Origin: Pristiophorus japonicus
Lineage: Eukaryota
Length of the DNA stretch: 64,000 nt
Direction of reading: 5' to 3'
Assembly: GCF_044704955.1 (NCBI RefSeq)
Contig: NC_091999.1
Span: forward strand, 19,592,001-19,656,000
Shown here: positions 1-64,000 of the stretch, piece after piece
How the letters are laid out: every line of letters starts with the position of its first letter
Numbering within the stretch: position 1 is the first letter of the stretch
Position numbers and translations under genes: made by a program
The notes under the pieces: generated by a model
Told to the model about the DNA's origin: nothing
The model's database searches: none
The model's input: the letters and a program-made list of their open reading frames with translations, nothing else

Positions 1-494
1 ATAGTCCACTCCTAAATCCATCATGTGGAATGCAGTCTGAGAAAATATGGAGTTCATGTTGTCTCAGAGAGTTCAGTAACATGCAGTTTGCAAGTGTGTA
101 TATAGAGATCGGGAATGTGTTGGAATTAGTGACCGTTTTAACTTTTTCAAATTAATTTAAGTAAAAATAACATATTCGTCTAAATGTCTGTAACTATTAC
201 TATGATTCATAATATTTTAATATTGGTAAGTGCCATGTTAATTTAACTGAAACCGTAATTGATCACAAGTTAACAGTTAGAAACATGATTAAAATGAATA
301 ACAACTAATTGTATTATAATTCAGATAACATCAATGTTCTCTTAAAATATAATATCAGTGCAAATTTATTGAACATAAACGACCTTTCACAACTGAGTTG
401 TACACTGGATAGGATTACAGTTACTGCAAAATTTCACGGGTTGGAGAGAATGTTAAATTATGTCGAAAATGAATTTAGAAAACAATACATATCT

Positions 495-2024
495 TACTGA
501 TGAAATGCATCCCAGGGTATTGAAAGAGATGGCGGAAGTTATAGCAGATGCATTCGTTATAATCGACCAAAATTCTCTGGAAACTGGGGAGGTATCATCG
601 GATTGGAAAGCAGTAAATGTAACGCCTCTGTTTAAAAAAGGGGCAACAAAAGGCAGGTAACTATAGGCCAGTTAGTTTAACATCTGTAGTGGGGAAAATG
701 CTTGAAGATATCATTAAGGAAGAAATAGCGGGACATCTAGATAGGAATAGTGCAATCAAGCAGATGCAACATGGATTCGTGAAGGGGAAATCATGTTTAA
801 CTAAATTAGTGGAATTCTTTGAGGATATAATGAGCATGGTGGATAGAGGTGTAATGATGGATGTGGTGTATTTGGATTTCCAAAAGGCATTCGATAAGGT
901 GCCACACAAAACGTTACTGCAGAAGGTAAAGGTACGCGGAGTTAGAGGAAATGTATTAGCATGGATAGAGAATTGGCTAACTAACAGAAAGCAGAGAGTC
1001 CGGATAAATGGGTCCTTTTTAGGTTGTTAATCGGTGGTTAGTGGTGTGCCGCAGGGATCGGTGCTGAGACCACAACTGTTTATAATATACATAGATGAAC
1101 TGGAAGAGGGAACAGAGTGAAGTATAACAACATTTGCAGATGACACAAAGATTAGTGGGAAAGCGGGTTGTGGAGAGGACACAGAGAGGCTGCAAACAGA
1201 TTTAGATAGGTTTAGCAAATGGGCTAAGGTTTGGAAGATGGAATACAATGTCGGAAACTGTGAGGTCATCCACCTTGGAAAAAACACAGTAAAAGGGAAT
1301 ATTATTTGAATGGGGAGAAATTACAACATGCTGCGGTACAGAGGGACCTGGGGATCCTTGTGCATGAATCCCAAAAAATTAGTTTGCAGGTGCAGCATGC
1401 AATCAGGAAGGCGAAAGGAATGTTGGCCTTCATTGCGAGAGGGATGGAGTACAAAAGCAGGGAGGTCCTGCTGCAACTGTACAGGGTATTGGTGAGTAAG
1501 GATATACTAGCTTTGGAGGGGGTACAGAGACGATTCACTAGGCTGATTCCGGAGATGAGAGGGTTAACTTATGATAATCGATTGAGTAGATGGGTTTTTC
1601 CTCGTTCGAGTTCAGAAGGATGAGGGGTGATCTTATAGAAACATTTAAAATAATGAAAGGGATAGACAAGATAGATGCAGAGAGGTTGTTTCCATTGGTC
1701 GGGGCGACTAGAACTAGGGGGCACAACCTCAAAATACGGGGGAGCCAATTTAAAACCGAGTTGAGAAGGAATTTCTTCCAGAGGGTTGTGAATCTGTCGA
1801 ATTTTCTGCCCAAGGAAGCAGTTGAGGTTAGCTCATTGAATGTATTCAAATCACAGATAGATAGGTTTTTAACCAATAAGGGAATTAGGGTTATGGGGAG
1901 CGGGCGGGTAAGAGGAGCTGAGTCCATGGCCAGATCAGCCATGATCTTGTTGAATGGAGGAGCAGGCTCGAGGAGCTATATGGCCTACTCCTGTTTCTAA
2001 TTCCTATGTTCTTATTATGTTATG
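495..2024 (+). mobile_element. CR1 LINE, 5'-truncated ORF2 (RT) plus 3' UTR, decayed
   Basis: Fragments HPRVLKE, QHGFVKGKSCLT, YLDFQKAFDKVPH, FADDTK and GDLIETFKIMKG, broken by stops and frameshifts; ends in a TTCCTATGTTCTTATTATGTTATG tail. Confidence 0.93.
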
Positions 2025-2669
2025 AAATTCAGTCTTACTTAGTCGTGCTCAGGTCCATAATGTGTCGCCACAGGTTTTAATGATCGACACATCGATGATT
2101 TTGCAGGTTATATTTAGTTATCAACTTATAATAAACTTGTGGGTAATCGGTTTTAAATGTAAATGTCTCCCGATTTGTGAAAATCTGATATAATTTTTTC
2201 AGGGAAATTAAATCTTCCACGGTTTGTGAGGTTATAGACAGGGAGAAAGAAACGACTGGAAGTCGAAGCGACTTTTTCCAAATTAATATCATTTTAATTT
2301 CAAAGCACGTGCAGACTTGAGATGGGCGCAAATTGAGAAGAGATCAATTAGAAATCAGTTTAATAAATTTGACAGAGCGAACCGATCTATCTGCTGAGAA
2401 CACGATTGTTGCACCGGTTGTGCCTGCTCTGTTTTTTTGCGTCTATGTTTCTGTGTGAAAATCAGGAGTCCTCCTAACTGGTTGTAAACCTGCCTCCTGT
2501 GTTTCATGCAGTACAATTTGTCTCAGTTATTTCAGAAGCTTTTATCTGTAAGAATTACGATAGTTTCAATTTAAGTTTGAGGGGGCAACTCGGAAATGGA
2601 TTCAATGTGTGATATTCAGAATAAACAGTTCCAAAACACTTCGGGCAAACTATAGAATGAGCTTTAATC

Positions 2670-2945
2670 GGTTCCTAACCCGTGCCGTACCTGCCATTGG
2701 TGTTGTTCACTGTGCAATGTAGAGAGGGCTTCTATATCTAATCCGTGCTGTAACTGTCGCGTGTGTTTTTGATGGGACAGTGTGGAGGAAGAATTTACTA
2801 TAACGCGTCTTGTACTTGCCCTGGGAGTGTTTGATGGGAAAGCGTACGGGGAGCTTTACTCTGTGTTTATCCCGTGCATTACCTGCTCTGGGAGTATCTG
2901 ATGGGACAGTGTACAGGGAGCTTTACTCTGTATTTAACCTCACCA
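2670..2945. repeat. Degenerate ~65-bp tandem repeat (CCTGGGAGTGTTTGATGGGACAGTGTAGAGGGAGCTTTACTCTGT...)
   Basis: About 4 diverged units; a reverse-oriented relative lies at ~13095-13200. Confidence 0.75.
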
Positions 2946-3794
2946 GGAGTGTTTCTAGAATTGGCTTTGCTCAGAATGTATCTCTTGCTAGACTTGACCA
3001 TAGAGCGCTGCAAAGGGAGTTTTAATCTCTATTATATGTACTTTAACAGACCTGAGAGTGATTTTTCCAGTGTTGTTCAAGGAATGTCAATCTGCATCAA
3101 AATTATAAAGTGTGAGTTCTCGAGACAGATATATAAAAATAAAACGTGCCATTGCTCCAAAGAAACAACCCCGCACTGTTTGAATTTAACCTTATTGCAA
3201 AAGAAACCTGCCCAATTTTTAATGAATTAGTCCATTTTAAACATTTTGAGTATCAGAAAATGATTGAATGAGAGTGGCCTGATCGTGAGCTCACTTTCAG
3301 AGCAAACAGTTTCAGGACGTGATTGTAACGTTCCAGAAGGCAGCACCTCTTCTGGTCTGATGGAAGGCTGGAAGCTATTTGGAAAATTTAAATGGTGAAT
3401 ATCGAGACTTCCGCTTCAAATAACCATCATGGGAACCTTGTGTGTGAAAGCATTATTTAGGTAAAATGCATTTTTTTAAGTTACAACGGGGCAAACTCGG
3501 TTGAGATGCATCTATTTAAGTGGGTCACAACACACGCCACACAGTTACTGACCTGCACTTATCTGATACATTTAAAGAGGTATAGTGAGCTTTGATGAGT
3601 TGTCATTTACAATATTCTTTCAGGCAGTGTGATGGTTTCCACCTGAATCCTTTGCGTCAACTTCCTCAGGCCCTTTATTTATAATTTCCTCTTGCATTAT
3701 AACAAACAATTAACATAGATCTGATAGAGGTGTTCAATATTATAAATCGTTTCCTCCAATTTAATCTGGGAGAATTAATTCAGCTGAGTGAAGT

Positions 3795-4820
3795 AGAATC
3801 ATAGAATCATCGTAGACATTTACAGTACAGAAGAAGGCCATTTTGGCTTTCCAGTTATCCAGCTGAAACTCGCTTTCCAGCTCTTGGTCCGTGCCCTGCA
3901 TGTTACTTCACTTCAAGTGCACACCCAAGCACCCGTTAAATCTGATTTGGGCGTCTGCCTCCAGCACTCTTTCAAGCAAGGAGGTCCAGACCCCCACCAC
4001 CCTCTGGGTGAAGAAATTTCCCTGATACCTCCGCTAAATCGCTTACCAGTTCCGTTAAATCGATGTCCACTTTGTTGTTCATCCCTCTGCCAAGGGAAAT
4101 AGGTCCTTCCTTATCCACGTTATCTCGGCCCCTCATAATTATATGCACCACAATAAGATCACCCCTCCGTCTCCGCTGTTCCAAGGAAAACAAACCCAGC
4201 CTATTCAATCTTTTCTCAAAGCTAAAACTTTCCAGACTGGGCAACATACTCGTAAGCCCCTTCTCTACACTTGTTGAAGCGTAACCCCCCTGCTCTTGTA
4301 TTCTATCCTTGAGTAATAAAGGCAAGCATTCCGTATGCCTAGCTGTCCTGCTACCTTGAAGTATCTGTGCACCTGCAATCTAAGGTCCCTTTGTTCCTCC
4401 ACACTTCCCGGTGTCTTGCCATTTAATATTTATTCCCTTGCCTTGTTTGCCCTCCGCAAATGCATGATCTCACACTTCTACGGATTGAAATCCATTTGCC
4501 ACTTTTCTGCGCATCTTACCAGTTCATTGATATGCTCCTCCAGTCTACAGAATTTTTGTTCATTATCAAGCACGCCTATTTTAATATCATCTGCAAAGGT
4601 ATAAATCATATTTCCTACATTCAAGTCCAAATCGTTGATATATATCACAAAATGCAAGGGACCTGCGGAATTCCACTGAAACAGCCTTCCAGTCTCCCAA
4701 AAACCCAGCAAACATTACCCTTTCCTTCATGCCTCTGACACAATGTGGGATCCAATTTGCCACTTTGCCCTGGATATCATGGAGTTTTATTTTTGCAATC
4801 AGTCTGTCATATGGGAACTA
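3795..4820 (-). mobile_element. CR1 LINE 3' fragment
   Basis: TAGAATCATAGAATCAT tail; minus-strand LGLFSLEQRRRRGDLI and YINDLD..FADDIKIG. Confidence 0.88.
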
Positions 4821-5920
4821 AGAATCTCAGAGCATAGAATCTTTGGCCCGCTTTGTCTGTACTGGCTCTGAAATAGCTGTCCAAAATCCATTCCCAGCTT
4901 TTTCCTCGTAACACTCCAAATGAGTTCTCTACAAGTACACGTCCAGTTGCCTAATGAATTCCAGAAATTGCAACACTTTCTTTGAAAAAAAAACTAATTT
5001 CCCCTGTAGATCCTTTGCCAATTATTTTAAAGCTGTGTCCTTTTGTTACCAACCTCGCCAGAGGAAATCATTACTCCTTACTTACTGTGACAAAACCTCT
5101 CACAATTTCAAACTCCTCTGTAAGGTCACCCCTTTAACCTTATCTCCTGTAAGGAACATTCCTGGCTTTTCGAATGTATCCACATAACTAAAGTCTCTCA
5201 TCCCTGCTACCATCATTGTTAACCTCTTCTCTACCTACTTCAAGGCCTAGTTATCCTTCCTAAATTGTGGTGGTCAGAATTGTATACACTACTTCATCTA
5301 TGCCTAACCAATGATTTGTAACGGTTTAGCATGACTTCCATCTTTCTGTATTCAATGGCCGTATTACAAAGCCAATTATCCCATATACATTCTAGCTGTG
5401 TAATCAAATTGTGCGGTCACATTCAACGATATGTGAATAGGCACCCCAGGTCTCTCTGCTCTTGCACTACCTCAAAATAGTACCAGTTAGATTATATTTC
5501 ATCTCCCTGTTACTTATGTGCATTAAATTGCATCAGCCACATTTCTGCCTATTTCCTCCTGAAGTTCACTGCTATCCTGCTCACTAGTTACTCCGTTGCC
5601 AAGTGTTGCATTATCCACAAACTTGAAGAGTATGCTCCCTATAAATAAGTCCAGGTAATGTATATATAATGTAAGAAAAGCACTGGTCATAATAAATACC
5701 CATGGGCGACCCCATTTCACTCCAGTCAGAAAAAAAATTCGTAACCACTACTCTCTTTCTTCTCTCCTTCAGAAAATTAAGTACCTAGGTTACCACTATC
5801 CCTTTAATCCCATATGTTCCTTTTTCCCAAATAATTCTTTTATGAGATACTTGATGAAGTGCTACTTGAAAGTCTATACTTCCACGATCTGCCATCCTCC
5901 CCCCTCTTTGTTACTTCCCA
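4820..5920 (-). mobile_element. Older CR1 LINE 3' fragment
   Basis: CATAGAATC-type tail; minus-strand degenerate RT motif LYIHYLD...KFVDNATLG. Confidence 0.7.
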
Positions 5921-6529
5921 CTTAAGGCCGAGCTTCCAGTATCAGACCAATACGCCGCAGCTGTTTGAGTAATCTGCACAAACCGGAAGCAAACTTTACC
6001 CAAATTAGCAGTAAGCACGTTAGTTACTCTTAGTCCTTCCGTGTGTAGATGCCACTGATAAACAATCGATGTATAATTCTAAAGGATTGCCAATATTTGA
6101 TATTTAGAGCAGAAACCTATCGTGATGTTTAGATTATTTTAGTAACAAACAGCAACAATAATCGACTGTAACGACCCAGAAAGCAACACTTGTTATCCTT
6201 GGCGGGAGGTTGGAGAACTATTTGGAAAATTGAAATGGACCGTTTAAAGTGCATCGCTCCATATAATCAACTTTTGGATTTGTATGGAATTCTGTAAATT
6301 TAGTTGAACGAATGGGAGGAGGAAGGTCAGGAGACATCCAATCTGTAGCAAGGGATAGAGTACAAATCACATCGCATCGCACTTCCTCCAATTCTGAGAA
6401 GGAAAGAAATCGATTCGAATAAATCTAATTTCATCTGAAGCTTGACTCTTTGAAATCATGCTGTGCAAAAGTTCCCTGTTCAAAAATATGGTCTGAATTG
6501 TTCACTTCAATTTAAAAGAGACTTCAACC

Positions 6530-6920
6530 ATTTAATGTAAACGTCCTTTATTGTCATGGGAACAAAGAAGATTTTTATGAGGTCTAATAGACAGGTGTTG
6601 GAATTATGTTGGGTTTTATGAAGAGATTCGGGAAACATATTTCCCAGGTTAGTGAATTGGTGAGTCAAAAGCAGAGTTTGAAAATAAGCAGTAATAGAAT
6701 ACATGGAGAGGTTTTATTCTATTACTCTACACTGGGGACTGTTTGGACATGGGATGTTCTATTAGAAAGATGGATGCATTCAGAATCCATAATAGCTTGA
6801 TAAAATTGAACTATCATGAAGAGGATTGGGAATTGAAAGGAGAACAGGATTGGTGGAGATTTCTTTTAAAGGCCTGAAGGGACCGAATAGGCTCCTTCTG
6901 TGATGTAAAATTTTATTATC
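6530..6920 (+). mobile_element. Degenerate CR1 3' UTR fragment
   Basis: GGCCTGAAGGGACCGAATAGGCTCCTTCTGTG resembles the CR1 3' hairpin seen in other copies in this window. Confidence 0.55.
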
Positions 6921-7027
6921 TTATAATTCTGGGTCATGCTTCACAAACATGCCGGCATCTAGCTGTATGAGTTGTGCGCTTAGGAGAACTAACCCTGCCG
7001 CTATTGAAACAAGTGTGTCTCCTGAAA

Positions 7028-7400
7028 ACAACAACTTGCATTTATATATTGCCTTTAACCTAGTAAAACGTCCCAAGATGATTCATAGGGGCGTAAGCAG
7101 TTACAATCTAGCATTCTGACACAGAATGCGATATCAATGTTTCATCAGTATGGCCGTTAGTGATTCTGAGAGTGGACCAAATTCTTGCCTAGATGGTAAG
7201 TTTTAATGCAGCATCGTAAAATGCAGAGATGGCAACATTTTGCTCTCATAGAATGGTCTTCTTCTGTGCTGATAATAAGAAGCTGATAGCAAAAGGATGT
7301 AGGGAGGAACTCGGTGCACAGGATATGAACGAATCTAATCTTAAAATGGTTGGAGATTGAGGGAAGTGTTCCATAAAAAGAGATCAAGAGCTGGAGGAAG
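7028..7400 (-). mobile_element. L2-type LINE 3' fragment
   Basis: AACAACAACTTGCATTTATATATTGCCTTTAAC end, shared with the L2 copy at ~53725. Confidence 0.55.
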
Positions 7401-7676
7401 TCCCCGATACCATATTCTGGCATTCCCTCGGTACAAAGGCGTCTCCTGGACAATATGCCCATTTAAGACTCGTGACATTTCTTATGTAAAAGACTGGAGT
7501 AACATGGAGGCGTTTCACATCAGGTCACGCAACCCACAGCAACTGAAATGCTGATTTAGGTTTTGATCAGCAAATAATGGAATTAGTTCATTCTGCAGTC
7601 AAATTTCGCGATACTTGGTTACCTTATAAGCACTGCTTACAGAGTCTAACTTGTCCAATTGGCCATTCTTTCCCAG

Positions 7677-7976
7677 CGACACCTTCTGCACCAATACTCT
7701 ACGGCCTGCTCTCCTCCTGTGAACAACCCAACATCGACTGCCCATTCACCTACGGGTGTTTGGCAATGGATTACTCCCCGGAAATCACCAGCCTTTCTTG
7801 GAGGAAAGATAAAGAGCAAATCACCACTGGATTGAAGACCTACCCGTGACTGCTCAATAAGAAGGGAGCCTACAGCCTGAGCAGCCAGTTAACCATCACC
7901 GAGTCAGAGATGGGGAGCAGCACAATCAACTGCGAGGTTCGACGAAATGGGTCAGTCTGGAACTTCAAAATACCAG
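7677..7976 (+). pseudogene. IGHM: IgM heavy chain CH1 exon with premature stop
   Basis: Acceptor tctttcccag|, phase 1. Translates [99 protein letters not shown], matching shark Cmu1 as I recall it ([49 protein letters not shown]). In-frame TGA at 7847-7849; no clean GT donor at the expected end. Confidence 0.93.
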
Positions 7977-7994
7977 TCGAGTGTTTTGCGATAC

Positions 7995-9770
7995 AGGGAT
8001 GCAAATTGTGATAAGCAGTGAAGTTATATTGTTTTCTATACAACTTGCTTAAACCAGACTTATAGTGCACAGTTCTGGTCTCCATGTCACACTTAGTGCA
8101 CTGTGCACAGTTCTGGTCTCCGTATCACACTTGGAGTACTGCGCCTAATTCAGTTCTTCATATCACACTTGGAGAATTATGCTCAGTTCTGGTCGCCATA
8201 TCACACTGAGTGTACAGATTACAGGTCTGATCTCCATATCACATTTGGAGCACTGTGCTCAGTTCTTGTCCCCATATCGCTCTGAGTGCATGATTACAGG
8301 TCTGGTCTCCATATCACATTTGGAGCACTGTGCCCAGTTCTGGTGCCCATATCACTCTGAGTGTACTGATTACAGGTTTGTCTCCATGTCACACTTACCG
8401 TACTGATTACAGTCTTGTCTCCATGTGACACAGAGTACTGTGCACAGTTCTAGTTTCCAGATCACATTTACTACTACTACGCAGACCTTCGTGACGAAGA
8501 TGACGCTCTTCACAGCAAAGAAGATGGGCTCAAAGCTGTTACAATGAGTTGTAATTTAAAGAGTGGAAGATGCCTGCGCGTTGATTGTTTAAGGTGTGGT
8601 GAGAGTTGCACACCAGCCACCACACGGGCTTGACAGAGCCAGGTCTTGGTCCAGTGGCAAGGATTAACCAAGACAACAGCAGACCAAGCACTGTTGCGCC
8701 TCCCTTGGGCTCCGATCCTGCTGTTGTTAAATGCTGCACTACAACTCCTCTGTTATTCTGTGCTGCGCCTCTCCTGGGACACGTCGCCACTGTTGTTATA
8801 CTCTGCATCGCTCGTGGGCCACGACTTTGACGGTATAAAAGCTGCACCGCTCCTGTGCCACGACCCCTCTGATGTTCTATGCGGTGCAGCTCTTGAGCCC
8901 CACCTGCTCTGATGGTATATATGCCGTGTTGCATCTGGGGCACGATTCCGCCGTTGTTAAATCCTGTGCATTCCTCGCTGGTCTTAATCTCCACCACCCG
9001 ATGCTATCCAACGCCGGTCCCCCTGGGCTCGAACACCACTCCAAGCTGGGCTAGAACTCTGCCCACCACTGGGTTCGAACACCGCCCCTCACAGGGCATG
9101 CAACGCCACCCCTCGTTCAGCAACTATCGCTGCCTGTCGCTGGGCTTGACTCCCGCCCGCCCGCTGGGCTCGACCGTTGCCCCCCGCTGGGCTCGAACGC
9201 CCCACTCTCTGGGCTCGACCACACATTTAGAGCACTGTACAAAGCTCTAATCTCCATATCATATTTACTGTAATGTGCATACTGCTGGTTTCCAAATTAT
9301 AAGAATGATACAGAGGCGCTGGAGAAGTGCACCAAAAAGACCTCTAAGTACGAAAGCACACCTGAAAGATTGTAACTGACAAAAGTTATTGCACCGGGAG
9401 CAGCTCTTTTCTTTAGAAAAGGGAAGGCTGAGGGTTGGGCGATTAGAGGTCTTTAAAATTATGAAGAGGTTTGAAATGTTAGAAGTAGCGAACATATTTC
9501 TGCTTGAGGAGGAGCGCGGTACTCAGGGCTGTGTAAGATAATCGCCAATAAATCCAATTGTGAAATCAGGAGAAACTTATTTACCCAGGGAGTTGGTAGG
9601 CTGTGGATGTTGCTTCCACATGGAGTACTTGAGGCGACTAGCTTAGATGCATTTCAGAGGGATCAACATAAGTACACGAGTGAGAGGATGTAGGGAGAAA
9701 GAAGGCTCATTGGGTCATAAACACCGACCTTGTTGGGCCAAATGGTCTGTTTCTGCGTTGTAGATTCTAT
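7995..9770 (+). mobile_element. CR1 3' fragment with internal tandem reiteration of the LEHCAQFWSP-coding segment (~8060-8470)
   Basis: Repeated CACATTTGGAGCACTGTGCCCAGTTCTGGTCTCCATAT units; the CR1 3' region resumes after 9222 and ends TAGATTCTATG. Confidence 0.75.
8471..9221 (-). mobile_element. Non-autonomous RTE-related SINE-like element
   Basis: (TAC)n tail on the + strand; target-site duplication CACATTTA at 8463-8470 and 9222-9229; core shared with copies at 32043, 38337, 48645 and 55112. Confidence 0.8.
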
Positions 9771-9844
9771 GTTAAAAATCGGTTTACAATTCTTAATTAT
9801 TTGGATTGCAACAAATAATCCCAATAAAATATATTTTCTTGCAG

Positions 9845-10156
9845 ATCGTGTGGTACATCATCCAAGTGTTTTCCTTACCCTGATTTCATTTGAAGAAATC
9901 TCCAGAAGCAGATCTGCAACAGTCGTGTGTTCACTCATCGATTTCCGTCCAAGGGAAGTGACAGTGAATTGGCTGAGAAATGGACAAGTCATGGATTCGG
10001 ACATCGTCACCTCTCCTGTCTTTGAAGTTAACAGGAACTTCTCAATGACCAGTCGGCTAATAGTTCCCGCCGAAGAATGGTTCGCACGCTTGGTCTATAC
10101 CTCCCACTTTTCTCATCAAGGGTTCACCCAAAGCCGAAACATTACCAGGTCTCACG
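9845..10156 (+). pseudogene. IGHM: IgM heavy chain CH2 exon (open frame, second Ig cysteine lost)
   Basis: Acceptor ttttcttgcag|, donor |gtaaga. [58 protein letters not shown]...[33 protein letters not shown] matches shark Cmu2; YTC has become YTS. Confidence 0.93.
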
Positions 10157-10544
10157 GTAAGAGATACAATCCCGTGAATTTCCAGATCATTCTGAGCGCG
10201 GATCTCAGTTAGTGCTTTTCGAGGAATTATTAAAAAGCACAGAATTATTTCTCATTTCCAATCATACAGTTTTTGCTTCCTTTCAGTGTAAGTCCTGACT
10301 GTGGATACTTCATGGTTCATGACTCCATCACTTCACCAAAGGTTGCCCTTTGCTCTGATGCCAGACTGTGGGCGAGGTTCCCTTAGTTTCAGCTTAATCC
10401 TGCGTTGCCTGATCATATCCAAAGCGACAGTAGGTGCCTGCAATCCATTGGTGGTAACTTTCTCAGGGCCCACTGCTAGAAAGGGCATCTGCCCTATTTA
10501 GAATACTGTGTTCAGTTCTGGGCACTGCACCTCAGGATCGAGTG

Positions 10545-11410
10545 AAGAACGTAAACTCACACGTTAACATACTGACACAGTACACATACCCAAAACATAA
10601 TGCACACCATCATTGTCAGACCCAGTTATTGGCACACTCTGAATCATTGAAAAATAGCAAAGACACACACATCCTTGCAAAAACACACACAAGAAAAAGC
10701 ATTAACACACAAACACGTACACCGGCGTTAACACACAAAAACATACACAAAGCACACACAAACACAAATTCTTAGATTCAAATATACACATTTACACATG
10801 AATGGAGAAACGCTTGCAACTAAACATACACAAACACTTACACATACACATGAACAAATGTTCACAAAACATATATACACTTAATCATAAATACATACAA
10901 TTACACGTGAACACACACACTTAAACAGAATCACAGACATTTATACATTAACAGACTACACACTTACACATTAGCACACAAAGACTGACATATAAACATA
11001 CACAAACTTACAAAACTACAGGCAAACACACTTACACAAAAACATGCACACACACTTATAATTCAAGGCACTGACACAAAAACACACATAATTACACAGA
11101 AACACACTTACACATAAACTTACACACATCTACAGGCATCTACATAATTACACACATCTAAACATATACAAGCACACTTCAATGCACTTACAAAAAAAAC
11201 GCATAATTACACGTAAACTTACACATAAGCTTGCACACATCTACACACATCTACAGAAACACAAATACTTAAACATATACACACACACACTTAAACAAAA
11301 CACACGCAGACACACACTTACACGTTAACACACACATTAACATGCAAAGACAGGCGACATTAAAACAAGATCTCGTCATGCAATCATACGCAAACATTAA
11401 ACGCAGAAAA
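10545..11410. repeat. CA-rich low-complexity tract
   Basis: Degenerate (CA)n / ACACAT runs. Confidence 0.85.
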
Positions 11411-12014
11411 TTATAGAATTAAAATAAACTTTTGAACAGCCAGAGTCTCCAAAGATTGCTCTGAACAAATAATTCATGATACCATACACTCTCACATTTC
11501 TTTATTGTGGTCCCATACGTACATTGAATAAATGTTCTTGTTGGAAACTGATACAAGTCAATTATGTTCAGTGCATTGCGGTAACAAACAATTAATCAAG
11601 ATTATAACTCATAACTGGTCTCGGATTCAGCCTCCTTGATCGTCTCCAAAAAACAGGTGCCTAAATCTATCGTTAAATTAATCAATATCAGTCAGTTAAC
11701 ATTCCTTGACATTTCCACATATTATTCCGAATGATAGATCGTCCGATATTGATGCAAAATCAATTAGCATGTGGCATTGAAGAAAAAATGACATATTTTC
11801 AAACACGGACTATAGGAAGATCATAAAGGAAGAGCAACTGTGGAGTTATGAACAGAGATAGATTGCTGAAAGTAATTAACTTAATACAAGACATACGTTG
11901 AATATTATGTTAGAGAACAAAGTAATACCTTAAGGTAAACAAAAGAGAATATATTTTTTTAAATCTTGGCTTAATAAACGATCTGAATTTGTTTCCACCT
12001 CTTGTTTCCTGCAG

Positions 12015-12142
12015 ATTCCTCAGACCTCATCTGGAGTGAAGACTATGAGGACGACAGCGGCAACAGGTCGACAACCACTTCCATATTTTTCATCCTGTTC
12101 TTCCTGAGCATTTTCTACAGTGCTGCAGTCACTAGACTGAAG
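12015..12142 (+). pseudogene. IGHM: IgM transmembrane exon TM1
   Basis: Acceptor tgtttcctgcag|, phase 1. DSSDLIWSEDYEDDSGNRSTTTSIFFILFFLSIFYSAAVTRLK has an acidic spacer and a CART-like F..LF.LS..YS motif; donor is GC (aag|gcgaga). Confidence 0.92.
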
Positions 12143-12282
12143 GCGAGAAGATTCAATCCAATCATAACTCGCACTGATTGAAGCGGTTTGATAAATATCT
12201 AAACATTTCATTGATACAAACCCTGAAATAAAGGCCTCAAACCACTAAATCAAAGTTTCACTGTTTTATCCCTCTTTTACAG

Positions 12283-12291
12283 GTCAAGTGA
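12283..12291 (+). pseudogene. IGHM: IgM TM2 exon coding part (VK-stop)
   Basis: ccctcttttacag|GTC AAG TGA completes the canonical KVK cytoplasmic tail; AATAAA at 12335-12340 and 12515-12520. Confidence 0.88.
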
Positions 12292-13659
12292 ATGGTTGAA
12301 TTTCTTCGGTTTATTAACATCTCTGTATCCACAAAATAAAATATGTTCTCTTGGTGATTCCCAGAGTCAATTGCCTTTCGTTAATAGATCGAATCTGTGG
12401 CTGAGAAAATCATAACCGGGATTTCCGTCTCTCTGTGTGAAATGTGTGAGATAATTGTGGCTATAATGTAAATGTATCTCGGAGTTTCCCCATTATTTGA
12501 AAATGACATGTGTAAATAAATCACTTTTCTCTTTCCTAATTTTCAGTTATTCCCTTTCCTTTATGTTGAGCCCATGTTTTCTCTCCCTAATGTCAGTTAC
12601 AGTTGTACAGATAGCTGGCAGCTCAGGCATGTGTTCTGATCTCAATGTGACGCTCAATTGTTATATTCACTTTGTGTTAACTTTTTAAAAATTATCTGTA
12701 CGTTATTCTCTGTGAAATTGTTAATACATCTGCAAATGTCAAATGGAATAAATTGGACTTTGCTAAATTCCTTTCTCCAAGGCTGCTCCACACCGTTCGA
12801 TTTTCCCTGTCACACTTTGTTCTATTTCCCTGATAGGTATTTTCCACACGTCCTGCCTGGGTTCTGTTTCACTCCAATTCCGTTTGGTTAAGGAGCCACT
12901 GTGTCCTATCAGAGTAACGACACATTTCCCCTGCCTTTATATGTCATGCCCCAGGGGCGGAATGAAAGCACAGCGAACAGGCGGTGCGCCATGCCTTCTC
13001 CTCGAATATTATTGTTTGTCACGTGTCAGGTTATATTAAAGAGCAGGTTTCTGATCCATTACAGTCCGATACATTATAGTACGTGATGGATTAAATCTTC
13101 CTTTACACTGTCCCATCAAACATTCCCAGAGCAGGTATAGCCCAGTTAAGATAAAGTGTAAAGCTCCCTCTACACTGATCCATCAAACACTGCTAGACAT
13201 AACAGGGAGCACAAACTCTGGGAATGATTCCCAAACACCTATCTGACATAGACTCGAATGTCTCTATTAGACACACATAGATACCCAAGAAAGAGAGGAA
13301 AGGAGGAGCGACAGTATTTGAGAGAGAGGAGATGAGGGATCACGTGGCGTCTGAAGGTACATTTGCAGCCTTCTACCCGGTGGGCCGCATTAGATACAGA
13401 CTGTGTGATGGACGGAAAAATCAAATTATGATGTCAAATCATTTTAGTTTTAAACTGGCCAAGTGTACGAGTGTGCCCTCTGCTCGGACAGGGCAATAGT
13501 AGAATAGATAATTTGTTTCCGATTCGAACCTTTAAAGATGACCCGGGTCCAAATGCTTTATTGGGACTGAGGAAATGAGTGGGCCCAGCATCGGCGAACC
13601 ATTTCTCCATTCTGAGGATTATAAATTAACCCTGACCCTCTATCTCCTCTTTCTAGGAC

Positions 13660-14080
13660 GGTGTTTCTCCCTGCTCTCCTACATTCCAACTGATACCATC
13701 TGCATGAAATCAATCATCACCCCAGGGATCCTTTCTAACTGCTCTCCTCCAGTCCCTCTCATACCATCTCCCTGAACCCATTGAGCATAGCTCCTGGTTA
13801 ATTTCTCCCAGCTCTGCTCCATTCTCTCTAATACCATGTCCCCGAACTCACTGATCATCACCCCAGGGTTACTTTCTCCCAGCTCTGCTCCATTCCCTCT
13901 GATGCCATCTCCCTGAACTCACTGAAAATCACCCCAGGGATCCTGTCTCCCTGCTCTGCTACATTCTCTTTAATACCATCTCGCTGACTTCACTGAATTT
14001 CACCCCAGGGAATCCTGTCTCCCAGCTCTGTTCCATTCCCTCTGATGCCATCTCCCTGAACACACTGAACATCACCCCAA
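13660..14080. repeat. ~71-bp tandem repeat
   Basis: CCCCAGGGATCCTGTCTCCCAGCTCTGCTCCATTCCCTCTGATGCCATCTCCCTGAACTCACTGAACATCA-like units, about 6 copies. Confidence 0.85.
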
Positions 14081-14204
14081 ATATCCGCCAGTGACCTTCA
14101 AACCTTCACTCCATGTTTCCCTAAACTTTCACTCCACATATTATACTGATAGAGATATTGATAACATAAAGAGACAGTTAGATAGACAAATGTCGTTTCA
14201 AATC

Positions 14205-15610
14205 CCAAAAAGCACTAACAAGAAAGTGTACAGAAGTAGCTATGAGGGGAACGTTGGCTAAGGTAGATTGGGTAACTACATTAATAGCTGTGACAGTAGA
14301 CAAGCAATGGTTAGCATTTTAAGAATTCATATATAATTTACAACAAACATACATTCCTTTAGGGCACAAAAACCCCACAGGAAAAGTGGTCCAACCGTGG
14401 GTGAAGAGAGAAGTTGAAGATGATAATAGATCAAAGGAAGATGCTTATAATGTTGCCAAAAATAGCAGTAAGCATGAGGATTGGGAGGATTTTAGAATTC
14501 AGCAAAGGAGTAACAAGAATTGATAAAGAGAGGGATAAAGATTATGAGAAAAAATTAGCAAGGGATATTAAAATAGATGGTAAATGCTTCCATCGGTATG
14601 TAAATAAAGAAAAGATTAGCGAAAGTAAATATGAATCCGTTACAGGCTGAATCAGGAGAAATAATAATGGATATAAGGAAATGGGGGAGAAATTAACCAG
14701 ATACTTTGTGTCTGTATTCAGTGAAGAAGAAACAAAAAATCTCCCGGAAAGAGTGGAGAACAAAGGTTCCAGCGAGAATGAGGAACTGAAAAACATTAGT
14801 ATTAGTAAAAAGACAGTAATGGAGAAATTAATGGGACCGAAAGCCGATAAATCCCCTGGACTTGATGGCCTACATCCTAGGGTTTTGAAAGAGGCGGCCA
14901 TAGAGATAGTGGATGCATTAGTTGTCATCTTCCAAAGTTCCATGGATTCTAGAATGGTTCCCGCAGATTGGAAGGTAGCTAATGTAACCCCACTATTTAA
15001 GGAAGGATAGAGAGAGAAAACAGTAAACCTGCCATCAGTCATAGTGAAAATGCTGGATTTTATTATTAAGGATCTGGTTACAAGGCACATAGAAAATAAT
15101 AGCAGGATTGTGCAGAGTCTACATGGATTTATAAAAGGGAAATCATGTTGGATAAATGTGCTTGAAATTTTTGAAGTTATAACTAGTAGAATCGATAAGT
15201 GGGAAGCAGTGATTGCAGTGTATTTGGATTTTCAGAAGGCATTTAATAATGTGCCACACAAGAGATTATTAAACCGAAATATGGCTCATGGGATTGGGGG
15301 TATTATACTAGTGTAAATATAGGATTGGTTAACGGACAGCAAACATAGAGTAGAAATAAATGGGTCATTTTAGGGTTAGCAGGTTGTAACTACTGGGTCG
15401 GTGTTTGGGCCGCAGCTAGTCGTAATCTACATCAATTATTTTCTGAGGGGCCCAACTGCAATATATCCAAGTTTTCTGATGAAACAAATCTCGTCGGAAT
15501 GTAAGGTCTGAGGAGGATGCAAAGAGGCTTCAATGCGATATAACCAGGCTAACTGAATGGGCAAGAACATGGCAAATGGAATATAATGTGGAGAAATGTT
15601 AAGCTATTGC
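14205..15610 (+). mobile_element. CR1 ORF2 internal fragment
   Basis: DKSPGLDGLHPRVLKE, DWKVANVTPLFK, YLDFQKAFNNVPH. Confidence 0.9.
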
Positions 15611-15779
15611 ATATATTGCAGTTGGGCCCCTCAAAAATAATTGATATAGGTTATGACTAGCTGGGGCCCAAGCACCGACCCATTGGTTACAGCATGCCCA
15701 CCGAAAAATGACCCATTTATTCCTACTCTATGTTTTCTGTCCGTTAAACAATCCTATATTCATGCTAGTATAATACCTC

Positions 15780-18408
15780 AGAGCGGAGCAGGGCATCCTC
15801 GGAGGGGAAGGGTAAATAAGTAGAGGTCGTGGTCCTTATCGGGACCAAAAACATAGGTAAAATGAGGGATGAGGCCCTATAGGAAGAATTTAGAGAGCTA
15901 GGAAGAAGATTAAAGGGTACGACCTCAAAGGTAGTAATCTGCAAGTTACTACCGGTGCCATGTGCTAATGAGTACAAGAATAGAAGGGTAGAGAGGATGA
16001 ACACGTGGCTGGAAAATTGGTGTAGGAGAGATTGCTTTAAATTCTTGAGGCATTGTGACCGCTTTTAGGGGAGATGGGACCTGTACAAATCGGATGGGCT
16101 GCTCCTCAAGAGCGCCGGGACCAATATCCTCGCGGGGAGTTTTTTTAGTGCTGTTGGGGAGAGTTTAAACTAGTCTGGCAGTGGGTGGGAACCTGGGAAC
16201 GCATTCAAAAGGGAAGAAAGTAAAGCTGGAGCTGGATAGCAAGAATCTAGAATGCGAATCTGTAAGACAGAGGAAACATGACTTAGTATGTAGTAAGCAA
16301 GGAGGTCTTCCTGTGCTGAATAATATATACTTTAATAAAAGGAGTATAGCTGATACATTCATAATAAAGGATGAAATTGAGTACTTTGTACAATGAGCAA
16401 GTGTGACTTTAGCTCCTTTAATAAGACTCCTGAGTGCAGGCACCTCGTGGGTGGCAGGCTTATATACCAGGCTCCGAAGTGATGCTGGGATCCCTGAGGA
16501 ATCCAAAAGGTAGGCCCTGTCGTGGTAGTGTTATGCAGATTACATAACATCAAAGAAAAAGGCGTATAGCTAAGAGCATAGGAAGACACTTGGGAATATG
16601 ACATTATAGCCATTACAGAAACATGGCTGAAAGATGGACAGGTTTGGCATATCAATATTCCTGTCAACAGGATTTTTTGACAAGATAGAGAGGGGGGGTG
16701 GTAAAAGGGGGCGGGGGGGAGGGGTGTTGCAGTACTAATTAAAGAAACTGTTACAGCGGTGAGGAGGGATGCTATGTTAGAGGGATGATTAACTGAAGCC
16801 ATATGGGACCAATTGAAAAATAAAAAAGGGGTGATCAAACTGCTGGGAGTGTATTATAGACTCCCAAGCAAGGGGAGGGAGATATAGGAGCAAACATGTA
16901 GGCAAATTGCTGTGAAGGCTGAAAACCATTGGGTAGTAATAGTAGGGGATTTTAACTATCCAAATATTGATTGGGACAAATTTATTGTGAAGTTTATAGA
17001 GGGTGTGGAATACTTGAAATGCATTCAAGAGAACTTTTTTGTCAGTATGTAGCAAGCCCGTCATGAGAGGGGGCGGTCTTGGATTTAGTTTTGGGGAATG
17101 AAGCTAGGCAAGTTGAATGGGTATTAGTGGCGGAGCATTTAGGTGCCAGTGACCATAATTCATTCAGATTCAAGTTGATTATGAATAAGGAAAAGAATAG
17201 GACTGAAATAAAATTTCCGAATTGCGGAAAAGCTAATTTTGCTAAGTTAAGGCGTGATTTGGACATAGTGGACTGGGAACAGCTACTTATGGGTACATCG
17301 GTGTCGGAATAGTGGGAGGCATTCAAGGAAGAGATCCGAAAGGTTCAGGCCAAATATGTGCCCTTAAAGAAATAGCTGGGAAAAATAATTATCAAGCCTC
17401 CTGGATGTCGACGGACTTACAGGGGAGGATTAAGGAAAAAAGGGATGCTTATGTCACATATCAATGGCTAAATACTTTATAATCTTTAGAGGAATATAGA
17501 AAGATAAGAGCTAAAATTAAAAAGGATATTAGGAATGCTAAGAGAGTATACGAGAAATTCTTAGCCAGTAAAATTAAGGAAACAACTAAGATGTTCTATA
17601 TATATATTACGAGTAATGGGGTAACAACGGAAAGGATAGGTCCTAGTAGAGACCATGAGGATAATCTTTGTGAGGAAGCAGAAGATATTGGTAGGGTTCT
17701 TAACAAATACTTTGCATCTGTTTTCACAAAGGAAACAGGTAATGCAGATGCGGGTAAAGAGCAGGTGTGTGATATTCTGGATGAAATAAATATAGTGAGA
17801 CTGGAAGTATTAAAGGGTTTAGCAGCTTTGAAAGTAGATAAGTCCCCAGGCCCCGATGAAATGCATCTCAGGTTGTTTAGCGAAGTAAAAGAGGATATAG
17901 CAAAGGCCTTGACCATAATTTTGCAGTACTCTTTGGATATGGGCATGGTGCTGGAGGATAGGAGGGCTGCTAATGTTCCTTTGTTTAAGAAGGGAAAAAG
18001 GGATAGGCAAGTAATTACAGGCCTGTCAGCCTACTATCAGTGGTGGGAGAATAATTGGAAAAGTCTTGAAGGACAGGATAAATCTGCATTTGGATAGGCA
18101 TTGATTAATTAGGGACAGTCAGCACGGATTTATTAAGGGGATATCGTGTTTGACTAATCTGATTGAATTTTTTGAGGATGTAACCGAGAGGATCGATGAG
18201 AGTAGAACGTATGATGTAGTATATATGGTCTTTAGCAAGGCGTTTGATAAGGTCCCGCATGATAGACTGATCATGAAGTTTAAAGCCATGAGATCCAGGA
18301 CAAACTGGCAAGTTTGATCCAAAATTGGCTTGGAGGTAGGAAGCAAAGTGTAATGATTGATGGATGTTGTTGTGAATGGAAGGATTTTCCAGTTGGGTTC
18401 CGCAGGGC
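15780..18408 (+). mobile_element. CR1 LINE (ORF1 3' part, ORF2 endonuclease and partial RT), decayed
   Basis: Esterase-like ORF1 remnant, then YDIIAITETW, LDLVLGNE..HLGASDHN, DKSPGPDEMH and SKAFDKVPH. Confidence 0.88.
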
Positions 18409-18810
18409 AAAGTACACCTATCTCTGATTGCAGTTCGTGTTGAGATCGTCGATAATGCTCACAGTCATCACTGGGAGATCAAAATCGCAGTGTGCGCTGC
18501 TATCTGTCTTTATCAATAACTCCGCTCAAATTTCAAGCAGATTGAAATAATCCTATTGCCTTGCATCCTTAGCTTACTGGCATATTGTGTATTACTGGGA
18601 AATCTATTGCACTGCAAGACATAATAGTATCGAAGAAGGTCTCATCAGAAACGGATGTCCTACTTCTTGATGTTATTATCATCAGCTGGGGTATCAGTCC
18701 AGCACATCACAACCCATTAATAGCGAGGCAGATAGAGTGACAGTGTAATTATAGTGATAGATCCATAGTGATAGAGATACAGAGATAGTTAGATAGACAT
18801 ATAGACAGGT

Positions 18811-19354
18811 NNNNNNNNNNNNNNNNNNNNNNNNNNNNNNNNNNNNNNNNNNNNNNNNNNNNNNNNNNNNNNNNNNNNNNNNNNNNNNNNNNNNNNNNNN
18901 NNNNNNNNNNNNNNNNNNNNNNNNNNNNNNNNNNNNNNNNNNNNNNNNNNNNNNNNNNNNNNNNNNNNNNNNNNNNNNNNNNNNNNNNNNNNNNNNNNNN
19001 NNNNNNNNNNNNNNNNNNNNNNNNNNNNNNNNNNNNNNNNNNNNNNNNNNNNNNNNNNNNNNNNNNNNNNNNNNNNNNNNNNNNNNNNNNNNNNNNNNNN
19101 NNNNNNNNNNNNNNNNNNNNNNNNNNNNNNNNNNNNNNNNNNNNNNNNNNNNNNNNNNNNNNNNNNNNNNNNNNNNNNNNNNNNNNNNNNNNNNNNNNNN
19201 NNNNNNNNNNNNNNNNNNNNNNNNNNNNNNNNNNNNNNNNNNNNNNNNNNNNNNNNNNNNNNNNNNNNNNNNNNNNNNNNNNNNNNNNNNNNNNNNNNNN
19301 NNNNNNNNNNNNNNNNNNNNNNNNNNNNNNNNNNNNNNNNNNNNNNNNNNNNNN
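18811..19354. other. Assembly gap (544 N)
   Basis: Run of N. Confidence 1.
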
Positions 19355-19643
19355 ATTATAGGCTATCAAGAGACATATTCTCATTGATTATAAATGCAGC
19401 CAGCCTAAATTGACCATGGTTAATTGATAGTGCCTTCCATTAAGTTCTCCGCGATTTGCAATCAATTGCTCCCAGGTGGCCTCGTCTTCATCATACCCTT
19501 ATCGCAACTCCGTGTTTGGAAGTAGTAAGTACGACTTTGCTTTGTAACCGAGAGTCTGGACGATGTGGGGAGGGTGTGGGGACATTGGGCCACACGCCAG
19601 TGAAGTGTTACACCCAACAACAACGTGGTCTCCACCGAAAGCT

Positions 19644-20296
19644 TTAGGACCTGAAAATGTAGAGCAGCGGATTAAGGGCATTGCTGAGGGCAGCGAGGGC
19701 CCAAGTATACACCCGAATACTACAAACGTACCACGTTGCGATTTCCCCTGAGGGAATCAGCAGGTTCCTCAACAAAAAAGAGAGTCCAATGATGTGAAGT
19801 GGGACAAAGCAGAAAAGCAGGAGAGCCATTATCGCCCAAATGATCCATCAGCTCCATGAATTCCTTCCCAGCTCCCACTTCTATCTGATTCTTTGCGGTC
19901 AGAGCATAGCAGATCAAAAGGAGCAGGTCTGGGATGCAGAATGTGAACTCGCAGCACAGCGTTAGCACTGGGTTCCATTCCCAGAGTGAAACCAGAGCCT
20001 TACCTATAAGTGGGCCAGTAAACACGTCTTTTGTCCCCAAAACAATCCTGCGCTCAGGGATAGCATGGTTAGCCAAGTTACAATTGACAGGCAAACGTAA
20101 TATGTTGGCCGTCTCCATGCATGAGACCTGATGGGGTGGAGAGCAGCAATATATTGGTCATGAAGGATGGATTGCCGTAAAGGTTGATTAGACTCAGGAT
20201 AAAACTGATATCATTGAATAACCCCACTGAGATAGAATAATCGATATATTCAATAAAGGAATCTGCAGAAGTCAGGATATCCAAGAAATTGATCAT
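19644..20296 (-). pseudogene. Rhodopsin-class (P2Y/LPAR6-like) GPCR pseudogene, TM2-TM7
   Basis: Joined across frameshifts on the minus strand: ISFILSLINLYG (TM3), DQYIAALHPIRSHAWRRP (DRY region, 20151-20159), FCIPDLLLLICYALTAK (TM5), IMALLLFCFVPLHII (TM6), ALAALSNALNPLLYIF (TM7). The 5' end abuts a CR1 insertion. Confidence 0.8.
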
Positions 20297-23200
20297 GGTT
20301 AAGGCAAAGAGACGGGAGTCCGGGGAGATCGAGGAGGCAGGAGTTCGAGCAGCCAGCGGCTATTAAAAGACACAACAGTCGGGAGTCCGGGGAGTTCGAG
20401 GAGGCGGGAGTTCGAGCAGCCAGCTGCCTATGAAGGCCCAACAGTCAGGAGTCCGCGGAGTTCGAGAAGGCCAGCTGGTGCAGCTGCAGCAGGGAGGCAA
20501 AAAGGAAGCAGAAATAAATCGAAAGGTGACGTCACAGCCAGGGATGTTAGTGATTGGCTATTGACTGGTGAGTAGTTTTTCTTTTTTTTATCAGTAAGTA
20601 ACCTTTAGCATTATTGTTGCCAAATTAAGTTAATCTAAGGGTTAAATCATGCAGGTGAGCTCGGACACGTATTATGCTTCTCATGTGCTATGTGGGAAGT
20701 CAGGGACGCTTCCAGTGTCCCTGATGACTACATGTGCGGAGAGACTGCATTGCGGCACTGGAACTGCGGGTGGATTTACTCTGGAGCATCCGCGATGCTG
20801 AGGATGATGTGAATAGCAAGTTTAGTGAGTTGGTCTTACCGCCGGTAAAGGTTACACAGTCAAATAGGGGCTGGGTGACCAACAAGAAGATCAGTAGAAG
20901 GAAGGTAGTGCAGGAGTCCCCTGCGGTCATCCCCCTGCAAAACAGATACACCGCTTTGGGTATTGTTGAGGGCGATGACTCATCAGGGCAGAGCAGCAGC
21001 AGTCGGGTTCATGGAACCGCGGGTGGCTCTGCTGCACAGGAGGGCAGGAAAAAGAGTGGGAGAGTTATAGTGATAGGGAATTATATTGTAATTGGAATAG
21101 ATAGACGTTTCTGCAACCGAGACTCCAGGATGGAATGTTGTCTCCCTGGTGCAAGGGTCAAGGATGTCACGGAGTGGGTGCAGGACATTTTGAATGTGGA
21201 GGGTAAACAACCAGTGTCGTGGTGCATATCGGTACCAACGATATAGGTATAAAACGGGGTGAGGTCCTACAAAACGAAATTGGGGAGATAGGAGCTAAAT
21301 TAAAAAATAGATCCTCAAAGATAGTAACCTCAGGATGGCTACCAGTGCCAGGTGCTAGTCAGATTAGGAATCGGAGGATAGCTCAGAAGAATATCTGGCT
21401 TGAGGAGTGGTGCAGAAGGGAGGGATTCAAATTCCTGGGACATTGGAACCGGTTCTGGAGGAGGTGGTACCAGTACAAACCGGACAGTCAGCATCTGGGC
21501 AAGACCAGAACCAATGACCGAGGGGCAGTGTTTGCTAGTGCTGTTGGGCAGGGCTTAAACTGATATGGCAGAGAATGGGAACCTATGCAGGAAGACAGAG
21601 GAATGTAGAATGGGGGCAGAAGCAAAAAATAGAAAGGAGAAAAGTAAAAGTGGAGGGCAGAGAAATCCAAGGCAAAAAGCAAAAAGGACCATTTTGCAGC
21701 AAAATTCGAACGGGGCAAAGGCTGTTAAAAAGACAAGTCTGAAGGCTCTGTGTCTCAGTGCGAGGAGTACTCGCAATAAGGTGGACGAATTAACTGCACA
21801 AATAACAGTTAACAGATATGATATTATTGGCATCACGGAGACATGACTTTAGGGTAACCAAGGCTGGGAACTCAACATCCAGGGGCATTCAACATTTAGG
21901 AAGTATAGACAAAAAGGAAAAGCATGTGGAGTGGCGTTGCTGGATAAATAGGGAATTAATGCAATAGTAAGGAAGGACATTAGCTTGGATGATGTCCAAT
22001 CGGTATGGGTGGAACTACGGAATACCAAAGGACAGAAAACGCTAGTGGGAGTTGTGTACAGACCACCAAACACAAGTAGTGAGGTTGGGGACAGCACCAA
22101 ACAAGAAATTGGGGATGCGTGCAATAAAATTTCAGCAATTTTCATGGGGAACTTTAATCTATATATTGATTGGGCTAACCAAACTGGTAGGAATACGGTG
22201 CAGGAGGATTTCCTGGAGTGTATTCGGGATGGTTTTCTAGACCAATATGTCGAGGAGCCAACTAGAGGGCTGGCCATCCTAGACTGGGTGATGAGTAATG
22301 AGAAAGGACTAATTAGCAATCTTGTGTGAGGCCTCTTGGGGAAGAGTGATCATAATATGGTAGAATTCTTTAGTAAGGTGGAGAGTGACACAGTTAATTC
22401 AGAGACTAGGGTCCTGAACTTAAGGAAAGGTCATCATCATAGGCAGTCCCTCGGGATCGAGGAAGACTTGCTTTCACTCTTTACATGAGTTCTTTAGTGG
22501 CTCTACAGTCCAATACGAGAACCACAGTTTCTGTCACAAGTGGGACAGGTAGTCATTGATGGAAAGGGTGGGCAGGGAGCCTGGATTGCCGCACGCTGCT
22601 TACGCTGCCTGCACTTGATTTCTGCATGCTCTCTGTGACGATGCAGGAGGAGCTCACGCCCTCCCGAATGCACATCCTCCACTTAAGGATGTCGACGGCC
22701 AAGGACTCCTAGATGTCGGTGGGGATGTCGCAATTTATCAGGGAGGCTTTGAGGGTGCCTTTGAAACGTTTCCTCTTCCTCCCTTTGGCTCGATTGCCGT
22801 GGACGAGTTCCAATTAGAGCACTTGCTTTGGGAGCCTCGTGTGTGGCTTGCGAACTATGTGACCTGCCCAGTGGAGCTGATCAAATGTGGTTAGTGCTTC
22901 AATGATGGACATGTTGGCCTGGATGACGACGCTAATGTTTGTGCGCCTGTCCTCCCAGGTGATTTGCAGGATCTTGCAGAGACATCGCTGGTTGTATTTC
23001 TGCAGAGACTTGAGGTGTCTACTGTACATGGTCCACGTCTCTGAGCCATACAGTAGACCATGAGCTTGGTTATAGTTTTGAAGGACTGATCTTCAAACAC
23101 TCTTTTCCTCAGGCTGCACTGGCGCAGTGGATGCGTTGTTGGATCTCATTATCAATGTCTGCTCTTGTTGATAGGATGCTCCCGAGATAGGGGAAGTGGT

Positions 23201-26200
23201 CCACGTTGACCAGGGCCACGCCATGGATCTTGATATTTGTGGGACAATGCTGTACGGCAAGGACAGTCTGGTGTCGGACCTTTGTCTAACTAATGTTTAG
23301 CTTAAGGCTGATGCTTTCATACGCCTCGTAAATATGGCGACTATGTCCTGGAGTTCAGCCTCTCTGTACGCACAGATGCAGGTGTCGTCCGCATACTGTA
23401 GCACGACGACTGCGGTTGGTGTGTTCTTGGACCTGGCCTGGAGATGGCGAAGATTGAACAGCTTCCCACTGGTTCTGTAGTTTAGCTCCACTCCAGCGGG
23501 GAGATTATCAACTGTTTGGTGGAGCATGTCAGCGAGGAAGATTGAGAAGAGCGTTGGGACAATGGCGCAACCAATGCTTGGTCCCAGTCCGGACATGAAC
23601 TGGGTCTGTGATGGATCCATCGTTAAGGATCACGGCTTGCATGTCGTCGTGGAGCAGGCGGAGCATGGTGACGTACTTTTGGGTGCATCCGAAACGGATG
23701 AGGATGCTCCATAGACCATCGAGGTTGACAGTGTCAAATGCATTTGCAACGTCGAAGAAGGCCATTTCTACGGGCTGGCGCTGTTCCCTGCATATTTCCT
23801 GCAGCTGTCGCGCTACAAAAATCATGTCTGCTGTGCCCCTGAGAGGACGAAATCTGCACTGCGACTCCGGGAGAAGCTCCTCAGCCACGGGGAGAAGATA
23901 ATTGAGGAGGATTCTAGCACCGACTTTCCCAGTGGTTGATAGCAGGGAGATTCCTCTGTATTTGCCGCAGTCCGACTTGTCCGCTTTTTTAAAGATGGTC
24001 ACGGTCACTGCATTTCTAAGATCTCCTGGCATGCTCTCCTTCCTCCAGGTCAGAGAAGTGAGGTTGTGTATTCGCGCCAGTAGTGGCTCTCCACCATACT
24101 TCAGTGCCTCAGCAGGGATTCCATCCGCTCCCATAGCCTTGTTGTTTTTTAGCTGCCTGATGGCCTTTTCTACCTCATGCAGTGTTGGGGTCTCAATGAG
24201 GTGGTGGCTGGTAGCATGCTGTGGATTGGAGTCGAGAAAAGTCGAGTCAAAAACAAGTGTCTCGGTTGAGGATATCTTCGAAGTGTTCCTTCCAGTGTCC
24301 TTGATGAGTGTTTCCTTGTTCTTGGCCAGGAGTGGGGTGGGGCCTTGCGAGTTTGGTCCGTATGTGGCCTTGACTGCGGTGAAGAATCCTCGCACATCAT
24401 GGCTGTTGGCCAGCTGCTGTATCGCCTGTGCTTTCTCCATCCACCACCTGTTCTTTAGGACCCGGGTTTTTTGTTGAACCTTAATCTTTAGCTGTCTGTA
24501 ATGCTGCTTTGCTGCTCCAGAGTTGGGTTGCTATTTAAGGCTCAGAAATGCCCTGCACTTGCTGTCTATTCGTTCTTGAATCTCCTCATCATTCTCATGA
24601 AACCAGTCCTGGTGTTTCCTGGTTGAGTGACCAAGCGTCTCCTTGCACATACTGGTTATGGAGGCCTGGAGGGCAGACCAAGCGCTGTGGGCGTTCTGCG
24701 TCTCTGGGTCATCAAGGCACGCCAAGTTACCTGTGAGGCACTGACTGTAAAGGGCTCTCTTAGCTGGGTCCTTAAGTGCCCCGGCATTGAATTTTTGCAA
24801 CACTGCTTCTGCTGCCTCCTTCGCTTTGGGGCTATGTTGATGTGCATGATGGATCAGATTCGGCGGCGGTCCGCCCAGCAGTCGTCAGCTCCTGCATTGG
24901 CACAGGTGATGGGCATATCGTTGCGATCCCTGGCTCGGACGATGCGATAGTCAAGCAGGTACCACTGCTTGGAGCGAGCATCTTGCCACGATGCCTTGTA
25001 TTTGTCTCTCTGGCGGAACAAGGTGTTGGTAATGACAGACCAAGCACTATGAGCATCCTGCGTCCCTGGGTTATCAAGACACGCCAGGTTAGCTGTGAGG
25101 CGCTGACTGTAAATGGCTGTCTTAGCTGGGTCCTTAAGTGTCCCGGCATTGACTTTTTGCAACACTGCTTCTGCTGCCCCCTTCGCTTTGGGGCTATGTT
25201 GATGTCAATGATGGATCTGACTAGGTGGTGGTCCATCAAGTGGTCGTCAGCTCCTGTCGTGGCATGGATGATGCGCACATCCTTGCGATCCCGGGCTCGA
25301 ACAATGGCATAGTCGAGCAGTTGCCAGTGTTTGGAGCGAGTGTGTTTCGATGCTATGAGACATGAATTGGCTAGAATAGACTGGCGAGTGATACTTAAAC
25401 GGTTGACGGTGGATAGGCAATGGTAAACATTTAAAGATCGCATGGATGAACTTCAACAATTGTACATCCCTGTCTAGAGTAAAAAATAAAACGGGGAAGG
25501 TGGCTCAACCGTGGCTAACAAGGGAAATTAAGGATTGTGTTAAATCCAAGGAAGAGGAACATACATTGGCCTGAAAAAGCACCAAAACTGAGGACTGGGA
25601 GAATTTTTTAATACTGCAGAGGAGGACAAAGGGTTTAATTACGAGAGGGAAAATAGAGTATGAGAAGAAGCTTTCTGGGAGCATAAAAACTGACTGCAAA
25701 AGCTTCTATAGATGTGAAGAGAAAAAGATCAGTGAGACAAACGTAGGTCCCTTGCAATCAGCTTTGGTGAATTTATAATGGTGAACAAAAATATGGTGGA
25801 CCAGTTAAACAAATACTTTGGTTCTGTATTCACAAAAGAAGAGACAAGTCACCTTCCGGAAATATTAAGGGACCGAGGATGCAGTGAGAAGGAGGAACTG
25901 AAGGAAATCCTTATTAGGTGGGAAATCTTGTTAGGAAAGGCCGATAAATCCCTGGGGCCCAATAGTCTGCATCGCATAATATTTTCGGAAGTAGCCCTAG
26001 AAATAGTGGATGCATTGGTGATCATCTTCCAACAGTCTATCGACTCTGGATCGGTTCCTATGGACTGGAGGGTAGTTAACGTAACATCACTTTTTAAGAA
26101 GGGAGGGAGAGGGAAGGCAGGTAATAATAGACCAGTTAGCCAGTCATCAGTATTGGGGAAAATGTTGGAATCAATTATTAAAGATGAAATAGCAGCACAT

Positions 26201-26580
26201 TTGGAAAGCAGTGACGGGATCTTTCAAATTTAGCATGGATTTATGAAAAGGAAATCCTGCTTGACTAACCTTCTAGAATTTTTTGAGGATGCAACTGGGA
26301 GAGTGGATCATGAATAACCGGTGCATGTGCTGTATTTCGACAAAATTAAATCATATGGTATTGGGGGTAATGTACTGACGTGGATAAAGAACTGGTTGGC
26401 AGACAGAAAGCAGAGAGTCGGGATAAAGGGGTCCTTTTCAGAATGGGAGGCAGTGACAAGTGGCGTGCCGCAGGGCTCAGTGCTGGGACCCCAGCTATTT
26501 CCAATATACATTATTGATTTGGATGACGGAATTGAGTTTAATATCTCCAAGTTTGCAGATGACATTAAGCTGGGTGGCGG
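20297..26580 (+). mobile_element. Near full-length CR1 LINE (5' UTR, ORF1, ORF2), 3'-truncated, interrupted by an RTE
   Basis: 5' UTR tandem GGGAGTTCGAG repeats; ORF1 coiled-coil/esterase motifs CCLPGARVKDV and VHIGTND; ORF2 YDIIGITET, GVVYRPP, GVPQGSVLGP and FADDIKLGG. Confidence 0.92.
22431..25345 (-). mobile_element. RTE-clade LINE nested in CR1, with an internal ~350-bp duplication
   Basis: (CAT)n tail then AGGCAGTCCCTCGGGATCGAGGAAGACTTGC; RT motifs YRGISLLS, LLPESQCRFRP, AFDTVN and LQYADDT; the ALKDPAK segment occurs twice (~24700-25050 and ~25050-25340). Confidence 0.92.
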
Positions 26581-26730
26581 TTTGAGGCTTGTACGGGGCA
26601 CTTGTTTAAAACTTGCGTCTCAAACAAAATTCAACTAAATATACGTCAATAACTTCCAAAGGTGTGAAAAATTCTGTGCATTTTTTTCTGCTTTTCGTGT
26701 GCGGGTGTCATGAAGCTCATATTCTTAAGA

Positions 26731-26738
26731 ATGCAAAT
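26731..26738 (+). promoter_or_regulatory. Octamer motif ATGCAAAT ~410 bp upstream of the TCR V leader
   Basis: Exact octamer match; could occur by chance. Confidence 0.25.
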
Positions 26739-27144
26739 ATTAATGGGACACATTGACTATAAGAGTCTCTTCACTTCTAACATTAATGCGAAAGTGACAG
26801 AGAAAGAAGGGGAGGAAAAGACAGAGCTTGGGAGAACGAGAGAGAGAAAAAGAGAGAGAGAGAACGAGACAGAGGCAGAGACAGAGAGAGACCGTGACAC
26901 AGATAAGCAGCTCAAGTTAAATAGACACAATGACACACAGACAGGCAAAGAAAGAGTTTGGAGAGATCCTGCAGTAATTGGACACGACTAACATTCATTG
27001 TGCAAAACTGAAGACAATATTGTCCCTGGGAACGCCCCTCAGTTGCTTAATAGGTGAAGCCTGCCCCTGATCTGGATTTAACCTTTAATAGCACAACATT
27101 TTTAAACATTCTGTTATGTTCAATCGAAATCTAAACCAGGCACC

Positions 27145-27190
27145 ATGTGCATCCCGCGTTCCTTACTCTTAATAATGGTCGTGCTGCCCG
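27145..27190 (+). CDS. TRAV/TRDV: TCR Valpha/delta leader exon
   Basis: Kozak-like CACCATG; MCIPRSLLLIMVVLP(G); 46 nt, phase-1 donor |gtgagt; 80-bp intron. Confidence 0.88.
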
Positions 27191-27270
27191 GTGAGTCTAT
27201 TTAAATGCTCAGTGTGTGTTCATGGGCTATATTTATTCCCAGATATTTTAAACACGTTTTTTTGTTACAG

Positions 27271-27577
27271 GAACGAGTGGCAAAAAATCAGTGTTCCTGG
27301 ATCCATCTGAACTAAAGGTTAAGGAAGAACAGACCATAATACTGAACTGCAGTTCCTCCACATCCGATAGATTTCTGTACCTCTTCTGGTACATCCAGTA
27401 CCCCGAGGAAGCTCCGAGATATTTACTGAGGAGATACAGCAAGGAACTGGGAGATCAGTCTCCTGATTTCCCAAACCGGTTCTCTGATGATTCGGCTCAA
27501 AGCATGAAAACGGTGGTTTTAAATGTGTCCGGGACTCCTGTCTCTGATTCTGCCGTGCATCAGTGTGCGCTGCGCTC
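27271..27577 (+). CDS. TRAV/TRDV: TCR Valpha/delta V exon, open frame (germline gene segment)
   Basis: Acceptor tttgttacag|, in frame with the leader: GTSGKKSVFLDPSELKVKEEQTIILNCSSSTSDRFLYLFWYIQYPEEAPRYLL...RFS...DSAVHQCALR. Both Cys and the Trp are present; YLFWY.QYP and CALR are TRAV/TRDV-like. Confidence 0.9.
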
Positions 27578-27616
27578 CACATTATTACAGGGGACCAGTC
27601 AATCCGTACAAAAACC
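27578..27616 (+). promoter_or_regulatory. 23-bp-spacer recombination signal sequence
   Basis: Heptamer CACATTA (27578-27584), exactly 23 nt, perfect nonamer ACAAAAACC (27608-27616). Confidence 0.92.
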
Positions 27617-28807
27617 AGCAAAATGCTCTCACTCATTCTCATTGAATCAGATCTGTGAACTGGATTGTGAACTGATAATGGAATAAAAAACATAGTATGA
27701 AATCTAGTTTGGCCAAATGACAAATTTATTTGCTGTAACTTCTGTGAAATTCTATGTAATATTTTCTTGATATCAGCTGGTTCTAATGGTTCGTGAGCTG
27801 TTCTTTTAGTGGAAGCCTCTGGCACTGATACCAGAACAACATTAACTACTTCCCTTCACTGTGCCACCCACACATACTGATCCTATTATTGGGCCAACAT
27901 TTGTATTAATCCCTATGCATTTTGCTGTTGTGAAAACAATTTCACTCCTTTCCTTGTTCCCCGCTCCGATGTAATGAATTGGAGAACAAAGGATCCGTGA
28001 GCTGATTGGAAGAATTGCAGAAAAAAGGGCAGTGAGCTGATTGAATTGGTGAATAATGGAACTGTGAACTGATTGGATGAATTGGAGAACAAAAAACCCG
28101 TGAACTAGTTGGATGTCACTTGCTGACTCCGACTAGAAAGAACCATTCGACAGAGAGGCATCCTTCCCAATCCTGACCAAAACAATACAGGTTCAAACCG
28201 TTCTGTTAAAATGTGCCTACAACTCTCTGCAAATATGTTCATTGCGATTTTGTATTTGTTCGTCACAGCTGCAGCTCTATTAACAGGTAGGTTCGCAAGT
28301 TACATAACACCGTGTTGCACATCTATACCATACATTTAATCTGTCAATGCCATGAGCACAGGAAGATCAACAGATTGACCTGAAATAAAGAAACCCTTCT
28401 GGATCCACCTTGACTCAACACTGAGCGCAGTTTGGGGAAACTCGACAAACTCCCCTAGTGAATGAAAAAGGATGGTCTGAGATGCGATTCAAGCGAATGG
28501 CAGAGAAACCCGCCCCACCCCGCCGGGGCAATGGTGGACTTTGATAGACACAGGTGTCTTAAAGCCTCGTCACAAGACGTGACGGTCAGGAATTGATCCC
28601 GTTGGAAGGTGCTCATAGTTAATTAAATTAACTTTTAATCAGTCGGTCCAACGCATTCCCTTTGCAGCTGAGAGGAAATTCTGTTTAATTTCTGAATAAC
28701 CGCCCAGAGTTACATCTCAGGCAAGTGTTAGGGGTGACGGGCTGATTCTGGGCGATAGACACAGTGAAGTGACATTGTTTAATTTAGTATCGCTCTGGGC
28801 TCTTCCG

Positions 28808-29153
28808 GGGCATGGTCGAGAGACTCCGTTTAACAGACACTGGCTGTAAGCAAATCAAGTAAAGGAAACGATGTTCATTTGCACAATGATTATACAACTA
28901 CAAGCTTGGGTACGGTTTACCAATTCCGGTACCGCCAGTATTGCAATTGTTCTTTGGAATATCTGCTGCATAGAAACAGATACAGAGAGAACGGAGTGAG
29001 ATTTAAAGCGGACCGTTTTTCAGCGAAGTTCAATGATTCGAGTGGAACCAGCCCGCTGAATGCGTCTGAAACACAACTGCGAGACTCTGTGAAGTATTAC
29101 AATGCATTGAGTCCCACAGAGGTACGGAGCTTGGCTGGAATGGTACAAGAACG
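28808..29153 (+). pseudogene. TRAV/TRDV: TCR Valpha/delta pseudogene with 23-RSS (copy 1)
   Basis: SRDSV*QTLAV...DVHLHNDYTTT...YQFRYRQY...LEYLL...DRFSAKF...LRDSVKYYNALS; stop at 28831; both Cys and the Trp lost; no AG acceptor. RSS is CACAGAG (29115-29121) + 23 nt + ACAAGAACG (29145-29153). Confidence 0.85.
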
Positions 29154-29334
29154 GTCATAGCATCGCTCAACATTCCAGCACTTTAGTGGAGCATTGTGAT
29201 CAGAGGCGAGGTTGAGCTAGTTCCTGTATATATGATCAGACCTTGTACTGTTAATTCTAATATATATTCACTTTCATGAATAATAACCATATAATCAACT
29301 GCCATAATGCAGTTAAATTAGAAAAGAAAAAAAA

Positions 29335-29782
29335 GTATTGATACCGCGGCTTTCACGACATCCTGAAGTGGTTAACAGACAATGAAGTACTTTTGGAATG
29401 TAGTCACATTGTAATGTCGGGAACGCAGCAGCGAATTTTTGAACAGCAAAATCTCACAAACAGCAATGTGATAATGACCAGATAGTCTGCTTTAGTAAGT
29501 TTGTTTGAGTGGTAAATGGTGACCAGGATAACAGGAGAATTCCCCTGTTGTTTTTCAAAATATCGGGGTCCATTATATCCTCCATAGTTGTCAAACAATT
29601 CCTCGGTTGAACAGCACATCCGAAAGCCGATACCTCCGACGTTACACTACTCCCTCACTACTAACATTGGCAGGGTCCGCCTATATTTTGTGCTCAAGTG
29701 CATTCTTCTGTATGTGAAGAATTGAACGCACAATATATTGACTCAAAGGCGAGAGTTCTACCACCTGAGGCATGGCTGACAC
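29335..29782 (-). mobile_element. tRNA-headed SINE (DeuSINE/SacSINE-like); second copy at ~35629-36076
   Basis: Minus strand starts GTGTCAGCCATGCCTCAGGTGGTAGAACTCTCGCC (tRNA-like head); the body resembles the Deu-domain SINEs I recall from sharks. Confidence 0.55.
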
Positions 29783-29964
29783 CGAGTACTTGTTGTTTAG
29801 ACGTTGTTCTGTTCATTCTAATGCACATGTACCTTTATTACTAATAAATGTACAATATTTATATACAATTGCAGCTGGATGCGCATAATGCCTATATAAA
29901 GGTAACCAGGCTAATGACTGACAGACAGATGTAGAGTGGCCTGTCTGAGCCTCCGTCACTAGTG

Positions 29965-32900
29965 TATCGTAGTTCTATCTGATCTGTCCATTATCCTCTA
30001 TGTACAGCAGATCTTTCTGATCGGTACAATTCCTTCTATGTACAATAGTTCTATCTGATCTGACAATTCCACTCCGTTGCAGTAGGTCAATCTACTTTTT
30101 CCATTTCTCTCTGAGCACCGTAGTTCTATCTCATCTGTGCATTCACTTCTTTGCACAGTAGTTCTGTCTGACCTGTACATTCCACTTTGAGTCCAGTAGT
30201 TCTATCAGACGTGTTAATTCCCCTCTGTTCAGTAATTCTATCTGACCTGTCCAGTCCCTTCTGTGTACACTAGTTCAATCTGACCAGTTCATTCCCCTTT
30301 GTGTTCAGTAGTTCTATACGGTCTGTCCATTCCCCTCTTGGTACAATAGTTCTGTTTGATCTTTCCATTGACCTCTGTCTATAGTAGTTCTCTTAGACCT
30401 GCCCATTCCCGTCTGTGTACAATTTTCAATCTGATCTGCCCATTCCACTCTGTATACAGCATTTCTATCTGAGCTCTCCATTCCCCTCTGCGTGCAGTAA
30501 TTCTATCTAATCTGAACATTCCCCTCTATGTACACCAGTTCTATTGGATCTGTCGATTCCTCTCTGTGTACATTAGTTGTATCTGGTCTGTCCATTCAAC
30601 TCTGTGTACAATAGATCTATCTGACCTGTTCATTGACCTTTGTTTAGTAGTCTATATGATATGTAGATTGCCCCCCTCCCCATTCTACATTTGTTCTATC
30701 TGATCTGTCCATTACCCTCTGTGTACCGTATTTCTATCTGATCTTTCGAAGCCCCTCCTCCCTATGTGTAGCAGCTCTATCTGATCTTTCCATTCCCCTC
30801 TGGGTACAGTAGTTCTTTTTGATCTGTCCATTCCGCTCCCCTCTGCGTGCAGTTGTTCTACCTGTTCAGTCCATTCTTCTCTATCAACAGTAGTTCTATC
30901 TGATCTGTCCATTCCCCTCTGTGTGCAGTAATTCTATCTGATCTGTGCAATGCGTACAGTAGTTCTATCTGATCTGCCCATTCAGCTCTGTGTATAGTAG
31001 TTCTATCTAACCTGTCCATTCCACTCTGTTTACAGTAGTTCTATCTGACCTGTCCATTCCCCACTGTGTGTAGTACTTCTATCTGAGCTGCCCATTACCC
31101 TCTGAGTATAGCATTTCTACCTAACCTGTCCATTCCCTTCTGTGTGTAGTACTTCTATCTGAGCTGCTCATTCCCCTCTGCGTATAGCATTTGTAACTGA
31201 TCTGTCCATTCCCCTCTGTGTGTAGTACTTCTATCTGAGCTGCCCATTCCCCTCTGTGTATAACATTTCTACCTGATCTGTCCATTCTCCTCTGTGTACA
31301 ATAGTTCTACCTGACATGTCCATTCCCCTCTATGTACATTAAATCTATCTGATTTGTGCAATGCGTACAGTAGTTCTATCTGATCTGTCCATTCAGCTCT
31401 GTGTGCAATAGTTATATCTGACGTGTCCATTCCAATCTGCTTACAGTGGTCTATCTGATCTGCCCATTCAGGCCTGTGTGTAGTAGTTCTATCTTATCTG
31501 ATCATTTACCTCTGTGTTCACAGTTCTATCTGAATTGTCGAATCCCTTATGAGTACAGTAGATCTGTCAGATCTGCCCATTCCTTTCTGTGTGCAGTAGT
31601 TCTATCTGCTCTCTCTGTTCACGTCCCCTATCTGTGCAGTGGTTCTCTCTGATCTATCGATTCCCTCCACCCCCCTTCCTCTATGTACATGAATTCTACC
31701 TGAACTCTCTATTCAAATCTGTGTGCAGTAGTTCTATCTGATCTGTCCATTCCCCTCCCGTCTGTGTGCAGTCGTTCTACCTGATCTGCCCATTCACCTC
31801 CGTGTATAGTAGTCCTAGTGTATCTATCCATTACTCACTGAGTGCACTAGTTCTATCTAATCTGAGCATTCCCCTTTGTGTACAGTAGTACTATTTGATA
31901 TGTGCATCCCTCTCTGTGTACAGTAATGCTATTGATCACTCCATTCCCCTTTGTGTACAGTAGTTTTATCTGACCTGTTCGTTCCCCTTTATTTAGTAGA
32001 TTTATCTGATCTGCCCATTTCCCTCTATGTGCAGTAGTTATCTAGTCGTGGATCCCCGACCTGCGAGAGAACAGCTCCGCAGGTTGGGCTATAGCAGAGC
32101 TGGAACGGCGGGCTTGGAACATCGTGGCCTCCGAACAGCGAGAGAACAGCTCCGCAGGTCACGCTATAAAATAGCTGGATTGGCGGGCCTGGGACATCGT
32201 GGTCCCCCGACCTGCGGGAAAACAGCTCCGCAGGTCGCACTATAAAAGAGCTGGAGCGTACCACTTCAGCCTCCAGCACGAGCTACTCTAAGTGTGCGCT
32301 GATTTTGAGATGGGCGACTCCGTTTTAGAGCATAGGCATGAACATCGGCAGGGCCCAGTTACAGAGGAGTGGGAAGGTCGGAGCGGATGAGCGGCGAGAG
32401 ATCGTGGCAGAGGTGCGACAGATGAGGGTACGGATCCCAGAAGAGCCAATGGCCCAGGAGCAGCACGGACCAGCCAACACTGCAATATGTGTGTGCACTC
32501 GGTCCATGCAGCAGAGCAGGTCTCCAGTCGTCTTGGTTAATCCTTGCCACTAGACCAAGACCGAGCTCTGTCAAGCCCGTGTGGTGGCTGGTGTGCAACG
32601 GTCACCACACGTTAAAAGAAATTCGCGTCGAGTCATCTTCAACCACCTCAATTGGAGTTCACTACTGGAACATCGTGTCCTTCATCGAAACACCTGTGAA
32701 CTTGTGGGAGAAAGTCATCCTTGTTCGAGGTACCGCCTATGATGATAATGAATAGTTATATGTGATCTATACATTCTCCTGTATGTACAGTAGTTCTATC
32801 TGATCTATATATATATATCTATGTATAGTTCTATCTGATCTGACCATTGCCTTCTGTGTGCAGTAGGTGTATTTGATCTGTCCATTCCACTCTTTGTACA

Positions 32901-33912
32901 GTAATTGTATAAGACCAACCCATTCCTCTCTATGTTCAGTATTTGTATCTAATCTGCCCTTTCCCCTCTGTGTGCAGTAGTTCTACCTGAACGGTCCCCT
33001 CTCTTCTATGTACAGTAGTTCTAATTCATCTGTTCTATTTGATCTGTCCATTCCCCTCTGTGTATCGAAGTCCTAACTGATCTCTGCATTCCCGTCTGTG
33101 TACAGTAGTTCTGTGTACAGCCTCTCTATATGATCTGTCAATTCTCCTCTGTGTGCATTCGTTCTATTTTGTCTATCTGTTCACGTCCACTCTGTGTGCA
33201 GTGATGCTATCTGATTTGTCCATTGAACTATGTTTTCTGTCGTTCTATCCAATCTCTCCATTCCCCTCCCATCTGTGTGCAGTCTTTCTAACTGATCTGT
33301 CCATCCACCTTCGTGTACATTAGTTATTTTTGATATCTCCATTCCCCTCCCCTCTGTGTGAAGTAGTTCTATCTATTCTGAACATTCCCCTCCGTGTGCA
33401 GTAATTGTATCTGATCTGCCTATTCCCCTTTATATGCAGTAGTTCTATCTGATCTCTCCAATCCCTACGGTGTGCAATAGTTCTATCTGATCTGGCCGTT
33501 CCCCTCCCCTACGTGTGCAGTAGTTCTATCTGATCTGTCCATTTCCCTCTGTGTACAGGAATTCATTCTGGTCTGTCCATTCCCATCTGTGTGCGTTATT
33601 TATATCTGGTCTGTCCATTCCCCTCCGTGTGCAGTGGTTCTTTCTGATCTGTCCATTCCCCTCTCTGTAAAGGAGGTCAGACTGGTCTGTCCATTTTCAT
33701 CTGTGTGCGTTAATTCTATCTGGGCTGTTCATTTCCCTCCCCTCTTGTGCAGTAGTTCTATCTGATCTGAGCCTTCCCACGGTGTACAATGGTTCTATCT
33801 GACCTGTCCATTCGTCTGTGTCTAGTCGATCTATCTTATCTGTCCATTCCCCTTTGTCTACAGTAGTTTATCTGATCAGTCCAGTCTCCTCTTTGTAGAG
33901 TAATTCTATCCC
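29965..33912. repeat. ~38-bp degenerate minisatellite array (TAGTTCTATCTGATCTGTCCATTCCCCTCTGTGTACAG)
   Basis: Dozens of diverged units, interrupted at 32043-32751. Confidence 0.93.
32043..32751 (+). mobile_element. Non-autonomous RTE-related SINE-like element inserted in the minisatellite
   Basis: Ends AAGTCATCCTTGTTCGAGGTACCGCCTATGATGATAATG, similar to the RTE 3' tail; shared core ...TTAATCCTTGCCAC...TGTCAAGCCCGTGTGGTGGCTGG... Confidence 0.8.
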
Positions 33913-35101
33913 CAAAATGCTCTCACTCATTCTCATTGAATCAGATCTGTGAACTGGATTGTGAACTGATAATGGAATAAAAAACATAGTATGAAATCTA
34001 GTTTGGCCAAATGACAAATTTATTTGCTGTAACTTCTGTTAAATTCTATGTAATATTTTCTTGATATCAGCTGGTTCTAATGGTTCGTGAGCTGTTCTTT
34101 TAGTGGAAGCCTCTGGCACTGATACCAGAACAACATTAACTACTTCCCTTCACTGTGCCACCCACGCATACTGATCCTATTATTGGGCCAACATTTGTAT
34201 TAATCCCTATGCATTTTGCTGTTGTGAAAACAATTTCACTCCTTTCCTTGTTCCCCGCTCCGATGTAATGAATTGGAGAACAAAGGATCCGTGAGCTGAT
34301 TGGAAGAATTGCAGAAAAAAGGGCAGTGAGCTGATTGAATTGGTGAATAATGGAACTGTGAACTGATTGGATGAATTGGAGAACAAAAAACCCGTGAACT
34401 AGTTGGATGTCACTTGCTGACTCCGACTAGAAAGAACCATTCGACAGAGAGGCATCCTTCCCAATCCTGACCAAAACAATACAGGTTCAAACCGTTCTGT
34501 TAAAATGTGCCTACAACTCTCTGCAAATATGTTCATTGCGATTTTGTATTTGTTCGTCACAGCTGCAGCTCTATTAACAGGTAGGTTCGCAAGTTACATA
34601 ACACCGTGTTGCACATCTATACCATACATTTAATCTGTCAATGCCATGAGCACAGGAAGATCAACAGATTGACCTGAAATAAAGAAACCCTTCTGGATCC
34701 ACCTTGACTCAACACTGAGCGCAGTTTGGGGAAACTCGACAAACTCCCCTAGTGAATGAAAAAGGATGGTCTGAGATGCGATTCAAGCGAATGGCAGAGA
34801 AACCCGCCCCACCCCGCCGGGGCAATGGTGGACTTTGATAGACACAGGTGTCTTAAAGCCTCGTCACAAGACGTGACGGTCAGGAATTGATCCCGTTGGA
34901 AGGTGCTCATAGTTAATTAAATTAACTTTTAATCAGTCGGTCCAACGCATTCCCTTTGCAGCTGAGAGGAAATTCTGTTTAATTTCTGAATAACCGCCCA
35001 GAGTTACATCTCAGGCAAGTGTTAGGGGTGACGGGCTGATTCTGGGCGATAGACACAGTGAAGTGACATTGTTTAATTTAGTATCGCTCTGGGCTCTTCC
35101 G

Positions 35102-35447
35102 GGGCATGGTCGAGAGACTCCGTTTAACAGACACTGGCTGTAAGCAAATCAAGTAAAGGAAACGATGTTCATTTGCACAATGATTATACAACTACAAGCT
35201 TGGGTACGGTTTACCAATTCCGGTACCGCCAGTATTGCAATTGTTCTTTGGAATATCTGCTGCATAGAAACAGATACAGAGAGAACGGAGTGAGATTTAA
35301 AGCGGACCGTTTTTCAGCGAAGTTCAATGATTCGAGTGGAACCAGCCCGCTGAATGCGGCTGAAACACAACTGCGAGACTCTGTGAAGTATTACAATGCA
35401 TTGAGTCCCACAGAGGTACGGAGCTTGGCTGGAATGGTACAAGAACG
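35102..35447 (+). pseudogene. TRAV/TRDV: TCR Valpha/delta pseudogene with 23-RSS (copy 2)
   Basis: Duplicate of 28808-29153 with one S>A difference; heptamer CACAGAG at 35409. Confidence 0.85.
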
Positions 35448-36258
35448 GTCATAGCATCGCTCAACATTCCAGCACTTTAGTGGAGCATTGTGATCAGAGG
35501 CGAGGTTGAGCTAGTTCCTGTATATATGATCAGACCTTGTACTGTTAATTCTAATATATATTCACTTTCATGAATAATAACCATATAATCAACTGCCATA
35601 ATGCAGTTAAATTAGAAAAGAAAAAAAAGTATTGATACCGCGGCTTTCACGACATCCTGAAGTGGTTAACAGACAATGAAGTACTTTTGGAATGTAGTCA
35701 CATTGTAATGTCGGGAACGCAGCAGCGAATTTTTGAACAGCAAAATCTCACAAACAGCAATGTGATAATGACCAGATAGTCTGCTTTAGTAAGTTTGTTT
35801 GAGTGGTAAATGGTGACCAGGATAACAGGAGAATTCCCCTGTTGTTTTTCAAAATATCGGGGTCCATTATATCCTCCATAGTTGTCAAACAATTCCTCGG
35901 TTGAACAGCACATCCGAAAGCCGATACCTCCGACGTTACACTACTCCCTCACTACTAACATTGGCAGGGTCCGCCTATATTTTGTGCTCAAGTGCATTCT
36001 TCTGTATGTGAAGAATTGAACGCACAATATATTGACTCAAAGGCGAGAGTTCTACCACCTGAGGCATGGCTGACACCGAGTACTTGTTGTTTAGACGTTG
36101 TTCTGTTCATTCTAATGCACATGTACCTTTATTAATAATAAATGTACAATATTTATATACAATTGCAGCTGGATGCGCATAATGCCTATATAAAGGTAAC
36201 CAGGCTAATGACTGACAGACAGATGTAGAGTGGCCTGTCTGAGCCTCCGTCACTAGTG

Positions 36259-39200
36259 TATCGTAGTTCTATCTGATCTGTCCATTATCCTCTATGTACA
36301 GCAGATCTTTCTGATCGGTACAATTCCTTCTATGTACAATAGTTCTATCTGATCTGACAATTCCACTCCGTTGCAGTAGGTCAATCTACTTTTTCCATTT
36401 CTCTCTGAGCACCGTAGTTCTATCTCATCTGTGCATTCACTTCTTTGCACAGTAGTTCTGTCTGACCTGTACATTCCACTTTGAGTCCAGTAGTTCTATC
36501 AGACGTGTTAATTCCCCTCTGTTCAGTAATTCTATCTGACCTGTCCAGTCCCTTCTGTGTACACTAGTTCAATCTGACCAGTTCATTCCCCTTTGTGTTC
36601 AGTAGTTCTATACGGTCTGTCCATTCCCCTCTTGGTACAATAGTTCTGTTTGATCTTTCCATTGACCTCTGTCTATAGTAGTTCTCTTAGACCTGCCCAT
36701 TCCCGTCTGTGTACAATTTTCAATCTGATCTGCCCATTCCACTCTGTATACAGCATTTCTATCTGAGCTCTCCATTCCCCTCTGCGTGCAGTAATTCTAT
36801 CTAATCTGAACATTCCCCTCTATGTACACCAGTTCTATTGGATCTGTCGATTCCTCTCTGTGTACATTAGTTGTATCTGGTCTGTCCATTCAACTCTGTG
36901 TACAATAGATCTATCTGACCTGTTCATTGACCTTTGTTTAGTAGTCTATATGATATGTAGATTGCCCCCCTCCCCATTCTACATTTGTTCTATCTGATCT
37001 GTCCATTACCCTCTGTGTACCGTATTTCTATCTGATCTGTCGAAGCCCCTCCTCCCTATGTGTAGCAGCTCTATCTGATCTTTCCATTCCCCTCTGGGTA
37101 CAGTAGTTCTTTTTGATCTGTCCATTCCGCTCCCCTCTGCGTGCAGTTGTTCTACCTGTTCAGTCCATTCTTCTCTATCAACAGTAGTTCTATCTGATCT
37201 GTCCATTCCCCTCTGTGTGCAGTAATTCTATCTGATCTGTGCAATGCGTACAGTAGTTCTATCTGATCTGCCCATTCAGCTCTGTGTATAGTAGTTCTAT
37301 CTAACCTGTCCATTCCACTCTGTTTACAGTAGTTCTATCTGACCTGTCCATTCCCCACTGTGTGTAGTACTTCTATCTGAGCTGCCCATTACCCTCTGAG
37401 TATAGCATTTCTACCTAACCTGTCCATTCCCTTCTGTGTGTAGTACTTCTATCTGAGCTGCTCATTCCCCTCTGCGTATAGCATTTGTAACTGATCTGTC
37501 CATTCCCCTCTGTGTGTAGTACTTCTATCTGAGCTGCCCATTCCCCTCTGTGTATAACATTTCTACCTGATCTGTCCATTCTCCTCTGTGTACAATAGTT
37601 CTACCTGACATGTCCATTCCCCTCTATGTACATTAAATCTATCTGATTTGTGCAATGCGTACAGTAGTTCTATCTGATCTGTCCATTCAGCTCTGTGTGC
37701 AATAGTTATATCTGACGTGTCCATTCCAATCTGCTTACAGTGGTCTATCTGATCTGCCCATTCAGGCCTGTGTGTAGTAGTTCTATCTTATCTGATCATT
37801 TACCTCTGTGTTCACAGTTCTATCTGAATTGTCGAATCCCTTATGAGTACAGTAGATCTGTCAGATCTGCCCATTCCTTTCTGTGTGCAGTAGTTCTATC
37901 TGCTCTCTCTGTTCACGTCCCCTATCTGTGCAGTGGTTCTCTCTGATCTATCGATTCCCTCCACCCCCCTTCCTCTATGTACATGAATTCTACCTGAACT
38001 CTCTATTCAAATCTGTGTGCAGTAGTTCTATCTGATCTGTCCATTCCCCTCCCGTCTGTGTGCAGTCGTTCTACCTGATCTGCCCATTCACCTCCGTGTA
38101 TAGTAGTCCTAGTGTATCTATCCATTACTCACTGAGTGCACTAGTTCTATCTAATCTGAGCATTCCCCTTTGTGTACAGTAGTTCTATTTGATATGTGCA
38201 TCCCTCTCTGTGTACAGTAATGCTATTGATCACTCCATTCCCCTTTGTGTACAGTAGTTTTATCTGACCTGTTCGTTCCCCTTTATTTAGTAGATTTATC
38301 TGATCTGCCCATTTCCCTCTATGTGCAGTAGTTATCTAGTCGTGGATCCCCGACCTGCGAGAGAACAGCTCCGCAGGTTGGGCTATAGCAGAGCTGGAAC
38401 GGCGGGCTTGGAACATCGTGGCCTCCGAACAGCGAGAGAACAGCTCCGCAGGTCACGCTATAAAATAGCTGGATTGGCGGGCCTGGGACATCGTGGTCCC
38501 CCGACCTGCGGGAAAACAGCTCCGCAGGTCGCACTATAAAAGAGCTGGAGCGTACCACTTCAACCTCCAGCACGAGCTACTCTAAGTGTGCGCTGATTTT
38601 GAGATGGGCGACTCCGTTTTAGAGCATAGGCATGAACATCGGCAGGGCCCAGTTACAGAGGAGTGGGAAGGTCGGAGCGGATGAGCGGCGAGAGATCGTG
38701 GCAGAGGTGCGACAGATGAGGGTACGGATCCCAGAAGAGCCAATGGCCCAGGAGCAGCACGGACCAGCCAACACTGCAATATGTGTGTGCACTCGGTCCA
38801 TGCAGCAGAGCAGGTCTCCAGTCGTCTTGGTTAATCCTTGCCACTAGACCAAGACCGAGCTCTGTCAAGCCCGTGTGGTGGCTGGTGTGCAACGGTCACC
38901 ACACGTTAAAAGAAATTCGCGTCGAGTCATCTTCAACCACCTCAATTGGAGTTCAGTACTGGAACATCGGGTCCTTCATCGAAACACCTGTGAACTTGTG
39001 GGAGAAAGTCATCCTTGTTCGAGGTACAGCCTATGATGATAATGAATAGGTATATGTGATCTATACATTCTCCTGTATGTACAGTAGTTCTATCTGATCT
39101 ATATATATATATATATCTATGTATAGTTCTATCTGATCTGACCATTGCCTTCTGTGTGCAGTAGGTGTATTTGATCTGTCCATTCCACTCTTTGTACAGT

Positions 39201-40588
39201 AATTGTATAAGACCAACCCATTCCTCTCTATGTTCAGTATTTGTATCTAATCTGCCCTTTCCCCTCTGTGTGCAGTAGTTCTACCTGTACGGTCCCCTCC
39301 CTTCTATGTACAGTAGTTCTAATTCATCTGTTCTATTTGATCTGTCCATTCCCCTCTGTGTATCGAAGTCCTAACTGATCTCTGCATTCCCGTCTGTGTA
39401 CAGTAGTTCTGTGTACAGCCTCTCTATATGATCTGTCAATTCTCCTCTGTGTGCATTCGTTCTATTTTGTCTATCTGTTCACGTCCACTCTGTGTGCAGT
39501 GATGCTATCTGATTTGTCCATTGAACTATGTTTTCTGTCGTTCTATCCAATCTCTCCATTCCCCTCCCATCTGTGTGCAGTCTTTCTAACTGATCTGTCC
39601 ATCCACCTTCGTGTGCAGTAGTTATTTTTGATATCTCCATTCCCCTCCCCTCTGTGTGAAGTAGTTCTATCTATTCTGAGCATTCCCCTCCGTGTGCAGT
39701 AATTGTATCTGATCTGCCTATTCCCCTTTATATGCAGTAGTTCTATCTGATCTCTCCAATCCCTACGGTGTGCAATAGTTCTATCTGATCTGGCCGTTCC
39801 CCTCCCCTACGTGTGCAGTAGTTCTATCTGATCTGTCCATTTCCCTCTGTGTACAGGAATTCATTCTGGTCTGTCCATTCCCATCTGTGTGCGTTATTTA
39901 TATCTGGTCTGTCCATTCCCCTCCGTGTGCAGTGGTTCTTTCTGATCTGTCCATTCCCCTCTCTGTAAAGGAGGTCAGACTGGTCTGTCCATTTTCATCT
40001 GTGTGCGTTAATTCTATCTGGGCTGTTCATTTCCCTCCCCTCTTGTGCAGTAGTTCTATCTGATCTGAGCCTTCCCACTGTGTACAATGGTTCTATCTGA
40101 CCTGTCCATTCGTCTGTGTCTAGTTGATCTATCTTATCTGTCCATTCCCCTTTGTCTACAGTAGTTTATCTGATCAGTCCAGTCTCCTCTTTGTAGAGTA
40201 ATTCTATCCGATCTGTCCATTCACTTCTATGTGAAGTAACTCTATCTGATCTGTCCATTCCCGTCTCTGTACATTAGTTCAATCTGATCTATCCATTCCC
40301 CTCTGTTACAGTAGTTCTATCTGATCTGTCCATGCCCCTACGTGCACAATATTTCTATCTGATCTGTCCATGCCCCTCCCCTCTGTATAAAGTAGTTCCA
40401 TCTGATCTCTCCATTCACCTCTGTGTATCGTCGTTCTACCTGATCTTTCTATCCCCTCCCTGTTTGCAGTAATTATATCTGATCCCTCCATTCCATCTGT
40501 GGGCAGTAGTTCTATATGATCTATGCATTCCACTCCCCTCTACGTACAATACATTCCATCTGATCTGTTCATTCCCCTCTATGTGCAT
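36259..40588. repeat. ~38-bp minisatellite array (second copy, extending past the duplication end)
   Basis: Same unit as 29965-33912. Confidence 0.93.
38337..39045 (+). mobile_element. RTE-related SINE-like element (duplicate copy)
   Basis: Duplicate of 32043-32751. Confidence 0.8.
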
Positions 40589-40589
40589 G

Positions 40590-41152
40590 ACGCTCCCAAT
40601 CTCACAGTCTCCCGCCCTGCTGTCTCCAAACCATGACCAAACCCCAACCACCAATCTCACAGTCTCACTCCCCGCTGTGTCCACACCATGACCAAACCCC
40701 CACCCACCAATCTCACAGTCTCTCGCCCCACTGTCCCCACACCATGACCACACCCACCACCCAATCTCACAGTCTCCATCCCCGTTGTTACCACACCATG
40801 ACAACCCCACCCACCAAATCTCACAGTCTCCCGTCTGCTGTCCCCACGCCATGACCAGCCCCCCACCCAATCTCACAGTCTCTCCCTCGCTGTCCCCAAA
40901 GCATGACCACCCCCCGTACCCAATCTCACCGTCTCCCGCCCGCTGTCCCCACACCATGACCTCCTCCAATCTCACAGTCTCCTGCCCCGTTGTCCCCACA
41001 CGATGACCACCCTGCCACCCAATCGCACAGACTCCCGCCCCGCTCACCCCACACCATGACCCCCCACAATCTCACAGTTTCCCGCCCCGCTGTCCCCACA
41101 CCATGACCACCTGACCCCCCTCCCCACCCAATCGCACAGTCTCTTGCCCCAC
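40590..41152. repeat. C-rich ~55-60-bp minisatellite (CCAATCTCACAGTCTCCCGCCCCGCTGTCCCCACACCATGACC...)
   Basis: About 10 units. Confidence 0.9.
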
Positions 41153-41156
41153 TGTG

Positions 41157-42145
41157 TTCGTTCTGTCCGGTTTTATCGGTTCTGGTTAATAATTACAACT
41201 GCTGTTTGGATTAGTTTTATCCGCTTACATCATTATGATTTTCGATAGCGGCGCCATTATATTGGATATTCAGGCGGAGCAGACCCTGCACACTCCAGTG
41301 TACCTGTTAATCTGTATTGGCAACGGTTGTTATATGTTACATCACAGTCAGTGTACGGAATACATTAGCGACCATAGTGTTACATCACAGTTAGTGTACG
41401 GAATATATAAGCGAACATAACGTTACCAGCAAAAAACATTTCGTATGGAAGCTGCATGAATCAAATGTTCTTCGTCCACAATCATCTGGAAGGTGACTTT
41501 ATAATATTATCAACATCGGTCATGATCGATATGTTTTTCTGTGCAACCCACTGCGATATTCAACCATGATCGCAACATCAAGTCTGATAAAGACCCACCT
41601 CGTTCTCTGAGCGATAAATTACTCCGTCGTCTTAGTCTACCTTGGCCTCAGCCTGCGGCTGCCCTTTTCCGGCTCTGAGGTCATTTAGATTATAGTCTGC
41701 ACCTACATGTCCGTTGCCAAGTTTTCCTTCGGAGACATCTCAAGGAATAGCATGTTCTAGACGTGTGAGATGATCACTGTCTACTTTTCTGTTATAGTTT
41801 CATTACCTTCCGTTATTGTAAGATCGGCTTTGCTATTTTCAAGATTAATTCACAGGCTGTGCGGCAGAAGGCGATCCAGACTTGTGCCTCCCACCTGTCT
41901 ATTTTCTGTATATATGTTGCGTCTATTTGTCTCATTATTCTATCTTACAGAATTAAATCCATGCCGCCAATACCCACATTGTGATGATGGCTGTGACGGC
42001 ATTAACTGCACCGCTCTCAGATCGCGTCACTTACTGTTGGAGAACAAAGCAGGTCGAGTGGTGGTCGGGGCATGCTTCAAGGGCACGCAGAAAACTCGAG
42101 TTGGAAACACAACCAGAGTTTCTGTCATTACCTAATATCAGTTAG
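41157..42145 (+). pseudogene. Olfactory receptor (OR family) pseudogene
   Basis: OR signature motifs in correct order across frameshifts: FVLSGF (41157), LHTPVY (41286), ISYGSCMNQMFFVH, HDRYVFLCNPLRYSTMI (41521), LRLPF..CTYMSVAKFSFGD, RQKAIQTCASHL (~41862-41897), APLSDRVTYCWRTKQV. Several stops, and a 43-bp internal duplication (41335-41377 / 41378-41420). Confidence 0.9.
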
Positions 42146-42229
42146 TATGAATCACGAAGCTGTTTCTTGTGAACTGTTCAATGGCCATATTAACGTCATA
42201 AATTGCATGCAGCACATGTAAGATAGATT

Positions 42230-42890
42230 TACACACACACACAGATGAACTGACAGATTCACTCTCTCTCGCTCTCTCTCTTACACACACGCAAACGGAT
42301 TCTTACTCAGGCTGACTCACGCACATTCACTCTATCGCTCTCTCTCTCTCACACAGAAAAACACACAGTGGCCCTCTCACACACACCCACTCCTCTCACA
42401 CTCTCTCTCTCACAAACACTCACACATTCACATGCACTGACTCACTCTCTCTCACACTCTCTCTCTCACATCCACACTGGCTTTCATACATGCACACACT
42501 CACGCTCTCATACACACTTACTCACACGCCCACTCGCTCTCACAAACACTCACACATACACAAACACACACACGCACACACAGTTTTTCTCTCACACAAA
42601 CATTGACTCTCTGTCTCTCAATCACACACATACAGTCACACTCTTAGACACGCTAATTCAGTACACACTTTCGCTCACACACGCACATATTCTCTCTCTC
42701 TACACACAGAGACACATGCATTCTCACACACACTGACTCAAAAGCACTGATTCTCACTTACAGACACACACCCTCTCTATCACACACACACACACTCTCA
42801 CACAAACTGACTCACAAACACTGACTCTCAATCACACGCATGCACACACACTCTCTCCCTCACACAAACATACACACACAATTCACATAT
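42230..42890. repeat. CA/CT low-complexity tract
   Basis: Mixed (CA)n/(CT)n. Confidence 0.88.
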
Positions 42891-44169
42891 TATTTCTTAC
42901 TCTCATGTGGGTCAGAAACTCAGTCACATTCACCAAGAGAAGTCACATCCATAACGGCATTTTGTGCATCCTTTGAAAGTTGCTGTTAATCAATGTGTGG
43001 CATTTATCAGTCGCTGATATTGTTGATCCCAGATCGTGTCCAGCCTCCTGATTCGTTTACTGTAGGCAGCGCTTCCATTATTTACTACATGTAAACGTGC
43101 GAAGCTCCACACGTTTTGGTTATCATTTACTACAAATACACTGTGAGTACCGACTCAGTTATAACTTTGCAATGAAACGCACAAATCTGATTCTCCGTCA
43201 GAAACTCCGTGTTGCCCAATATCTGACTGTTTATATTCAGTTGCATTAAGTAATTGGTGGCCGTCGACACACTTCAAAATGTAGTATTTCAAGTATAATT
43301 TTTATAGTGTAATTGCCAGTGTTGCCATTAGGATTAATTTCCTTAGATTTTAGATATAAATGTGAATTTGGCTTATTATTGTCCGCAGCATCGAGAACTG
43401 ACACACTAATGTGCTGACACTTTAATGCCTGTGTCAACATCATGCCTATGCGTAATGTGTGGTCAATGGGTAACTGCAGTGTCGGGGTATTTATGTACGC
43501 TGCATTACCGAGTTCCCGACTGGTATCACATCTCCGCTGAGAAACGAATGTATCGTGTGCAATTTACCCGTACAATTAGGGAAATCCCAGATTTGCGCTG
43601 TTATTGTGGTTATAAAGCAGCGCCGTTATCAAGTTGAGTTATCAGCCAATATAATTTGTTTTGTGCTTAAGCAATATATTGATATTAGCAAATGTAATCA
43701 TTGTATTAAATGAATGTAATCGACGCAGCTCTGTGTTGTAGGGTTATGAAACAATGTGCAGCAGAATGCTTAGCTGGAAATATAAGGTCGAATATTGATC
43801 ACTTCTGTGTCACATCATAAATCCAATCGCTGTAAAATATGAATCCTAAATTCATCCAAAACATTCCTGCACCTACTGGACCCATTGTAACAAATACAAA
43901 GCAGTTAGATGCTTCTAACCCACTTGGACACAGCTCCTCATGTCAGATCTGGACCCTATTGTTCCTGCGCCCAGAAATCAAATATCGGCAAACTAATTAA
44001 TGCATCGCAACGATTGACTTCAACAGATGTCGGTTCTTCTTGAAAGATCTCACGCTGTTTGAGAGACGGCGAGTGGAGAATTAGACTGTAGTCTATTCAT
44101 AGAATATTGTGGAGGTAAGAGTTATCATACTCATAAAAGGGTCAAACATACAGAACCATAAGGAGGTTC

Positions 44170-44670
44170 GGCTCAAACGGGAATATTGTGTCCAATTCTG
44201 GGCACCGCATATTAAGAAGTAAGTGAAGGCATTTGAGAGGGTGCAGAAAAAATAATGGAAATTATATCAGGAATGAGGGAGTTCAGTTACATTGATAGAC
44301 TGGAGAAGCAGGGGTTATTCTCCTTCGAGCAGAGAAGATTGAGAGGAGAATTGATAGAGGAGGGTTCTGGAAAAGTAGATAGAGATAAACTATTCCAATT
44401 TGCAGAAGTGTCGAGAACCAGAGGATACAAATTTAAGGTGATTGGCCAAAGACGATGTAAGAAAACACCTTTTTACAGAGCGAGTGATTAAGATCTGGAA
44501 TACACTGCCTGAAAGGGTGGTGGAGTCAGACTCAAACTTATCTTTAAAAAAGGGAGTTGAATAAGTATCTGAAGGAAAAAATGCAGGGCTTCGGCGAAAG
44601 TGAGGGGTAGTGGGACCAGCTGAGAGTCGGCACGGGCTTGATGGGCCAAATTACCTTCTTCCGTGATCTA
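44170..44670 (+). mobile_element. CR1 3' fragment
   Basis: DRLEKQGLFSFEQRRLRGELIE and RTRGYKFK. Confidence 0.85.
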
Positions 44671-44954
44671 TAGAATTGTATAATAATGAGAAAACTTTAA
44701 AAATAACTGTAAATAACAAAACATGAAGAAAACTGTTGCACTGAACTATAAATCGATCTCAATATTGATAATTAGAATCGTCTCCGCTTGAAGGAGGGAC
44801 ATTGTGAGTTCATAGACATCATTCGACCTTATTGCAGTTGATCGTATGAAAGCCAAGGAGATAATAATGGCCGTAAACTATCTAAGCTTGTCACACATTA
44901 TTCAGGAAGATATACATTACAAGCTACAACACAACTCCATAAATGCATGTTTAA

Positions 44955-47900
44955 TGGGGAAATTGCGCCAATAAATTCTCAGACCATGATGGTTAGCAAT
45001 TCAGTTTGTTAGCACCACCTGTTAGCGCGTTGGTGGGGTGCTAATGGGTTTCGGCAATGCACGCAATTTTTGCGCCACTTGCAAACTTCAGTTGAATTTT
45101 AGCTGTGGCAGTTAGAGATGTGCCCTTCAGCGTAAGGAAGGTCACGACATCAGTACGAGTTCAATGCCACGCTAGCGCCCCAGACACGACCTTCATTTTT
45201 TTTTGCCTCGATACTACCTGGCAGTAAATTCACCAGAGAAAGCAGGCGCTCAATCCTGTGCTTGCCGCTATTTAAAGGGATTAACAACTGGGTCACTGAG
45301 AGGTCAGAGTGAGTGCCATGTGTGATGGTAGCACAATGTGTTGCTCGCGCCTACCTGTTGCTCTTTATTTCTTTAGCTTAGCAATTGCCTACACATTCAT
45401 CTCATCCTTTGGTACGTAGATGGAGCAATGCTGACCTTTCACCTTTGCCTATGGAAACGACTCTATAAGCTCCTGCACCATCTGCAGATGCAGAATATGG
45501 CCAACGTGGGCCGAGGCCTGAGGAGTAGGTGTCGAGGTCGTAACAGGAGGCCTTATCCCCTGTCCACTCCACCAAGGTTTATCTGAAGCAATGCTCCTGC
45601 ATTATTATTTCGGAGGAGCAGTGCCGAATAAGATTTATGTTCAGTAAGGAGCAGGTCACAGAGCTGTGCCACCTTCTGCTGGCAGGCCACCAGCCGCACT
45701 TCAGGACCAGGATTTCGGACAAGCTCAGATCAGTAGTGCTCTGCCTAGATGACACCAGATCCTTCCAGGCACCAGCAGAGGATGTCACAAACATCTTCCA
45801 ATTTGGTGTTTGTTGCTGCATCCGGGACGTCTCACCTGCTCTACACCGCAAGAGAATGGATTACACCAACTGTGACACAGAGACTTCAGATGTCCTAGAA
45901 AGACGCCCTCGACCAACACTGGCCCTGTAAGGCTTGGCTGCAGACGGCACCACCTCAGCATGGGCGGCAGACGTTTTGCATGGCTGAGTTGTGGACAGTG
46001 GCAGGAGCATTGGCGAGCGGCATATGTGTGAGCCCGAGTATTGTCGTCTGCCACTCACCGGGGCAGTGGCTCAACACCTGGAGCAATCCGCTCACGCACA
46101 GATTGCTGGCCTGCTTCAGCGTTGTAATGCTGTGGACCCAGAGAACTGGCAGCAGTCAGCGCTTGCGTGGTATCAAACTAAGTCTGCATGAGAGCACACT
46201 GAGTATTGATGACACCACGCACTGACTCCATGACAGCACGTAGGCTTTGCGTTGTTTTGGTCTGTGCTTCAGTGGCTGCTGCTCGTCGAGTCCAACATCC
46301 GTTGGAAAGTGGCAAGCATGGGGTCTATGGGCTGTGAGAGCCACGGCCAATGCTTGATGTGGTTTCCCCCAACCGCAGAGCAAGTGCATCCAAGATCTTG
46401 GGCACACTTAAAAATGCACGCAGACGATGGCTGTGTATCTACAATGATTGTCTGGCCACAACCTCCACATCTGGGTTCTCATCCGTGTCATGCTGTGCAG
46501 CACTCAGGCACGAACTCACTGCCGGAGATTCCCTTTGGACGTGCTGTTTCTGCATCACGATGTGGCCGGAGCATCACTCAAATCAGACCCCTCAAACATG
46601 GCCTCTTCCACCGACGTACTTTCCCCACTGCCAGAGGCAGCAGGTTCATCTGAGACAGGCACTGAAGTATCCATCGCGTCCCCGTCCAACCCCTTGGCTT
46701 AACTGGAGAGCTCAAGGACAGGCACCGGGCCTTCCGCACTCTTCATTTGAAAGCACAAAGCCAGAAAAGTGTGGTCCAGTACAGGGGAGGGGACAGGAGT
46801 TGAGGGACGCAAGTTACACGTAAATTGGGAAAGCATTGTGCTGTCAGAGGTAAGTAGTGTGAAGGAAGCTGAAAAGGTAATGAACATACTGTCACTCTCC
46901 CCAGGGCGCTCGGCTCACCCACGGCAACCACTCGCAATTGAGCGCCCATGGTGGTGAACACTCGCTCTTCCAGGTCGGTTCGTGGCTGCAGCTTTGTGTC
47001 CCTTCCACAAGTGCACAGCTCATCCCCGCGATTATGTGCCAGCTTCGGCTGCAAGAAGAATCAGAACGGGCGAGTGTTGAGCAATCCATTTGTGAGATAT
47101 GCCTCACAAAGTTCAATATCTTGTACGCTGTGGAAGGGTGGCAGATGTGCATGAGACTGTGAATAGCTGCGAAGAGTTGCTGTGTTAGTGCTGGGATTGG
47201 GAGCCAAGAACTTACAATACATGTACTGCAACTTTGTGTGTATGCATCTCAACAGAAAAATACTACTAACAGGAGAGGTGGGGCTGATTTGCATTCAGGC
47301 AGAGGGTGTGGCTGACGTAGTAAACGATTACTTTCCATATGTCTTCACCAAGCAAGAGGGATGCTCTCATAGACATATTGAAAGAGGTAGCACAGAAAAT
47401 AAAGTGTGTGAGACAGTGAAGTTTAAATGGTGTCATGGTAAGGTTAATGAAGAAGGTGGTCATCCTCACGACCTGAGTGAGGTCATTGAATTTTTTGCAT
47501 CATTGCATCGCAGTTCGGGGCACCATGCACCTTATGGACACGTGGGCGGCTACATCCCTCCACTTTCGCCTGAAAAGATTGGGTGATGGCCTCCGACCAG
47601 TGTTGGAGTGGCTGATGTCTCTCACCTCTCCTCCGCCTCCAGCAGTGGCTCTAGGGCAGGCTCGGAAAAATGATTAACATGCTGCCTTCATTTTGCGACT
47701 ACCACGTTGTTCTGTCACTCACTCCACAGGCTGCATTCCTGGGAATGGGGCAGTGCCATCAAGAAGCGCTTGGCGCAAATATGTCTGATGAGGATTACCT
47801 GACCTCATTAACACTGCGGCGTTAGCACCCTAAGAGAAGTGTGCACTGCTTGATTAACGCCCCACTTGCCACGGGGCAATAAAAGTGAATATCGCTGTCG

Positions 47901-47985
47901 CCGACACTTATTAACGCCAAATGCTCAATTTAATGACCAGGCGCTGTTCCGCCTCAAAAAGGGCGATCTCGACTTTTCCACCCAT
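44955..47985. mobile_element. PIF/Harbinger DNA transposon remnant (transposase on +, Myb/SANT-like gene on -)
   Basis: Plus strand ~45600-45870: SEEQCRIRFMFSKEQVTELCHLL...SFQAPAEDVTNIFQFGVCCCIRDVS (HARBI1-like N-terminus). Minus strand ~47470-47600: RRKWRDVAAHVS...RTAMQ*CKKFNDLT (Myb/SANT-like), and ~46940-47050: KLAHNRG...DLEERV. Ends approximate; TIRs not clearly resolved. Confidence 0.78.
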
Positions 47986-48509
47986 GGCCCAAAAATTCAT
48001 ATCGGGCGGTGGCACAAATCGGGTGGTATCGGATTGACAGCCCAGTATATGCAACGGTTGATATTCAGTTCCGTTGACTGCTACAGGCCTCTCTTGCCAC
48101 TGTGCGCTGGTCTCCTGCATCAGACAGGGCACGTCATATATCACACTGCATTGCAGCAGCTTCAAACGCTATTGACGATCTTAATCTGTGATCTGACAAG
48201 AAAGCAATTATAAGCAGGTAAAAAGCAGTTGGAGCAAGGATAATAAAATATCCCGCAAACCATAGCGCTTAAACCCCATCACAAACGCTCAGCCCTTGAA
48301 TAATTAACATACCGGTACATATACACTTAGTTGAATTGAACAAGTACTGGACCAGTTCGATAGATGTTTGGACTCGAGGAGAATCAAAAGATTTTCTGAC
48401 CGAATGTGCAAGTGTTGTGGTGGAAGATCAGCTATGATATTATTGATATGGTGGAGTAGTCTCATGATGTCTTAAGGCCGACTCCTGCTCCGAATTCATG
48501 TGTTCTTCA

Positions 48510-50330
48510 GAGGTTGTGATAAAGTGTTATGGTTCATGCGATTGGGTGTAATATATTACTATAGGATGAGGATTGGTTCATGGACAGACAATAACAAAGT
48601 AACAAAAAGCGAGTATTCTTCGAGATGGCAGGGTGCTACTACTGGCGGGCTTATATTCCGGGGCCACTGGAGAAAGAAACGTGCAGCAGCCTGGCCCTGG
48701 GGTCGGGGAGGTCCCGGCTTGCTGGACATCAGCGAGCCGGGGCCCTTGTTGGGAGCAACTTGTGGTGGCGTACCATCGCAGGGAGTAGCGCGTGCTGCTG
48801 CAGGAGGGCGACGGCTTTGAAGAGGGCGACTGGATTTGATGTCACCTTAATCCAGGTCGCTGATTGTAGTGCGGGCAGGTACAGCAGGAGCAGCGAGTTC
48901 GGGTCGAAGGAGCGGCAAGAGTTCATAGAGGGTTGTGATCTTGACCCAGGAGAGGCGAGATTTCAGGGTCCAGTGGCGGCGAGGGCCCAGTGGCAGCACG
49001 GGCCAGCCCACAATTCCATATGTGTGCACACTCGGTCCATGCAGCAGAGCTGGTATCCAGTCGTCTTGATTAATCCTTGCCACTGGACTACGACCTCGCT
49101 CTGTCAAGCCCGTGTGTGTGCAACGACAACCACACGTTAAAAAAATCCATGCACAGGCGTCTTCCACCCTTCAATATGTAGTTCATGACATGAATATTGG
49201 TCGTTCATTGAAACACCTGTGAATGCATCTCTTTTTAGTGTGGAAACAAGTTATCCTCGTTTCGAGGGACTGCCTATGATTATGATGGGTTTTTGGATCA
49301 GCGCATTTGAGTCAGCAATTTAAAACCAATATCAGTTACATTAATGAGGGTACCGAGTGTAATATTTCCAAATTTGCTGATGATACAAAGTAAAGTGGGG
49401 GAGTAAGCTGTAAGGACGATGCAAAGGGGCAGTTAATTGATATAGGCACGATAAGTGAATGGGCAAGAAGGCGGTTCATGAAGTATAATGTATATATAGT
49501 TCCAGTTTGTTTTGGAGAAATGGAAAAGTACAATATTTTGCAAAAGGTAAGAGATTAGTAAATGTTGATATTCAGAGGGGTTTGGTTGTCCGTGTACACG
49601 AATCACGGAAAGTTAACATGCAGGTCCAGCAAGCAATTATGAAGGCAAATGCCATGTTGGCTTTGATTGCATGGGGGTTGAGTAAGGAGGTCTAGATGCA
49701 ATTATAAAATGTTTTTGTGAGATAACGCCTGGCATACTGTATACCATTTTGGTCTCCTTATCTAAAGAAGACTATAGTGCAGATGCAATGAAGTTTCACT
49801 ACATTGACTACTGGCTTGAGAGAGTTGTCTTTTGGTGAGTGATTGGGTAGAATGGGCTTAACTTTTCTGGAGCTTAGAAGAATCAGACGTGATTGCATTT
49901 AAACGCATAGAATTCTTATAGGGCTGGCCAGGCTAGATGTTCAGAGTTTGTTTCCCTTGGCTGGACTGTCTAGAACTAAGGATCACAATCGCAGGACAAG
50001 GAGGTGGCCATTTAGCGCTAAGATAAGAAATGTCTTCACTCAGATGATTGCGAATCTGTGCAATTCTGTACATTAGAGGATTTGGATGCTCAGTCGATTA
50101 GTACATTTAAGACAGAGTGCAATAGCATTTTGGGCACTGAGGCAATGAAACGATATTGGTTAGAACGGCACACTGGAGCTGGTATAGAAGGTCAACCCTG
50201 ATCTGATTGAATATCAGAGTCGGCTCGACGGTCCAAATGATCAAGATCAGCCCTGATCTAATTGACAATCGGAGCAGGCTCGATGGACCGAATGGCCACT
50301 ACTGCTCTTTTTCCTTATGTTCTTATTAGA
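48510..50330 (+). mobile_element. CR1 3' portion interrupted by an RTE-related SINE
   Basis: SKFADDTK and HESRKVNMQVQQAIMKANAMLA; CCTTATGTTCTTAT tail at ~50315. Confidence 0.8.
48645..49286 (+). mobile_element. RTE-related SINE-like element
   Basis: Shared core; tail GTGGAAACAAGTTATCCTCGTTTCGAGGGACTGCCTATGATTATG. Confidence 0.8.
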
Positions 50331-50804
50331 GGAAGTGGTTTATCTCTATCAGCCTTTTAACATTTCAAGCACCTCGTTCAAATCACCCCTAAAATTCCCA
50401 TACTCATTGAAATAGAACGCAATTTTAGGGATAACCTATGTAACCTGTCCTCATAATTAAACCCACGATGGCCCGATAAGAATCTGGTGAATCGTTGGTG
50501 CAGCCCCTCTGATGGCCAATATATCCTTCCTAAAGTGAGATGCCCAAATCTGAACTATGTTCACCATGTACAAAGATCTAACCAGAATGACACAAGAGCC
50601 GGAGAGGGGAATGGAGGTGGTGGTGATGATACAGCGATTATGGCAGGGAATGAAAACGATAGTTTAATTCTTCCCAACGTTTCACTAGATTACGTTGCGG
50701 CTCTTCAAATACTGATCACACAGGCAGTGCAGGTGGAGATAAATCAGAGGGGTTAAGGCTGAAGTGGGCAAGTTCCTCACTGAGTCTCACCATGCGAAAT
50801 TGTA

Positions 50805-51175
50805 TCTAACTGCGCTGAACTGGACTTCTCCACATGTGTAGAACTAGACCTCCCGACACTAAATATATCCATGCTCAACTGGACGTCACCAGACTGAAGA
50901 TCACCATGCTCAACTGAACCTGTCCATAGTTTGTATTACCTTCCTGCACTGGACCTGTCCACACTGAATGCAACTGTGTAGACTGGACCTGCCCAAGCTT
51001 AGTATAACCTAGCTGAATGGAACCTGCACACACTGAGGGTAACCGTGCTGACTGGACCTGTCAACTCTAAGTGTAACCGTGCTGAACTGGACCTATCACA
51101 CTGAGTGTAACCATGCTGAACTGGACCTATCACACTGAGTGTAACCGTGCTGAACTGGACCTGTCCACATTGAAT
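50805..51175. repeat. ~35-bp tandem repeat (TGCTGAACTGGACCTGTCCACACTGAGTGTAACCG)
   Basis: About 10 units. Confidence 0.85.
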
Positions 51176-51678
51176 TTATAGACTCTTGGCTGAAAGTGGA
51201 TGTACAGACGCGGAGGGAGATGGACACGTGCTTAACTTGATACGGGCTGGATAATGAGAGTAGCGGGAACCTAGCTGCGTTTTTCGTCTGCAGGAACAGA
51301 GTTTCTCTGGCCAATTACACGTTTCGCTAAAACCTATTAACTCAGCATTACTGGGTTAAAACCCACGAATTCATCTTGTTCCAGGTTCACTCTCAGTATG
51401 GCAATCACGTATTTAGCTTTTTGTTGTATTTTCGAAGAAATATCATACTGTAATATGTGGGTATTTCACTTTTTCCCGTATCAGATCTGTTTAAAGACGT
51501 TCCATACCATCAAACCATAAACACGCTCTTGGCAGCGGCTGCACTAATCTGTTTGTTTCAATTACTGTCATTAATATAAAAGGCAGGCCATGTGAAGATG
51601 TCCCTGAAGCCTAACATCGGGTATAAATATGACAATCTGTGATTGTCGTGCAGAGCACGCGCAGAGCTTCTGAAAGAA

Positions 51679-51748
51679 ATGCATGGGTCACCGAAAGGCC
51701 TGGTGTTTGCCCTTTACTCTCCTGCCATTGCAACTATCGGGGTTCCAG
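51679..51748 (+). CDS. GPR139/142-like GPCR, coding exon 1
   Basis: MHGSPKGLVFALYSPAIATIGVP + G|gtaaag (70 nt, phase 1); joins exon 2 to give TM1 ...IGVPANVAVIVIL; TATAAATA at ~51622. Confidence 0.8.
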
Positions 51749-52419
51749 GTAAAGTATTTCAGATAATTATTAGTTACAGGAAACATTATCTAATGGTATC
51801 ACCGCTCCTACATACAGGCAATGCTTCTCCTCTTTAACTGGCTCATTTCTGACGATTCAAACTATTTATCCCATTTAACAGAATTATGTTTCCTTCTCAA
51901 CGGAATCACTGCCTAATTTGAGCGTCTGATTCTCCAATTTTTGTTTTAATGTGTTTTCCAGATATTCGCATCTTCAGCGGTATCAGTTTATTTGCTCAGA
52001 GTGATATTTTATTGAAATTGAACAGTATATGTCACTGCACTGTGAGTGGTATCACATTCTTATACCCGTGCACAGATATTTCCTATTGTGTCATAGATAT
52101 TTTTCTTGTGCGTGGTATCACACCAATATAAGCGTGTGCATATATTTGCTATTGTGTTATTGGTATTTATTCTTCTTCCTAGGCAGTCCCTCGAGTCGAG
52201 GATGACTTAATTGTTATTTCATTGTGAGTGTTACTATCACACTAGTATAAATGAACATATATTTCTTATTGTGTTATTAGTATTTCACTATGACTGGTAT
52301 TATCATACTATTATAACTGTGTATGTTCTATGGTGTTATTGTTATTTCACTGTGAGTGGTTATATCGCGCATTTATAACTATGCCCATTTATTTGCTGGT
52401 ACTTCTGTATAATGCATTC

Positions 52420-53670
52420 GATGTTCACGATGTGACTTTGTTTATATTAGGGAGACCAATCGCTTGTTAGGTGATTGCTTTGAACTTCATTCAGTCGCAA
52501 AAGTGAACCTGAGTTCCTGGTCGTCTGTTATTTTAATTCCCCACCCCACTCCTACTCTGAGCTCTCTGTCCTCGGCCTCCTGCAGTGTTGTAATGAAGTC
52601 CAAAGGAAAGTCGAGGAACAGCACATCGTCTTTCGATTCAGTGATTTCGAACTTTCCAGACTCAAAATTGAGTTCAATAACTTCAGATCATAACCACCAT
52701 TTTTTCGGACACCACCTGTTGGTAATGATTCTGCTCTTTCCATTTCATCATCATAGGCAGTCCCTCAGAATCGAGGAAGACTTGCTTCCACTCCAAAAGT
52801 GAGTTATTTGATTAACGAACCGTCCAATACGAGAGCCACAGACCCTGTCACAGGTGGGAGAGACATTTGTTGAGGGAAGCAGGGGATAGTGGGACTGATT
52901 TGCCGCACGCTCCTTCCGCTGCCTGCGCCTAACCTCTTCACGCTTGTGGCATTGAGATTCGAAGAGCTCAACGCCCTCCTGGATGCACTTTCTCCACGTA
53001 GGGCGGTCTTCGGTCAGGGAGTCCTAGGTGTCAGTGGTGGTGCCACACTTTACCAGGGAGGATTTGAGGGTGTCATTGTAACGTTTCCGCTGTCGAGCAT
53101 GCGAACTATGTGGCCTGCCAGGCGAAGCTGATCGAGTGTGGTCAGTGCTTCAATGCTGGGGACGTTAGCCTGGCGAGGACACTGATGTTGGTGAGCCTGT
53201 CCTCCCAGGGGATTTGCAGGATCTAGCCGATACATCTTGTTGACATATCTCCAGCGACTTGAGGTGTCTTCTGTACATCGTCCATGCCTGTGATACATAC
53301 AGGAGGGCGGGTATTGCTACAGCCCTGTAGACCATGAGCTTGGTTTTCCTCAGGCGGCTGCTAGAGACCGTTTGTTTCTTTACTTATCGCATTAGTATCC
53401 CTTTTTGTCTTACACCATTAACCTTTTTGTCATTTAACCACTGCTGCCGTCTACCTATTCACTGACTTTCCCTTTTGTTCTTTCCTTCCCTCGGCCCCTT
53501 TCGCTGCCTCTGCACTTGTATCTCTTATATGTATCCAATTGCGCTGAAAGGTTATCGAACTGGAATGTTAACTCTATTTCTCTCTCCACAGATGCTGACT
53601 GACCTGCTGAGTATTTCCACCATTTTTTTAAATTTCAGATTTCCAGCAACTGCAGTGTTTTGCTTTTGTA
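52420..53670 (+). mobile_element. Penelope-like element fragment (GIY-YIG remnant) split by an RTE insertion
   Basis: YIRETNRLLGDCF...YFNSP resembles the Penelope endonuclease YIGET.R.L..RF..H...HFNS; the 3' part continues at ~53370-53670. Confidence 0.55.
52746..53360 (-). mobile_element. RTE LINE 3' fragment
   Basis: CATCATCATAGGCAGTCCCTCAGAATCGAGGAAGACTTGC tail; QANVPSIEALTTLDQLRLAGHIVRM. Confidence 0.9.
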
Positions 53671-53719
53671 CATATCTTTCCTATTGTCTTAATGTTGCTG
53701 TACGGGGAGTCATATTGCC

Positions 53720-54815
53720 AACAGTAACAACCTGCATTTATATAGCTCCTTAAAATAGTTAAATTGTTCACGGGAGCGTTGTGAAACACATTTTAACACC
53801 TAGCTGCTTACAAAGATACTAGCTCAGCAGAAGTATTAAGAAACTTCTTGAAGGAAGAGGAAGTGGCAATGCTCTCGGAGTGATGCAAGTTGGAGGAAAT
53901 AACATAGATAGGAACGGGTAAAGCTATGAAGGGATTTTCAAACAAGGTTGAAAATGTTTAATTCGAGTGATGCTGGACCAGGACTTAATGTAGTTCAGCG
54001 AGCACTGATGTGGTGGGTGAACGGGACTCTGTTCGTTTTAGGATCAGGGCAGCAGATTTTTAGATCAGGTCAAGTTTTTGGAGGTTGGCAGGTGGGAAGA
54101 CAGACAGGAACGTATTCTAATAGTCAGCCTAGAGGCAACAAACTCGTGGATGAGCGTTTCAACAGCTGATGAGCTGAGACAGGGGCAGAGCCGTGTGATG
54201 TTGCGGATGTGGAAATAGATGGTCTTGGTGATAGAGCGAATATGTGGTTAGAAACTCAATACAGGATCAAATAGGATACAAAATTTGCCTACAATATGGC
54301 CAGCCTCAGAAGGTTGTCAGGCATTGGGATGGAGTCGGTGGCTAAGGAACGGGGTTAGTGGAAGGAAGGAAGACAATGGTGTTGGTCTTCCCAATATTTA
54401 TTTGGAGAAAATATATGCTCATTTAATACTAGATGTCGGACAATCAGACTGACAAACAAGAGAGAGTCGAGGTAGACCTGACTGTCATCAGAATAGATAT
54501 GGAACCTGATGCTGTGCTTTCTTAAGATATCGTGGAGGGTCATCGTGTAGATGAGAAATTAGAGGGGGCCAATTATGGATCCATCAGGGAATCCAGAGAG
54601 AATGGATTGCGAGCTGGAAGAGAAGCAATTGTAGGTGATTCTCTTGCTGCAAGGGCAGTTCCACCCAGCTGGGCGACGGAGAAGAGGCGTTGTTGGTGGC
54701 TTGTGTGGTCAGCCATGACAAAGGCTGCATACATTTAGAGAAGGATGAGGAAGGAGAGTTTTCCATGGTTACAGATACATGGGATGTAACTGGCGATTCT
54801 TATAAGAGCTGTTTC
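53720..54815 (-). mobile_element. L2 LINE 3' fragment
   Basis: Minus-strand ILRKHSIRFHIYSDDSQVYL (YADD-type); AACAACCTGCATTTATATAG end. Confidence 0.75.
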
Positions 54816-54819
54816 AGCG

Positions 54820-55715
54820 CTATCATAACGGTGTGCGCATTTTTACCATTTTATTATTGGTATTTTGCTGTGGGTAAATGATTACACTGTTATGAAGTGT
54901 ACATGGAGTTATATTGTGTTACTGACACTGTCACAGTGGGTAAATTCGTACGCTTGTATCATTGTGTACATGGAGTTCTATTGAGTTACTGATACTGTCA
55001 ATGGGGGTGAATTATCACACTATTATTATTGTTTACATGTAGTTCTGATGGATTACTGACACTCTCACTGTCGGTGAATTATCACACTGTTATCGCTGTG
55101 TACATGTAGTTCTCTTCTCTTCTCAGGCAGTCTCTCCAATCGAGAATGATTTGCTTCCACGCAAAAAAATGATGAGTTCACAGATGTTTCAATGAAGGTC
55201 CTAATATTGCAGGTCCTGAACAGCATATTGAAGGGTGGAAGATGCGTGTTCGTGGATTTTGTTAACATGTGGTGGCCGTTGCACGCCATCCACCACATAG
55301 GCTTGTCAGAGTTAAGTGTGGGTCCAGAGGCAAGGGTTAACCAAGAGGACTGGAGATCAAACTCTGCTGCACGGACCGAGTGGGCCCGCGCCTCTTCCAT
55401 TTTAGTTCTAGTTTTCTATTGGCACTGTCAATGTGGGTGAATTAACACACTGTTGTCATTGTGTAATTTCCATTTGTATAATTGGTATTTTACTGAGGGT
55501 AAATTCTTACACTGTTATGACGGTGGACTTGGAATTGTATTGTGTTACTGACACTATCACTGTGAGTGAATTAACGCACTGTTATCATTGTGTACATTTA
55601 ATTCTATTGGGTTAACGTCACTGTCACTGTGGTTGAATTTTCACGCTGTTATCATTGTGTACACGTAGTTCTATTGGGTTAATGACACTGTCTCTGTGGT
55701 TGAATTATCACACTG
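54820..55715. repeat. Degenerate ~65-bp tandem repeat (related array at ~52030-52400)
   Basis: CACACTGTTATCATTGTGTACATGTAGTTCTATTG...GACACTGTCACTGTGGGTGAATTAT units. Confidence 0.75.
55112..55402 (-). mobile_element. 5'-truncated RTE-related SINE-like element
   Basis: (CTT)-type tail on the + strand, shared core, candidate TSD TAGTTCT on both sides. Confidence 0.75.
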
Positions 55716-56310
55716 TGTACATATACAGCAGGCACCTTAACAGGTTGGCGAAGTACCACCAGCTCTTCCTCCCCAAGATCCTGCAAATCCATTGGCAGGA
55801 CACACGCACCAACGTCAGTATTCTCGCTCAGGCCAACATACCCAGCATCGAAGCACTAACCACTCTCGATCAACTCCGATGGACATGCCACCTGGTCCGC
55901 ATGCCCGACACGAGATTCCCAAAGCATGCACTCTATGCGGAGCTTCGACAAGGCAAGCGAGACCCAGGTGGGCAGAGGAACCGCTTCAAGGATACCCTCA
56001 AAGCCTCCTTTATAGAATGCAACATCCCCACAGACTGCTGGGAACTCCTGGATCACGACCGCCCTATGTGGAGAAAGAGCATCCAGCAGAGCGCTGAGCA
56101 CCTCGAGTCCCATCGCCGAGAACAAGTAGAAACCAAATGTATTTACCGGAAGGAGCATGGGTCAACCCAGGCTTCCCACTCATCCTTCTCTTCAAGCACT
56201 GTCTGCCCCACTTGTAACAGAGACTGTATGTTCTGCAGTCACCCGCGAACTCACTTTTAGAGTGGAAACAAGTTATCCTCGACTACGAGGGACTGCCTAT
56301 GATGATGATG
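55715..56310 (+). mobile_element. RTE LINE 3' fragment
   Basis: KILQIHWQD..QANIPSIEALTTLDQLRW..GGQRNRFKDTLKAS..CPTC; tail GAGGGACTGCCTATGATGATGATG. Confidence 0.92.
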
Positions 56311-57437
56311 CGGATGTCGTTCCATTGTGTTGTTGATATTGGCAGTGTCTGGCTCAGTTCTACAAATTGTTCATTAATTTCGATTATTCGCCAATGAAAT
56401 TTAATTAATTAATTTATTGAAAATACATTATTAGGTGGTGAATTGTTGACATAAATATAAGCAGTGCAATATATGGCCGTTTTATGCATGAATCTATATT
56501 TGCCAAAAACTCACACAGAAGCGTTACTGCTCTCCAACTCTGACTCTCACTGGTTCAGCCTGGCACTTCTCTTCCACATTCGCTGCTGCTGCGAGTTCTA
56601 CAGCGACCGCTGCTGTGACTGGGAGTGCCTTCTGGTCATGACACCTGGCAATGTCCCGGATTGTCCTCGACTTCAAACTTTTCTAGACATGGACTGACGC
56701 CGCATAACTGGTTACATCTCTGATATCTGAGTCACAAAATTTATCGTTCAATATACACTCTCGGACTAAGCCAATCATTTATCCTGACAGCGTAGTACAG
56801 AACAAGTATTGCATTGATGGAGGGGCCTTTTACTTAATGAGTCCTCATCACCTGCCAGTTCCAATGGGCCAGATCGACACCGACGATCCAAGGTGATCAT
56901 CAGCAGCAGAGTTCGGAGTTTGCACCTCGCTGTTTGGGAATATATTTGTGCAAGTTGACTGCTGAATTTTCCAATAGTGAATCATTTTACAGTAATTAAT
57001 CATATTAGAGTGTTTACGGTCAGCAGCAGTACACAATCCATTTTAATGCATTCTTCCTATTTTCTTGTTACTTCTTCTGAATAACCTCTCAAATATCTTC
57101 TGTAAGCGCTACTGAGATGTTATTTTTGTTATCAATCTGATGACCCCATGTTGGTTTCCAGGTTTCCCGATATGTTACTTTTCTCCGTTATCATTCTTTA
57201 CATTATTTTACATTCCGATGTCATTGGCTTGTCAAATGTTTTATCCGGAAGATTAATAAATTACGTAGTCAAAGTTTTAAATTTCACACAGAATCCTGCC
57301 AAATGGATGATTTTGCCTATAGTCGGACCAGTAATATTACTGTTCTCGCTCAATCACACATATTCACTGGCTCTGTCCCTTTCTCACACATATTCACTCG
57401 CTTCCTCTCTGTCTCACACATTCTCTCTCTGTTACAG

Positions 57438-58348
57438 CTAACGTGGCAGTCATTGTGATCCTGCCTCGAGGAAGGTGTGGTCTCTCCAGATGTATCACTC
57501 GGTACCTGGTGGCCATGGCCGTAATGGATCTGCTGGTCATTTTCACCGCTGTGATATTAAACCGGATTGTAGGTATTTATTTCCCATTTAGTTTCTTGTC
57601 CATCACTCCGATCTGTCGTTTCCATGTTGCCCTAATCTATGCAGCCATAGACTGTTCTGTCTGGTTAACGGTCGCTTTCACCTTTGATCGATTTGTGGCC
57701 ATTTGTTGCCAGAAGGAGAAAGCACAATATTGCACCGAGAAAACCGTGGCAGTGGTTATTAGCACGGTCTGTTCAATGAGCTGCTTAAAGAATACCTTCT
57801 TGTATTTTATATATGAACCTTTGTACACAGTTAACAACATACCCTGGTTCTGCAGCATTAGAAAAACATTTTATACATCACCAGCATGGGTAGCATATGA
57901 CTGGATGTTCCACATTTTAACCCCATGTCTCCCATTCATTCTGATTTTACTGCTCAATGCATTGACCATCAAGTACATTCTAGCGGCCAGTAGAGCCCGT
58001 AGGAGACTCCGTGCCAACAGCAATGGAGAGAATCCACACGATCCAGAGATGCAGAAGCGAAGAAATTCCATCGTTTTACTCTTCTGTATCTCGGGCAGTT
58101 TCATCATGTTAAATGTTTTATTACTTAGAACTTTCATCTCTGTCCAGATTGGGAGCGTTAGTTATTTCTCAGGTTCCACTGTCAATGAATCAAATATTAT
58201 CCTGGAGGAATATGGATATATGCTTCATCTTTTGAGTTCCTGCATCAACCCGTTTATTTATGCAGGGACCCAGAGTAAATTCAGAGAGGAGTTAAAGAAT
58301 GGGATGAAATATCCACTGAGTCTCATTGTTAAATTATTTCAATTCTAA
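57438..58348 (+). CDS. GPR139/142-like class A GPCR, coding exon 2 (326 aa with exon 1, intact)
   Basis: Acceptor ctgttacag|; hydrophobic TM segments with YLVAMAVMDLL, WLTVAFTFDRFVAIC, TPCLPFILILLLNALT and SSCINPFIY; no stops. The RGRCGLS.CITRYLVAMA pattern is what I recall for elasmobranch 'GPR139-like' genes, so true GPR139 orthology is not claimed. Confidence 0.9.
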
Positions 58349-58699
58349 ACAGAGTAAAGTATATAATGAATTGTGATCTCCTTTCCCGTATCAGACGGGG
58401 CCTCCGCTCCCAGGTACACAGTCACTCGCTGTAAGGTCCATACCCAATGTGAATTTAAGGATATATGAGCAACAGCGCATTACCGCACAATTCAGTGCTG
58501 TTACCCGTTCTCAGTAAGTTTCCATTTATTTTTTCGGTGTGGACTAAGGCCGTGGTTTATTTCCACATTTAATTCGGAGACCGAGAGTGCGACCACGGAC
58601 CTGTGATAGGAGATCAAGTTTAACATTTTAATCAAATGACCCAACATTCCCGCTGGGAATTGTTTCTTTCTTTAAGGTCGGGCATGCTCTTAACAGGAA

Positions 58700-61600
58700 G
58701 GCGGCATTGTCTGCACACAATGTTCCACTTTCTCTGGGCAATGGGAGCCTGCACTGCTCCCACACATTGTTCACGCTCAATGGGCAATGGGTGGCCGCAC
58801 TGTCGCCACACATTGTTCACATACACTGGGCAATGGGTGCCGGGACTGTCCCCAAACATTGTCACATTCACTGGGTAATGGGAGCCCGCACTGTCCCCAA
58901 ACATTGTTCACATTCACTGGGCAATGGGAGCCCGCACTGTCACCAAACATTGTTTCCACTCAATGGGCAATTGGGAGGCCGCACTGTCCCCACACATTGT
59001 TCACACACACTGGGCAATGGGAGCCCGCACTGTCCCCAAACATTGTTCACATTCACTGGGCAATGCGAGCCCGCACTGTCCCTATACATTTTCCCCCCTC
59101 ACTGGCCAATGGGAGCACGAACTATCCCCACACATTGGTCCCACTCACTGGGCAACGGGAGCCCGCACTGTCACCACACATTGTTCCTACTCACTGGGCA
59201 ATAGGAGCCCACACTGTCCCCACACATTGTTCCCACTCGTTGGGCAAAGACCGCACAGTCTCCACACATTCTTCCCACTAATTGGGCAATGGGAGCCCGC
59301 TCTGTCCCCAAACATTGTTCCCCATTCACTGCGCAATGGGAGCACGCACTGTCATAGAAACATAGAACATAGTTGCAGGAGCAGGCCATTCCGCCCTTCG
59401 ATTCCATACCGCCATTCAATATGGTCATGGCTGATTAGGCAACTTCAGTACACCAACTCCCGACTTCTCTCCATACCCCCTGATCCCCTTAGATGTGACG
59501 GCGACATCTAACTCCCTCTTGAATATATCCAACGAACTGGAATAGCAACTTTCTGTTCTAGAGAATTCCACAGGTTCTCCACTCTCTGTGTGAAAAAGTG
59601 TCTCCTCATCTCTGTCCCATATGGCTTACCCCTAATCCTTAGCCTTTGACCCCTGGTTCTAGTGTTCCCCAACATCGGGAACATTCTTCCTGCATCTAAC
59701 CTGTCCAGTCCCGTCATAATTTTATGTTTCTATGAGATCCTCTCTCATTCTTCTAAATTCCTGTGTGTATAAGCCTAACCGATCCATTCTTTCTTCATAT
59801 GTCAGTGCTGCCAACCCGGGAATTAGTCTGGTGAACCTTCGCTGCACTCCCTCAATAGGAAGCACGTCCTTCCTCAGATTGAGAGACCAAAACTGCACAT
59901 AATACTCAAGGTGTGGTCTCATTAAGGCCGTGTACAGTTGCAGTAAGAACTCTCTGCTCCTATACTGAAATCCTCTCATTATGAAGGTCAACACGCCATT
60001 TGCTTTCTTTGCAGCCTGCTGTAACTGCATGCCTACCTTCACTGATTGCTGTGCCAAGACACCAAGGTCTCTTTCCACTTCCCCTTTTCCTAATCTGTCA
60101 CCATTCAGATAATAATCTGCCTTCCTGTTTTTGCCCACCAAAGTGGATAACCTCACATTTATCCACATTCTATTGCATCTGCCGTGCAGATGCCCATTCA
60201 GCTAACCTGTCCAAGTCACTCTGCAGCCTCTGAGCATCATTCTCACAGCTCACACTTCCACCCAGTTTGGTATCATCTGCAAACTTGGAGATATTAGATT
60301 CAATTCCTTCGTCTAATCATTAAGGTATATTTTAAATAGCTTGGGCCCCAGCACATTGCGACACCTCACTTGTCACTGCCTGCCATTCTGAAAATGAACC
60401 GTTTATTCCAACTCTTTGCTTCCTGTCTGCCAGCCAGTCAATACATTACTCCCAATCCCATGTGCCTTAATTTTGTACACTAATCTCTTGTGTGGGACCT
60501 TGTCAAAAGCCTTTTGATAGTCCAAATACAACACATCCACTGGTTCTCCCTTATCCACTCCACTAGTTACATCCTCAAAAAAAGCTAGAAGATTTGTCAA
60601 GCATGATTTCCTTTAGTAAATCCATGCTGACTTGGCCCGATCCCATCACTACTTTCCAAATGCGCTGCTTTACATCTTTAGTAATTGATTCCAGCATTTT
60701 CCCCGCTATCAATGTCAGGCCAACTGTTCTATAATTCCCTGTTTCCTCTCTCCCTCTTTTTTTTAAAAGTGCAATTACACGAGCTACCCTCAAATCCATA
60801 GGTCGTGATCCAGAGTCCATGGAATTGTGGAAAATAACTAAAAATGCATCTACTATTTCTAGCACCACTTCCTCAAGTACTCTGGGATGCAGACTATCAG
60901 GCCCTGGGGATTTATCGGCCTTCAGTCCCATCAGCTTCCCTGACACAATTTCCTGACAAATAAGGATTTCCCTCAGTTCCTCCTTCCCGCATGACCCTCG
61001 GTCCGTCGTACTTTCGAGAGGTTATAGTTGACTTCCTTAGTGACTGCAAGGGACCTACATTAGTCTTCATTAATCATTTTCTCTTCACATACCTATACAA
61101 GCTTATGCAGTCTGTTTTTATGTTCGCTGCATGTTTACTCTAATAATCTACTTTCCCCTTGCTAATTGAACCCTTAGTCCTCCGCTGCTGAATTCTACAT
61201 TTTTCCCAGTCTCAGGTTTGCTGCTTTTTCTGGCCAAAGTATCTGCCTCTTTCTTTGATTTCATACTATCCCTAATTTCCCTTGTTAGCCACGGTTGAGC
61301 TACCTTTCCTGTTTTGTTTTTATGCCAGACAGGGATGTACAATAGTTGTAATTCATCCATGTGATTTTTTCCTCACGCTTTGTTGCCACTAACTGGGGAA
61401 TCACCGTAATCTCCCCACACATTGTTCCCAATCACTGGGCAATGGGAGCCCGCACTATACCCACACACTGTTCACACTCACTGGGCAATGGGAGGCCGCA
61501 CTTCCTCCACACATTGTTCACAATCACTGGGCAATGGGAGCCCGCACTTTCTCCACATATTGTTCCCAATTACAGGGCAATGTGTGCCCGCACTGCCCCC

Positions 61601-62340
61601 ACACGTTATTCCCAATCACTCGGCAATGGGAGCCTGCACTCTCCCTACACATTGTCCACAATCACTGGGCAATGGGAACACGCACTATCCGCACACATTG
61701 TTCCCAATCACTGGGCAATGGGAGCCCGCACTGCCCCCACACATTGTTCCCAATCACTGGGCAATGCGAGCACGCACTATCCCCACAAATTGTTTCCAGT
61801 CATCTGGGCAATGGGAGCCCGTCCTGTCCTCAAACACAGTTCATACTCACTGGGCAATGACCGCACTGTCCCCACACATTGTTCGCCACTCATTGAGCAA
61901 TAGAAGCTCGCACTGTCCCCACACATTGTTCCACACTCACTGGACAATGGAGGCCCATAATTTCCATACACATTGCTCCCCACTCACTGTATGAATGCAG
62001 ACCGCCCAATCTCCACACGATCTTTTCTTTATCTGGGCAATGGGAGCCCGCACTGTCCCCTCACATTGTTCACACTCACTGGGCAATGGGAGCCTGCACT
62101 GTCCCCTCACATTGTTCACACTCACTGTGCAATGGGAGCCCGCACTATCCCCACACTTTGTTCCCCACTCACTGGGCAATAGGAGCCTGCACTGTCTGCT
62201 GACAATGTTCAAACTCACTGGGCAATTGGAGCCCGCACTATCCCCTCACATTGTTCCCCACTCACTGGGCAATGGTAGTTCGCACTGTCTCCACACATTG
62301 TTCCACACTCAGTGGGTAATGACCATACTGTCCCTACACA
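58700..62340. repeat. ~46-bp minisatellite (CACTGGGCAATGGGAGCCCGCACTGTCCCCACACATTGTTCACACT) split by a CR1
   Basis: Arrays at 58700-59352 and ~61385-62340. Confidence 0.92.
59353..61378 (-). mobile_element. CR1 LINE (ORF2 3' half and 3' UTR)
   Basis: CATAGAAACATAGAACATAG tail; YLDYQKAFDKVPH, RPHLEYYVQFWS and DKSPGPDSLHPRVL. Confidence 0.92.
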
Positions 62341-62344
62341 TTCA

Positions 62345-63470
62345 CTTCGCTGCCCGTTCCCAATAAACCTTCACTTACATATCGCTCAAAAATCTGTCTA
62401 TCTCCGCCTTAAATATATTTAATGACTCAGCCTTCACAGCTCACGGGGGAAGAGAATTCCACAGATTTGCAACTCTCTGAGAGAAAAAATCCTCCTCATC
62501 TCAGCTTTAAATGAGCGAACCCTTATTCTGAAAACGATGCCCCGTAGTTCTAGAAACACCCTTGAGTGGAAATACCCTAACTGCATTTAACTTGTAGAGC
62601 CACCTCGGTATCTTATACATTGCAATAAGAACATTTCTCATTCTTCTGAACTCCTACGAGTATAGGCCCAACCAACTGAAAATGTCGTCATGTCAATCCA
62701 TTCTACTCAGGAATCAACCGAAAGAAACCTTCTCTTAACTGCCTCGAATGCAATTATATCCCTCCTATATAAGTAGACCAAAACTATGCAATACTCTCGA
62801 TATACCTCAACAATACCTGTACAATGTAGCTGGACTTCTCTGCTTTTATACTCCATCCTATTTACAATAAATGCCAAGAATCCATTTGCCTTCTTGATTA
62901 CTGAGTACCTGCATAATAACCATTTGTGTATCAGGCATAAGGACGCCTGAGCCCTCTGAACTGCATCATTTTGTAATTATTCACCATTGAAATAATAATT
63001 TGCTCTTTATATTTTCCGCTAAAGCAGATAACCTCACACTTTCCCACCGTATATTCCATCTACCAAATATTTGCCCACTCACTTAGTCTGTCTATTCCCC
63101 TTTGCAGATGTATTGTGTCCTCCTCTCAACTTGCTTACCCACCCATCTTTGTATCATCAGCAAATGTTACTACATTACATACAATCCTTTTATCCAAATC
63201 ATTAATATAGATGGTAATAGTTATGTCCGCAGCAACGATCCATGTGACACACCAACAGTTACTGTTTCCCAACCAGAAAATGACCCATTCATCGCGACTC
63301 TCCGCTTTCTGTTGGTTAGCCAATCCTCTATCCATCCTAACACTGTGAACGTTCATCTTGTGCAGAACCTTTTATTTAGCTCATTATCGAATGCCTTCTG
63401 GAAATCCAAATGCACCACATCCACTGGTTCCCCCTTATCCACCCTGCTCATTACATTCTCAAAGAACTCC
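62345..63470 (-). mobile_element. CR1 fragment
   Basis: Minus-strand IYINDLD...FADDTKMGG and LDFQKAFD. Confidence 0.85.
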
Positions 63471-64000
63471 AGTTGTTGTCCAGTCAAAACAATTAATCTC
63501 TATCAACTAGTTTACAATAGACCCATACATGAGCTGAAATAATCCCAGTGGGGAAAAGCTTTAGGACTCATGGGACCAAAGTGACCTGTTCCTCACAACA
63601 TGCTACGCATACAACATATCATGTCTCAAATTACTTAAATAGTGTGCCCCGAAAGATTATTTTCAGAAATAAATCTATAAATTTGCATTTAACGGAATAA
63701 ATACTGACTGTTCCCACGGTATGTCTAGGGAGATTGACCACTCGCCCAGTTAAATAATATGTTCTCAAAATATTTTTGAATGTACCCCCTTCAAGCGCAG
63801 ACCCTGCTTTTCTGGACAAGGTGATAAACATCGTTGCATCTATTAGTATTGCCAAAGTGGCCGTTTTGTTTCTTATTGGCTCTCCAACTTCACTGCACCT
63901 GTTGATGATTGGTCTCCTTTGGAGGACCAGCAAGTGAGGGAACGAGATAATATTTTATATGGAGAGACTGTGGACACCGTCGCTTTCATATGCCCACAAT

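Follow-up and report, generated by a model that had tools for sequence, protein, structure and literature searches.

A full-length, single-exon olfactory receptor (OR) pseudogene, apparently of type 1, is located at 41103..42145 on the forward strand of the 64-kb stretch of Pristiophorus japonicus DNA analyzed here (the window), as identified by Pfam, PDB and tblastn matches and by alignment. It is rather likely that this locus is a long-dead OR that is a passenger of the antigen-receptor complex and whose lineage is missing from the shark ORs compared.

Identity and decay of the OR pseudogene

The OR frame extends from an ATG at 41103 to a terminal stop at 42143-42145. The earlier note had placed the locus between 41157 and 42145; its 3' limit is retained, while the 5' limit moves to the ATG at 41103. 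The six OR motifs listed there were all found in the same order, spread over three forward frames, and the fragmentation of the open reading frames by frameshifts is confirmed by five frame breaks and seven internal stops. The proposed comparison with the Pfam family 7tm_4 (curated cut-off of 27 bits) gave matches above the cut-off for two read-throughs, 41521-41826 (36.1 bits) and the frame 41133-42002 (30.2 bits), and no other Pfam family matched the OR read-throughs. Stop-free pieces taken singly each gave weak 7tm_4 matches. In the PDB comparison, ORs made up the best 13 of 16 matches, with OR52c at the top (E 5e-9), followed by TAAR1 (E 0.2-0.4). The presence of 7tm_4 as the only family and the rank of ORs ahead of TAAR1 rule out a non-OR G protein-coupled receptor (GPCR), one of the outcomes that the earlier note had named as fatal to its reading.

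The best tblastn segment reached 48.9 bits with the real DNA versus a maximum of 23.9 bits in 100 codon shuffles used as a control. The read-through, with X at the breaks, is colinear with fish ORs over about 310 residues (10-319) at about 31% identity, with several motifs decayed. All matches and motifs are of type 1 (groups alpha to zeta, type 2 comprising eta, theta, kappa and lambda), as judged with trees that lack type 2 sequences and a by-eye comparison with shark type 2 genes. The locus is an OR pseudogene, as first noticed from the letters alone.

Internal stops occur at 41112, 41187, 41190, 41408, 41608, 41686 and 41758, and the frame is broken near 41316, at 41335-41377 (a 43-bp duplication), 41511-41517, 41788-41796 and 41970-41974. 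Short-read contigs from runs X1 and X3 agree with the window, without gaps and with 0-1 differences, at 41335-41483, 41522-41758, 41729-41900 and 41902-42056; both runs derive from one sample, possibly the source of the window itself, and so provide no biologically independent evidence. The lesions are thus genuinely in the DNA, since gap-free contigs reproduce them. A functional OR has an intact frame and seven transmembrane segments; with seven stops and five frame breaks, on which the reads agree, this locus makes no receptor. No RNA data set was listed as containing the sequence, a result without bearing on expression.

The same runs contain further OR copies, represented by unphased contigs of lower depth that are 92-95% identical to the window. 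One divergent contig, with 21 differences over 254 bases and no gaps, covers the 41316 break and the 43-bp duplication; carrying both lesions, it indicates that they are older than the copying. Single-base insertions in reads at 41511 and 41796 correspond to the frame offsets at those two breaks, and variant letters at 41187 and 41759 abolish two stops, so that these lesions are younger. Some other copy contigs bear deletions of their own. Synonymous changes account for 9 of the 33 coding differences among those listed, compared with 27.5% expected (unphased data; 40 differences are listed out of 64 rows, and the 33 used are coding positions outside the satellite-covered stretch), which suggests a neutral pattern of divergence. 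The gene died before it was copied, an order shown from the shared lesions for at least one further copy.

Two parts of the OR coding sequence are linked to minisatellites. Immediately upstream of the gene, an array on the forward strand (40587..41102) comprises 10 units of 46-56 bp that are copies of the OR start region, each with an ATG and the codons of an N-x-T sequon, and an eleventh unit continues into the OR frame. Matches to the start unit number 11, all within 40596-41143, with 0.05 expected by chance; this 5' array is an expansion of the OR start region. At the second site, codons of TM2 (CYITVSV...) are tandemly duplicated at 41335..41420 (forward strand, 43-bp unit). Read depth over the TM2 unit is 520-830 versus 15-40 in the flanking bins, with loop-back joints present, from which we infer that this unit has grown into an array in another copy of the OR. 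This TM2 satellite is apparently derived from OR coding sequence, so that a single gene would offer two sites where coding sequence became minisatellite. A related TM2 unit of 42-43 bp is found elsewhere in the genome at about 40-fold depth in reads X1 and X3.

Neighbouring V segments and the antigen-receptor setting

The V segment nearest to the OR is a TCR alpha/delta-type V pseudogene with a 23-spacer recombination signal sequence (RSS) at 35107..35447 on the forward strand. It carries a stop in FR1 and has lost Cys23, Trp41 and Cys104. The V pseudogene ends at 35408 and its RSS occupies 35409-35447, leaving 5,695 bp to the OR start, in agreement with the gapless distance of about 5.7 kb given previously: the sole N run of the window is at 18811-19354, and no N gap occurs between 19355 and 64000. 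Tandem arrays fill 4,141 of the 5,656 bases (73%) between the RSS and the OR. Large minisatellite arrays with 38-bp and 46-bp units are located at 29962-33910, 36256-40588, 58714-59353 and 61412-62321.

The nearest V pseudogene is the second copy within a 6.3-kb tandem duplication at 27619..40209 on the forward strand (27619-33911 and 33913-40209; 99.65% identical, 22 differing positions), the first copy being at 28813..29153 (forward strand). The duplication may be recent or may represent an uncollapsed haplotype. The two pseudogenes share the RSS and the CAL(R/S) end motif, and their V-domain matches are weak (best E 2e-4, for the first copy) and mixed between Ig light chain and TCR alpha/delta; in Pfam the second copy falls below reporting. 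Just upstream, at 27145..27616 on the forward strand, is a TCR alpha/delta-type V segment (V-set E 3.5e-11; leader exon 27145-27190) with an open spliced frame, both cysteines, Trp41 and a 23-spacer RSS with a perfect nonamer. Its V-set domain, leader intron, RSS after the CAL(R/S) end and lack of an IgH/IgL octamer are the features of a TCR alpha/delta V segment. The motifs by which the V segments were typed are those we take to be diagnostic of TCR alpha/delta. In this segment HQC replaces YYC, and the heptamer is CACATTA. Judging by its sequence, it could possibly still be rearrangeable. The proposed neighbourhood of an OR and TCR alpha/delta-type V segments is thus borne out by V segments lying upstream in the same window.

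Two immunoglobulin heavy chain (IgH) exons are located farther upstream on the forward strand: a CH1-like exon with an in-frame stop (7691..7909) and a constant exon of the C1-set without the second cysteine (9856..10170, ends approximate; E 2e-12). Together they form an IgH pseudo-cluster, which by shark motifs we take to be of the IgM type. No more IgH constant exons were recognised in 10150-14700. In elasmobranchs, IgH clusters are interleaved with TCR alpha/delta V segments in an antigen-receptor complex, whose V segments extend over 8.2-17.1 Mb of white shark chromosome 27 (PMC12227049). The window, with its IgH exons and three V segments, matches this complex, in which TCR alpha/delta V segments and pseudogenes likewise lie between IgH clusters or pseudo-clusters; the main text and Table S1 of PMC12227049, however, name no OR, and the window has one. 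The setting, by its gene content, resembles the elasmobranch complex rather than a compact, mammal-like TRAV end. Since the complex spans megabases of scattered V segments, an OR close to a V segment is unremarkable.

Two more rhodopsin-family GPCR sequences share the window. One is a decayed P2Y/GPR17-like receptor on the reverse strand (19630-20170), with best PDB matches to GPR17 (E 4e-8) and LPAR5 (E 3e-5). Human LPAR5 is located at 12p13 near CD4 and LAG3; if the sequence proved LPAR5-like, it would be relevant to the ancestral 9/12/14 chromosome of MHC paralogs that has been proposed. The other is an open single-exon 7tm_1 frame on the forward strand (57335-58348, E 1e-18), with 46-bp arrays just downstream of it. 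It presumably resembles the GPR139-like receptors, which we take to be expanded in cartilaginous fishes. Otherwise, the Pfam scan of 223 window frames (220 of the 253 frames listed, LINE-region frames being omitted, plus three read-throughs) revealed LINE remains and chance matches. None of the markers SALL2, METTL3, DAD1 or ABHD4 was found among these frames in the 64-kb window.

Phylogenetic affinities and known shark ORs

References for the placement of the pseudogene came from 18 HMMER matches, 120 listed matches of a scaffolded search and 27 metagenome-contig loci; they span the groups alpha (two full-length sequences), delta (five) and gamma, with beta, epsilon, zeta and type 2 missing. 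Group labels of the gar gamma ORs follow a published list, and the remaining references were assigned by motif. The 18 HMMER matches, obtained with the TM5-TM6 piece, comprise 17 OR-like sequences and one repetitive chance match, all with identities of at most 48%. Among the 120 matches listed in the scaffolded search, which is biased to its lungfish scaffold, most are fish gamma ORs and none is named as chondrichthyan. Two protein searches with window frames, word-based and weak at such divergence, returned 175 and 440 candidates without significant relatives.

The best full-length BLAST matches belong to group gamma and come from sturgeon, bichir and gar (155, 151 and 144 bits), followed by an alpha OR (140 bits). 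These gamma ORs, all from fishes outside the teleosts (gar GAMMA-27/28 on LG3; sturgeon and bichir P0023-P0025) are 30-32% identical to the pseudogene over 299-313 columns and have the LHTPxYLLI, LRLPF, TCASH, SYRI and YCxxTK motifs and loop lengths in common with it; unlike the pseudogene, they are intact and located within an OR cluster. In a 45-row tree the pseudogene forms a long branch outside gamma at an open fork, and in a 20-row maximum-likelihood tree it branches as the sister of the entire gamma group (support 74/55). AU tests, with groups picked after the first tree, gave p 0.022 for grouping with tetrapod gamma, 0.067 with the fish gamma clade, 0.32 with alpha (two ORs) and 0.30 with delta. 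Nesting with the gar-sturgeon-bichir trio is mildly rejected (p 0.026), and the short branches of these ORs may raise their BLAST score. A gamma assignment on BLAST alone was dropped after these tests. Single pieces of the pseudogene conflict in the PDB comparison; a first reading as class I, taken from the TM3-ECL2 piece, was not upheld by the other pieces and the trees. Zebrafish epsilon ORs have the PVY, QMFFVH and YCxRT motifs in common with the pseudogene, TCSPQL being absent from the shared set; the epsilon group is apparently reported as lost in cartilaginous fishes (PMC10869828, where the Greek letter is dropped in the text). The OR phylogeny that the earlier note had called for puts the sequence in no supported group, alpha and delta not being rejected. 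The pseudogene appears to be a deeply branching type 1 OR whose sister relation to gamma (class II) is weak.

Known chondrichthyan ORs are few: 6-13 per species, with two OR pseudogenes in 11 genomes (Syed et al., 2023; PMC10116579). Two canonical ORs are reported in catshark (PMC11979771). The catshark receptor Sc-OR1 is of class I, and Sc-OR2 is a class II ortholog (PMC6368271). The chondrichthyan type 1 ORs belong to the same family as the pseudogene, have a single exon like it and presumably come from the same vertebrate class; the pseudogene is, in contrast, far more decayed and multi-copy, and bears no by-eye resemblance to the entries compared. Its TM2, TM6 and TM7 motifs were not seen by eye in the complete ORs of elephant shark and epaulette shark in PMC10116579, nor was any likeness found by eye to the beginnings of 10 incomplete shark OR entries in the same source. 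Two class I genes of epaulette shark and an OR2-like 3' half, among the entries compared by eye, differ at the TM2, TM6 and TM7 motifs. Of six DNA words, five were absent from the PMC10116579 supplement and the sixth hit an unrelated truncated gene, a comparison limited by line wraps and decay. Distinctness from shark ORs rests on two of about 11 supplement parts compared by eye and these six short words. One incomplete whale shark entry has a motif that by eye we would take for a mammalian OR4-type receptor, possibly contamination. This entry, the last incomplete one in file S2 of PMC10116579, comes from a tiny contig and lies at the contig edge. Within the scope of the entries compared, it is reasonably supported by motif comparison that the pseudogene represents a lineage absent from the intact shark ORs, that is, a lost shark OR lineage. 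The suggestion that shark OR history includes lost copies missed by counts of intact genes is supported by its dissimilarity to the intact ORs compared from that source.

Origin of the OR next to V segments

In tetrapods, synteny between ORs and the TRA/TRD locus is reported from frog to mammals (PMC3457774), and human OR10G2 and OR4E2 lie among TRAV segments (PMC4574546), although the flanks of TRA/TRD differ in axolotl (PMC12529555). ORs at the TRAV end (human OR10G2 and OR4E2; frog, bird, platypus, sheep) are within kilobases of TCR alpha/delta V segments, as here. Unlike them, the OR of the window is dead, the V segments are scattered in an IgH-interleaved complex and no conserved flanking marker is present in the window. 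The earlier note had proposed that the linkage dates to the jawed-vertebrate ancestor and that synteny should be sought in other sharks.

CM029991 was equated with white shark NC_054493 on the ground that two accession pairs show the same offset, and for catshark we assume that the number LR744046 and the scaffold prefix correspond to the complex. The complex is on NC_054493 in white shark and on NC_052162 plus an unplaced scaffold in catshark (Table S1 of PMC12227049). In the OR entries of PMC10116579, obtained by tblastn at E<1e-10, none of the 6 complete and 4 incomplete white shark ORs is on NC_054493 or its GenBank twin CM029991, and none of 9 catshark ORs is on LR744046 (chr17). Because 3 of 156 OR queries reach E<1e-10 on the pseudogene at genome scale, an equally preserved ortholog would be detectable, narrowly, by that survey, and the notion that standard pipelines must miss such a pseudogene is weakened. 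Absence in these two sharks is nevertheless soft, as incomplete assembly of the antigen-receptor region is reported for sharks (PMC10751288, section 12). An ortholog from a shark should branch deeper than every gamma OR of bony vertebrates, so the lack of nesting in tetrapod gamma is no refutation of ancestral linkage. Given the complex setting and the chromosomes of the two sharks, linkage from the jawed-vertebrate ancestor is so far unsupported. No literature report of an OR located within the TCR alpha/delta region of a shark was found, most subscription papers being outside the scope, and the present one is probably unreported.

Our preferred explanation, held with some reserve, is that an old type 1 OR gene with one exon, whose lineage is absent from the intact shark ORs compared, died long ago and has drifted neutrally inside the elasmobranch antigen-receptor complex, whose duplication and slippage would have copied it after death and expanded two of its pieces into minisatellites. 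Its closeness to V segments would reflect a region that gathers and reshuffles small gene cassettes, other GPCRs included, rather than a conserved or functional OR-TRAV pairing. Such a passenger origin is consistent with a real OR bearing real lesions, death before copying, neutral differences, the complex-like setting with two further GPCRs, the lack of ORs on the complex chromosome of white shark and catshark in the entries of PMC10116579, and the lack of a close homolog in the protein searches or among the shark entries compared. It is weakened by the soft absence in two sharks, by the limited by-eye and DNA-word comparison and by extra copies that are unphased contigs of unplaced location. 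Also against it, the gamma-sister position and the gamma BLAST matches point to the class that flanks mammalian TRAV, as would fit a relic preserved in place. In that alternative, which we regard as possible but doubtful, the ancestor of jawed vertebrates carried a class II (gamma) pro-ortholog next to TRA/TRD; the pseudogene would be descended from it, as would the ORs that flank TRAV in tetrapods today. The great age and long death of the gene, an ECL3/TM7 length that matches fish gamma without a gap and the synteny from frog to mammals (PMC3457774, PMC4574546) agree with it, whereas the placement is not significant, SALL2, METTL3 and DAD1 are absent from the 223 frames of the window, and the entries of PMC10116579 place no white shark or catshark OR on the chromosome that bears the complex, though a few queries reach the survey threshold. 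Moreover, the class II ortholog Sc-OR2 exists in catshark (PMC6368271), where no listed OR is on chr17. It is correspondingly unlikely that a class II-related lineage of the ancestral antigen-receptor region gave rise to the tetrapod TRA/TRD OR clusters and, its working gene having been lost in cartilaginous fishes, survives there as no more than this pseudogene.

It is rather improbable that the pseudogene is a paralog of one of the known shark ORs (class I OR1/beta-like, or OR2) that has decayed or arisen by translocation or retro-copying, its distinctness being only apparent through decay and incomplete comparison. The best genome-scale tblastn match is a class I OR (E 1e-16), the TM3-ECL2 piece favours OR52/OR51 consensus receptors, and zebrafish beta ORs, a group missing from the trees, have LSYRI and WRTK motifs. 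On the other hand, ECL3 has one residue fewer than its counterpart in alpha and beta ORs, and the epaulette shark comparison by eye and the DNA words, as given above, speak against such a relation. We consider it very improbable that the adjacency of the OR and the V segment arose by local mis-assembly within the repeat arrays, even though the spacer is mostly tandem repeat, the 99.65% identical duplication ends 0.9 kb upstream of the OR and several near-identical OR copies exist: the sequence from 19355 to 64000 has no N gap, and the 5' array, being made of the OR's own start region, ties the OR to its upstream flank.

Taken alone, the pseudogene has no functional consequence. It does provide a concrete probe for whether OR-TRA/TRD linkage is older than bony vertebrates; if ancestral linkage were true, the association of ORs with TCR alpha/delta genes would go back roughly as far as rearranging antigen receptors themselves, and the canonical OR lineages of sharks would once have outnumbered what counts of intact genes suggest. 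Canonical ORs are scarce in cartilaginous fishes; another dead type 1 lineage would raise the ancestral count and help to establish when sharks lost OR-based smell.
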